Part shown: positions 1 to 64,000 of the stretch, piece after piece
Numbering within the stretch: the first letter of the stretch is position 1
Layout: every line of letters starts with the position of its first letter
Assembly: GCA_964247055.1 (NCBI GenBank)
Contig: OZ176053.1
Location: forward strand, 372,001 to 436,000
Length of the DNA: 64,000 bases
Origin: Paragordius varius
Lineage: Eukaryota; Animalia; Nematomorpha
Reading direction: 5' to 3'
The notes under the pieces: generated by a model
The model's input: the letters and a program-made list of their open reading frames with translations, nothing else
Told to the model about the DNA's origin: nothing
The model's database searches: none
Program-made: the position numbers and the translations under genes

Positions 1-3000
1 ATCGTTTGTGCTAAAAGACATTATTTTGTGGAAAATGAAAATAATACTACTTCCTATCCAAATTCAGAATTTAGTCATGAATATTTTGTCCATTATTTAA
101 ACTGTATCACTTCCATATATTTTACTCTATAGATGATAAAAGATTTGATGATTGGGTCACAATCGATAAAATCGATTTAACAACCTATAAATGTCCATAC
201 GAAGATAATGGGGACTTAAATGGTTTTGCCAAAGATTTATCATCTGCCACCATTCTAACTCGAGATCAATTCAAAAAATTTACGAATAATATTCATCAAA
301 CGCCTGAAAATTCAAATCATTCTTTGCCACCCAATAAAAAGTTAAAAAATGGAAACGAACACATAAATGATGTACTGGAAAAAGAATTTAAAGAAGTATA
401 TATATATATGCCTAATATGTAATGTTTGAGTTTTGTTTCGGTTAATTTTCAAGAATATTGGTTACGATCATTGTTTTGGACCAAATGATATCTAATTTTG
501 GTCTCTTTTTTCAAAAAATTACAGATATATCAAATATCTTGATACAATGTTAATTATATTCTAAAAATTTATGGACACAAAGGACTAAAATTATATTGTG
601 TGTGTATATAAAATATTTAAAAACCCCTATTTTTATAAAATTTTAAACATGAAATTACATTAAAATTTTGATTAGAATTTTATATTTAAATAGCTTGATT
701 CTTACAAACGATCACCTTTTGGCCTTAAAAAGTTAATGGTTACCTTTGTAATTTCTTAAATATATATATATATATATTCTCAAATAGAATTTTAATTCCG
801 AACATTCCAAATTTTTACTTTAAAATAAATTACATTTTTTTAAACAAGATTTTTAAAAAAATATATATAATTAATTAAATTTTAAAATAAAATATATAAA
901 AAATTATGCCATAAACAAATATTTCATATCAATAAAATGAGTTACATTTTAAAAATTTAATATATTTTCTTAGGGTAAATTTAAATTGTTTAAGGGTCAT
1001 AATGTTTAAACGTGAATTTGAAATGTTACAAGGAATTTAAATTGTGTAAGGATTTATTTTCAGGTGTAAATGGTACATTTCTAACATATATATATATTTT
1101 TAAAATTAACATATGCATTTATGAAATCTCTACAAAATTATAATTTTTATATTATAATATTTTTTAGTTCACCAAAGTGAAATACATTACAAAGATTGAG
1201 TTATTTGAAAAGTTCAAACGTGAATTTGAAATGTTTAAGGGGTTTATTTCGTGTAAATTGTACATAATATATTTTTAAATTTAAATTTGCATGTATACTA
1301 AATTATAAATTATATTATATTATAAATATTTTGCAGTTTACCAAAGTCAAATACATTACCAAGATTCAATTGGGACCTTACATTATTGATACATGGTATT
1401 TTTCCCCTTACCCTAATGCGTTTGGAAAATGTCGAATGTTATATATTTGTCATTTATGCCTGAAATATTTCGCCTTACAATCTGATTTACTTGGACATGT
1501 CCGTACCTGTCAAAACTTTCCATTTACTGCTGATGATAAAAAAAGTTTTTTTTATTTGAAATAAATTTACAGTAAAAATTGAAATTAATAAACAGACAAA
1601 ATAATTTATGAAAAACAAATATAAAAGATAATTATACTTTTTTAAGCCTATTTTTTCATATATACCATTTACAGTTCAAATTCACCCTTGAACACTTTAA
1701 ATTCACCTTAAAAAATAAATTATGTGTTTTCGGGCAGCTAATATAATTGATCATTAATATGAAATAACCTCTTATGGCATAATTTATTATTTTTTCAGTA
1801 TTTTATTACTTTTATTTAAAAATATAAAAAAATATTAGTTTTTAAATTATAAAAACATATAAACTATATTAGGGTGAATTAGTATGAATTTGAACTGTAA
1901 ATGCTATATTTGAACAATTATAAACCTTAATAATTTTCTATACCTTATTTGAAATTTTAAACTATGAGTCATATTTAAACTACCAATTTAATAAAAATAA
2001 TATGGTTATCTTTTAAAAATTATATGTCTTTTATTACATATATTGTTTTTGTGGTATTTTAAGTTTTACTGTAAACATAAATTTTTAGTTTTAATTTATT
2101 GAAAATATTTAAATTTATATTTTGTTCGTTTTATTAGATGGAATGAATTGTCGCCTAATTTACAAGAAAAACAAATTACTAGTCTATGAAATCGATGGTG
2201 CCAAAAATAAAGTAAGCGTATTTCTTTATAATGCAATTCAATCTTTGCAAAGATTTTATTATATTTGATAATTTAAAAACTTGCAAATTTTTGCCGACAT
2301 TATAATTTGGATATTAATTTAAACCTTTATAAACGGGACTAATTTGATTTTTAAAGCAAAAAAAGTTTATTCATCTAATATATAAATATATTTTCCCATT
2401 TAAATTTTGGTTTGAAATATCTTAAATATATTTTTCCATTAAAATTTTGGACTTGAATATTAAATTTTATTTTTTAGAAAAAATTAATTTTAAACCAACC
2501 AGTAGTGGTTTTTTATGCATTATTTTCCGTTTTCCCATTAGTTTTATTGCCAATGCCTGTGTTTACTTGGAAAGCTATTTATTGATCAAAAAACTGTGTA
2601 TTACGATGTGGAATCATTTCTGTTTTATGTTTTATTTTCCACAACAAATTCCTTGTCAAATAAAAAACAAAATATAACTCATATTGCTGGATATTTCTCT
2701 AAAGTATATGCCTTTTATTTTATTCTATTTCGAGTATATCAAATATATATATATATATTTAATTTTTTTTTTAATTAATAATTTTTTGCAATCATTAAAA
2801 TTTAATTTTGAGTTTTTTTTTAGTTTACAAAGAATGAACGTAAAATTTTTGGACAAATTTTTTTAGAAAAAAAATATTACCCATAATTTTACAACCTTAA
2901 TAATTTTCTAGATATTGTATGGCAGTTTTTACAAAAAGATATTTTTTTACATTTTACGTTTTTTAATTTTATTATTTTCTATAAAGTTATTTTTTATTTT

Positions 3001-5799
3001 TAAAGATTACTTTTTTAACACTAAAATTTTACAAAAAAAATTTAATTCTGGGTGTATTTTTCATTTATAATTATAATCTTTTTTGGTATAAAATTTAATT
3101 ATATATATACATTTATTCATTTTTATATTATTTATTCAATTTAAAAAAAACAATAGGAAAAAGATTCTGAAGAAAACAACAATATAGCTTGCATTGTAAT
3201 TTTTCCACCTTTCCAAGGCTTTGGATATGGCAATTTCCTCATACAAATAAGTATAAGACTTTTTAAGCTCTCTGTTTTTGCAATAAATTTTTAAAAATTT
3301 AGGTAAAAATATAATAAGCATAGATGGGAAAAATAACCATATACAATAATGAAATAAGTATTAAAAAAATAAATTTCAAAGATATATATATATATATATA
3401 TATAGAAAATTCAATTTTTTGTTAATATAAAATTTGATACAAAAAGAAAATAGTATCATTAAAAAAAACGTACAGTTTAGAGTTTCCTTTTTCCTTAAAG
3501 GCTAAGGACAGAAATTATATCCGGACAGTTGATGACAGTTAGAATGAAACTATTGCGTAGTTTCAGAGTTCTTTAAATTCTGGCACGCGCAGTGTAAAAG
3601 TCTGACATCCTACCTACTCTAGTTATCATAACTATTTTTTTGCAAATGTTTTGTTTTGAATTGAAAATTGTAATTATTATTAAATTTAATTTTTCCCTAA
3701 AGATTAATTAATATGAGTAGTATCGATATAAATATCAATATTATCATAATCATCAAAAGGGTAGGAGACTACGGTTTCGGATAGTTTTCATACCAGGAAG
3801 TATATAATTCAATTCTTATTTATAATATTTTTACTTTGGAGTTTACTTAGAGGCGATTTTCGTATTACATTCTTGTACAATAACTAATAATTTTACAGAT
3901 CATTAGAAGAAGACTGACCTTTGCAGTTATTAGAAAATGTAGTATTTTCATGCCCCAGTCAACACCCCGCGGGCAGGTGACAATGCGACTTTGTTGGCCG
4001 CTTAAAAATATAAACGGATTTTTTTTCAAAAAAAATGTTTTTACATAAATAAATGATAGTTTAATCATTCAGACAATGTTATTTTTTTTCTTTACTGACA
4101 CAATTATACATGATCGAAGTTAGATTATTTAGGATTTAAGTTGTTAGATCCTACCTGATTGGAATAAAGATTTGTATCCAGGTTAATTAATACAGGTAAA
4201 AATTAAATTTTAACGGCAAAAAAAGACAAATATTTTTACAAATGTTACTTACCTATACTTTTTAAACCATAATATTTTTTATGCAACCTAAATCAAAACA
4301 ATTGTGAAATATATATATATAAGTGATCTATGTTAAATTTTTATTTTGCACCTCAAAACGATAATACATTATTATATTTAAATAAAACAATCAAGGTTGA
4401 AAAGAATTTTTTTTATAAATATTTGATAATTTATAGGAATTTTTTTTTTATTTTGTATTTTCATTCTAGAAATAATTTTATCTCTAAGGTTATGAACTTA
4501 GCCGTAGACGTGGTCTAATAGCCCAACCTGAAAAGCCATTGTCCTACCTCGGACTTAAGGCTTACGAAACTTACTGGGCTTGGAAAATTGGAGATTACTT
4601 ATTACAAACTATTAGTACTTACAATTCATCAACATCATGTACCCTCGCAATCCAAAATTTATGGTGAGTTTTTTTTTATAAAAATTTTTGGTGAGTTTTT
4701 TATAAATTTTGTCTAATATTTTTAAAATAGATTATTTTAAAACATATTTATGAGCATTTTTATGTAATAATTACTTATTTAACAACTTAGAAGAACTTTG
4801 AGTTTGTTATTAGGGGTATTTTCTTTGTGAATGGTAAATATTAAAAAAACAAAATTTTAATTTATAATTTTTTTTTATTGAAATTTATTTTAAACAGTTT
4901 AATATTTTTCTATTATCGGCTAAGTAGTTGATATGAGACTTTGTTGAATTCATATTCTTACTTTGCAGGCGGGAATATATATTTCATAAAAAACTTTAGG
5001 ATAATTTTATGATATTTGTTAGCCGTTTTTACCCAATAAATAAATTGAGTCTATTTTTGCATTACATATCACAATAAATTTACAGTAAAAATTAAAATTA
5101 TACGGACAAAACTTTAAAATATAAAACAATTTTTTTTTAAAAAGACAACCATAGTTTTTCAAACCTAAATTAATCCTATCAAAACCATTTAATAACAAGG
5201 CTAAAATATATAATTGATTATGCTACAAATATACATCTCTATTTTATACTTTGGAAATAAAAATCAATGAGTCTAATTTAAATTAATCAATCAAGATTTA
5301 AAAAGTATGGTTGTCTTTTAGAATAAAATATTTCTCTATATATTTTTACGTTTTGTCCGTATAATTTCAATTTTTACTGTATTTAAAGTATAATTACATT
5401 TTTTACTGTTTTTTTAACATTATAAATTCTTTTTAATTTAGCAAACATACTGGCATCAATCGTGAAGATGTATTAACTACGTTAGAAAAAATGGATTTAC
5501 TAAATTGTTGGGACACCGAACCAGAAAATACTAAGGATAATTCTGACAATAGTTGGCACACAGTCTGTATAACTCAAGCTCAAATTTTAAATTTAGAAAA
5601 TCGCGACAAAATCAAAGTTAATGCAGAAAAGAGTGACAAAATTCGCAAAAATAAAATTATAAAAACCACAAACATATCTGAAAATAATTTACATAACAAT
5701 GAAATAAACGGAAAAAAATTGAATTCCTCACAAAAAATACCGCCTTTACGCTATAAAAAACCACGGATCATAGTTAAATCGACTGATATTTTCAAATAG
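1..5799 (+). CDS. KAT8: MYST-family histone acetyltransferase, MOF-like (Tudor-knot + C2HC zinc finger + MYST domain); 5' end outside window
   Basis: Exons <1-103, 133-395, 1337-1544, 2138-2211, 2542-2703, 3157-3250, 4489-4663, 5442-5799 join in frame with GT-AG introns. Motifs: [17 protein letters not shown] (Tudor-knot), [88 protein letters not shown]. Closest remembered match is MOF/KAT8. Confidence 0.9.
1570..2071. mobile_element. M1 MITE (CAGTAAAA termini, TA TSD, Tc1/mariner-type) with a nested 21-bp-repeat MITE at 1665-1904
   Basis: TA|CAGTAAAAATTGAAATT ... TTTTACTG|TA; the M1 interior is interrupted by TA|CCATTTACAGTTCAAATTCACCC ... TTTGAACTGTAAATGC|TA. Confidence 0.85.
5083..5379. 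mobile_element. M1 MITE, ~300 bp with ~100-bp TIRs; representative of 20+ copies in the window
   Basis: TIR consensus CAGTAAAAATTGAAATTATACGGACAAAACGTAAAAATATAAAGACAAATAT..AAAGACAACCATAC. Other copies by eye at about 20813, 23391, 31983, 33125, 37700, 42197, 43122, 44629, 45059, 55888, 58091, 59092, 63296. Confidence 0.9.
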
Positions 5800-7114
5800 A
5801 CAGAGAGGATATAATACGTTTTGAAAAAATAGTTTTTATTCATATAATAAAGTTGATTGATTAAAGATGGCAAATTTTTTTTATTTTTGTGTACAGCATT
5901 TATATAATAAATAAAACATATATTTATGTAAACTACAAATGGATTTTTCAGAATATCTTTAAAAATATTGGAAAATTGTGGTTTTCGAAAATTATTTTGG
6001 GTTTGAATGTTAAATCTGGATGAGAATTCATCAAAACACGGGCACTTTGTTAGCCATTTTCAACTATTTTTGGCAAAAATATGGGTAAGATAATTAAAAA
6101 AACACTGTTAAAATTTTATGTTGGAAATTTTATATTAATTTTTTTTTATTGTTGGAGAATGCTTTAAATTATATACATAATGTATAAAAACTATTTTATA
6201 TATATATATATATAAGCAACGTTTGATATTTTTATAATTATTTCAGTTTATGATTTTTTTTGTAACACATCTCCATTTTAATTTATAAAAAGGGCATAAG
6301 ACCAGTTTCGACATATGCCACAGAAACTATGGCATTAACATAAACTCAAGAGAAACAACGTTTTATCAGCGCGAAAAATCATATAAACTACTACTTAGTT
6401 ACAATGGTAAAATAAAGAATTCATTGTGTTAGTAATATATATATATATCCATATTTCAAACTTTACCATCTATGAGTTTATTTATGTTGAAATAAATCTA
6501 GATTTAAATTGTTGTCTTTTAGAAAAAAATATTTTTGTCTTTATATTATTACATTTTGTCCATAGTATAATTTGAGATACTAAAAGCCAAAGGTTTCCAA
6601 CACAAACGCGGCCCTCCGTAAGACTTTATGTACGGCCGGACAAAATGTGAAAATATAAAAAATACAAATATTTTTATCTAACAGACAACCATACTTTTTT
6701 AAATCTAAATTTTTTTAAATATAACTCGTTGTTTTAAACTACAAAGTATAATATAGTAATGTAAATTGGTGGTAACAAAATCAATTATGTATTTTACCTT
6801 TATTATAATCAAATGTTTTTTTGAAGGATGAATTGAGGTTTAAAAAGTATGAGGTTGTCTTTTGAAAAAATTGTCCTTATATTTTAACATTTTATCCGTA
6901 TAATTTCAATTTTAACTGTATTTTGAGTTAAAAATGCGGCCCGCGAGCCCATTTGTCTTGTACAGCCCTGATATCACTAAAACACCATTAAACTTAATAA
7001 GAATTTTATAAAATATTTAAACTAATTTATAGAGAGATTATGTCATCCTTCTGCCATTATTATATATATTTATGTATATTATAATTACTTTTTTTTCGTT
7101 TATCACCATATATG

Positions 7115-7116
<2 letters not shown>

Positions 7117-7164
<48 letters not shown>
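7117..7164. repeat. (AT)24 microsatellite
   Basis: Direct reading; further (AT)n tracts at about 20445-20474, 50376-50399, 59029-59065, 62364-62388, 63277-63298. Confidence 0.95.
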
Positions 7165-7167
<3 letters not shown>

Positions 7168-7445
7168 ACATTTCCAACACTAAAATTAAAAAAGTAAATA
7201 TTGACACTTGTGACAGAAGCTTGGAATCAAAAATCCCAAATCCATTAATTCAATTAAAATATGGTTTACAAAAAAATATGAAATTTAATTTTGTTAATTG
7301 AATTTTACGATATATATATATATAAAATATTAATAGTATAAAATTTATGTCAAAAACAGGAATATTTATTAATTATCATTAAGATTTTAATTTTTTTTTC
7401 CTTTAAAAATTACGATTTTTAGGGTCGAAACTTATTATTATTATA

Positions 7446-10139
7446 ATGAAAATGAACCAAAATATTAGCAATCCAAATTTTTTAATCACCCAGCCATTCC
7501 CTTTTTACAACAATACTTACTATACTAGCTCAAATTTTAATGGTAATGAAAACAGCCTGCTAAAATATTCGTTTGACCCGATTTATTCCCATAGCAAATT
7601 TTGTAATTTACCCCAAGATTCATTTTATTATTCTAACGGGTCTCTAGACTACTATCAAAATAAGAAAAATTTATTTTGCTTAAACGATCAGCTCTTCTCA
7701 GAGAATTCTAAAAACTATTCTTGCACTCAAGATGCGAACTCGTCGGTTATAACTGTAACCGCTTCTACTTATAAGCCAAATTTTGTCATTAAAACTAAAC
7801 CGCTAAATCTTGGCACATATCAAAATTTGCTAAATACCACCACGGCGGATATCAACTACAAAAGTTATTCCGCGCAAAATATGCTTTCTCCTATAAACTT
7901 TCAAAGAGATTATTTGTGCGAAAATGTAACTTATATTAATGCTTTAAAGGATTATCCAGAAAATTTAAAGAGTATAGATTTTAATGCAAAAACGGATAAT
8001 TTTTTACCATCTAATAATAGTAATTATCAGAATTATATAAATATTTATGCTTCAAACATTAAATTGGTTCAATACAATAATGCAAATATTGTTGACAATA
8101 ATAAATATCATGAAAATGTAAATGGTTACAAGCACTTGAAAAAGATACATACTAAGGCATTGGAAGTTCAACAACAATATAAATTTGTTGAAAATAAAAA
8201 TTTTCGCGGTGAAGTGTTGTCTAGGAAACCAATATTGGAAAAAGGTGTTTAATCAATAAAAGTCTCTAATCAATTATTGTTTGAATAATAATTTTAAAAA
8301 TATCCGATAATCGATAAAAAAGACATATAGATTTGACATTTAAATTATAACAAAATCATATTTTCAGTTAAGATATATTGGTAACGCAATCAATTGTATA
8401 TTTTACAATTGTAATTATAGGTAATTTATTTAGTAAAAATTAATTAAAAATTATGGGGTTGTTTTTTGGGAAAAAATATTTGTCCTTATATTTTTACGTT
8501 TGCCCGTATATCTGCATTTTTTACAGACGGACCGAAAGTAAAATTATAAAGAGAAATATTTTTATAAATTTTTTAATTCCAATTGTAAATTATATAATTG
8601 ATTGTTTTACCAATATACATATTTTCGTATTTTACAGTATAAAACAATGAGTTATGTATAAAAAAATGTAAGGTTTAAAAAAGTATGGGGTTGTTTTTTG
8701 GAAAAAAAATATTTGTCTGTATACATATTTTTACGTTTTGTCCGTATATTTTTAGTTTTTACTGTATCTACCGTTTATACATGTGACTGTTATATCCGAA
8801 TTAATGCAAATGATATTTTCTTAATTATATAATTTTTGGGCATTTTTCGCAAAAGTTATTAATTATTATATTTGTAATATCGTCAATGTTGTCATAAATT
8901 TAGTCGTCTTAGATATTCAACCTTACATTTTATTTTTTCAATAAAAAAATGATTTGAACAATATAAAAATTAGATTATAATGGTTGCTTAACACATAATT
9001 AATTGAAGTTTTCTATATTTTCTTTCGTAATGTACATAATGAACCCTTTATGATTTTCCCAACTTTTTTTGTTTTTCACGCCCCTTACACCAAATTGAAA
9101 ATTGAAAATTCTTGCGCAGCCCCCAAACTCAAAAATACAAGATAAAAATGTAAAAGATATTATATAATATTATAAAAATATCTATCATCCAATGAGATCC
9201 TTACATCTGCATTTTTTGAAGTGTATTTTTTTCATATCGGTGAAAATTTGATAATTTGCACCTGAAATCCTTCGATTTGTTGTAATTTTTATTTTTTAAT
9301 TGAATTCTACAATTTTCGCGCTCCCCTTTAGGTTTTGGTAATCACTGCTTTAAATGGCTATTATAAAACTTCATTTGAATCGATTTTAAAATATATTTCT
9401 CTGAAATAACTTTATAAACTCAATATTTTCCGCTAAAAAACATTAAATTTTTCCTATTTTTACTAAAAATTAACCGTTTAAATTTTTTTTGTAGATATTT
9501 ATCTAATAATTTACCACTTGGCTATAAAATAGGGGGAGAATGTGAAAATTTAGATATGATGACTAAACAACAAAGGCGAATGCGAACAACATTTACCAAT
9601 TCACAAATCCATGCATTAGAAAAGATTTTCCAGAAAACGCATTACCCCGACATTTACACGAGAGAGGACATGGCTGCCAAGATTGAATTAACTGAAGCAC
9701 GCATACAAGTTTTTACTAGGAAAATTTTTTAAAACTTTTATTTCCAAATCGTTTTTATGGAATCGAAAAGAATTTGTTAGCCCCTTTTCTACGAAATATT
9801 TTTATAAAATGTGAATGCAACAACCGAGAATCATTTAATTATACACGAAAAATGGATATCATACGGTTTGAAATAATATTTGCTTTTAAACTTTTGTGTT
9901 TTGTCCATATAATTTTAATTTTTTTATCATTATTTGGTCCAAAACCGTTTTTTTATCAAAAAATTATGTATAGCAAAATTTCGATTCTCGCTTGTAATCC
10001 TTAACTTTTCCCCTTAAACATCAATTTAAAATTATAAATATATATATATATATATATATTGGAATATTTTTAGGTATGGTTTCAAAATCGAAGAGCGAAA
10101 TACAGGAAAACCCGAAATAAGAACATTCAAAATTTTTAA
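7446..10139 (+). CDS. Phox2: PRD-class Q50 homeobox protein, Phox2-like, with long Asn/Tyr-rich N-terminus
   Basis: Exons 7446-8244, 9554-9708, 10074-10139 (phases 1, 0). Homeodomain [47 protein letters not shown]|[12 protein letters not shown] with the PRD-class intron between residues 46 and 47; [16 protein letters not shown] plus Q50 is Phox2-type. An acceptor at about 7420 leaves an upstream exon possible. Confidence 0.75.
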
Positions 10140-10597
10140 TAGCATAATATAATTTTTTAATATTCCAAAAAAATATAATTTATATTAACAATAAACATAT
10201 ATGGTCAAACCTTTTTAATATAAGAAAAAAAAATTAATGTGTGTAACACAAAAATATCTTTTAACTATCATAATTTTTTTGATCATATCTGATGTAAAAC
10301 ATTCATAATTTTTTTAAAAAAAAATATTTTTAAATTTCCTGGAATGCATATTGTGCAATGATTTATTTATCTGTCCATACCATCTTTCAACAATATAATC
10401 CTCAATGTGTCATCGTTTCAACACACACAGAAAAGATAAAACAGATATTAATTTCAATACATATTAATTAATATTTCCATCCTATTATCAATCACATTTA
10501 GATTAATTTTTTTAATATTTAATTAAATATAATAAATACCCTATAAATATTATAATATTATTTCGAAATTTATTACCATATCGCTGTGATAATTAAA

Positions 10598-10801
10598 ATG
10601 GGCATTACATCTACAACTCGAATAAGAACTTTAAGACACCCCGAAAGCAAAAGGCAACAAGAGCTAAATCAGGCTTTTTCACTTTTAAGATCGGTGATTC
10701 CAGTTTATCCGCCAGAAAAAAAGTTAAGTAAATGTCAAATTCTTAAACGAAGCATAAAGTACCTCAACATATTATCCAACTTACTCCTCATATCCCAATA
10801 A
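10598..10801 (+). CDS. Small intronless bHLH protein, SCL/TAL1 (or NSCL)-like
   Basis: 67-aa ORF; KRQQELNQAFSLLRSVIPVYPPEKKLSKCQILKRSIKYLNILSNLL parallels TAL1 [41 protein letters not shown]. The start could lie further upstream. Confidence 0.75.
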   Translation: MGITSTTRIRTLRHPESKRQQELNQAFSLLRSVIPVYPPEKKLSKCQILKRSIKYLNILSNLLLISQ

Positions 10802-10969
10802 CAATGGCACAAATTTGAATTGAAAAAATTATCAACTATTCGTAACTATATTGTAATAACGTTTCAAATTTACCCTTTAGATTCTATAACTTGCCCACGA
10901 ATGTTTTTAATATCACACTTTATTTGAAGTCAAAACTAAAATTATATGGGAAACTTAAATGTTCAAAAC

Positions 10970-11480
10970 TTGGATGCAAAACCATCATATCAGAGTCCTT
11001 CGATTCAAATTGGGGTAGTTTGGATACCCCATGTTTAAATCTAAATATTTCAAAAAATATGCAAGGACCATGGCAAAAGTTTGCACTTATATAACAATAA
11101 TGAACAGAAATATTTAAAAAATTATTCAAAAATACTTGATATTGCTTACTTTAAGGTATAACACCCAAAGGTAAAAATTTAGTCAACATGACATGTGTGG
11201 ATTAGCTAAATTTATAAATAATAAAAAATAAACCACATTTTCTGTTCCTATCAATGTTAGATTCGATTTAAATGTATAATCAGCTTTAATTTTAGCTTTA
11301 AAATTAAATTTTGCAAAAATGTTTTAATTTAAATATGGCATCAAATAGTTAGAGATATAACTTTTCTTTTTCAGAGTTATAATTTATATTTGGATGTTTC
11401 GGCTTATCTATATAATTTTCATTAGGGTAAAATTTAAATTAAACGAAAAAATGAAATAAGGAAATATTCCGCATATATTG
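10970..11480. mobile_element. Eroded copy of the piggyBac-like MITE
   Basis: CTTGGATGC..GTCCTTCGATTCAAATTGGGGTAG and downstream ACATGACATGTGTG..GCTAAATTT blocks match 57203-57779; ends uncertain. Confidence 0.65.
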
Positions 11481-11704
11481 CTAATCGCCCATATAATTGA
11501 ACATTAATTACAAATTTTAAATAAATGTTTTATTATTTTATGCTTTTAAAAACGATTCATAACTATTTATAAGAAATTTTGTGGAAATTATATCACAAAT
11601 TTTAATCTTTTTAATCTTTACATAATTTTCGGAAGCAAATTATTTCAAAATGGATTGGAATTCTACAAAAATTTCAAACTGTGCCTATATTTAATTCAAC
11701 AGTT

Positions 11705-12939
11705 TCATATGGTTATATCAATGAATATGAATGAAGTTTTAATTTCAATTTTTGCAATAGATCTGGTAAGTTGTTTAAAAAATAAGAATGGAATTGCCAA
11801 GTGTTATAAGTTATTACCATGCATTAAGAGCAGACGTCAGAGAAAAGTAGGCAGACGATTAAGATTCCCATTTTTTCATCTGACATTAAACTACAAACAC
11901 ACACAAGTTGAGTTTGCCCAAAAATTTTAGACTTATTTTTTTTGCATTTCGTAGTCTTGTCGAATTTTGTGCCGGAAAAGAAGCATTTGCGACACGCAAT
12001 GCCATCATAAGAAATATGCGGTTGAAAGTTATCGTTTGCGATGAAACAAGTGGTGAACATGCCCTATCGATTAACATGTGTAAAACATGGTTTCCAATAA
12101 AAGTTTTGATTTCAACCTAACTGCAACGAAAGTGTAAAGATTATTTTTGAACCAACTCAAATTTAACAATCTTTGACCGAAGCATTATATATATCACAAA
12201 AACTGATCAGCAGATGCCTACGAGCAATGGGAAAGAAACTCGGTAAATGGCTTCACACATTTTGAATGAACGTCGAATCAAGAATTGCAAACGTATTAGA
12301 GAAAGAAATCATTTTGCATCGAATTCTGACGGGTGATGAGTAATGGCTTTATTGTGTAAATCAGGGATAAAAAATTGTGGCTTTCATCTTGCCAAGCGGT
12401 TTCATCCCCAATAAGGCCAAATCGCTTCGGCAAGAAGACCATACTCTGTGTCTTGTGGGACCTGAGCGGAATTGCGAATTATAAACTTTTAAAGTTCCGT
12501 AAAATTATTAATACACAATACACTAAGAACCTAAAGAAAACTATGCATTAATCGAAAAACAACCCGAATTTGCCAGAAAACATGACAAAACGATTTTTCT
12601 ACATAACACACAGCAAAACCAGTGAAAGACATCTTAAAAAACGTTTTGATAGGAACCGCATCCACTAAACTCTCCTAACCTAACGCCATTTGACTAAAAC
12701 AACTTTGCGCCAGTGGGGCACAAACTCGCAGAACAGTTCTAGCTTTGAAGACGTTGGAAAATGGCTTGACGAATGTTTGCCGCAAAAGTCAATCAATTAA
12801 TTATTGCGGTTCAGCATTCATATATTACTGAGAGAGAAGCAAAATGGATAGAAGCCGATTCCAATATAAAATAAATAATTAATTTCCATTGAAATACATG
12901 CGCGTTTATCAAAAACCCGGTATTTATATATACATATGA
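11705..12939 (+). mobile_element. Decayed mariner transposon (Mos1/mauritiana-like), transposase pseudogene
   Basis: Frameshifted fragments: SNFVPEKKHLRHA (~11960), GEHALSINMCKTWF (~12050), a TGDE-W-like segment (~12330), RPNRFGKKTILCV-WD (~12415), a YSPDLAP-like segment (~12665), KWLDE (~12760). Degenerate inverted termini near 11705 and 12939; about 1.24 kb. Confidence 0.85.
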
Positions 12940-13388
12940 TAGACCTTTAAGACACCATTTTTAAATATTTAGGTAAAAATTACTATATATTTTGGTCATC
13001 GATAAACTTTGGGTAAACGATAACAATAAACAGCTTATAATTAATTGTATGGAAAACAATGGCTTTTATATATAAATTTTACAAAATTATAAAATTAATA
13101 AAAATTCGTTACTACAGTTAACAAAATTCTCATAAAAATATTTTGAATATAAATCATAAAAATTATTGATGGGATTAATCGACTATAATAAAATTAAAAA
13201 AATCTTAAAATTCTCCCTCTTTAAGTTACAAAAAATATGAATTTATATTAACAAAAAAGATGTGTAAATAAATATTTATTTTAGAAATAAAAAAACACAC
13301 ATAAATCCGACATTTAAATTAATATCTTGATAATTCATATCATATTTCTAGAATTATCCGTGGTTCAAAACATTTAAGAGTTGTTTTT

Positions 13389-16300
13389 TCATAAATCTGA
13401 TCTGCAACCAAACCCTGGGCCCGTAGGAGCTTCAGTTAAACTGGTTAATCCATCAATAGGTTCACACGCAAAACGTCGAGACCTAGTTTTGAAATATATG
13501 AAAATAGTGTTAAAATGTTCATTTTCATGCAAAAATGTCGTTTTCAATTAAATTTTTATTTTCTTTTATATTAAGTTTTTTTAAAAGAGGTGTTAGGTAG
13601 TAATATATATATGGTTTTACTCCAATATTTTAAACCTATAATTTCTACTTTTTTAATTTGTCTCAAAAATTTAAATTTTAAATAATATTGATAACTTTAA
13701 ATAGAATGTTTCAAATTAACAATGGTTAAATAAAATGAAATTTTTATTACGATTTATAAAATTGTTATATTCCGAATTGTTACTGCTAAATAAATCTAAA
13801 GCTTGTAAATAATTTTATAGCAAAAAAAGAAAAAACAATCAAAGTGCTTGGTTCACAATGACTCCAATTTTAGAGCAAGAAATGTTAAAATCTCAAAAAA
13901 AAAGAAATTACCTTTTTTTATAAAACTTATATTAGATTTGGTTCGAACACTCAAATAACTTATAAATTTTAGATAGGCAGGATATTAAAAAAACACTTGG
14001 TCTTAATCTAAAATTAAGAAGTGCATTAAAGAGAATAAGCTAACTTTTTTATATGGGCACCTTTTACATATACAACATTTACAGTTCAAATTCACCCTAA
14101 AAATATATTATGTGTGTTAAACTAATATACAGTATGCATTTTAATGTCTGTTAAGTAATTTTATTGCCTGCCAAATAACATAAATGGTTTATCAAAAGCG
14201 TAAAATACTGACCCACGAAATTATTTCGTAGTACACATATGAAAGAGGATTGACGTGAGAATTAACATAGGCTTTAATTTGATGGATATTTTGTAATGTT
14301 AAATTTTGGGAATATTATAGCAATTTATGTTAACATTTGTAATATTGTTGATACGTATTTAGATGCGGAATTTTGTGGGTTTTTATCTTTGATAAATTAA
14401 TAAATAGTAAAATACGTATTTTAAGATATTTTATGTTAATTATTCCTAAATTTAATAATAAATATTTTTTAACATGCTAAATACCTGTATTAATTAATCT
14501 TGGTATCATAATTTTATATAGTTGTTATTACTAATTAAAAAAACACAGGTAAATATATATTTGTGAAAATTTAAGTAGATTTTTGTCTTTTATGTTTTGC
14601 ATTATTTTTATCAGGTAAAAATTGCGGTTTTTAATAAATTTCCTAAAAATTTAGTTTTTTTTTGTTTTTTAGGTTTTGCATTGTTAGTTGTAATTAATTA
14701 CTACATATTTTGGACATTATAATAATTACAGGTAAAAATTGCGGTTTTTAACAAATTCAGTAAAAATTTAGTTTTTTTTGTTTTGCATTGTTAATTGTAA
14801 TTAACTACTACATATTTTGGACATTTTAATAATTACAGGTAAAAATTGCGGTTTTTAATAAATTTCCTAAAAATTTAGTTTTTTTTTGTTTTTTAGGTTT
14901 TGCATTGTTAGTTGTAATTAATTACTACATATTTTGGACATTATAATAATTACAGGTAAAAATTGCGGTTTTTAACAAATTCAGTAAAAATTTAGTTTTT
15001 TTTGTTTTGCATTGTTAATTGTAATTAACTACTACATATTTTGGACATTTTAATAATTACAGGTAAAAATTACGGTTTTTAATAAATTTCCTAAAAATTT
15101 AGTTTTTTTTTGTTTTTTAGGTTTTGCATTGTTAGTTGTAATTAATTACTACATATTTTGGACATTTTAATAATTACAGGTAAAAATTGCGGTTTTTAAC
15201 AAATTTAGTAAAAATTTTGTTTTTTTTGTTTTTTTAGGTTTTGCATTGTTAATTGTAATTAACTACTACATATTTTGGACATTTTAATAATTACAGGTAA
15301 AAATTGCGGTTTTTAATAAATTTCCTAAAAATTTAGTTTTTTTTTGTTTTTTAGGTTTTGCATTGTTAGTTGTAATTAATTACTACATATTTTGGACATT
15401 TTAATAATTACAGGTAAAAATTGCGGTTTTTAACAAATTTAGTAAAAATTTTGTTTTTTTTGTTTTTTTAGGTTTTGCATTGTTAATTGTAATTAACTAC
15501 TACATATTTTGGACATTTTAATAATTACAGGTAAAAATTGCGGTTTTTAACAACAGTAAAAATTTGGTTTTTTTTGTTTTTTTTAGGTTTTGCATTGTTA
15601 ATTGTAACTAACTACTGCATATTTTGGACATTATAATAATTACAAAATTTAGTAAAAAGTTATTTTTTTTGTTTTAGAGGATTTTCATTGTTAATTGTAA
15701 TTAATTAATTTTGGACATTTCAATTAATAAAGGTAAAAAATGAGGTTGTTTTTATATTTAATAAAATTTAATATTTTCTTGTTTTTTTATTTAATATTGT
15801 TAATTGTAATTAATTACTACATATTTGGAAATTTTAATAAATACAGGTGAAAATGGAAATGTAACATTTTTTGTATCTTGTATCATTGTTATTTAATTAA
15901 TTACTAAATATTTTGGACATTTAAAAAACGTGTAAATTGCGGTTTTTATTAAATTAGTAAATTTTATTTTTTGTTCAACCTTGCTAATTTATTTATCACT
16001 ATATATTTGTGATACATTGATATATACAGGTAAAAATTACTATGACTTGCGGTTTTTTGAATTTTTTAAAATATTTTTTTTACATTGATAACTTATATAA
16101 TAAATATAGTTAACATATCTGAGTAGGTAAAAATGCATGTTACGGTTTTATGTTTGACATTTTATTTTCCATCAACTATTTATATTTTAACAAACAACTT
16201 ATGTCACCAAAGATTGAAAATAAGATCAAGATATATAAAACATCTTTTAAAGTATCTGAATATCGCCAAATATAAATAAATTTATTTAAATTATAAATGT

Positions 16301-19300
16301 ATAATTATACAAAATATTCATATTATGTTTGAAATTAACATTCTTCTTATTGATATTAATACAGGTAATTTGTTTATATAAATGATGTACGATGCGGTGT
16401 GCGTTCATGATGATCATATGGATTGAAGAATAGTATAAGATGTAGATAATCCTGAAAATTTCACCATCATTTTTTAGGTAGATTCTATCACCTAAAATAT
16501 AAGATAATTGATATATTAGAAAATTGATACCTGGAAATATTGGGGGAAACATTCATAGTTTGAAAGGGAACTCAAAAGGTTGCCTTGGCTTTTTAACAAC
16601 TAAATTTGCAAAAAAATATTTTCTTCATGATAAAATATTCAAAAATGATACTTTATGTTTTTTTTCGTTCTACCATCCTAAACTATAAATATGAAAAGGC
16701 TTATATGATTTCACCATACCAATGACGTCAAATAGAAAATAGAAACAAATAATTTTTTTCAAAAGCTTGGAATGCAACAGCACTCCAAAAGCAGGCAACA
16801 CTAGCATTGTTTGCTTTGGTGAAGAATAATTTTTTATATTTATAGTTTAGGATGGTAAAACGAAAACGTATAATAAGGTATCATTTTTGAATATTTTATC
16901 ATGAAGAAAATATTTTTTTGCAAATTTAGTTGTTAAAAAGCCAAGTCAACCTTTTGAGTTCCCTTTCAAACTATGAATGTTTCCCCCAATATTTAATCCA
17001 GGTATCAATTTTCTAATATATCAATTATCTTATATTTTAAGTGATAGAATCTACCTAAAAAATGATGGTGATTAAAATTTTCAGGATTATCTACATCTTA
17101 TACTATTCTTCAATCCATATGATCATCATGAATGCACACCGCATCGTACATCATTTATATAAACAAATTACCTGTATTAATATCAATAAGAAGAATGTTA
17201 ATTTCAAACATAATATGAATATTTTGTATAATTATACATTTATAATTTAAATAAATTTATTTATATTTGGCGATATTCAGATACTTTAAAAGATGTTTTA
17301 TATATCTTGATCTTATTTTCAATCTTTGGTGACATAAGTTGTTTGTTAAAATATAAATAGTTGATGGAAAATAAAATGTCAAACATAAAACCGTAACATG
17401 CATTTTTACCTACTCAGATATGTTAACTATATTTATTATATAAGTTATCAATGTAAAAAAAATATTTTAAAAAATTCAAAAAACCGCAAGTCATAGTAAT
17501 TTTTACCTGTATATATCAATGTATCACAAATATATAGTGATAAATAAATTAGCAAGGTTGAACAAAAAATAAAATTTACTAATTTAATAAAAACCGCAAT
17601 TTACACGTTTTTTAAATGTCCAAAATATTTAGTAATTAATTAAATAACAATGATACAAGATACAAAAAATGTTACATTTCCATTTTCACCTGTATTTATT
17701 AAAATTTCCAAATATGTAGTAATTAATTACAATTAACAATATTAAATAAAAAAACAAGAAAATATTAAATTTTATTAAATATAAAAACAACCTCATTTTT
17801 TACCTTTATTAATTGAAATGTCCAAAATTAATTAATTACAATTAACAATGAAAATCCTCTAAAACAAAAAAAAATAACTTTTTACTAAATTTTGTAATTA
17901 TTATAATGTCCAAAATATGCAGTAGTTAGTTACAATTAACAATGCAAAACCTAAAAAAAACAAAAAAAACTAAATTTTTACTAAATTTGTTAAAAACCGC
18001 AATTTTTACCTGTAATTATTAAAATGTCCAAAATATGTAGTAGTTAATTACAATTAACAATGCAAAACAAAAAAACTAAATTTTTACTGAATTTGTTAAA
18101 AACTGCAATTTTTACCTGTAATTATTATAATGTCCAAAATATGTAGTAATTAATTACAACTAACAATGCAAAACCTAAAAAACAAAAAAAAACTAAATTT
18201 TTAGGAAATTTATTAAAAACCGCAATTTTTACCTGTAATTATTAAAATGTCCAAAATATGTAGTAGTTAATTACAATTAACAATGCAAAACAAAAAAAAC
18301 TAAATTTTTACTGAATTTGTTAAAAACCGCAATTTTTACCTGTAATTATTATAATGTCCAAAATATGTAGTAATTAATTACAACTAACAATGCAAAACCT
18401 AAATAACAAAAAAAAACTAAATTTTTAGGAAATTTATTAAAAACCGCAATTTTTACCTGATAAAAATAATGCAAAACATAAAAGACAAAAATCTACTTAA
18501 ATTTTCACAAATATATATTTACCTGTGTTTTTTTAATTAGTAATAACAACTATATAAAATTATGATACCAAGATTAATTAATACAGGTATTTAGCATGTT
18601 AAAAAATATTTATTATTAAATTTAGGAATAATTAACATAAAATATCTTAAAATACGTATTTTACTATTTATTAATTTATCAAAGATAAAAACCCACAAAA
18701 TTCCGCATCTAAATACGTATCAACAATATTACAAATGTTAACATAAATTGCTATAATATTCCCAAAATTTAACATTACAAAATATCCATCAAATTAAAGC
18801 CTATGTTAATTCTCACGTCAATCTTCTTTCATATGTGTACTACGAAATAATTTCGTGGGTCAGAATTTTACGCTTTTGATAAACCATTTATGTTATTTGG
18901 CAGGCAATAAAATTACTTAACAGACATTAAAATGCATACTGTAATTCATTTTTAATATAAATTATAACTTTATGGCAATTGTTTATTTTTTCAATATTAG
19001 TTTTAATTTTAAACAAAATTTCATTTTAAAATATAAATTTAATCTTAAAAAACACTTTAATTATTTTCAGGGTGAATTTAAATTGTTTAAGGATTAATTT
19101 GAATTGTAAATGGTAGATATATATAATATAAATATGTGCAATATGAGAGGGACGTATAGTCATCAAAAAATATCATTTTTTTCTTTTTTTTGAGATTTTA
19201 TGAAACCAAGGTCTAGGCTTGGGGGTACTCAAGCAAGATACATGCAATTTTTAACGGTTTCATCTCAAAATCCCTACTAGGTACGACCATAAAACGCTTA

Positions 19301-20442
19301 TTTTATTCGAAAAACCTATATTTTGTATTCTAAACAGGCAGTGCTTAAACCCCAGCTTGTTTAACCTGATACACGCAACTTTTAAGACCTTATACAAAGT
19401 TTTAGAAAAGTGTATTAACTTACGGTTTCTCTCTTTCTAGGCTTAAACTCATCATAAAATGCCACCTTTGTGTTAAAAACACATTTTTACACGTATTTAA
19501 ACAAACAACCACCTAGGTCCAGTTTTAGGTTCATTAATATCAATATGTTTTAACATTGTTTCTATCTCAAAAACTACTGATTTAAAAAACGTAAAAGTGC
19601 ATTAAAACTATACTGTATCTCTAATGAAAGCTAAAGTAATCTAAAATAACTAACTCATTTTCAATGAAAAAAACATATGTCTAGTCTTAATTTTAAGCGT
19701 TTTTTCTCATCAAAAACCAGGTAAAACCTTATACAAAGTTTTAGAAAAGTGTATTAAAATTACGGTTTCTCTCTCTCGCTCTAGGCTTAAACTCATCATA
19801 AAGTGCCACCTTTGTGTTAAAAACCACATTTTTACACGTATTTAAACAAAACAACCACCTAGGTCCAGCCTTAGGTAATTTATCATGAGTATCGATGTGA
19901 TCTAGAATGGCATGTACAGATTCTGGTGTCAAATCTTCAAAGTAATCATCATTAATTGCCATCATGGGGGCATTAACACAGGCACCTAAACACTCCACGC
20001 ATGTTAGGGTGTAACGCCTATTCTCTGTGGTAGCTAAATGGCTCCCTTTCAGACCTATTGATATGTATATATATAAATCATTTACAATTCAAATTCACCC
20101 TCCTTTATATGTTTTTTTAGATAAAATATTATTATATATACCATTTACAATTCAATTTCACCCTTAAACAATTCAAATTCCCCCTTGAACAATTCTTCAC
20201 CCGCGAACAATTCAAATTCACCCTCCTTTATATGTTTTATAAAATTATCTATATTATTATATAGTTTTAAAAAAAAATAAAATTTTGTTGAAAAATAAAG
20301 CACTGAAAAAATAATAAATTATGCCATAAAGATAAATATATTTCTTCATACTAATAATGAGTTATATTAGTTGCCTGAAAACACATTATTTATTTTTAGG
20401 GTGGTGAATTTGAATTGTTCGAGGGTAAATTAGAACTGTAAT

Positions 20443-20478
<36 letters not shown>

Positions 20479-22168
20479 GTAAAAATTTGGTCTGTATGGA
20501 TAAATAAATTGAATAAAGATAGGAATAGAAAAATAATAAGTTATTTTGGAATGATTGCTTATCAAATACTGTGAAAATAACAGCTGTTTAAAGAATTCTT
20601 TTATAAGCTACAAACCCTTTTAAGTGAAATAATATTATAATTTATATGATTAAATAATTTCTCGCAACCAATTTCAAACAATAAACCTGTTAATTCTTTT
20701 GATTATGAAACCAGAATATTTTTGTGCCCAGAATTTTTTATACTATTAATGCCGAACAATAATTAATTTTTAAATTTGAGTTTTCCTAATTAATTAATTT
20801 AACTGTATATTACAGTAAAAATTGAAGTTATACGGACAAAACGTAAAAATATAAATACAAATATTTTTTTCTAAAAGACAACAACCATACTTTTTAAATC
20901 TTATTAAATGGCAAAGTTTGAAATAGATAGCACAATCAATTCTATGTTTTACAATTGTAACTAAATATCTTATATGAAAAAAATTAAGGTTTTAAAAAGT
21001 ATGAAGGTTGTCTTATAGAAATAAATATTTGACTTTGTATATTTACGTTTTGTCCGTATAATTTTTATTAATATACTAATAAAGCAAATTAATACCAAGT
21101 CTTTTTTGAAGCGTTTCTAAAATAAGGTCACTCCCTACCCCACCTAACATACAGGGTGTCGTCGTACATAGTTGAATGTGATATTTCCCAATCGGTTCTC
21201 TATATCATAAATTAAAAATTAAATACCACCAAATATTGAATATGATTAATTCTTACTAATTATATCGTTTGAGCAAATAAAAAACAACTTAACAATTATA
21301 AAATCTTAAATGAAAAAAAAATTCTTTGCAAAGATCCCCTCAGTATAAAAAATTAAAACACGAAAGGGTAAAGATATAAACAAGAGTTTACGTATTTTGT
21401 GTCTTTTTTAAAAAATTACTGCACAATTATTTATTATAAATGAATTATTCAATATGATTTAGGAAAAAAAATTATAATATTAAACTATTACCTAATGTAC
21501 ATTGTGTAAAAGGTGGCGACTTCATAAACTCGCATACGAGGAATTTTAAGTATTTCAGCAACTTTGTGCATTGCTGAGATTGGTAACCATCCTAAAATAT
21601 AATAAAATATCGTTTTAATAAAAAAATTTTATTGTAAATTAAAAATTAAAGATATAAAGGGATAATATTTAATCCAAAATTTATCCATATAATTTAAAAT
21701 TTTTAAATTCAGTTCCAATTTACATTTTTATTCATTATTTGGCAACCAAAAAACGATAAAAAGGTTTATTTAAAAAAAGTTAAAAATTACGGTGTGACGC
21801 ATAAAAACTATAAGTCTTTTAGTTTTTAATGATGTCTTTATAATTTCAAAATATAATCATAAAAAAATAATACCATGCTGCCTTTGTGCTATATCTAATA
21901 TAGGCATGACTGCGGCTCTTTCGAAACCTTTAGGGTAAATTTTTATGATTGCATCAATTTTCTATAAATTGTAACATGATTAATTAACTTTTAATGATTC
22001 CTTATTAAATTCGAACGGTGTATTTGCACTATTCACATCAGAATCTCTGTGCTAAAATTAAATTTTTAACTCAAAATGACTTACCACATAAAGTTGATCG
22101 GATAAAAACCGTACTTTATTGTTGTTTATTCGAGTTTGGCTTAAAACTAACCTAGCTAATCTATTCAT
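13389..22168 (-). CDS. NDUFV2: NADH:ubiquinone oxidoreductase 24-kDa subunit (complex I, 2Fe-2S)
   Basis: Exons (minus) 22168-22085, 22051-21989, 21961-21874, 21591-21492, 21199-21096, 20054-19859, 13482-13389 in frame. [66 protein letters not shown]; all four Fe-S Cys present. Confidence 0.97.
14612..15645 (+). repeat. Tandem array of 117/107-bp units in the left arm of the foldback element
   Basis: CAGGTAAAAATTGCGG unit starts at 14612, 14729, 14836, 14953, 15060, 15177, 15294, 15411, 15528, followed by degenerate units. Confidence 0.95.
17895..18459 (-). repeat. Mirror tandem array (117/107-bp units) in the right arm of the foldback element
   Basis: Reverse-complement unit ends at about 18012, 18118, 18235, 18342, 18459; four fewer units than the left arm. 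Confidence 0.95.
20079..20444. mobile_element. M2 MITE with duplicated left end in NDUFV2 intron 5
   Basis: CATTTACAATTCAAATTCACCC at about 20079 and again at about 20141; right end GAACTGTAATGG followed by (TA)n. Confidence 0.8.
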
Positions 22169-22213
22169 CTCACAACAGACTCAACTTGATTTATGTGTGT
22201 ATGAAACTAAAGC
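22169..22213. promoter_or_regulatory. 45-bp head-to-head interval between NDUFV2 and LSM8 start codons (putative bidirectional promoter core)
   Basis: Divergent ATGs at 22168 (-) and 22214 (+), both matching the expected N-termini. Regulatory function is inferred. Confidence 0.55.
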
Positions 22214-22798
22214 ATGGCATCATTGGAGACTTTTGTCAATCGTAAGTTTTTAAATTTTTTATAAATAATTTAACTTTAGATATGGTGTCTATTATAACAT
22301 CAGATGGGAGAAATATTGTGGTTTATTAATATATTTAAATTATTTTAGGGAACACTAAAAGGTTTTGATCAAACTGTGAATGTTATCTTGGAGGATAGTC
22401 ATGAACGTGTTTATAGTTCTACGCAAGGCGTTGAACAAGTCGTTTTAGGACTGTATATAGTTCGTGGCGATAATATGTAAATATTTTTTTTTATAAAAAC
22501 TATTTTTATTCAAAACCATTTTTTAATTTCACAGACATCATTTTTTGGTTCGAAAATACCATTAAACAGTGTATAAAAAAATAAGTGCATGCTTTGTAAA
22601 AAAATATTATTTTAATGTAAAAATAAAATTTAAATTAAAAAATTTTGTTTTTAATTGTAAAAAGTGTTATTTTTGAATGAAAAATGGTATATTTTTAATT
22701 TTTTTAGAATTCTAATCGGAGAACTGGATGAGGAAATTGATAAGAATCTTGATTTTGCCAACATAAAAGCAGAACCATTGAATCCAATGGTGAGATAA
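22214..22798 (+). CDS. LSM8: U6 snRNA-associated Sm-like protein LSm8
   Basis: Exons 22214-22241, 22280-22320, 22349-22476, 22708-22798: MASLETFVNHMVSIITSDGRNIVGTLKGFDQTVNVILEDSHERVYSSTQGVEQVVLGLYIVRGDNIILIGELDEEIDKNLDFANIKAEPLNPMVR, collinear with human LSm8. Confidence 0.97.
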
Positions 22799-25700
22799 AA
22801 TAAGTGGGAAAAAATCATTGATTGTACATAATATAATTGTATCCAATACTGTAATAAATGCAAATATTTCTTTTATTTTATATTTTCTTTTTACATTACA
22901 CCGACTTTTAATTTTTTTAGTTTTACAATATAATTTATCGGTTTTTTATATATTGATCTCATATGCTACTTTTTTTTATTTGTATGTTACTATTATAATT
23001 CGGAACCTAAGAACTAAAAACGATTATTCTAATTTTAAAGACTGTAATCGTAGTTAAAAATTATAATAGTTAGCTTTTATATTTACTAAAAATTTTTTTT
23101 AATAATGAAATCATAACAGTATTTATATGCTTTATTGTGAATTCGACTTTTCTAAAACTTTGGTAGAGTTACTTTCATCATCAAAGGTTTAAATATACTG
23201 TTTTTTTTTCATGTCTAAAAGCTCTTCTGTCCGAATAAGTGAAAAAGCGCACCATTTTTAAATATATATATATATATATATATTATATGACGTTTTCATT
23301 TATATTTTAATTAAATATATTTTTATAAACGTTGAATAGCGGAATAAAAGATTAATGATTAATTTTCTAAATATATTGGGAGTATATTTACAGTAAAACT
23401 TGAAATTATACGGACAAAACGTAAAAATATAAATATTTTTTTTTAAAGACAACCATACTTTTTTTACCCTTAAACTTTTCTATATAAGCTATTTTGACAC
23501 AATCGTAAATTATAGAGTAGATTGTGTTAGTGACATATCTCTATTTCACACTTGGCCATTTAAAGCAATTAGTTTTATTTGAGTCAAGTCATTGTCTTTT
23601 TTAAAAAAATATTTGTCTTTATATTTTTACGTTTTGTCCGTATAATTTTACTGTTTACTGTAATATAATATCTTAGGGAAAAAATTGAATCGTAGAAGTT
23701 TATAATATTATTTTTAAATATTGATAAAACTTTTTTAGCACCAGCAGAACAGAATATTTTTATACATTTTCATATTTTTACTATGAAAATGTATAAAAAT
23801 TGTCTAATTAGAAATGCGTAAATTCACTTTTTCGTTTACTAAAAAAACCAAATTAATTAAAATAATTTTGAGCAATTAAGTATTTTGTTAGAATATCACT
23901 CTTTTTTCTTCTAAGAGTGATATAATATTTACCGTATTTGTGCAAATAGTGTACTTTTTCCAAATGTTTATTAGATTGGAATAGTCTCAATATAAAAATT
24001 TTATTTAAGCAAATTGGGCTAATTATCACAAATGAAGGAGTATACAATTGATTCCAAAAAAATTAAATCACTTTAATTCGTTTAGTTTCCAAAATTTAAT
24101 TAATATTTGAATAGAATGTCTTCAGTTTTTATTCCATTAGGCGGTTTTGATTACGATTCTGTGATAAAATTTTACTTATGAGGTGATAGATGTGTTCAGC
24201 ATTATTGAATTATGTTTAAAAGTGTTTTTATATTTATTATAGCGCTTTTATCCCGTTTCCATTTTGTCCCAAAATAATAAGAAGTAACTTCAACATAATT
24301 TTACTATAAAATAATTTTTGGGCAAAATATCCAATTTTCGGGAAAATGATTTCTTTATGCCAAAAGTTAGCCATTATTTAAATCGCGCAACATCGACATT
24401 TTTGCTTTTGTTTTAAATTAGCCGATTTTAGAAGAACGAAAAATTTGGGACTTTCGGAGCCAATATGAGATTTTTGTTTTGTTCCTATATGTATAGTTTA
24501 TGAGATATTTTAGTGATTTTTTTGGAATGAAGCATTTAGCTTTCAACAAAAATAATTATTCAACAAAATGTCGCAAATTTTTTCATTTTCTTATATGAAG
24601 CTGTCGCTACAAAAATTTAAATAACATTTTTAAATTATTCGTAGGGGCCAAAACAAAAAGCACCATGTTAATCTTGATATATTTTCCTATCATAATATAC
24701 CATTTGCACTTCAAGAGTGTACCACTTTAAGTTAGCCCTTGAACATTTCAAATTGGTCCTTCAACAATTCATGTTGATCCTTGATTTAAATTGGTCCTTG
24801 AACACTTCAAATTTGACTTTTTTTTGTTTTGTTTTGTTTTTAACTTTCAAGCAAATCGTATATAATTTATCTATATCATCGTTTTTAACCTATATTATTT
24901 AACATAAATTTTATATTTATATCAACTTTTAACATTGAAAAACCGTATATCTTTATTAAATTCATATTATTTTGGAAATTTATAAGATCTTAACACGTAA
25001 CTAAAAAATATTTATAATTTTTCATTTAAAACATTTAAAAACTACTATTTTTGTTAAATGGAAAAAATTAGCTTGAAATAAAAAAGTGGTTTTTAAATAA
25101 CAATTTTTATCTCTTTAATGAAATATATAATAAGTGAAGAAAATTAAATTATAAAATAATAAATTACATAAATACATGCAAAAATTATGGTTAAATCAAA
25201 ATTTAAAAATTTTAAGACCGATTTGCAGTGTTAGACCACCTTGAAATGTTCAAGGACACTAGTGCAAATGGTATATATATATATATCCGAAAGTTAATTA
25301 AGTATCTAGTTAATAAAATTTAAATCTTTTACCACATTATTTTTATTCAAATTTAACATCATAGTGCAATTTCATAGTTTTCCTTGTAACTCCATAAAGT
25401 CCGTAAAGGACCTTTTATTGTAAAATCTCAATATAATATGGTTCGCGTTTGAATTATCTTTATGAAACTTATTAACAAACAATTAATTAGTTGACGCGTT
25501 TTCCTTTATTCTATTTCCTATTTGACCTAATGTACGATAAAAGCGCTATTTTGATTTTTACAAAAATAAATATAACTAATTTAAATTTAATGTTTAATCG
25601 CATTTATCAATTAAAATATTTATTATCTGGTCACATATGAGTTATAGACATTTATTTTTGGATCGCACCGTTTCGGAGAATAAATAATTACTGTAACAAA

Positions 25701-27303
25701 AATTCGAAAAGAGAAAATATTTTAAAACCTGTATTCCAAAGGATCATGGAAAATTGTTGAAATTGTTTTTTATTTAATGTTTTTAAAATGGCGATATCAA
25801 ATTTAGATAATTATATCTGTGACTGAAGTGATAAATCAAATTTTATTATAAAAGTTTTGGGTTTAGATATTTAAACCAATGGTACTCACCAAATTTTTTT
25901 AAAAAGCCCTAAAAATGTTTATTTTGCAAGGGCTGCGCATTATAAAAAACTGATAAAAATATTAAAGCTGTTTGACAAATTTACAGATATTTCAGGGTCA
26001 AAGGGCTTTTAGGGCCCCGGTTTTTACTGATTTATAAGATCATTAAATGGTGCCTAGACAAGTGTGATATTAATAAAAAGTTTTGATTTATCATATAAAT
26101 AAATGAAAAATATTTTTTATTTAAAGATCAGAATAGAAGGACCTTCAAATAAACCCATATATAAGAGTTTGGCAAATGATAAAAAAAAATTGAATATAAT
26201 GTTTAGACGATGAAAATTGTAAAAGTAAAATTTTATACCCGGTTGGCATAATTGTCTTGTAAATCCAATTAGTTTATGAATAAAAAAGTTTGCTTTTTTA
26301 CAGTCATGTATCCTTTTTTTATCAAAAAATTTTTTTTTCGTTAAATGTGTAAAAAAATTTGGTAAAGAATGGAAAAAAACAAGAGCTCTATGGTAATTGT
26401 TATACTTTTTTGATGAATATGATATTGTTAATACCATAGAGCAGTTTTTTCCATCTTTAACAAATATTTATACCCATTTAACGAAATAAAATAAATTTTT
26501 GATTAAATAAAGGATACATGACTGTATTTTAACACATACATTAGTATTTATTGTAAACTTTTAAAGCACTTTTTCGGTCGATCGCTGACGCCGAAAACCC
26601 TTTAAAATGAATGCTTGTGGAAATTATAGAGTTTAACTTTTTCAAAAATTTCCTTTCTGAAAATTTTAAAATAGGGGTGTCCAACACACACGGCTTCGTG
26701 AGCCACATTCGATAAATATATGGGCCTTAATTAATAATTAGATTTCAGGCATAAAAATGTCAATTAAAAAGTGCTATTTATTTAACCGATTTCTGTAAAT
26801 TTTTTGTCTAACAAATATAAAAATTTATTTGGGAAATATCAATTTTACTAATAATTTGTGAGAATATTATTTCTAATTGTAAAATTCGTAGCAATTTTGT
26901 TTCCCAAAATTTTCGCTCGCCGCCTAATATGAAGAACAGAGAAGTGCTGAATACGTTTTAAATCGATACTAAACCAATCGAAAAATAAAATTTTTATAAA
27001 TCATTGGAAAACAACTTAAAATATAAAGTAAAAATTTTATACATAATTGTTTATTTATTTAATATCTAATCTACAGTAAAGCGCACCACAGAGTTTATCG
27101 TGTATAGGTAATAAATAACAATATGTATGTATATAATTGCGTAAAAGTTCATATTATTTATACGTTTAATTTATTGCCGTTTATAATTCATTCTACTTTT
27201 GTTTTTCTCCCTTTCTTTTGTTTTTTGATATACATAATAATCCGTTTTCTAAAAATTCAAAATTTAATTTTTGACTTTTAAAAAATATTTTTTTTTTTCG
27301 AAT

Positions 27304-30300
27304 ATGAAAATCAATCAAATTCACAATTCGGATTTACATGTTTCCCAATTGTGTTTAGGGACATGGCAATTCAACGATAACACAGCTGGGACTTCATCGT
27401 ATACCTGGGATGCCCAAGATTATAAAGTTTTGCTTAATCAATTTAATTTACAATTTTGAAATTGACTATTTTTTTTTTGAAAAATATGTACTTGAAAAAT
27501 TTTATATTTTAAAAATATAGGTTTCTAAAGAAATTGTCGATGCCTCAATCGAAAGTGGAATCAATTTTTTTGATACCGCTGAGGTAACTGATATAGTTAT
27601 TTAATAATTTTTCTCTACTTAGCCTTTTATTTCATAATTAAATTGCTTTTTTAAAAAAAACTGTCTGAGGTATATCCTTGAAACTTAATTTTTTATAAAT
27701 TGTACTTCCTTGTTTTGCATTTTTTTCAAAAATAAAATATAATTAATAATTTTCTTTTGTTATGTATGACTTCCTCATCTATCTTTGAGCGAACTCACAC
27801 AAATTTTTACGCATGTCATATTTTATTTTACCTGTGGTGACAAAAAAGGTTTGATGGTATAAAAATGCAAAATATGTCTTTTCTAGAAAATTATTATAGG
27901 CTATGGATACCAAAGTTTACTTGTGGAAAAACGGCTGCAATTAATTACTTTTTTTTACAATTTTTTAAAATAGCTGGCGAAATATTTAAAAATATTAATG
28001 AAAATTAAAAAATAATATTTATCCTAATAATTATAGGCTTATAAGAATTCAGAATCTGTCTTGGGTCGCATTATAGAGGGCAGTTATAAATCCAGGCGCG
28101 GTGATTTGATCATTGCATCTAAGGTTGGCTTTAGTGCCGCTGTGGATAAACCGACTGCTTACACAGAAACTGATATGGAAGATTCTTTGAATACCACATT
28201 ACGAAGTTTGAAAACCGATTATCTCGATATATATCAGGTGATTAAAGATAAATGATTTAAATAGTAAAAATGATGCCAATGAAAGCAATGCTTTTGTTTT
28301 CAGTAATGTTTTAAACGATGTTTTTTAAATGCGAATAAACAGATGTATGTGGTTTTTTGAGCGATTCTTCGCTTATTTTTACTTACATTACACCCTTACA
28401 TAATTGAGTATTAAATAATGAAAAATGATAATTGCTTGCTTGCGCAGCAAAATCTGATATCTAACTATTGTTTAAACTAAAAAATGTGAAGGTTAATATT
28501 TTATAATCGTTTTTAGAAGTAGAATATTTAAATACCAAAATTTTTTAATCCAATGTTTTAGATCCATTGGCCAGCTGTAATGAAAGATGTTGAAGGCACT
28601 GTCAAAGCCCTTAAGCGTTTCCAAAGTTTAGGGAAGATTCGATATTATGGAGTCTCTAATTTTGGGCCAAAAACTATGGAAGCATTCTATGCTGCTGGTG
28701 GACAGCCCATTTCCAACCAAGTTGGATCCATGACAATTTTTATTAATTCAATATTTCTTCTCGTTGCTTTAATATAATTTTTGCGTTATTTCTTTCTGAA
28801 TTTTATTGTTCGTTTTTTAATCTTTTAGTTACCATACAGTTTGTTGTGGCGAGCCATTGAATATGATATTATTCCAGAGTGTGCAAAACATAATTTGGAT
28901 ATCCTAGCATATTCTCCGTTGGCCCAGGGCTTGCTTTCAGGAAAGTATGAAACGGGTTCACAATTTCCCGAAGGCAGGCGCCGGTCACGGCTATTTGATT
29001 GCAAAAGGTATAAGCAGACGAATTTTATAAATATAGTATAAATACTTTTATATTATATTTATACTTAATTTTTGTAAAATTTACCAATTATTATTTGGAA
29101 TGGTAAAATTTTTTTTATATTGATTAATATTTTATTTAAAAAAATTCGTGAAAAAAAAACAAAATTAATATAAAGTTATATTTTATTTTTCAATAACAGC
29201 ACCAAACTAGCGACCCACACTGAGGCAGGATGTGAGCAACAAATATTTTCAGCTTTAAATCAAATTAAACATCTACTAAATCAACTTAACGCTAGTCAAA
29301 CCTGCCATACTCATCAACCCACGGCAGATAATGTAAATGACAGCTGTTGTCATGGTGATAAACACACTTGTCATGTAATTTCAATATTAAAATATTTGAG
29401 ATTATATATATATTTAACGTTAAATATATTATATTTAAAAGGGTCAGGACACGGATTGTAAACAGCCACTTAGTATGGTTAGTGTTTCGCTCGATTGGAT
29501 TTTGAAAAATCCTCAAATAGCTTCCGTTATTGTGGGTGCCTCATCGCCTCTACAAATCAAAAATTTAGTGAGCGGTCTAAATCCGGAAGCATTAACTCAG
29601 GTAAACTTATGCATTATAAACCTATTTTTGAGTTTTTAATATAGCATAACTTCTTTTTGTGAATAACACGGGACCGTTCAATAAAATTTACAAAGTTGTT
29701 TAATTTTAAAAAACCAATATCTATTAGCAATCTGCAAAAAAATATCGGCTTTAAAAGCTGTAATTACTAATCTACATATTTATAAAAATGGAAAATGCTG
29801 GCTTTGTGACCTGGTACCGGAAAACCGGTAGACCCATTCAAATCCAAACATCGAAAAAATATAATTATTAATGAATGCCCGACAATAGCTTCGCCCTTTT
29901 TTAAAGGCCCCCAGTTCGGCCCACCCCGTGTAGAACACGGTTTTTTTGTTGAAAACAAAAGTCCACAAAAATCGTGTCATGAGACAATTTTCCGGAGAAC
30001 GTGTTGGACCATTCAATTTCAAATATGATTTTTGTTTACTTATTTTCGATTGCGCCGAACACATTCGTCTCGCTTTTTTAAATTAGGCCCTTACCCGCTC
30101 CCACCGTAATATGCCATTTTTTTCAAAAAAACAAAATCCACAAAAATAATCTTTTGAATCTATGTATTTTCCCCCAAGTAAACAATAAAGGAATGCACCG
30201 TTTTAAAATTCCTATGAGATCATAGCTATTAAATAATGTTTCGAAATAATCCACATATATGGATCATTTTATTGATCGCTTTTTTCAAATCACCCCCCTC

Positions 30301-30629
30301 CCAGAAGTCCGAAGGACTTCCTCGGGCTGCGTAGCAGCGCGAGATTTACGCTAGTATATATATATATAAGGGTCAGATTTATAAAATGCCGTTTTGCACA
30401 TCTTTACGCGACGAAAAAATCAGTTTGCGAAAAAATAGTAGGCACAAAACAAAGACAAAAATTTCCTTTTTTGAAAAAATGACTCATTTTTTAAATTAAA
30501 AAGTTTTATAAGTTTTTATATTTTTATACCAAGGATGTTAAACTTCAACTCGACCAAATTACGGAACCGGTTAAAGCTGCCATTGGAAACAATCCGGACA
30601 TGTGGTTTACTCAAACTCGGTACAGTTGA
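27304..30629 (+). CDS. Aldo-keto reductase (bacterial-like subfamily type with C-terminal G.NPDMW motif)
   Basis: Exons 27304-27426, 27521-27583, 28037-28237, 28562-28720, 28829-29007, 29200-29374 (or -29332), 29442-29600, 30534-30629. Catalytic tetrad D (FFDTAE), Y (AYKNSE), K (IASKVG), H (IHWP); GKIRYYGVSNF, NQLPYSLLWR, AYSPLAQGLLSG, SVIVGASSP. Confidence 0.92.
29771..30354 (+). mobile_element. Non-autonomous Helitron in AKR intron 7
   Basis: A|TCTACATATTTATAAAA 5' end; CTAG|T 3' end; hairpin GCTGC-GTA-GCAGC about 12 nt upstream of CTAG and a second hairpin GAAGTCC-GAA-GGACTTC; inserted between A and T with no TSD. Confidence 0.75.
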
Positions 30630-31727
30630 ATACAATCCACTGATTTTAAAATAAAATTGGGTTTCATTTATCCCATCATATGGCTAAACACATTTACTAG
30701 TCTTATATTTCTGTTTTTATGATGTTTTTTAAACTCGCTATATTACATCAATTTTTATTTCATTTTATAATCATTTTAACAAACATATTTTCATAATTTT
30801 AACTTTAAACCATTTTTTTATCATATTTTACCTCATTACCCATATAAATATATCAAGTTATATAATCTCTACAACTTTTAAATTAATTCCTTTATTTATA
30901 AATTTGTTATTGGCCACAATATTTTAAATAAATTTTTATAATATGTTGAACAGATAAAATCCGAAATTTCATATGAATACACAAGTAAATACTATAATTA
31001 AAATGTTATCTGTGGTATAATTATCGGTTAATTAAAATAGAAGCGCATCAATATTTATAATCTGGAGAAAATCCACCAAATATATGTTATTATAAGCAAT
31101 CTAAAAGTGCTGACCAAGTCATGACCCGGTCAGTGAATATTTATTTTTTACCATGGTCTTTTAAAAAGCTGTTTTTCGAAAAATTGCCAGTATTGTTTTT
31201 TAATATATTTATTAAAAATTAATTATTTAAATAAAAGAATCGATATTTAAATATGCTCTATATTTAAAACAATAGATTAAAAATTGTTAAACATGCATCC
31301 TTATGATATTAGCATTTAAACATGAAATCCACTGTGGGAATATTTTGAAAAACAAAACAATCAAGCAAAACATCTTATAATTGTTTTTGTAACATGATGT
31401 CAAAAACAACCGGTTAAAGCGCTAATATTTACGTAGAGTTATAACCATATCAAAACGTAAATTTTAATTTGATTAACCCAAATTTGTATTAATTTAAATA
31501 ACTGTTAATAAAAAATTTAAGGTTAATAATTTATTAAAACACAAGTTAAATAAATGCTTATATTATTGACTGTTGTTTAATTATAAATAAGATGACAGTT
31601 ACGGTCGCTTATATAAGTTATAATCCACCTAAATTATTCAAATTTAATCAAGATTGAATCAAATAAATTTATACAATCCTTAAATATTTATTAAAATAGA
31701 CAATTTAAAATATTTTGTAAAAAATTA

Positions 31728-34700
31728 TTAACAAGTTTGAAAAAATAGACGGAAATCATGTTTAGTTCCCTTCAAAGTTATTTCCGGCCAGCTGATGTAC
31801 TGAATAAAATGGTTGGGCAAAAAATAAGTTTTAGTTTTGTTCCTATGTTCACTATATACTTCATGTACTCTGACACCCGTGGATAGCTGTTTGTATTCAA
31901 CCTAAAATTAATTAAATGTTAAAATATACCATAAAAAGGCATCACTATACAATTTAAAAGTTTTTCAAAAAAAACGATAGTTACAGTAAAATATAATACA
32001 GACAAAACGTTAAAACCTAACGACAAATATTTTTTTAATGTTAGCTGTACCTTTAAATCGATTTTTTAATATTACCTATTAAATTAAACTTCAAGTTTTA
32101 AATACAGATGTGAATTGGTAATACAATCATTTATATATTTTGGAATATAAATAAAATAGTTTATCTCGAAAATACACAGGTTTTAAAAGTAGGGTTGTCT
32201 TTCAAAAAATATTTGACATGTTTTTAACTGTCTGTATAATTTCAATGTTCACCTTAATCGTATTAAAATATTTTGTATCCTTATCGGATATCAATATAGT
32301 AAATAATATTTTAAAAACTAAAAGCCGCTTTTAAAAATAAAGTATGCATATATTTAGTAATAAAAATTTAAATAATAAATTTAAAATTAATTTACTTGAG
32401 CGTCAAAATTAAGGGGAAGTGGACAAGAAATAATGAAAGAATTTTTTTCTGCTTCATGATGCAAAAAACATATTTGAGGTCTTGGCACAGGGTTTGGAAA
32501 TAGCTCCCATTCATACGTCAAATTAACTACCAGCTTTTGATTAAAAATAAAAAAAAACTAAATTTGCATTATTAAAAAACATGTTAGTTTATCTAAAAAT
32601 GTGCCATATTTACTTATATTATTACACTTTTTTTAGTTAAAAATTTACGGTATTAATAACACAATCGTTCATTTTAATTAAAAACTTATTATATGCCCTT
32701 TTTTTAAAAAAATATATTAATCAATTAAAAGTACATGTTTTTTCACTAAAAATAAGCTAGTACATTGACCTTTTTTACGTAGTTTTTTCCGCACTTTGCA
32801 TTTTATAACAATACTTGACAAAATATCACACTTTAATGTTATTGTAAAAAAAATTACATAAAAATAGGTTTAACTGTATATATCTCAAAAATATTTAAAA
32901 AACCCTAATTAAATTAACTTACATCACTTATAATCCGAAGGATGGAACCAGGTCTAATACCTACGATCTCATCTATACGATACAGCGTATCCACTGGGAT
33001 ATGATATGCATTATTTTGTTCGGGATCTCGGTTATATATTTGACGGGCCATAATAGGCGTGTACAAAATATTGAGGAGCCTTCCCACATGTACTGTCTTG
33101 GTACTGAGAAAAATATTATATTTACAGTAAAAAGTGAAATTATACGGACAAAAAACGTAAAAATATAAAGACAAATATTTTTTTCTAAAAGACAACCATA
33201 CTTTTTTAATCTTGATTTTTTTCAACATAACTCATTGTTTATAATAGCAAAAAATCAAATAGGGATATATATTACAAACACACTCAATTCTATAATTTAG
33301 AATCGTAACTAAATAGCATATAGAGGTAAAATTAAGGTTTTAAAAAATATGGTTGTCTTTTAGATAAAAACATTTGTCTTTATATTTTTTGTTTTGTCCG
33401 TATAATTTTATAATTTTTACTGTAAATTTGCATATGTGGTGTCATAGAGTAGTGTGCGACTGAATTTTACAATAATAATTTTAACTCAAATTTATACAAA
33501 AAGCTACAAAGCTAAATTTTAGATTTATGTTGACATGTATGTTAGAATGAAAATTAAAATTATGCGGATTAAACGTTAAAAACTAAAAGACGTATTTTTT
33601 TCAAACAACAACCATATTTTTTAAACCTTGATTTTTCTATAAACTATTTATTACATTTGTAAAATATATAATTGAGTGTGTTAACATCTCTATTTCCGTA
33701 TTACAACCCTAAACGAAGGATTTTATAATATAATAAGGTTTAAAAAGCATGGTAATCTTTTTTAAAAGTATATTTGTGTCTTAATTTTTACGCTTTGTCT
33801 GGATAAAATATTAATTTTTATGAGATTAGTAAGTCATCCTATCTGATAAAATATAAAATTACTTAAATTATATTATACACGATTTTGTGGATCAGTTATA
33901 TGAACTCAATTTTTAAAAGGGTATAGCCCTAAATTATATAAAAAGATGGTTTCTATATTTATGGCCATAATTTGAAAGAACCTATACTATAACTATAATA
34001 TACGGACAAAACCTAAAAATATAAAGACAAATATTTTTTTCTAAAAGGCAACCATACTTTTTAAATCTTACTTTTTCCTGCAAAGTATGATAAAAAAAAC
34101 GTAAATTGTTAACTCAATCATTAATATACTTTACGATTGTAATTACATGATTTTATAACAGAAATTAAGGCTTAAAAAAGTATGGTTGTTTTTTGAAAAA
34201 AAAGTTTTTATATTTTTACGTTTTGTCCGTATTTTTCATTGTACTTTTTGAATAAGGCATAGAACTGCTTAATTACAAAATTAGTGTTTAATTAAAAGGC
34301 TTTAATTTATTAAATCGTATATTTACATCAACTTTATTTCTATCTTCTAACCAATCTTAAAAACTAATTGCAATTTTAAAAACCACAAAAAGCGTGATAA
34401 TTTTTTTCATTTTTTAACTTTTACGAAAAGTATTAAAGAGTAAACCTATATCAATAATGTAATTTAATTGATCATTTACAGTTCAAATTCACCCTCGAAC
34501 AATTCAAATTCAATCTCGAACTATTTTTATTCACCCTTGAACAATTTAAATTCATCTTAAAAATAAATTATGTGTTTTCGAACTAATATAAATCATTATT
34601 AATATAAAATATATCTCTATGGCATAGTGTATAATTTTTCAGTATTATTTTGATAAAAAAAATTTTTGTTGTTAATATATACAGGTATTTTTTAATCTTA

Positions 34701-35549
34701 AAAACATATATTTTATTTGACAATGATGAATTGTTCAAGGGTGAATTTGAATTGTTCAAGGGTGAATTTGAATTGTTCAAGTGTGAATATGAATTGTAAA
34801 TGGTATATATATTAAAACTTTTGCATTCAAAGTTAATTTTAATTTTACTATAATTTGATTTGACTTACAAGCGATCCAGATATGTAAGCTCGGGGAAAAC
34901 GAAAGCAGTTCCAATACGTTTATTCCTCTGAATTTGATCACATAAATAGTTTTTTCCTAAAATATTTTTACAACAATAGAGTAAGTAATATAGAAAAGGC
35001 CATAAAACTAAAAGCATTTTTTTAAAGTTAACCTAATATTTAAATATTTAATTTTTTTCATATACAATATATGATTAGGGGTTAGATATTTGTATTATGT
35101 AATTATACAACTTTAATCATATGGGCTATAAAAAATTCTAAAATATCAAAATTATTTAAAATTTTTAACTAAAAAATTTTAGCCTATAAATTTACATATA
35201 GCTAATTTTAATATATTACAGTTAAATTTATATAGAAAAAAAGTAAATACATAAAGGACAAATATATTTTTCAAAAGAACGCTGTACTCTATTTCACATT
35301 TAGTGGTTTAAAAAGTATGGTTTTTTTGAAAATTTTTTTATGTCGGTATAATTTTATTTGTACAGTAATATTATCATTTTTACCTTTTGTAATATTCAAA
35401 AGATCATTTTCCAGGGGATTATCAGCTGTTTCTGGCAGGCCGCCCAAATCAAAAGGGTGAGTTTCTGTATCTTTGATTCCACAGAGTATGAAGTTAACTA
35501 AGGCAAAAGCGATAATAATTATCAAAAGTGTAAAAATATTGGTCTTCAT
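31728..35549 (-). CDS. Secreted protein of unknown family, paralog B
   Basis: Exons 35549-35384, 34956-34869, 33103-32923, 32533-32396, 31901-31728 (phases 1,2,0,0), open to stop. Signal-peptide-like N-terminus; FVFPELTYL, NILYTPI, AYHIPVDTLYRI, LRIISD, RPQICF..CPLP, WPEITLKGTKHDFRLFFQTC*. Confidence 0.88.
33125..33422. mobile_element. Intact M1 MITE inside intron 2 of paralog B
   Basis: TA|CAGTAAAAAGTGAAATTATACGGAC ... GTCCGTATAAT..TTTTACTG|TA; one end lies 21 nt from the exon-3 acceptor. Confidence 0.9.
34473..34803. mobile_element. M2 MITE in intron 2 of paralog B
   Basis: CATTTACAGTTCAAATTCACCCTCGAACAATTC ... GAATTGTAAATGG|TA with 21-bp repeats at both ends. Confidence 0.85.
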
Positions 35550-36917
35550 TCAAGGCAAATCAATTTTTCCAGATAAATTTTGGAATATATTGTAAATTGA
35601 ATTTATATTATTTTTAAAAACTAATAAAATTAAAAATCGGAATCTAACATATACGGGTCAGAATTTTAAGATCAATAAAATTGAAATATCGTGTATATAA
35701 GGCGAACAGGGTGGGTAAATATAATTTATATACAAATTTATATACTACTGTGTGTCAACAAATATAGGCGCCATTATACCTTATAAATGTAAATGTATGT
35801 GGTGTTTATTTGTTTTATTGTTTCTTAAAATTTTGGGTTGAAATTGTGATAATTACAGTTGTAATAATTTTGTTAGAAGCCATTATAACCTAAACTCAAA
35901 TAATGGGAAAATTTAAAGTTAAAAATTTAAGGCAGACTCAGTTACTTTAATTTTTAATATTGGTAAATATATTTTATGGGGATACCCCAAAGATTTAAAG
36001 ATATTCTTTTCTAGTGAGAGCTAACTTTTTAACAATTAATGTCTAACATAACTATAATTGGGAACATATCTTATTTCAATTTTTAGGTTATAACAATATT
36101 CCTTATAATGAAAATCTGAGTCTATAGAGGTTTTCCACCGCTACATCGACTTAAAGGCTCAATGAATTTTATTTTGTGCTGTTTACCATAATTGGTACAA
36201 CGTTGGAATAAAAAACCAACTTTAGCGCCCTTATTCTCAATAATAAAATTTATTTTAATTCTTCTCTAAAAGGTATATACAATATTTGAATTTTGATTAT
36301 ATTATTTCCATTATAAACCATTTTGATTTCATTATAACTAGCGAACTTATATGAGAGACATAAATATTTTTAAGATTCGTTTTTGTTGCACAGTAAAAGC
36401 TATAGTCTAAAAAATATCTTTTTTTTCTTAAGGGTTATTGGAATGTTCTAGTACAGAGGTCCAAAATGGCTTCATGGGCCGCATTTTCAACTTAAGATAT
36501 CTGGCGGGCGGTATTTCAAAAATAAAGTCTAAAAACCGATAATGCTTTGTGAAATAAATATTTTATTAAATATCTAATGGTTTTGAAAATTTAATGCTTT
36601 ACCGAACAATCAATCATAGTGTAGGAGAAATTGAAGCAATAGATACATATCTGATTACATGCTGACACATTTGAAAGGAAATTTGAAATTATTTTATAGA
36701 ATTTTTAACAAAGAAGATTGATTATTTTTGCAAATTTTAGAATTTATAATTGGTATTTTTTCTTGGAGCGGGCAGTACAGAATATCACGGAGAGCCTCAT
36801 GAAAGATATATTATTAGATGACTGAAAATTTCTTGGAGAAACCATACAGAATTTATAATATTCACAATATTTATTCATCATATTTTCCCAAAATATATAT
36901 GACATAAAAATATAATA

Positions 36918-39722
36918 TTAACAAGTTTGAAAATAGAGTCGAAAATCGTGATTCGTTCCCTGTATAACAGCATTGGGCCAATTTATATGGTAAAGGAAAT
37001 AATTGTTTAATTCATATTTCAGAGATTTGGATTCAGTTCCTTCCAATATAGTTTCCGTAACCAGGACTCCGGTTGGCTTTTGAACATAATGTACCTATAT
37101 TTTCAAACAGCAATAAAAATTTTTAAATGGATACAATAATTTTTGTACTAAATTATTTGAAAATTATACAGTAAGATTTATTATGTCAAAAGGCAAAAAC
37201 TCAAAAAAGACATCCATACTTTTTCAAACCTTAAATTTTTGCATTTAACACATCGTTCAGGGTTGCAAAATAACGAATCAAAACTTAATTTGTTAGAGAT
37301 TTTATATAGATAATGTAGGCAAGTTAAAAAGATATGATTATATCTTCAAAATATTTATCTTTTAGTTACGTTTTGTCCGTATATTTTAAAATTTTACCGT
37401 ATAATGTAAAATTATTCCAAATTTTTAAAAATAATTATTAATTTCTTATGATTTATATATAAATATACCTTAGCACCATAGATTTGAGGTAGGGGGCATT
37501 TAATGTAAAGTTTTTCATTTGCATGGAGCAAAAAACATATTTGGGGTCGGGTCGGTTGATTTTTAGTATCAAACACATTAACAGGCATATCGGGCTTCTC
37601 ATAACCCAAAACTGTTAAATTGTATTCTAGATTAACTTGCATCTATATATATATTATGTATATATATAGATATATATATATATATATTATGTATATAATA
37701 AAAATTGAAATTATACAGACGCTACGTAAAAAAGAAAAGACAAATATTTTTTTGTAAAGTACAACCATACTTTTTTGAACTTGATTTTTTAAATATAACT
37801 CTCATTGTTATAAACTGCAAAGTATGAAATAGAGAAGTAAATTGGTATACAATCTCAATCAATTATATATTTGACAGTTTTAATTAAATAGTTTATATAG
37901 GAAAAATTAAAGTATAGTTGTTGTATTTTTATAAAAAAATATATTTGCCTTTATATTTTTACATTTTGCCTGTATAACTTTAATATTTACTGAATAAATT
38001 TGTTAAGCAATTTTAATAAATTAACTAATGGTTAAAGCCAATTTTTTAAATATTTTTAAATTTTATTTAATTTCGACACTGTCAAAATCGATATCCATTT
38101 ACCTTTCAAATTCACCCTTGAACAATTCAAATTCACTGTTGAGCAACTCAAATTTACGTTATGCAATTCAAACTCACCGTTAAGCAATTCAAATTCACCC
38201 TAAATAAATTACGTATTTAAGATTAAAAATTAGCTATATTTTTTATATTTTTAAAAATAGTATTTTGTTAATTAAAATAATACAGAAAATAATAAACTAA
38301 GCGATAAACATCCATTTTGTATAAATGATTAATTATATTAGCCCAAAAACTCATAATTTAAAAACACATAATTTATTTTAGGATGAATTTGAATTGTTCA
38401 AAGGTGAATTTGAATTGTTCGAGTGTGAATTCGATTTTTTAAGGGTAAATTTGAATTTTGTAAAGGGTATATTACATCACTAATGACTCTAAGGACAGAT
38501 GTTTCCCGCACATAAATTATAGCATTCATGCGATAAACTGTATCTGGTGGGATGTAATAAGCGCCCCCTTTTTCTGCAAAAATTTCTTTGGCAGTGATTG
38601 GAGCATACAATATATTTTTTCGTCGACTTAAAAACACTTTCCTTGGGCTATAAAAATAAATGATAAAACTTAATAAAAATAAAAAATTAGAAAATTTAAA
38701 ATATTTCAATTGATAGTTTTCGAAAAGGCATTAATATTTTATTAAAAATTTAAATACGGACAAAACATAAAAACTAAGACAAATATTTTTTTTCATAAAA
38801 CAACCATACTTTTTTAAACCTTAATTTTTCTTATATAATTAATTAAATTACAATTGCAAAATATATAATTTATTATATCACCAATTTACCTTTCGATTTC
38901 ATGCTTTGCAATATAAAAACAATGTGTTACATTTAAAAAATCAAGGTTAAATATAAAACAGTAAACCGGCCTATTCAAATAGAATATTGTTGTCTTTATA
39001 TTTTTACGGTTGTCCATATAATTTCAATTTTAATGCATATTAAAAATGAATGATGAAGTATTTACAAATTTTCCAGGTAAGCCAATTCGGGAAATACGTA
39101 AGGTGTCTCAACAAATCCTTTACCGGTTACATAAGAGCAAGTATATTCTTGACCTTAATAGGGTGGAAAAAAATTGTAAAGGTAAAACCTGATTTTTATT
39201 TTTTTTAAAGCGAAATAAAAATGAAAGAATTTTTTTTACAAAAAGACAGCCCCACATTTTTTCAAATAATTTCTAACAAGTCATAACCTAAAAGATCAAA
39301 ATATGGATAATGTCTTTTTTAAAATATATTTGTTTTTGTGTTTTCACATATTGTTCTTCTGTATAATTTTAATTTTTACTGCAAAATTTGGTTTATAAAA
39401 GTTTTTTTTTGGTAAAAAACGGAAAAAGATAAGGTTACATCTATATACCTTTAGGAATTTTTTTGAGTTCCCTAATAATTGATTGCGGAACTGGACGTTT
39501 AGTTTCAGGCTTCGGAATGTCTACAGGTCGACCAATTGGAGATTGTCCCCTTGAAATATCTGAATTATTTATTTCTCTGATCAAAGCATCTCCATCTATC
39601 AACTCAGCAGGACTTGCTAAGGCATTCTGGAATATTCCGAATAAACCAAAAATGACAAAAACAGCTATATAGATTGTGGTTAAAAAAGTTAAATGGTGTT
39701 TGGGGAATAATAAAAACAACAT
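36918..39722 (-). CDS. Secreted protein of unknown family, paralog A
   Basis: Exons 39722-39449, 39153-39066, 38647-38476, 37642-37469, 37094-36918 (phases 1,2,0,0), open to stop. Hydrophobic N-terminus; YVFPELAYL, NILYAPI, AYYIPPDTVYRM, LRVISD, RPQICF..CPLP, WPNAVIQGTNHDFRLYFQTC*. Confidence 0.88.
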
Positions 39723-41303
39723 TTTTCAATTTAAATGGGCTTATATTAATTAGAGCGGGGACTTTTGAATCTTAATATAACTATCATTTATATAATACCA
39801 TACGATATCAACCTCACTACCCGCCTTATGTAAATATAATAAAACAAAACTAATAACCCGTTGTTTATTACACAAAAAATGTACACATATTATTTAATAA
39901 GGATTTTAAACATTTCAATACATTTCACGATCAATTATAAGATTAAATATGATTTAATAATATTAGTTTATTCCGTATTTTATATTAAAACATTGTTTCA
40001 TGCTTTTAAATTTTTAGTGGCTAAAAAAGATGGTTATTATAATATTCACCCGGCTAACTTTTAGGTTAATAACAAAAATTCATAAAAAAATTTCGCAAAT
40101 TTTTTTAATTTTATCAAAAATATACCAAATATTAAACCAAATTATATCATTTATCGCGTTTTTGTGTTAATTTTAATTTTTGTATTGGAATTTTAGATTA
40201 TAGTGTAATATATGTATGCATATATGTTTGCGAGTAAAGGGTATACTCTTAGAGTCAATATTAGCTTTTAAGATTAACATATACATTTCAATGTATCTCT
40301 CCATATACATATCTATTATATATAGTGAGGGTTAAAATAATCTCCTCTGTTCTTAAACGGACAAAACTGGTCCCAAGGACAACTCTGCCCTTTATATATG
40401 TATGGATGTATGTATTAGTTGTATGTATTAGTAAAAAAGTATATTTGAAAGTTGTTTTAAGGTTATTCTTATTTATCATTTGCAAAACACAACACAACAC
40501 AATCTATTTATAACTTATCAGTAATCTGTAATTAATTTAAAATATGTATAATCAAATGGACTATAGATTTCAGTCGACAGCTGATAAACTCAAATAAAAT
40601 CTAAATCCAGTTTTAGCTTTAAATAAAATTGTTTCATCACAGAAATAATGACCTATTCAAATTCCAATGGACAATCACTGTTTCTAAGGTAACACTCAGG
40701 TATGATTTATATCGAAACAATTTTATAGGTCATATCTTGCGATATGGCCCACATACACAAAAATTGAATTTGCGTTGTTTTTTGTTTGCTTATGGTGACG
40801 AAAAGTCTGATGAAATTTTTATCTTTATTTTATACATATTATAGTATAATACACCGACCACTTGAAAAGGGTAGGTTTTTTCGAGTTTGCTTTTTTGGAT
40901 GTGACCCCTTTTTTCTCGTGTAAAAATATCATGATGACTTGCAAAAATGTCCAATTTTGGGGGTGTTTTTATATTTTCGAGATTCGTTGGTTGACTTCAC
41001 ATTTATTTCTTTTCTGTTAGTATAATTAAACGAGAAATGAGTTATAAATAAATATATTATACATTTCAAATATCTGATTGAGTATGACCTAAAAATGTTA
41101 TTATAATACTAAAGCTATCTAGGTCACTTGTTTGAAGAAGGGTAATTACATTACTTTGCAGTTTAAGTTGCTATATCTTTAATTTTGTCGCGTTTAATAT
41201 CTTAATATATTTTGTTGATTAACGATCTACACATTTTTTTGTTTTATCATTTTCATCCATAGCTCAACATATACTATTCACACGTTTTAAAACCAAGTTA
41301 GTT

Positions 41304-43606
41304 ATGAATCAAAACGCTCTCCGAATATCTATTTTTACCAACCAAATCACAACATTACTCCTTATATACGCTTTCCTATTGACCACAACGGTAAACTCCC
41401 AAGCTATAAATATTGCTTCCTCAACAGAAAATAAAAATAAACCTAATGCTTCCTCTGTTATTTTAAATCCCGTAAATCCCGGCGCTATACCCAGAAAACA
41501 TTTTAACGAAACTGATCATTACAATAAAAATGGGAACAAAAGTTCAGGCGTAGAAAAAATGGAGAAGGATGTCAGGAAATCGATAGAACGCCGAAAAGCT
41601 AATCGAGGGAAACGTGGTATGTATTTTAAAATAAGAGTGCTTAGAAAGCAATTCTTTAAAAACTTGTACATAATCCTTTTTTCAAGTCCACCCTTTAACA
41701 TTTCAAGTTGTTCCCCTTGAATAATTGTATTTTGCGAGGAAATTGTCTGTTTAAGCGGTTTATGTTAAAAATGTACTGTACATTACATTTAATAAGCAGA
41801 GTACAGGATAATCGTTTGGTATTCGATTTAAAACGCAAATAATATAAAAAAAATATGACGCAAGTAAAATTATTGTAATTTTTTTTTACTAGTTATAAAT
41901 TAATTAACAATCATTACTTTGGTATTAAACAAAAATTGTTCAAATCAGCCTTTTAAAATATTAATAACAACAATTTTCCCCGTAAATGTATCAATCCATT
42001 TTTTATATTAACATATATGGTTATAGTTAACGGAGTCAATCCAAAGATTTGTGCTATTGTAACGAAAAATGATTCATACGCTTCTGATCAAATCTTTCCC
42101 CGTATAGATTACATAACGGATTATTTGTAAGTCTCTACTAGTTATAATTCAGAATTTACCCATAATTTTTAATATGTATCTAGTTTATTTGAATACTGTA
42201 AAAATGAAATTATACAGACAAAATATGCAAACATAGAAACACATGTTTTTTAAATGATCACTATACCTTTTTGAGCTTTGATTTTTAAATTATAACTCAT
42301 TGTTTTAAACTGCAAAGTTCCAATTAATTATATATTTTATGATTGTAATTAAATAGTATAAATAGTAAAAGGGTTGAAAAAGGATGATTGTCGTTGTAAA
42401 AAAATATTTGTTTTTTATTTTTTACGTTTTGTCCGCATAATTTCAATTTACTGTATAAATTAAATTTTTATTTTCATAAAATAACGATAAATTTACTGAG
42501 AAATATTGATTTTATAGTTCAGAAACTTTGATGATGGCCCGTGTAGGAAAGATCATTTATATACAAAACAATTTTGAAGGTCAGTTTCTGAGATCTGTGG
42601 GAAAACCTGGGATTTATGAGTTAAGCTCCAATTCTATGCACATTCTCAATATGATTTTCAGACTTGTCCCCAAAGCTCCATACATTATTGAATCAAATGT
42701 AAATTTTGATATTTTAGTCCAATTCTACAATAATTTAACACTTGACAAATAACATTAATTTCATATTTTTTTGATAAAGACTTTACTGTAAAAGTCGAAA
42801 ATTTAAATTTATATTTTTATAAGATACGCATTTCAGCTTAATTTTTAATAAATTTCATAATATATATAATGCGTAATTCTCTCAATTTTGTCAAACCAAT
42901 TATATTTTATTTTTAATAAATAGGTTGTAATCAAAGCCACAAACACATTACCCAAACATCACTACAAATTTTGTATGATTGAATTGGGGACGAATCATGC
43001 CATGGAACGCTGTGCCATGCCCAAAAAACCCAATACTACAGTATAAATCCCTCCCTTTTACAAATAAGCTTTAATTAGTTTTTTATCATTTAGAATTAGT
43101 TTTTTTTATCATTTAATATAAGTTGTTTTACAGTAAAAATAAATAGATATACGGACAAAACATAAAAATATAAAAAATATTATTTTCCAAGTCCGCTGTA
43201 CTGATTTTTCAAACAACTTATTATGTAAAGTTGCAAAGAAATATATATTGGTGAAACATCAATTATGTATTTTAATTAAATAGTTTATGTGGGAAAAATT
43301 AAGGTTTGAATAGTGTAATTGTCTTTTAAAAAATATTTTCTTTTTAATTTTAACATACTGTCAGTATAAATTTAATTTTTACTGTAAGTTATAAAAATTA
43401 AAATTTGCTAATATAAGTTTATATTCAAATATTTTTTGCAGAGTATATATACGCAAAATCCAACCGCCATTAAAGCCGAACAAGATGATCAATATAAGCA
43501 AAAAATTTCGTATTTCAATCACCATTTTGCCTCCCTTCTGCATTGGCCTAACGTTAAAGTAACAGGTGATCGGCACAGACTTTTTATTAAAATTGCAACG
43601 TGTTAA
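41304..43606 (+). CDS. Secreted protein of unknown family, paralog C (most divergent; possible furin site)
   Basis: Exons 41304-41616, 42027-42126, 42518-42698, 42924-43040, 43442-43606 (phases 1,2,0,0), open to stop. Signal-peptide-like segment, RGKR, ICAIVT..IFPRIDY, FCMIE..RCAMP, WPNVKVTGDRHRLFIKIATC*. Confidence 0.85.
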
Positions 43607-44131
43607 TTGATTATTATATATACCTTTATATTATAAATATATTATTTATGCAATTTATTTAACAAAATATGCATGTAAAAATCAGTGTTCAATAAATAAT
43701 TGTAATATCGAGTTATTAATATTAGCTGGGTAACACATGAATAACTTTCAAAAACTTTCGTAATTTTGCCTGATTTATATATTTATAAAAACTAAACTTT
43801 TAGAAATTTTCTGGAAAACGTGTAGGCCCATATTCCAAAATAAAAATAAAATATACATTATCAGCTCCGAAGTTAACTAAGCCGTTCTGTTTGAGAGAGC
43901 CCAGCAGTTTTTGCGCTAACTCATGAAAAAATAGGGGTTTTAGAAAGAGATTGAAGGTTTCGTAAAGGGGGTGTAGACCCAACCAGTTTCAATGATTTTT
44001 TTAAGTTTTTTACGAATGCCCCGAGGGTGATTGAGCCGTTTTTGAATAAGATTAGTCCCTAATTTCCCACTACCCCCCCAAAAAAAACAAATATTTTTGC
44101 GCATTTTAACAGATTAAATGTAGGCTAAGTA

Positions 44132-44298
44132 CAGTGTGCATTTTAATGGTTGCTTTTTTTACACTATATAGCTGAGCAATTTTCTACAGAGTAGTGTATG
44201 CAAAAAACGAAAAGCTAAAAATTATTTTTTTCCATATATTAATTGTTACAAATTGCCCTACTATAGTGTGAAATAAGCAACCATTAAAATGCATACTG
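44132..44298. mobile_element. ~168-bp MITE sharing terminal repeats with the 4.8-kb foldback element
   Basis: TA|CAGTGTGCATTTTAATG ... CATTAAAATGCATACTG|TA. Confidence 0.85.
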
Positions 44299-44628
44299 TA
44301 ATATATATTTTTAAATTGTTACGAATGCGCAAAGGTGGGGAGATAATTTTTCGGGTTAACCTTAGCCCAGATTTTCTCTCAAAAATAGGTTTTTTTGAAG
44401 CAATTTTTTGTAATACATGCAAACCTATCCGAACTTAAATACACTTATAAAAAAATCAATATACACATTGATTTCATACTTTGCAATTTTAAACAATAAT
44501 TTATATTGAATATAAGAAAAGAGTTAAAAGGTATGGTTGTCTTTTAAAAAACAATATTTGTCTTTATTTTTTTACCTTTTGTCCGTATAATTTAATTTTT
44601 ATTGTAACTGAAACTTTATATATATATA

Positions 44629-44924
44629 CAGTAAAAACTGAAATTATCCGGACACAACGTAAAAATATAAAGACAAATATTTTTTCCAAAAAGATAGTCA
44701 TACTTTTTAAATCATGATTTTTTTCAATATACCTCATTGTTTATAAGGTAAAGTTTGAAATAGAAATATATATTATTAACACAATCATTTATATATTTTA
44801 CAATTGTAACTATAAAAAGCTTATTTATGAAAGATTAAGGTTTTAAAAAGTATGGTTGTCCTTTAAATAAAAATATTTGTCATTATATTTTTATGTTTTG
44901 TCCCTATAATTTGAATTTTTACTG
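44629..44924. mobile_element. Intact M1 MITE
   Basis: TA|CAGTAAAAACTGAAATT ... TTTTTACTG|TA; 296 bp. Confidence 0.9.
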
Positions 44925-45791
44925 TATATAAATGGATGTTTATCAAATAAGCAATGAAGTATGTCTTTATTATTGCTTTATATCGTTCATCACTCTAAAA
45001 AACCATCATGTCATCAATATTTCATATGGTTAAAAAAATAAAAATATACCAGTTATTACAGTAAAAATTGAAATTATACGGACAAACGTATAAATATAAA
45101 TACAAATATTTTTTTTCAAAAGACAACTATACTTTTTAAATCTTGATTATTTTAAATATAGCTCATTGATTTTAACTGCAAAATAGTGATGTAATTGGTA
45201 ATATTTTCATTGAAATTACATAGTTGTAGAAAATATTAATGTTTTAATTAGTATGTTTGTCATTTAGAAAAAATATATTTGTCTTAAATTTTTACGTTTT
45301 GTCCGTATATTTCAATATTTACTGTATGTTATACTACAAAAGACAAAAGGATTATAGAATGGTTGATGTGATAAATTTGAACTAACATTGCACTGAATTC
45401 TATGAATTAATAAAGTAAATTCGATATTTCCTTCATACATTTCAAAAAATATATATCTCGAGTGATATTTTTGACTTGCAAATTTTTTAAGTCATGGCTT
45501 GCTTTAATATGATAAAAAATTTAACATTAGATGACTTAAGTCAAGCAAGAAATCCTGAGTTAGAGGTGATAAAAAATCATAAGATCAAGTAAAACTAAAG
45601 ATTTTTGCAGGGCACACTTGACAGATTTGAAAATATAGATAAAATTATTTTGGAAATTATTTATGTATATTATAAAGGTTTTTATTATATAATTAAAACC
45701 CTTGTTAATGCTATGAATTGTTTATTTGATAATTTTTGGCTAATTACAAACCTTCGTTTTACATAAAATAATAAACTCTAAAGGTTACACC

Positions 45792-46075
45792 TAGGGTTGT
45801 GCTGACCAAGTCATGACCCGGTCAATTGATCGGGTCATAAATGGATAGATATTTCAATAATGAAAGAAAGTGTAAAACAAACTCGTAAAACTTTATTTGA
45901 AATATCCGGTATTAAAAGCTAGGTAGTTGAAGATTCAGATGACATTATTAGTAAAACACAAGTGTCGTTCGAACATTATTTTCACAATCCAATATTTCAT
46001 AAGTATAAAGTGGTCATGACCATGGTCTGACCGGACTTCTTTGAAAAAGCAGTCAAATGCACACACACAACCCTA
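45792..46075. mobile_element. 284-bp hAT-type MITE with perfect 8-bp TSD
   Basis: GTTACACC|TAGGGTTGTG ... CACAACCCTA|GTTACACC; a fragment of its end (GTGCTGACCAAGTCATGACCCGGTCA) recurs at about 31107-31132. Confidence 0.9.
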
Positions 46076-46964
46076 GTTACACCATTAAAATATGTAAAGA
46101 GTTTATTTTATCATAAATTTCTTTATCCCGGGCGCTCAATATTCAGAAATAGTTATAATATTAAATAAGATACTAAAAACTTCAATAAATGCATATTGTA
46201 TTGATTGATCTTTTTGTGCCTTATTTCATAAATTTTGGCTGAAAATGATCAAAATAATTTCTGTAAAATTCGAATCGGGTGGCAAAAAAATATTACATTC
46301 ATAAGCAAAAGACTTGACTTAAATGTTTTTTTATCACCGATCTTCAAGTGTACACTTGCTGGCTTAAGTAAACTTGCTCAACTTGCCACGCTTGACTTAC
46401 AAGTCTCAAGTGCGACTTTTTTTTATCACCCTACCCCTTGTATCAATTTTAACCGATAACAAGTTATAAGCTAATAATTATTTTATAAACATTTATTTGG
46501 TATTCAATATATTTATACATGTATATAATATGAGTAAAAGTATATAGCTAAAATAAAAAGAAGGCCCATATACTAATTAAAAAAAACATGTAGTGTATTA
46601 AAATAAAATTTTATCAAAGTTACGAGGAAAAGAGTAAGGCAAAAATACAAAAATTTTGAATGTTATAAGACAAGGATTGTTGCAATTTAAAGCAGTTTAA
46701 TTAAATCAATTTTTATATTTCAACTTGACCTCATATAAAAACTCTAAACAACAGAGAGTTTGCAATCGTAAAAATACGATTAGAAACATAAAAAAAATAG
46801 TTTTTCTGATTTTTAAATCAAAATTCCCAGTAAATAACTAAACATGAATAGGGTCCATATTTTTGCCCCGGGTAGGTTGGAAAGCAAATGTCGTCGATTG
46901 ATTGGGTAATCGTTCGACGTGATAAATGCTTTGAAAATTTTGTTGTTGAACCTCGTCTTTATTG

Positions 46965-49900
46965 TTACCAGGGCTGGTGGTGTCTAATAATGTTTTTTCC
47001 CTTTGATAAATTTAGCTGACTATTAATATTTTTATTCAAAGGTTCTTCTTTTTGAAACAAATTAGAGGTATTCCTGGGATAATTGTCGAAATACTGAATC
47101 TGATTATAAGGTGATGACGGGTTTCCAGATCTTATCATATATGGCGAAAGATTGGTTTGAGGCGAATCGTCGATCAAGTCTATATAAAATTATATGGGTG
47201 TAAAACAGAATAAATGTTTAACACGCAGCGATTTAAATTTTTGCAGCCCGTGGGAAATTTAAATTTCAAATAGAAAATCAAACAAAATCTAAGTAAAAAT
47301 GATTTTTAAACAATCTTTTTGTATAAATCCTTTCGAATTTTGAAGCAATAACCTAGCCGTAAATGTTCATAAAAAATGGCATTTTTTACACTCTATGTTT
47401 GAAATCTAATAAAACATTTGTTAATTATCATATATTTTTCAAATGCAGCCCGAAAAAAACCATTTGTATTGGATACCTCTGGCATAAACAATTTTAACCA
47501 TTATAAAAAATATGATGTTGCTATTGATTGAACGATAAATATATACTTTTATCAAGATTTGGATATTTTTCGCTATTCGTTATGATTCTGTTAGAGTGAT
47601 GTGGATTTATACCATATCTTCTTATGAGATCACTACTAAAAATAAATGAAAAAAATTGTAGATGTCTAAAATTTAGAATAGCCATAAAAATATAATGAAA
47701 ATAATTTATTAAAAAACCAATTTTGAACATAGACTAAGAAAAATAAAGCTAAAGAAAGAATAAATAAAATATTGAGTTATCAAGAGCAAAAATGGGTATT
47801 TAAAATAAATCTTTACCAATTTATGGTTAAAAAAGCTTTAAGCTTTATATGTTTTGAATTCTGCAAATATTTTACCCATGCTATAAAAACTAGATTGGAT
47901 TTTTTTTAAAGAAAATTCCTTGTTGCATATACAATAAATAAGTTACTTTGCCCCAAAATTCCTTGTTTTTTCCTGTTGTTGAATATTCAAATCATTGCTC
48001 CTCAAATAATTTGGTTGATTTAAGGCATTGTAATTATAATTACACATTTCATTATATTCATTAACATTATTCCTATTATTATTAGGATATTCTTTGTATG
48101 AAAGCGACGTAGTAGTTGAGTATTTAGGCTGAGCACTGGAATCTATAAATTAAAAAATATAGCAAAAAAAAATCAAAAAATCATAAGTATAATAAAAAAG
48201 GCATATATTTTTAAATATGATTAAAAAAAATTAAAAAAGCTGTAAAATGCTATCATAAACACCCCGAATGTGGGTACACATATAAAATCAATGTTTATTC
48301 AAAAAATCAAAATACAATAGATTGCTGTGCCCGTAATGGCCTTGATTAGGTAAAAACATTTGGTTCGTAAGATTATACATATATAATATGAGTTAATATT
48401 CACAGTTTTCAATAATGATTAAATATACCATTTGCACTTCAAGAATGTTTTTGAATGCTTCAAGTTGGTCTTTTAACTTTTTTATTTTGTTCTAAACTAA
48501 CCGACCATTCATTTTTTTTATCACTTATAACCCATTGTCTTTATTAAACGTACTAAACTTAAATTAGTATAATTTTAGTAAAAATTAATATTATTGTACA
48601 GACATAATGTAAAAACTAGAAAATAAAATTATTATTTCAAAAAGGCATACTATAGTTTTCTAACAAAGTATATATAATTGAATTAATACCAATTAACATC
48701 TATCTCTATTCCATATTTTGCGAAACAAAAAACGATGAGTTATAATTTTGACTTTTTAGAAAAAAAAGTATTCTTTTTATTTATAAATTCCTACAAAAAA
48801 AACTAAAATCAAATATAATCTAAAATCATAACATATACCAAAGAAGGTAAGATCATTTTGATTGTGTTGAAGTTCTGATAATTGGTTTTGTGTTGTGCTA
48901 CTATTAATATTTTGTTGCTGAAAAGATGTCACATTCATATGGTGGTTAATAAGGTCAGAAGAATTTTGTGATGAATTCTGCGTTAAAAGAGCTATGAAAT
49001 CATCTTTGGTTAATAACTCAGAGTTTTCACCTATACAGTAAAAAAAAGTAAAATTATTACACATAATATATAAGCTAAATGATTACAATTGTTAATATGA
49101 TTGAAAATCTAAATTCCTAATTGACATCTTTATTCCATTTCAAAAACAATAAGTTAAAAAATTTAAGGTTATAAGGATACCTCGACGCTATACAGATTAC
49201 CCGGATAAATTTTCATTTTTTATCATACTATATAACTCTCTTTTTTTTAAAAAAAATTTGTCTTTTCGTTTTTGTGCCTTTAAAATTGCGGTTGATATTA
49301 TAAAGTAAAAATCAAAAGTCAAATATTATAAAGAAAATAAAGATGTAAATTGAATCAAGGTTCAACATTGTAATCATATAGTTTATGTATAAAATATCAA
49401 GGTTCTAAAAAACTAATCATTTATGTAAATTTTTTATTTTAAAATAAAAATTAGTATATTAATTATATATATTTCATAATTCCAATTCTATAGTTGGTTT
49501 ACAGTATGCATTTAATAGTTGCCACACTATAGTAGGGCAATCTGCAACACAGTAGTGTAGAAAAAAAGAAAGGAAATTATTGTTTATTTAACATTTTTTT
49601 GTTTTTTCCATACACTACTGTGTTTACTACAATATTGTGAAATAAGCAACCATTAAAATGCTGCATACTGTATATGACCAAAAAATAAGGTTCTCAAAAA
49701 AAAGTTTAGCATTTTCAATTTCAATTTTTTTAGTTTTTTTTGTCCCTTTAAAAGATATATAAATTTCTTACCACCCCTGAGAGCACATTTGGGTGGATAT
49801 GTGCCCTTGGTATTGGCCCGTGTATGCGAATCCCAGGAACGGAGATAACGTTGAATGGGGCAACATCTTACCCTTTGTATGTTGGAGGAGGCAATTAGTG

Positions 49901-52900
49901 TTGTAGCACAATTTGAACCACATCCTTCATCATACGGATTCTCAACAGACTATAATAAAATATCACCGCGTAATTTTATATTTAAGTCGAAATTTTAATG
50001 ACAGTTGAATTCGTAATATAATGATATTCATATCGTTTATAATTTCTGTTTATAATTATCTTTCTATTAGTTTTTATTTAATTTTCAGTTATCATTATAT
50101 TACGGATTTTACAACTGTTATTACAAAACATGATCAATCCGTCATTTTAAATGTGTTATATTTAAAAACAAAATATTCATTTTAAATGTGTTATATTTAA
50201 AAACAAAATATTCATTTATAAATTCAAAAATTTATTTTTCGAAACGACGTGACAGATTATACATTTTTGTTTAATTAACGTATGTCATTCCGTTTATATA
50301 TGGGAAGAACGGTTTTATACATACACCCAAAAAAAGTTTTAAAAAATAATTATAAAAGAATTTTTATTTCAAAATATATATATATATATATATATATATT
50401 TGAAGATTTTGTATAATTAATAATAATTCTTATGCAAGTATATATGGTGTAAAAGGTATGCTATTTATTTACAAAAACAAAAGTCAATATGTACTGTTTT
50501 TTATATAAATTTATAATGAAATTACATGAATAAGTTCAAACATAGAAAGGGGATATTATTTAAAGCAAGTCAAAAAGTCGCAATATTGATTTTTCTGCAC
50601 AAAATATAAAACTAGGAAGGCTTTTAAATAAAGAGTATAAAGGGCCCGATTCCATATTTACAATTCCGCGTATAGGCTTTATAGAAACAATATAAGGATT
50701 TCAAATTATAAACATTTTAAATATACTCACTCTATCTAAAATAATTTTTGTTTTACAAATTTTAGTGCCATAAAACATGGAAAAACCCCACTGAAAATAA
50801 AATCCCTTAAAAAGAAGCCAATACATATCGACAATTTTCTATAAATTTTATGATTATGATTTGAAAAAAACCGAAAACCTTAAATTTTCCCGTCACGTGT
50901 TCATTAGTGGTTCGCCCACGGGCTATAAGAACGGCATGGAACCCGCATAAACCCGAAATAGGAAGTATAAGGACCAGGGCTAGCGGGCACAGCGTTAGAG
51001 TCGTAATGCCAGGGGGATTGACTAAATGCTTGAAATTTTGAATAACGTACAACAGGCTGAATATAAGCACGGTCAAAGCATGGATCATAAGCAGGACGAG
51101 GAATATGAAAAAGTATCTGTGTGTGCAATATATGCGAAAAAAATGGGAAATTAATGCAAAATATTAGTTAGTTTTTTATATGTTTAGCCACAAAGCCTTC
51201 AATTATACCATTTACAATTCAATTTCACCCTTAAACATTTCAAATTCACGCTTGAGCAATTCAAATTCACCCTTGAACAATTCAAATTCACCCTCGAACA
51301 ATTCAAATTCACCTTCAAATAAAATATATGTTTTTTAAGTTAAAAATTACCTCTATTTTATATATTTTTAAAAAATAAAAATTTTGTTTTAAATTAAAAT
51401 AATACTAAAAAAAATAATAAACTATACCATAAACATATATTTATATTAATAATGAGTTATATAAGTTGGAAACACACAATTTATTTTTAGGGTGAATTTG
51501 AATTGTTCAAGGGTGAATTTGAACTGTAAATGGTACATTAAAAATTCTCTAGAGTGATCGTTATGCTTGTTAACTTTACAAGTGGTTAAATTCGCAAAAT
51601 AAAATTGGGATTAATAAATTTTAATTTTTCAAAAGTAAAAAGAAAACCCATTTGTTGGTACAAGCGCGCAGATAATTTATCAAATAAGGCAAACAATATT
51701 CGGTTATATAATTGAAGCTTGTTCTGAAAAAAAAAACAACAAAATATTCAAAAAATCCCCTTAATACTTGTATGTCATTAATTCTATTCACAAATTTTTT
51801 ATATTGTGTTCTTTCCAAAAACAATTTTAGTATCTATCTAAATTAATATAGTACAATAAAAATTAAAATTATACGGATAATTAAACATATAGAGAAAAAT
51901 AATTTTTTAAAAGACCGCTGTAATTTGTTAAACTTGATTTTTTAATTTAATTATAATTCATTGTTTTCTGCAAAGTATGAAATAAAAAGTAAATTGTTAA
52001 TATATTGAATCACATATTTTTGTAATTAAATAATTATATATAAAACAAATTAAGGTTTAAAAAAGTATGGTTGTTTTTTGGAAAAATAAAATATTTGTCT
52101 TTATCTTATTTGTACAACTTCAATTTTAACTATACATCTCAAGCTTAATCGTTTCAAAAAAACTACCGATAATTCCCTCGCCCAATGCAATTATGCAGCC
52201 ATGGGCAATGATGATCAAACGTTTCAATACATGCATTACAAACGCTGCAATGAGAACACCGAGGTGGCCGATAAAATTTACACGTGTCACACCATTTAAG
52301 TTGAACGGTTAGGCCCTTGATATGAATGGCTTGGTACAAGGGTGCCCGATAATTTGGTTCAGAAGCTGTGCGATACAACTCTTCATCCGTGCCAGCTCGT
52401 GGAAATATGCCAGGATCTAAAACGATGCAGGCCAGGAAATTGACAAGTAGTGCCGTAAACAGAATGGCATGTAGGTATAGTGTGATGCGTTGAGGTGTGA
52501 AATACATTTGACGGACAGCATACCAATAAGGGGCACTTAACCAAGGGATTTGCCAATCTTCATTATTAAAGGATAGTAGTGTCTGAGATGATGACATATG
52601 AAATGATGTAGGGGTGGTGGGCATAGGCCCCTTGATGCCATGTTGCATATCAGCTGATTTTAGATTTTTTGTTAGCGTTGAGGTGTAGGGATTATATTTT
52701 GGGTAATACCATAACCATTGACCTGGCCCGTAAGCATAAGCCAGGGCCGTACCCAACAAAAGAGTCCAAGCCATGTACAAGGGCAAAATATCGCCCATAC
52801 ATTTATTACATTGTCTTTTGTATGTTTTCCAACTTTTTTTATTATGATCTGTCGTAGTATCTGAAGCAATGATAACATTTACATCATCAACATCGTGTCC

Positions 52901-53345
52901 TGTATTTCTCAATTTATTAGAAAGACCATTATTAGCCTTAATTCGTGTGTATTTATGATTTGGTTTAGTGGTAGAAATAAATTTTTTAGTCGCCAAGTTG
53001 GCAGATAATGTTTTTTGTGGGGAGGATCCTGAAGCCATCGAGCGTTGCTTGTTAGCAACGCTGTAAAGGTAAGAGGCATTTGGCCCATACATATTGGTAT
53101 TATTGTCCATTGATTTAAAGTTGGGATTTGTGTTTGCAGCGGTATTTGTTGAATGCTGAGAATAGTAAGGGTAATTATATGAAATCTTCAATAAATTACA
53201 TATTTTATAGATATAGAACATGATTTAACAGTTTTTATAAATGCAAAAAATGTTTCGAAATCACCTGTTTACTCCCCAGCATTTGATTATTGAGTGGCTG
53301 TACAGTGGATTCATCTTGAATGACGTTTTTATCAACGTTATACAT
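46965..53345 (-). CDS. DHHC palmitoyltransferase, ZDHHC5/8-like; C-terminal tail model uncertain
   Basis: Exons (minus) 53345-53265, 53185-52167, 51116-50879, 49949-49772, 49030-48839, 48142-47947, 47635-47547, 47179-~46965. [85 protein letters not shown]. In-frame TAA at 48054-48056 in exon 6. Confidence 0.88.
49502..49670. mobile_element. Second copy of the ~168-bp MITE with foldback-type termini
   Basis: TA|CAGTATGCATTTAATAG ... CATTAAAATGCTGCATACTG|TA; interior similar to 44132-44298. Confidence 0.85.
51208..51533. mobile_element. M2 MITE (CCATTTACA termini, TA flanks, subterminal 21-bp tandem repeats); representative copy
   Basis: TA|CCATTTACAATTC, then (TTGAACAATTCAAATTCACCC)n ... GGGTGAATTTGAACTGTAAATGG|TA. 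Other copies at about 690-1077, 1665, 14075/19115, 20079, 34473, 38098, 58496, 63783. Superfamily not assignable. Confidence 0.85.
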
Positions 53346-53605
53346 ATTTGTCGGTTACTAAAGTTTCATGGAGTGAACATTGTTGTTTGAATAAAAAAAT
53401 AATCCATCAAATCAAATATACCAGTTTTAATTGTCGTATAATTATCATTAATGGTATCAAGAAATATTGTTAAAAAAAAATACAATCAATCACCAATTTC
53501 CACAAAATATAGAATGTATGAATATGAATAAATGATGATATGTTTTGTTGTATAAAAAATATAAATTAATTGTTTGGTGATAAATAGTTAAAAAAAAATA
53601 GTTAT

Positions 53606-54196
53606 TCAACACAATTCGCCTTCATGTCTAAGGTATTCACCAATATCGGCTTGATGGAAGCAGACAATATCGAGTGGATTGTTTGAAGCACGTGACTCCT
53701 GAGTTGATTTTGCTGCAATACCAAACCCAAGGGGGATTTCAAAGTTAAGGTTTGATGGTTGAGAAAAGATAAAGACACCGCCATATTTGGGAATATTTTC
53801 CGACATTTTAGCAACGGAAGATTTAAGCACATGATTCCCATACAAGAAACCTTGACCAGATTGGTTCTGGTGACTGGAGGAGGGCTTAACCCAAATTTTG
53901 TATTTAGCCAAGGGGGCTAACACCGAGAGTGCAGTTATTGCCAGTTTAAACGTTTTGAAAGATCTATCAAATTTTCCAAGCCGTGTGCCAGCGGAAACAA
54001 TTTTATTACGTGGGAGTCCGGATGCATATTTAAGCACATCTTTACGCACGTAATAAACACGGTTTTCACGGTGCAAACGAAAGAAAAAGTGTTCACCGTC
54101 AGGTCGTTCTATTAAGAGTCTAACATTTTCAGGGGAAACATATTTAGAAAGCTTGGTGAGAAGCAATTTAGTCTCGTATTCGGTAAGTGGTCTCAT
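53606..54196 (-). CDS. NIP7: 60S ribosome biogenesis factor NIP7 (PUA domain), intronless
   Basis: Single ORF MRPLTEYETK..KLSKY, FRLHRENRVYYV, GTRLGKF, ITALSVLAPLAKYKIWVKP, FLYGNHVLKS, PLGFGIAAKST, VCFHQADIGEYLRHE. Confidence 0.96.
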   Translation of the reverse strand: MRPLTEYETKLLLTKLSKYVSPENVRLLIERPDGEHFFFRLHRENRVYYVRKDVLKYASGLPRNKIVSAGTRLGKFDRSFKTFKLAITALSVLAPLAKYKIWVKPSSSHQNQSGQGFLYGNHVLKSSVAKMSENIPKYGGVFIFSQPSNLNFEIPLGFGIAAKSTQESRASNNPLDIVCFHQADIGEYLRHEGELC

Positions 54197-54585
54197 GATG
54201 GTTTTAAAAATCAAAATGTCGACTGGTTAAATATTGTTTAGCTTCAATTATTTCCTAAAATTTAACATATATGCAAAACTTCTTTAAGTTCTTTTTGCGC
54301 TTCTAGGCAATTGATAAATGTAAAAACTTGATAGAGTAGTATGGTTAATATAAATAGTGCAATACCCAAAATAACAAGGGTTGGAATCAACTAAAATATA
54401 ATGCTAGAATACTTGTAAATAAAATCTGGTAGATTTGCTCGAAACAAATAGTGATATGGTATATGATGTAAGTATTAATGAGGCTACCGTCAAAATATTA
54501 TAAAATCTCTTCATTTAATGCGGAACAGAGTCATATTACGGTGGTCTAAAAAGAAGAAATCATATGAGTCAAAAAATTATTTTAA

Positions 54586-55126
54586 CACTTGGATACAAAA
54601 CATTCCTGTTAGTCTTCGATTAGACTGGGGTAGTTAGATACAGGCTTGTTTAAAATTGAATATTTTAAAAAATATGAAATAATTAAAATCATGGTAAAAG
54701 TTTGCACTTATATAACATTAAGAAACCGAAATATAATAAAAAATTCAATTTAAAATACTTCATAATACTTATTTAAAGGTTAAACCCAATGGTAAGCCAA
54801 AATGACATGTGTGCACATACTAAAGGAAAATAATTTAAAATGTACCACTTTTGTGTTTATATTAATGTTATATGTGTTTTTTATAAAAATGCAACTTAAT
54901 TTTCGGCTTAAAATTAAATAATCTTGATTTTTTGCAAAAATGTTGTAAAATAAAATGCCGTCCAATTAGTTTGATTGAAACTTTTTTTAACTATTTTTTT
55001 TAGATATTTTGGCTTATTTATATAATAAACTAGGATGGAAGCATAATTAGAACCGTTTCTTTCAGTAGGTTAAAATTTCAACTTTATTGTATGGGGTATT
55101 TAGATACCTCAATTTAAATCGAAGAG
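54586..55126. mobile_element. ~550-bp piggyBac-like MITE (TTAA target)
   Basis: TTAA|CACTTGGATAC ... AATCGAAGAG|TTAA with subterminal CTTCGATT..A(A/C)TGGGGTA repeats; homologous to 57203-57779 and about 10970-11480. Confidence 0.7.
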
Positions 55127-56965
55127 TTAAATCTTGGATACACATTCATTTCAGTCCTTTGATTAGAATTGGGGTTACTAGCGACCAAATGCATGATAGA
55201 TTTGCTTTAAAAAAAATTTACACTTATGTGGCATTGATGAACAAAATATAAATTAAAGTTTATTCGAAAAAAATTATTGATTCCAATAATTTTATGGATA
55301 AACCCAAAAGTAAAAATTAGCCAACAGAATGTGTGTGCATCAGCTAATTATAAGAATAATGCAAAATAATTCATATTTTTACTGTTGTTGTCAATGATGT
55401 GATTAATCCTCATTACCTTTTTAATTTTTTTCTAGTGTATCTTTTGGTAGTTTTATATTTCAGGGTCCATTTTGCAAATAAACTACTTTTTTTAAAGTTA
55501 TTTTAGTTAAATATAATTATCAAGCATTCTTCTCATGTATTAAAAAGCTTATGTTTTTAAAGTTTTACTTCAAGACACTAGATTGGACATCTTCAAAACA
55601 CGATTAAATCTAACAGCTGATATTTTAACAATTAAAATATATCATGTTTTTGCTGATGTGGCCAAAAAACTTCTTAAAGTTAATCAGTTACATTTTCTAA
55701 CCATAATATACATTTATTTGACTGCATAAGCGATTTAAATTATAGAAAAAAATGCGGCTGAAAATTTTTTGATAAGAAACATATTTTAGAAAAAAATCTG
55801 CATAATGTGCCTAGAATAGAAATTTCCATTATTATATTTGAATGCGCTTGTTTAAAACTCTCATTAAATTATTATCACCTTTTAATACTGTAAAAATTAA
55901 AATTATACGGACAAAAGGTAAATATATAAAGACAAATATCTTTTTCTAAAAGACTGATAAAACCTTAATGTTTCTCATACAAGCTACTTTATTTACAATT
56001 GTAAATTAAACTGACTGTGTTAGTATTATATAACTCTATTTCACACTTTACCATTTAAAACAATGAGTTATAATGATACAAATCTAGATTTAAAAAGTAT
56101 GGTTGTCTTTTAGAAAAAAGTATTCTTTATATTTTACATTTTGTCCGTATTATTTCAGTTTTTACTGTAACATATATTGAAGAAGATACAGTGGAAAATT
56201 TTCAATACGCTTTTCGAAAACAGAAATGAAAAAGGGGATTAAATTCTCATAGCCTTATTGATGCTTTTTCCGAAAAAAAGTGGTTAAAACAATTATATAT
56301 TTCTTAACATATAATTAGATATTTTAAAAAAATACATCTACGGACATAATGTATAAATATAAAAATAAAAAATTTAATCAACAACCCCGTACTTTTATAT
56401 TCCTTATTTTTTCCGATTTAATCAATACAATCATGGAATACATAATTCATTGTGTTAACAATGTAGATCTTTATTTCATTCTTTGCAACCGAAAACAATA
56501 AGTTATGTTAAAAAATCAAGACTTAGAAGTATAAAAAAAACTTTATATTTTTACGTTTTGTCGGTATATGAACAAATTACATACAATTTTTTCATGCCTG
56601 ACGATATTTTCAGGAACTTCCACCCATTATTTTTATACAGGAATAGTGTCATCTAAGATGTTAAACTAGTACACAACTCCATTAAATTAATGGCAAACGT
56701 TAGTTAAATACGTGAAACCTAATAAAAACCTATACGACGTCTCTCCTATTCGTCACAGCTGTTATCACTCAATACAACAGGAATAATATGAAAATGCAAT
56801 CCGTCTCACTGTCCGCACTTTTAAATTGAAATGTAAATGGCCACAACTCTATTTAATAAGATCATATCTCGTTTTCGGAAAAATATATCGTTTCCTGTTC
56901 CTATTTGTAGTAAGGGCATAATATATACCCAGAGGCAGCTATTTAAAATATGGAATTTTCTTAAT

Positions 56966-57156
56966 ACGGTGGTTCCCAAAAGGGGAGCGTAGAAAAATAT
57001 AGAGGAGGGGGGGGGAGAGCGCGAAAAATTTGGAGAATTCAATTATAAGATATAACTAAAAAGATTATATCATACTAAGTTTTGCATTCTTAATTTTTTG
57101 ATGGGGGGCGGGGTGGGGTGTGAAGGCGTGAACAAAAAAAGGTTGTAAACCACTGC
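56966..57156. mobile_element. Short hAT-like (CAGTGGTTCCCAA-type termini) element; reverse copy at about 9050-9347
   Basis: CGGTGGTTCCCAAAAGGGGAGCG ... AAGGTTGTAAACCACTG; no clear TSD. Confidence 0.55.
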
Positions 57157-57202
57157 CCTATAATACATTCTTAGAATTTGGAAAATGATTGGCCATTATT
57201 AA

Positions 57203-57779
57203 TACTTGGATACAACACATCCATTTCAGTCCTTCGATTCAAATTGGGGTAGTATACCCCAGGCCTGTTTAAAATTAAATAATTCAAAAAATATGGAACG
57301 GATTGAACCATGGGAAAAATTTGCACTTTTATAACATTGAAGAACTAAAATATATAAAAAATTTCATTCAAAACTACTTGATATTAGCTATTTTTAGGTA
57401 AAACCTCAAGGTAGAAATTTAGTCCACATGACATGTGTGCACAAGCTAAATTTAAAAATAAAACAAAATAAACCACTTTATCTGTTTCTATCAATGTTCG
57501 ATGTAATATAAATAGAAAATTAGCTTTCATTTTAGCTTTTAAATCATTTAAACACGATGTTTTGCAAAAATTAGGTAAAATAAAAATGGCGCCGAAGTAG
57601 TTTGATGTGGAACTTTTTTTTCAAAACCAATTTTATTTAGATATTTTTGGCTATTTATATAATTTTTATTAGGATAGAAGCATAAATTTAAATTGGGACC
57701 GTTTCTTTCAGTAGTTTTTTAAAAATTTTAATTTAAATATAGTCTGGGGTATTTAGATACCCCAATTTGAATCGAAGTG
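57203..57779. mobile_element. 577-bp piggyBac-like MITE (TTAA target)
   Basis: TTAA|TACTTGGATAC ... TACCCCAATTTGAATCGAAGTG|TTAA; CTTCGATTCAAATTGGGGTA is inverted at both ends. Confidence 0.75.
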
Positions 57780-58784
57780 TTAAATACAAATGGGGGCTTT
57801 ACACTTTTTTTTGGAAAAATCTTTAATAAAAACACTAATTTATGGATTTGTAAATTTAATATTGTTTGATTTATACATAAGGTAATGTTATGCTCTATGC
57901 CAAATCTAAAAATTCTGTTATGATCGGTCCATCATTAAATACCATAGGATAATTATTAAGCTAAAATAAGTTATCTCCTACCTCAGAGACAATTGACATT
58001 CTTCAATAGATTTAAATTAGAAAAAGTAACTTGGCAACTTAATGAATATACAAGAGAAATTAATTATTTCAAAGAATTTACATAAATATACAGTAAAAAT
58101 TGAAATTATATACGTACAAAACGTTAAAATATAAAGGCAATGATTTTTTTTAAATTAAAACTATAAAATGTTGATTTTTATAAATATAACTCATTGTTTT
58201 AAACTTCAACGTATAAAATAGATATAAAACAATAAGTTTCATATTTTACTATTGTTATTAAATAAAGTTAATTGGATAAAATAAGGGTTGAAAAGTATGG
58301 GGTGTATTTTGCAAAAAGATCTGTCTTTATATTTTTACGTTTTGTCCGTATATTATTTACTGTAATACGCCTTTTCTGGTGGTTTTAGGCTAATAACTAG
58401 TTAGTTTATATTTTTAAAATAATGATAGCCTTATCCCAATTAAATTACGTATAAATAATTCAATTTATTATAACATGTATTAGAATTCATATATACTATT
58501 TACAGTCCAAATTCACCCTCGAACAATTGAAATTTACCCTAAAATAAATTATGTATTATTTAAGATTCCTATATTTTATAATATGTTTAAAATATGATCT
58601 AAGTCGTAACATATTTCATATCAATGATGAATTATATTATCCCGAAAACACATAATATATTTTTAGGGTGAATATGAATTGTAAATGGTGAATATGAATT
58701 GTAAATGGTATATATAGAAATGTGCGCATTTATAACGGTATAATTTTTGCACGATTAGTTAATTATAATTACATTCATATATAA

Positions 58785-59024
58785 TTAAGATTCTCCTTCG
58801 GGATCCAATATAAATTGTTCATAGTTTATGGTTTGACGCATAAGGCTTGTCAATATTAATTCCACGTGATATAAATCTATCAAATAATAAAATAAAAAAT
58901 TTTACCACAAAAAAGAGATGATAAATACAAAATAATTAATTATTAAGTCAAAAAATTATTAAAAATAAGGAAAAGACACAAATGTTTTTCATAAAGAGAT
59001 AACCGTTATTTTAAATTTTAATTC

Positions 59025-59071
<47 letters not shown>

Positions 59072-62000
59072 CGTTTTAGAGATGGAAAATACAGTAAAAA
59101 TTGAAATTATACGGACAAAACATCTTGCTTTAATTAAATAAAATGCTTTTTTTTGAAATTGCTAAGTATTGAATAGACTTGTATATTGGTAACAAATATA
59201 TATTTTACAATTTTTATTTATTTATATGGAAAAAAATAAGGTTTTTAAAAAGTATGGTTTAGAAAAAATATATGTCTTTATATTTTGAGACATTTTGCCT
59301 GTAAAATATCAATTTTTACTGTAAAGGAAGAGAGGTCTAAATTGGTGTCACCAGTTTATTAACATTGTAATTAATTAATATAAAATAAAACTAATTTTAG
59401 AGTTTTAATTCTTTTTTTGACAATTGGCAACACAGTAACGTATTATGGGTAAAAAACAACAAACGGGTCAGAATTAAACAATTTTTTCCAATCTTACAAC
59501 ATCAAATTTGTTGTTTTAGCTATGAACATAGTTTGTTTTATACCATACACTACTGTATTAACGATTGGCATGTAAAATTTAATTTTTTTCATAAAACAAA
59601 AATATTTTTTTTGATAAAATATATATTTTCTTAAAAAAAGATACTTATATCTTGTGAAGTGTAATCTTTACAGGATGGTACATCCTTAGGGCATGAGATT
59701 ATAAGGAATTTGCTTTTATCCTATATATGAACATCATCGTAAAAATAAAAATGTTAAGCAAAATTCAATTTATACACAGACAAAAAGTACTAAAAGACAA
59801 ATATTATTTTACAGAAAGATAATCATATATTTTCCACCTTAATATATTCTTCACAACCTTTTACGATTAAGATTGTAGATATTCATAGGGTGATATACGT
59901 ATGCACATCTTTTTTTGCTTTTTTGTCGCCCAAAACAATAAATTATATTTTTTAAAAAACCAAGGTTAAAAATAAATAATATTGTTGCCTATAAAAAAAA
60001 CTTTGTTTTATAATTTTTAGTTTCTCCTTCATAATTTGATTGCAATTTCAATTTTACTGTAAATATCACAATATAAAAAAAAAGTATAAGTTACCTTATT
60101 TTGCATGTTAATTTGACGGATGGATGGTCTTTGTTTAACGAAAACACCACCAGATACCTCAATAATATGTTTGAGTAATTTAACGTTTGGGTCGACATTT
60201 GGCGTAATGTAAAAACTGATATTCTATCAATTTTACAATTAAAAATACTAATAAATTTTATAAAATAAAAACATCTATATTAATTTTTATTTTATTTTTT
60301 GGCTAATTTTAAAAAGTTAGTGTTTATATTTAACAATAAATTATCAATAAATATTATAATGTAAAAACTGATATTCTATCAATTTTGCATATAAAAATAC
60401 CAAATAAATTTTATAAAAAAAACATTTATATTAATTTTTATTTTATTTTTTGGTTAATTTCGAAAAGATAGTGTTTATATTTAACAATAAAAATTATCAA
60501 TAAATATTATTATTAATTAGCTGATATTGGCATCGATTGAATTATTTCGAAAAAAAAATTTCATTACCTTAAAAAGGGGCCCACGGTGTTGAGATCTGTA
60601 CAAAGCAGTTTTAAGACAAAAATCAAATTCTTGTTCGGCGCATTCATCGTGAAAGAGATAATCACTCTCATCTGAATATAATAAAGTTTAAAAAATAAGG
60701 CTTATTACTAAATTTAACACTGTAAAATTACATCCAAAATCATATGTAAAACAAGATAAAAAAACTTTTTATATTAATATCTAAAACTTTACAACTTCTT
60801 AAGTAAAAAAAACAAGTTTCAGACAAAATAAAATCCAAAATATAAACTATATTTCTTTTTTTAAATGATCCATTTCAGTTGTGAAATAAGGTTCAGATAT
60901 GGAAATTGGTAGCAAACTCAATACCATATTTTAAAATATTATTATGTAAAGAATTTTATCTTAAAAAGTATTAGCCTTTACTCTTTTTACTGTATTTTAT
61001 CGCTCGCTAAGATTAAATTAAAACAATTTTATATCAAAAATATAGTTTTTTTACCGTAACAAAAAAATATTAAGTTTTTTATTTTTATCATGTTTTATCT
61101 TTTTAGTATAATATCAATTTTTAACCGTATTTATGTCTTGTTTGTTTAAAACCAAAAAAAAAGTAAAATAAAACCTAAAATTTTTGCCATCCGCGCACTT
61201 TCAACAATCCAATCAGGTGTTAAGGGGTATTTTGAATGACTAGTTCCGGCCCCCAGGACAAATAAGAGTTTTAGCGTTCGACGCAATGGTCGCTCCAATA
61301 TCAAATGCGTAGCTAACATGGGATTTTCCGTAATTTCAATATTGTGAGAACTAATGTTGCTTTCATACGATGATAATTCAATCGGGCTTTTTAGAGGTGA
61401 AGCGTGGTGATGGTGTGGAGATTGACCAGTATTTATTAGTTGATTATTAAGCCGGGTAATAAGTTCTTGTGTTTTCTATACATTTTTTTAAGTTTAGAGT
61501 GAGTTTTTGATATTATGTGGTAAAAACGATATAGGCGAAATTACAACTTGCCATGACTTAAATAATATTAACCATATACCATAAGTTGCGTGCAAAACTC
61601 AATATACTATAAATATCCTTTTAAACAAACAAAATATTACGAAATAACTTCAATAATAAGCTTAGATGTATGATACCTCGAGTAATGTCAATTTTTTATG
61701 AAAAATTTGGGCTAGGCTAGGGATTTTACACTAAATTTGATAGAAAAATTCTTTTTATCAATTTTACATTTTATAAAAACGGAAAAACATAACCAAGAGG
61801 ATCACATATTTTGCATTGTGCATATAGAATTAAAATTTGAAAAAAAAAACAAAGTTAATCTACTAAAGCTATATCATATATAGCAATCATTTTACCGAAA
61901 AACTTCCGATAAAAAGAACACCCATAAAATTTTAATATAGATGTCATACACAAAACACTAAAGATCAAAAAATGAATTAAACAAATCAAATTAAAGAAAA

Positions 62001-62358
62001 ACTCCCTCACTTACTTTTTGCAAGTCCATAAGTTTTGATTTCGTTTGACCCGTAAACATTATTCGAATGTACTTATTGGATGATATCTTACAGCAACCAT
62101 TCAATTTTCCACCAATGTTAGCCGACAATGTATTTTTAGGGGAGGAATGATCAAATATTTCAACATTGTTTGCGCTGTTTGAATTGTTTAAGGGTATTAT
62201 TGTGTTTGATGATAGGGATATCCGTTTACTTAACATTGCGGCAACTTGAATTAATCGTTTTTTATTCGCCATCTCCCATGTTGCCTGTGAACTGACACGG
62301 TTTTATAATAATAATAAAATTGAAATTACAATTAAAAAGTTTGAGAACGAGATCAGCA

Positions 62359-62389
<31 letters not shown>

Positions 62390-63720
62390 AATTGTTGAAA
62401 ACTTTCATTCGTATAAAGTTAAATACATTGTTTATTAAAATAAGAAATGTGTTTCGGATCTGCTAAATATCCACAATATCTTATCATTTTAGTAAATTTA
62501 TAATTAGATTACATAGAATTATTAACAATGTATTAAATTATAAAGTTATAATAACTAAAAAGTATAAGATACTAATATTTGTTCTCTATCTATCATAAAG
62601 GTAATCATAATATCCTTGATTTCCTTTATTTTTAATATACAATCAATTAAATATATGAATAAAAGTATGATAAATTATGAAATTAAATGTGTCACCAATT
62701 TATTTATTCCTTACTTCGTGAGAGCGATAAATAGGATAGGTTATATTGAAAAAACACATAAAAAAGTTATGAAAAAAATGGTTTTCTTTATAATAGTAAA
62801 AAATTAATGCATATTTTAAACATTACCACTATATAATTTAAATTTTTACTTTATATCTGGAGCAGTGCTAAGATCCACAATTTCTGGCGTTTGTTGAGTA
62901 ACGTTATTACTAAATTTTGATTCTAAGCCTGAAAGATTGTGGCCATTTTTATGGTCAGGTTCTGTCGTTATTTGATCAAAAGATCGTTTTTTCCCACCAT
63001 TTCGTTTTCTATATTATGAGAAAGAAATAAAAAAAAAATAACCATAAAAAAGGTAAAAATTAATGAAACCTTTTTTTTCGTAAAGAAACGTAAAATTACT
63101 CTAAAAGCAAATTATTAATCTAACCTACAAAACATTTTTTTAAATAGCTTTTCTTATGTAAAATTTAACTTTTTATTACACAAAATTTTGAGTTTTCACG
63201 TTTTATGTTGTATATCTTTACATTGTATTCAAGTCAATAAAGACAAACCAATATTTTTGCAAATTTTTTTCGCAATCTATATATATATATATATATATAA
63301 AATTGAAATTATACGGACAAAATGTATAAATATATAGACAAATATATCTAAAAGACAACCATGCTTTTTAAAATCTTAATTTTTCTCATATATGCTATAT
63401 AGTTACAATTATAAAATATAAAATTGATTGTGTAAATAATATATATCTCTATTTCACATTATGCCATTTAAAACAATGAGTTAAATTGAAATAAATCAAG
63501 ATTCAAAAAGTATGGTTGTTGTGTTTTAGAAAAAAATATTTGTCTTGATATTTTTACGTTTTGTCCATAGTAAATTTTAGTTTTTACTGTATTTTATATA
63601 TATATAACATATACTCTGATGACAATTGTTTTGAACCGTTGGTTTTAGATAAAGTGTCATGCATTTTTATAGCTTCTTGAATCGTTGAGTTACTTAAAGT
63701 TAGGGGTTTCTTCCAGGGTT
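58785..63720 (-). CDS. PAXIP1: PAX-interacting protein 1 (PTIP), 3' portion with C-terminal tandem BRCT pair; 5' exons outside window
   Basis: Exons (minus) 63720-63615, 63008-62850, 62291-62015, 61475-61175, 60671-60568, 60223-60095, 59720-59645, 58876-58785 in frame. PWKKPLTLS, IMFTG, ATHLI..RRTLKLL..LTPDWIVES, DYLFHDECAEQEFDFCL, PLFK.ISFYITP, IIEVSGG, IISCPKD, ELILTSLMRQTINY parallel human PTIP BRCT5-6. Confidence 0.88.
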
Positions 63721-64000
63721 CTATGTATGAATGAATCAAAAATAGATAAAATTTAAATAAATTTTAATTTTTACTATTATATACCACCATTTACGATTAT
63801 TCAAATTGGCCCTCCTAAAAATAAATTATGTGCGTTAAGGCCTATATATATCCACATTAATATGAAACTTTATGCATACATAATTTATTATTTTTTCATG
63901 TATTAATTAAATTTTAAGCTAATAATATAAAAAATATAGGTGATTTTTAATCTTAAAAAAACACAAAAATTATTTTAGGGTAAATTTGAATTGTTCAAGG

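Follow-up and report, generated by a model that had tools for sequence, protein, structure and literature searches.

Horsehair worms parasitize the haemocoel of their hosts, which they manipulate, and an involvement of proteins made by the parasite has been proposed (10.1101/2024.06.11.598342). The mechanism by which they live in and manipulate their insect hosts is largely unknown, and the Nematomorpha are among the animal phyla least studied at the molecular level. The closest described relatives of the genes considered here come from the hairworm Gordionus. In the "mucin-22-like" protein XP_065322587.1 (P0004), and in P0005, P0007 and P0008, a domain of about 180 amino acids, here called the module, is repeated between the Ser/Thr-rich linkers that flank it. 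Its pattern is C1 … C2-x12-14-C3 … G-x2-H-x7-8-C4, and the extra cysteines found in some modules occur as pairs; in P0007 the module comes immediately after a signal-like segment. There is a single module in a 235-amino-acid protein of Gordionus sp. m RMFG-2023 (CAK9299981.1, P0001), a database entry without a name, domain or assigned function. The RefSeq protein P0006 ("uncharacterized protein LOC135927679 isoform X2") is close to P0001 and ends at the same terminal cysteine, the N-terminal exon being annotated in two incompatible ways in these two entries.

Gene models

The window, i.e., the whole stretch of 64,000 nucleotides of the hairworm Paragordius varius that was analyzed, contains three intact five-exon genes in models rebuilt from the sequence. 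Genes A, B and C encode 294, 248 and 291 amino acids, respectively, and their exons are listed below; HMM values refer to a Gordionus-only profile of the module.

Gene A exon 1, 39449..39722, minus strand: ATG, signal-like hydrophobic segment (…NALA/SP) and variable linker; ends in phase 1
Gene A exon 2 (module exon a), 39066..39153, minus strand: Cys1 and FPELAYLEN; phase 1 in, 2 out; HMM E 0.011, positions 5-31
Gene A exon 3 (module exon b), 38476..38647, minus strand: phase 2 in, 0 out; HMM E 2.6e-4, positions 28-106
Gene A exon 4 (module exon c), 37469..37642, minus strand: Cys2-x12-Cys3; HMM E 2e-5, positions 102-148; longer by about 14 amino acids than its B and P0001 counterparts
Gene A exon 5 (module exon d), 36918..37094, minus strand: WP..G..HDF…QTC, then stop at once; HMM E 4.5e-7; 44% identity to the P0001 C-terminus
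Gene B exon 1, 35384..35549, minus strand: ATG, signal-like segment and short linker; ends in phase 1
Gene B exon 2 (module exon a), 34869..34956, minus strand: Cys1 and FPELTYLDR; HMM E 1.9e-3
Gene B exon 3 (module exon b), 32923..33103, minus strand: HMM E 2e-3
Gene B exon 4 (module exon c), 32396..32533, minus strand: Cys2-x14-Cys3; 37% identity to P0001; HMM E 0.43, though at the correct positions, 109-137
Gene B exon 5 (module exon d), 31728..31901, minus strand: …FQTC, then stop; HMM E 1.1e-8
Gene C exon 1, 41304..41616, plus strand: ATG, signal-like segment (…TVNS/Q) and Asn/Lys-rich linker to RGKR; ends in phase 1
Gene C exon 2 (module exon a), 42027..42126, plus strand: Cys1 and IFPRIDY; HMM E 8e-3, positions 6-32
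Gene C exon 3 (module exon b), 42518..42698, plus strand: assigned by collinearity, length and intron phase; alone, no significant HMM match
Gene C exon 4 (module exon c), 42924..43040, plus strand: Cys2-x12-Cys3; 41% identity to paralogue D exon 4; HMM E 3.7, individually non-significant, at the correct positions, 108-136
Gene C exon 5 (module exon d), 43442..43606, plus strand: HWPNVKVTGDRH…ATC, then stop; HMM E 6.3e-3; E 2e-10 against paralogue D

All 12 introns have GT...AG boundaries, each gene has the intron phases 1, 2, 0 and 0, and no stop interrupts the joined frames. Base composition (24% GC) predicts about one stop per 11 codons in a random frame; exons that are open over 39-60 codons are thus far from chance. 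The splicing models were based on homology and splice signals, and P0001 is unbroken across all four exon junctions of both A and B. The motif IPK-x-x-EY, which lies across the exon 1/2 junction of A, is common to P0001, and the stop regions of A and B are 81% identical over 53 nt (repeat D9). The least certain junction is the exon 1 donor of C, because exon 1 is not conserved. A preliminary description of this DNA had proposed three intact spliced genes with this exon number and these phases, and the GT-AG introns, the open frames and the continuity of P0001 bear it out; the rebuilt models show the motifs it noted, with FP encoded by exon 2 and WP..G..H by exon 5. Judged from their sequences, these are three real hairworm genes that code for protein.

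Relatives and the mucin connection

No Pfam family was matched by the exons of A, B and C at E<=10, nor by Gordionus P0001, P0004 and P0005 at E<=1, and no sequence relative of the family was found in the PDB. In profile searches covering 1.84 and 5.8 billion proteins, Gordionus was the only source of relatives; with an exon-5 profile against 1.84 billion representatives, the matches included P0001 (E 5.5e-12) and the multi-module proteins P0004 (E 3.5e-4) and P0005 (E 8e-4). When 1,969 stop-free segments of the window were scored with the Gordionus-only HMM, the top ten were exons of A, B and C, whose matches run in collinear order along the profile. The family had been described as unrecognized and possibly lineage-specific, and both descriptions hold; going by these searches, the module is found so far only in hairworms.

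The domains of A and B are 47% identical, whereas C is only 21-22% identical to either. P0001, from another hairworm species, is their orthologue: its single module is of the same length, has the same four cysteines, including the terminal one, and is 48-49% identical to those of A and B. In the tree, a clade with support of 98/98 unites the stand-alone proteins, which branch as (C,(B,(A,P0001))); P0001 groups with A (support 90/86), and C is on a long branch. The A/B split appears to be older than the split from Gordionus, and pN and pS between A and B are 0.36 and 0.80, respectively, in keeping with the initial suggestion of a family that is old yet maintained.

The mucin modules of this genome are flanked by TTPSG-type repeats. 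The TTPSG mucin on contig C2 (13.04-13.10 Mb) carries reiterated modules, with at least 17 last-exon matches in the array. In this genome's giant mucin, the module at L035 239-913 has exons of 82, 175, 123 and 157 nt with phases 1, 2, 0, 0 and 1, and its exon boundaries are at positions matching those of exons 2-5 of A, B and C. The latter have the same cassette of four exons, entered in phase 1 and with internal phases 2, 0 and 0, and their profile similarity to the mucin modules is significant. It had escaped the preliminary description that the A/B/C domain is the repeat unit of the hairworm giant mucins. The three-gene cluster that it reported is real, but the family is not confined to it, as the genome contains at least 29 module copies; one of the family, D' on contig C8, is a broken copy with stops in its last exon.

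A, B and C also differ from the mucins. A mucin module runs on into the following exon with an exit in phase 1, and its introns measure 28-81 nt, whereas those of A, B and C are 295-1,765 nt. Each of A, B and C has only one module, with a stop codon directly after C4, rather than tandem modules between Thr/Ser/Pro-rich linkers, and the three belong to a separate clade with only ~20% identity to the mucin modules. A, B and C share the domain of the mucin module yet are not mucins. Two points are new: the predicted products of A, B and C are stand-alone single-module proteins in an old clade of their own with a Gordionus orthologue, and the module is, by its predicted splicing, a four-exon cassette with phase 1 entry and, in the mucins, phase 1 exit.

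N-termini, cysteines and fold

The N-termini of A, B and C are hydrophobic (best 12-amino-acid Kyte-Doolittle mean 2.5-3.3), and the residues at plausible -3/-1 positions are small; the term signal peptide is used here heuristically, from hydrophobicity and the -3/-1 rule only. We infer that the three products are secreted, but the hydrophobic stretch of A is long (~21 amino acids) and could be a signal anchor. The position of the module between mucin-type Thr/Ser/Pro repeats, in both Gordionus and this genome, indicates an extracellular setting, in support of the location suggested earlier; the signal-like start of P0007 and the pairing of the extra cysteines in some modules point the same way. 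Excluding one cysteine within the signal-like segment of B, each protein has exactly four. In alignment with the Gordionus modules, over a domain of about 175-200 amino acids, C1 is near the start, in exon 2; C2-x12-C3 (A and C) or C2-x14-C3 (B) is in exon 4; and C4, 7-8 residues past a conserved His, is the final residue, in the context TC-stop. The cysteine counts of the rebuilt proteins agree with the four aligned cysteines, the last of them terminal, that had been noted at the outset.

AlphaFold2 models of P0001 were of low confidence (pLDDT 41 and 55), and Foldseek and VIA-align searches with the P0001 model gave no meaningful match, the model searched being poor. The beta-rich character originally proposed fits the models, but these are of low confidence, and they only faintly suggest a beta-rich module.

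Interpretation and alternatives

We consider it probable that A, B and C are genuine hairworm genes in which a phase-1 signal-peptide exon precedes a single four-exon mucin-module cassette, and that their products stand alone. The signal-peptide exon, with its variable linker and phase 1 end, would be followed by one cassette encoding a single module of about 180-200 residues with four cysteines; the same cassette, with internal phases 2, 0 and 0 and a phase 1 exit, is repeated many times amid the Thr/Ser/Pro-rich repeats of the mucins of both hairworms. In A, B and C a stop codon follows the last cysteine at once, so that their products would be stand-alone single-module proteins. A long-range Cys1-Cys4 disulfide may tie the ends of the module together and Cys2-Cys3 may close a local loop, this pairing being a guess. 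In the extracellular space the module may serve for binding or as a unit of the matrix; its partner could be, for example, a mucin coat or extracellular matrix of the same module, or a molecule that the mucin modules also bind. In C alone, cleavage may occur at RGKR, just before the module.

That the three loci are decaying leftovers of mucin genes, or chance open frames, with no functional product, merits almost no credence. The genome does hold the broken copy D', but at the three loci none of the 15 exons is interrupted and the splice sites are canonical, in a genome in which a stop is expected in a random frame about every 11 codons; an ATG and a hydrophobic leader begin each of the genes; a full-length Gordionus orthologue has the same ends; pN is well below pS; and the stand-alone clade is distinct from the mucin modules. 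This explanation is already largely refuted. It is also very unlikely that the module is an extremely divergent form of the ten-strand C1q/TNF jelly roll, which would make A, B and C trimers that act as ligands like C1q or TNF or in pattern recognition. Clusters with C1q domains headed the list when P0001 was used in a language-model feature search, and by eye the stretch G-A-Y-x-I-P-x-D-x-x-Y-R resembles a C1q/TNF strand motif, which we take only as a lead. The feature scores (0.80-0.81) are, however, at noise, as shuffled proteins reach 0.8 a third of the time, and the result was not reproduced with the mucin-type module of P0007, which gave no usable feature hit. Neither C1q (PF00386) nor TNF (PF00229) was hit in Pfam at E<=1 (P0001, P0004 and P0005) or E<=10 (exons), and no C1q or TNF chain was among the fold-search hits listed for what was a poor model. 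C1q/TNF domains are ~130-150 amino acids long; the module, at ~185, is longer.

A signal, a variable pro-region and a conserved Cys-containing domain that runs to the C-terminus constitute the layout of many secreted ligands, and C has RRKANRGKR directly before the module. A, B and C might thus be processed signaling ligands of the prohormone or growth-factor type, whose exon-1 propeptide would be cut by a furin-type convertase to release the module. We judge this improbable: a dibasic convertase site is absent from the corresponding place in A, B and P0001, the module of P0007 directly follows the signal-like segment, the site in C hinges on an exon-1 donor without homology support, and neither a cystine-knot cysteine pattern nor a Pfam growth-factor hit was found. 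Cystine-knot growth factors (NGF/Spaetzle, TGF-beta, IL-17) have six cysteines (four in IL-17) and C-x-C or C-x-G-x-C within ~90-120 amino acids; A, B and C, with four cysteines in ~185 amino acids, no C-x-C and no Pfam hit, are not members. Many parasite effector families are taxon-restricted, secreted, diversified and clustered, and this family is taxon-restricted, apparently secreted, diversified and genomically clustered. A, B and C could then be host-directed effectors that the parasitic juvenile secretes into the insect haemocoel for immune evasion or behavioral manipulation, rather than constituents of the worm's own mucin coat or molecules that interact with it, and haemocoel parasitism with host manipulation is indeed the biology of hairworms (10.1101/2024.06.11.598342). 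Even so, we regard this as unlikely. A has a 49%-identical Gordionus orthologue and pN is well below pS, both of which point to conservation; there is no sign of the rapid change known from some effector families; and the module is used mainly as a structural repeat of mucins. A more specific proposal makes the stand-alone proteins soluble factors whose fold is unlike any solved structure; they would have evolved from the mucin module and be released by the worm into its insect host, where their binding to host molecules would serve either of those ends. This is a long shot, but if true, they would be the first family of candidate effectors peculiar to the phylum Nematomorpha.

If A, B and C are, as we favor, stand-alone mucin-module proteins, then the sole folded unit of the hairworm giant mucins also exists as old, conserved, small proteins that are predicted to be secreted. 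Phase 1 at both entry and exit of the module is the arrangement of intron phases expected for spread by exon shuffling. In practical terms, an expressible protein of ~190 residues is far more tractable than a giant mucin for work on structure, disulfides and partners, and the profile will serve annotators for a family that goes unseen or unnamed in ORF-based and standard pipelines.

Comparison with other secreted domains

C1q/TNF domains (PF00386, PF00229) resemble the proteins described here in their layout, which in the hairworm proteins is predicted to be secreted or type II, with a C-terminal domain that may be beta-rich. They differ in that the hairworm module is longer, its cysteine pattern is other, and there is no HMM, fold or reproducible feature match. 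SXC/ShK (six-cysteine) modules occur in Toxocara surface-coat mucins and in small secreted proteins. They have six cysteines in ~36-42 amino acids, in contrast to four in ~180 here, and there is no sequence relationship or Pfam hit between them. By analogy, the hairworm module would nonetheless be a comparable case: a small disulfide-bonded module used both in the secreted mucins of a parasite and alone in small proteins.

Gene structures of A, B and C

A, B and C are intact genes that encode single-module members of a hairworm-restricted, cysteine-containing family which otherwise builds mucins, the module being a domain of ~180-200 residues with four cysteines (C1-C4). The window resembles animal DNA rich in introns, with a GC content of 22-35% (mostly near 24%) and few long ORFs, and neither Rfam nor tRNA scanning gave a match. 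Its longest ORF besides that of a presumed DHHC protein is an Asn/Tyr/Ser-rich one of 268 amino acids, of no obvious family (7446-8252, plus strand). Reading both strands, the three genes were rebuilt as follows:

39722-39449, 39153-39066, 38647-38476, 37642-37469, 37094-36918, minus strand: gene A, 294 amino acids
35549-35384, 34956-34869, 33103-32923, 32533-32396, 31901-31728, minus strand: gene B, 248 amino acids
41304-41616, 42027-42126, 42518-42698, 42924-43040, 43442-43606, plus strand: gene C, 291 amino acids

These models agree with the preliminary description, which had proposed three intact spliced genes of five exons with intron phases 1, 2, 0, 0: the phases are alike in all three, the joined frames contain no stop, and GT…AG borders are found in 12/12 introns. 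The signal-peptide-like start proposed there corresponds to a hydrophobic N-terminal segment in each protein (best 12-residue Kyte-Doolittle mean 2.5-3.3), and downstream of it each protein has exactly four cysteines, aligned as had been described: exon 2 has one, exon 4 has a pair spaced C-x12-C or C-x14-C, and the fourth is the C-terminal residue. The FP, WP..G..H and TC-stop motifs were likewise found in A, B and C, and the impression that A and B are clearly similar and C far more distant is borne out by identities over the domain of 47% for A-B versus 21-22% for C with A or B. A and C are divergently transcribed, with start codons 1.58 kb apart, and the strand that encodes A also encodes B, 1.37 kb farther downstream. 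In C alone, RGKR directly precedes the module, a placement that hinges on an exon-1 donor without homology support. Exon 4 of A (37469-37642, minus strand) has ~14 residues (…LTVLGYEKPDMPVN…) that are extra with respect to exon 4 of B or to the Gordionus protein P0001; given the micro-introns in this genome, part of them could be an overlooked, in-frame tiny intron.

In the introns of the cluster (31993-34255, 37199-37992, 38760-38874, 42209-42478, and 43126-43384), a short interspersed element with the core …ACGGACAAAACGTAAAAATATAAAGACAAATATTTTTTT…AACCATACTTTTT… recurs many times, in either orientation; it is MITE- or SINE-like and occurs also in the introns of a paralogue, D, on contig C8. 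A 21-nt unit (GAATTTGAATTGTTCAAGGGT and its complement), repeated in tandem, makes up foldbacks at 34452-34829 (B intron 2) and 38089-38471 (A intron 3); the arms of one of them are 95 nt long, 78% complementary and separated by 182 nt. Around the cluster lie what appear, on visual inspection of the translated ORFs, to be ordinary housekeeping genes:

27271-29041, plus strand: presumably an aldo-keto-reductase-like gene, on the B side of the cluster
50807-53221, minus strand: what we take to be a DHHC palmitoyltransferase gene, downstream of C
53606-54214, minus strand: presumably a NIP7 homologue, downstream of C

Relatives in databases

Searches with A, B and C took one exon at a time; the exons were joined for frame checks, identities, the tree and the local HMM, and P0001 served as the full-length stand-in wherever a whole protein was required. 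As the preliminary description had it, no known domain was recognized: nothing above noise was found in Pfam for nine exons of A, B and C or for the full-length Gordionus proteins P0001, P0004 and P0005, and sequence and profile searches of the PDB gave no match. A profile of six last-exon sequences, run against 1.84 billion representative proteins, yielded five matches at E<=0.001, of which three were convincing, all from Gordionus sp. m RMFG-2023:

P0001, CAK9299981.1, 235 amino acids: E 5.5e-12
P0004, 'mucin-22-like', XP_065322587.1, 1,090 amino acids: E<=0.001
P0005, Gordionus, 491 amino acids: E<=0.001

The remaining two, a cystatin-repeat protein (P0002) and a low-complexity 87-mer (P0003), were taken as noise. 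When P0001 and a family profile were run as word-indexed queries against 5.8 billion proteins, the matches were again from Gordionus only (P0006, P0007 and P0008). Relatives restricted to one genus across both collections, together with the hydrophobic N-termini, fit the proposed lineage-specific, probably secreted, Cys-containing family. The GC content of Gordionus, 26.93%, is close to that of the window (10.1101/2023.06.26.546503). Full-text literature searches found no description of either hairworm mucins or the module family.

P0001 shares 48-49% identity with A and B, ends in the same terminal cysteine, and runs uninterrupted over all four A/B exon junctions (…AYLENFP…, …VISDM…, …YGAQ/KL/V.Y.Q…); judged from sequence, this continuity is the best support at hand for the predicted splice models.

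A module shared with hairworm mucins

The Gordionus proteins P0004, P0005, P0007 and P0008 contain two to several copies of the module with Ser/Thr-rich stretches between them; in P0007, a signal-like segment is followed directly by two modules, and the C-terminus reads …RTC. Six-frame translation of the window gave 1,969 stop-free segments, and scoring them all with an HMM built from Gordionus modules alone put exons of A, B and C in the top ten places; each matched the expected portion of the HMM, and their order was collinear with it.

Table. Matches of the Gordionus-only HMM to exons of A, B and C (gene letter and exon number, E-value)
B5, 1e-8
A5, 5e-7
A4, 2e-5
A3, 3e-4
B2, 2e-3
B3, 2e-3
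C5, 6e-3
C2, 8e-3
A2, 1e-2
B4, 0.4

Exons 3 and 4 of C individually gave no significant match to this HMM; C is counted as a family member because of its two significant exons, their collinearity, the aligned cysteines and the identical intron phases. A local jackhmmer search that started from P0001 alone missed the mucin modules, which were reached once the HMM was seeded from an alignment. A single-protein search of the Paragordius varius genome with P0007 gave no match, and exon profiles were needed: the last-exon profile detected at least 29 module copies genome-wide, at least 17 of them in one array (C2 13.04-13.10 Mb), a giant mucin in which ~2.9 kb of (X-T-T-P-S-G)n comes after every module.

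Age, constraint and paralogues

Maximum-likelihood analysis of 11 modules grouped P0001 with A, B and C in one clade (98/98), to which none of the mucin modules of either species belongs. Its internal topology is (C,(B,(A,P0001))), with 90/86 support for A plus P0001. Taken at face value, A would be the orthologue of the Gordionus gene, and both the A/B split and that of C would predate the separation of the two worm lineages, the placement of C being less sure because it sits on a long branch. Between A and B, pN is 0.36 and pS is 0.80, which fits purifying selection; as synonymous sites are saturated, only pN < pS can be stated and no dN/dS ratio. The clade, the apparent age of the A/B split and this inequality all speak for a family that is old yet maintained, as had been suggested.

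Contigs C8 and C2 yielded additional copies when the genome was searched with exon profiles. Those on C8 (D, its broken duplicate D', and E) have long introns and a stop soon after C4, with no adjacent module in the flanking DNA examined. D and an adjacent leucine-rich-repeat gene (C8:5.266-5.276 Mb, L007/L013) recur as an inverted duplicate ~130 kb away (C8:5.133-5.143 Mb, L008/L014). The latter looks degenerate: its leucine-rich-repeat frame is divided over two frames, and the last exon of D' is truncated and contains stops.

Fold

AlphaFold2 models of P0001, whether from six Gordionus rows (pLDDT 41) or with A/B exon fragments added (pLDDT 55), have a short helical start and then mostly strands. 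Exon fragments of C, of the paralogues D, E and F and of the mucin modules were left out of the folding alignments, which could be made no deeper because MAFFT scattered the divergent fragments. The low-confidence model had no Foldseek match in the PDB (TM below 0.2), and an exhaustive VIA-align scan with it returned nothing meaningful. These searches assign the module to no known fold, and do not make its fold a new one. A language-model feature search with P0001 (ESM Atlas) placed C1q-domain clusters on top at 0.80-0.81, a level that shuffled proteins reach a third of the time, and the lead was not reproduced with a mucin-type module, which had no usable match; a C1q/TNF identity is an unlikely reading. 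A PF00386 search of the Paragordius varius genome gave no match, and control genomes were silent as well.

Proposed role and the four-exon cassette

The products of A, B and C are probably secreted, and the module may be stapled by a C1-C4 disulfide together with a local C2-C3 loop. Such a staple would join the two ends of the module and so would suit a bead-on-a-string unit. The module may act extracellularly as a binding or matrix unit. Among the functional options, our preferred guess, a tentative one held at well under even chances, is that A, B and C interact with a mucin coat or matrix that is itself built of such modules. The most interesting alternative is a host-directed role. Compared with a new family confined to the cluster, the finding is narrower, since database entries of Gordionus already show the domain; compared with the preliminary description it is broader, revealing a stand-alone, ancient subfamily and a cassette structure.

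That cassette can be read from a mucin module of the C2 array (L035 239-913, i.e., C2:13,060,239-13,060,913), whose exons of 82, 175, 123 and 157 nt are joined in phases 2, 0 and 0, with phase 1 at both the entry and the exit. The phases recur at aligned positions in exons 2-5 of A, B and C, whose lengths are 88-100, 172-181, 117-174 and 165-177 nt, respectively. The introns of the mucin module are 29, 81 and 28 nt long; two are GT…AG micro-introns (L035 321-349, 29 nt, and 729-756, 28 nt; C2:13,060,321-13,060,349 and 13,060,729-13,060,756), and their counterparts in the three genes measure 295-1,765 nt and are full of short interspersed and foldback repeats. Phase 1 on both sides is the classic mark of exon shuffling in the spread of extracellular modules. 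The cassette of A, B and C comes after a phase-1 signal exon, and a stop codon takes the place of its outgoing splice site.
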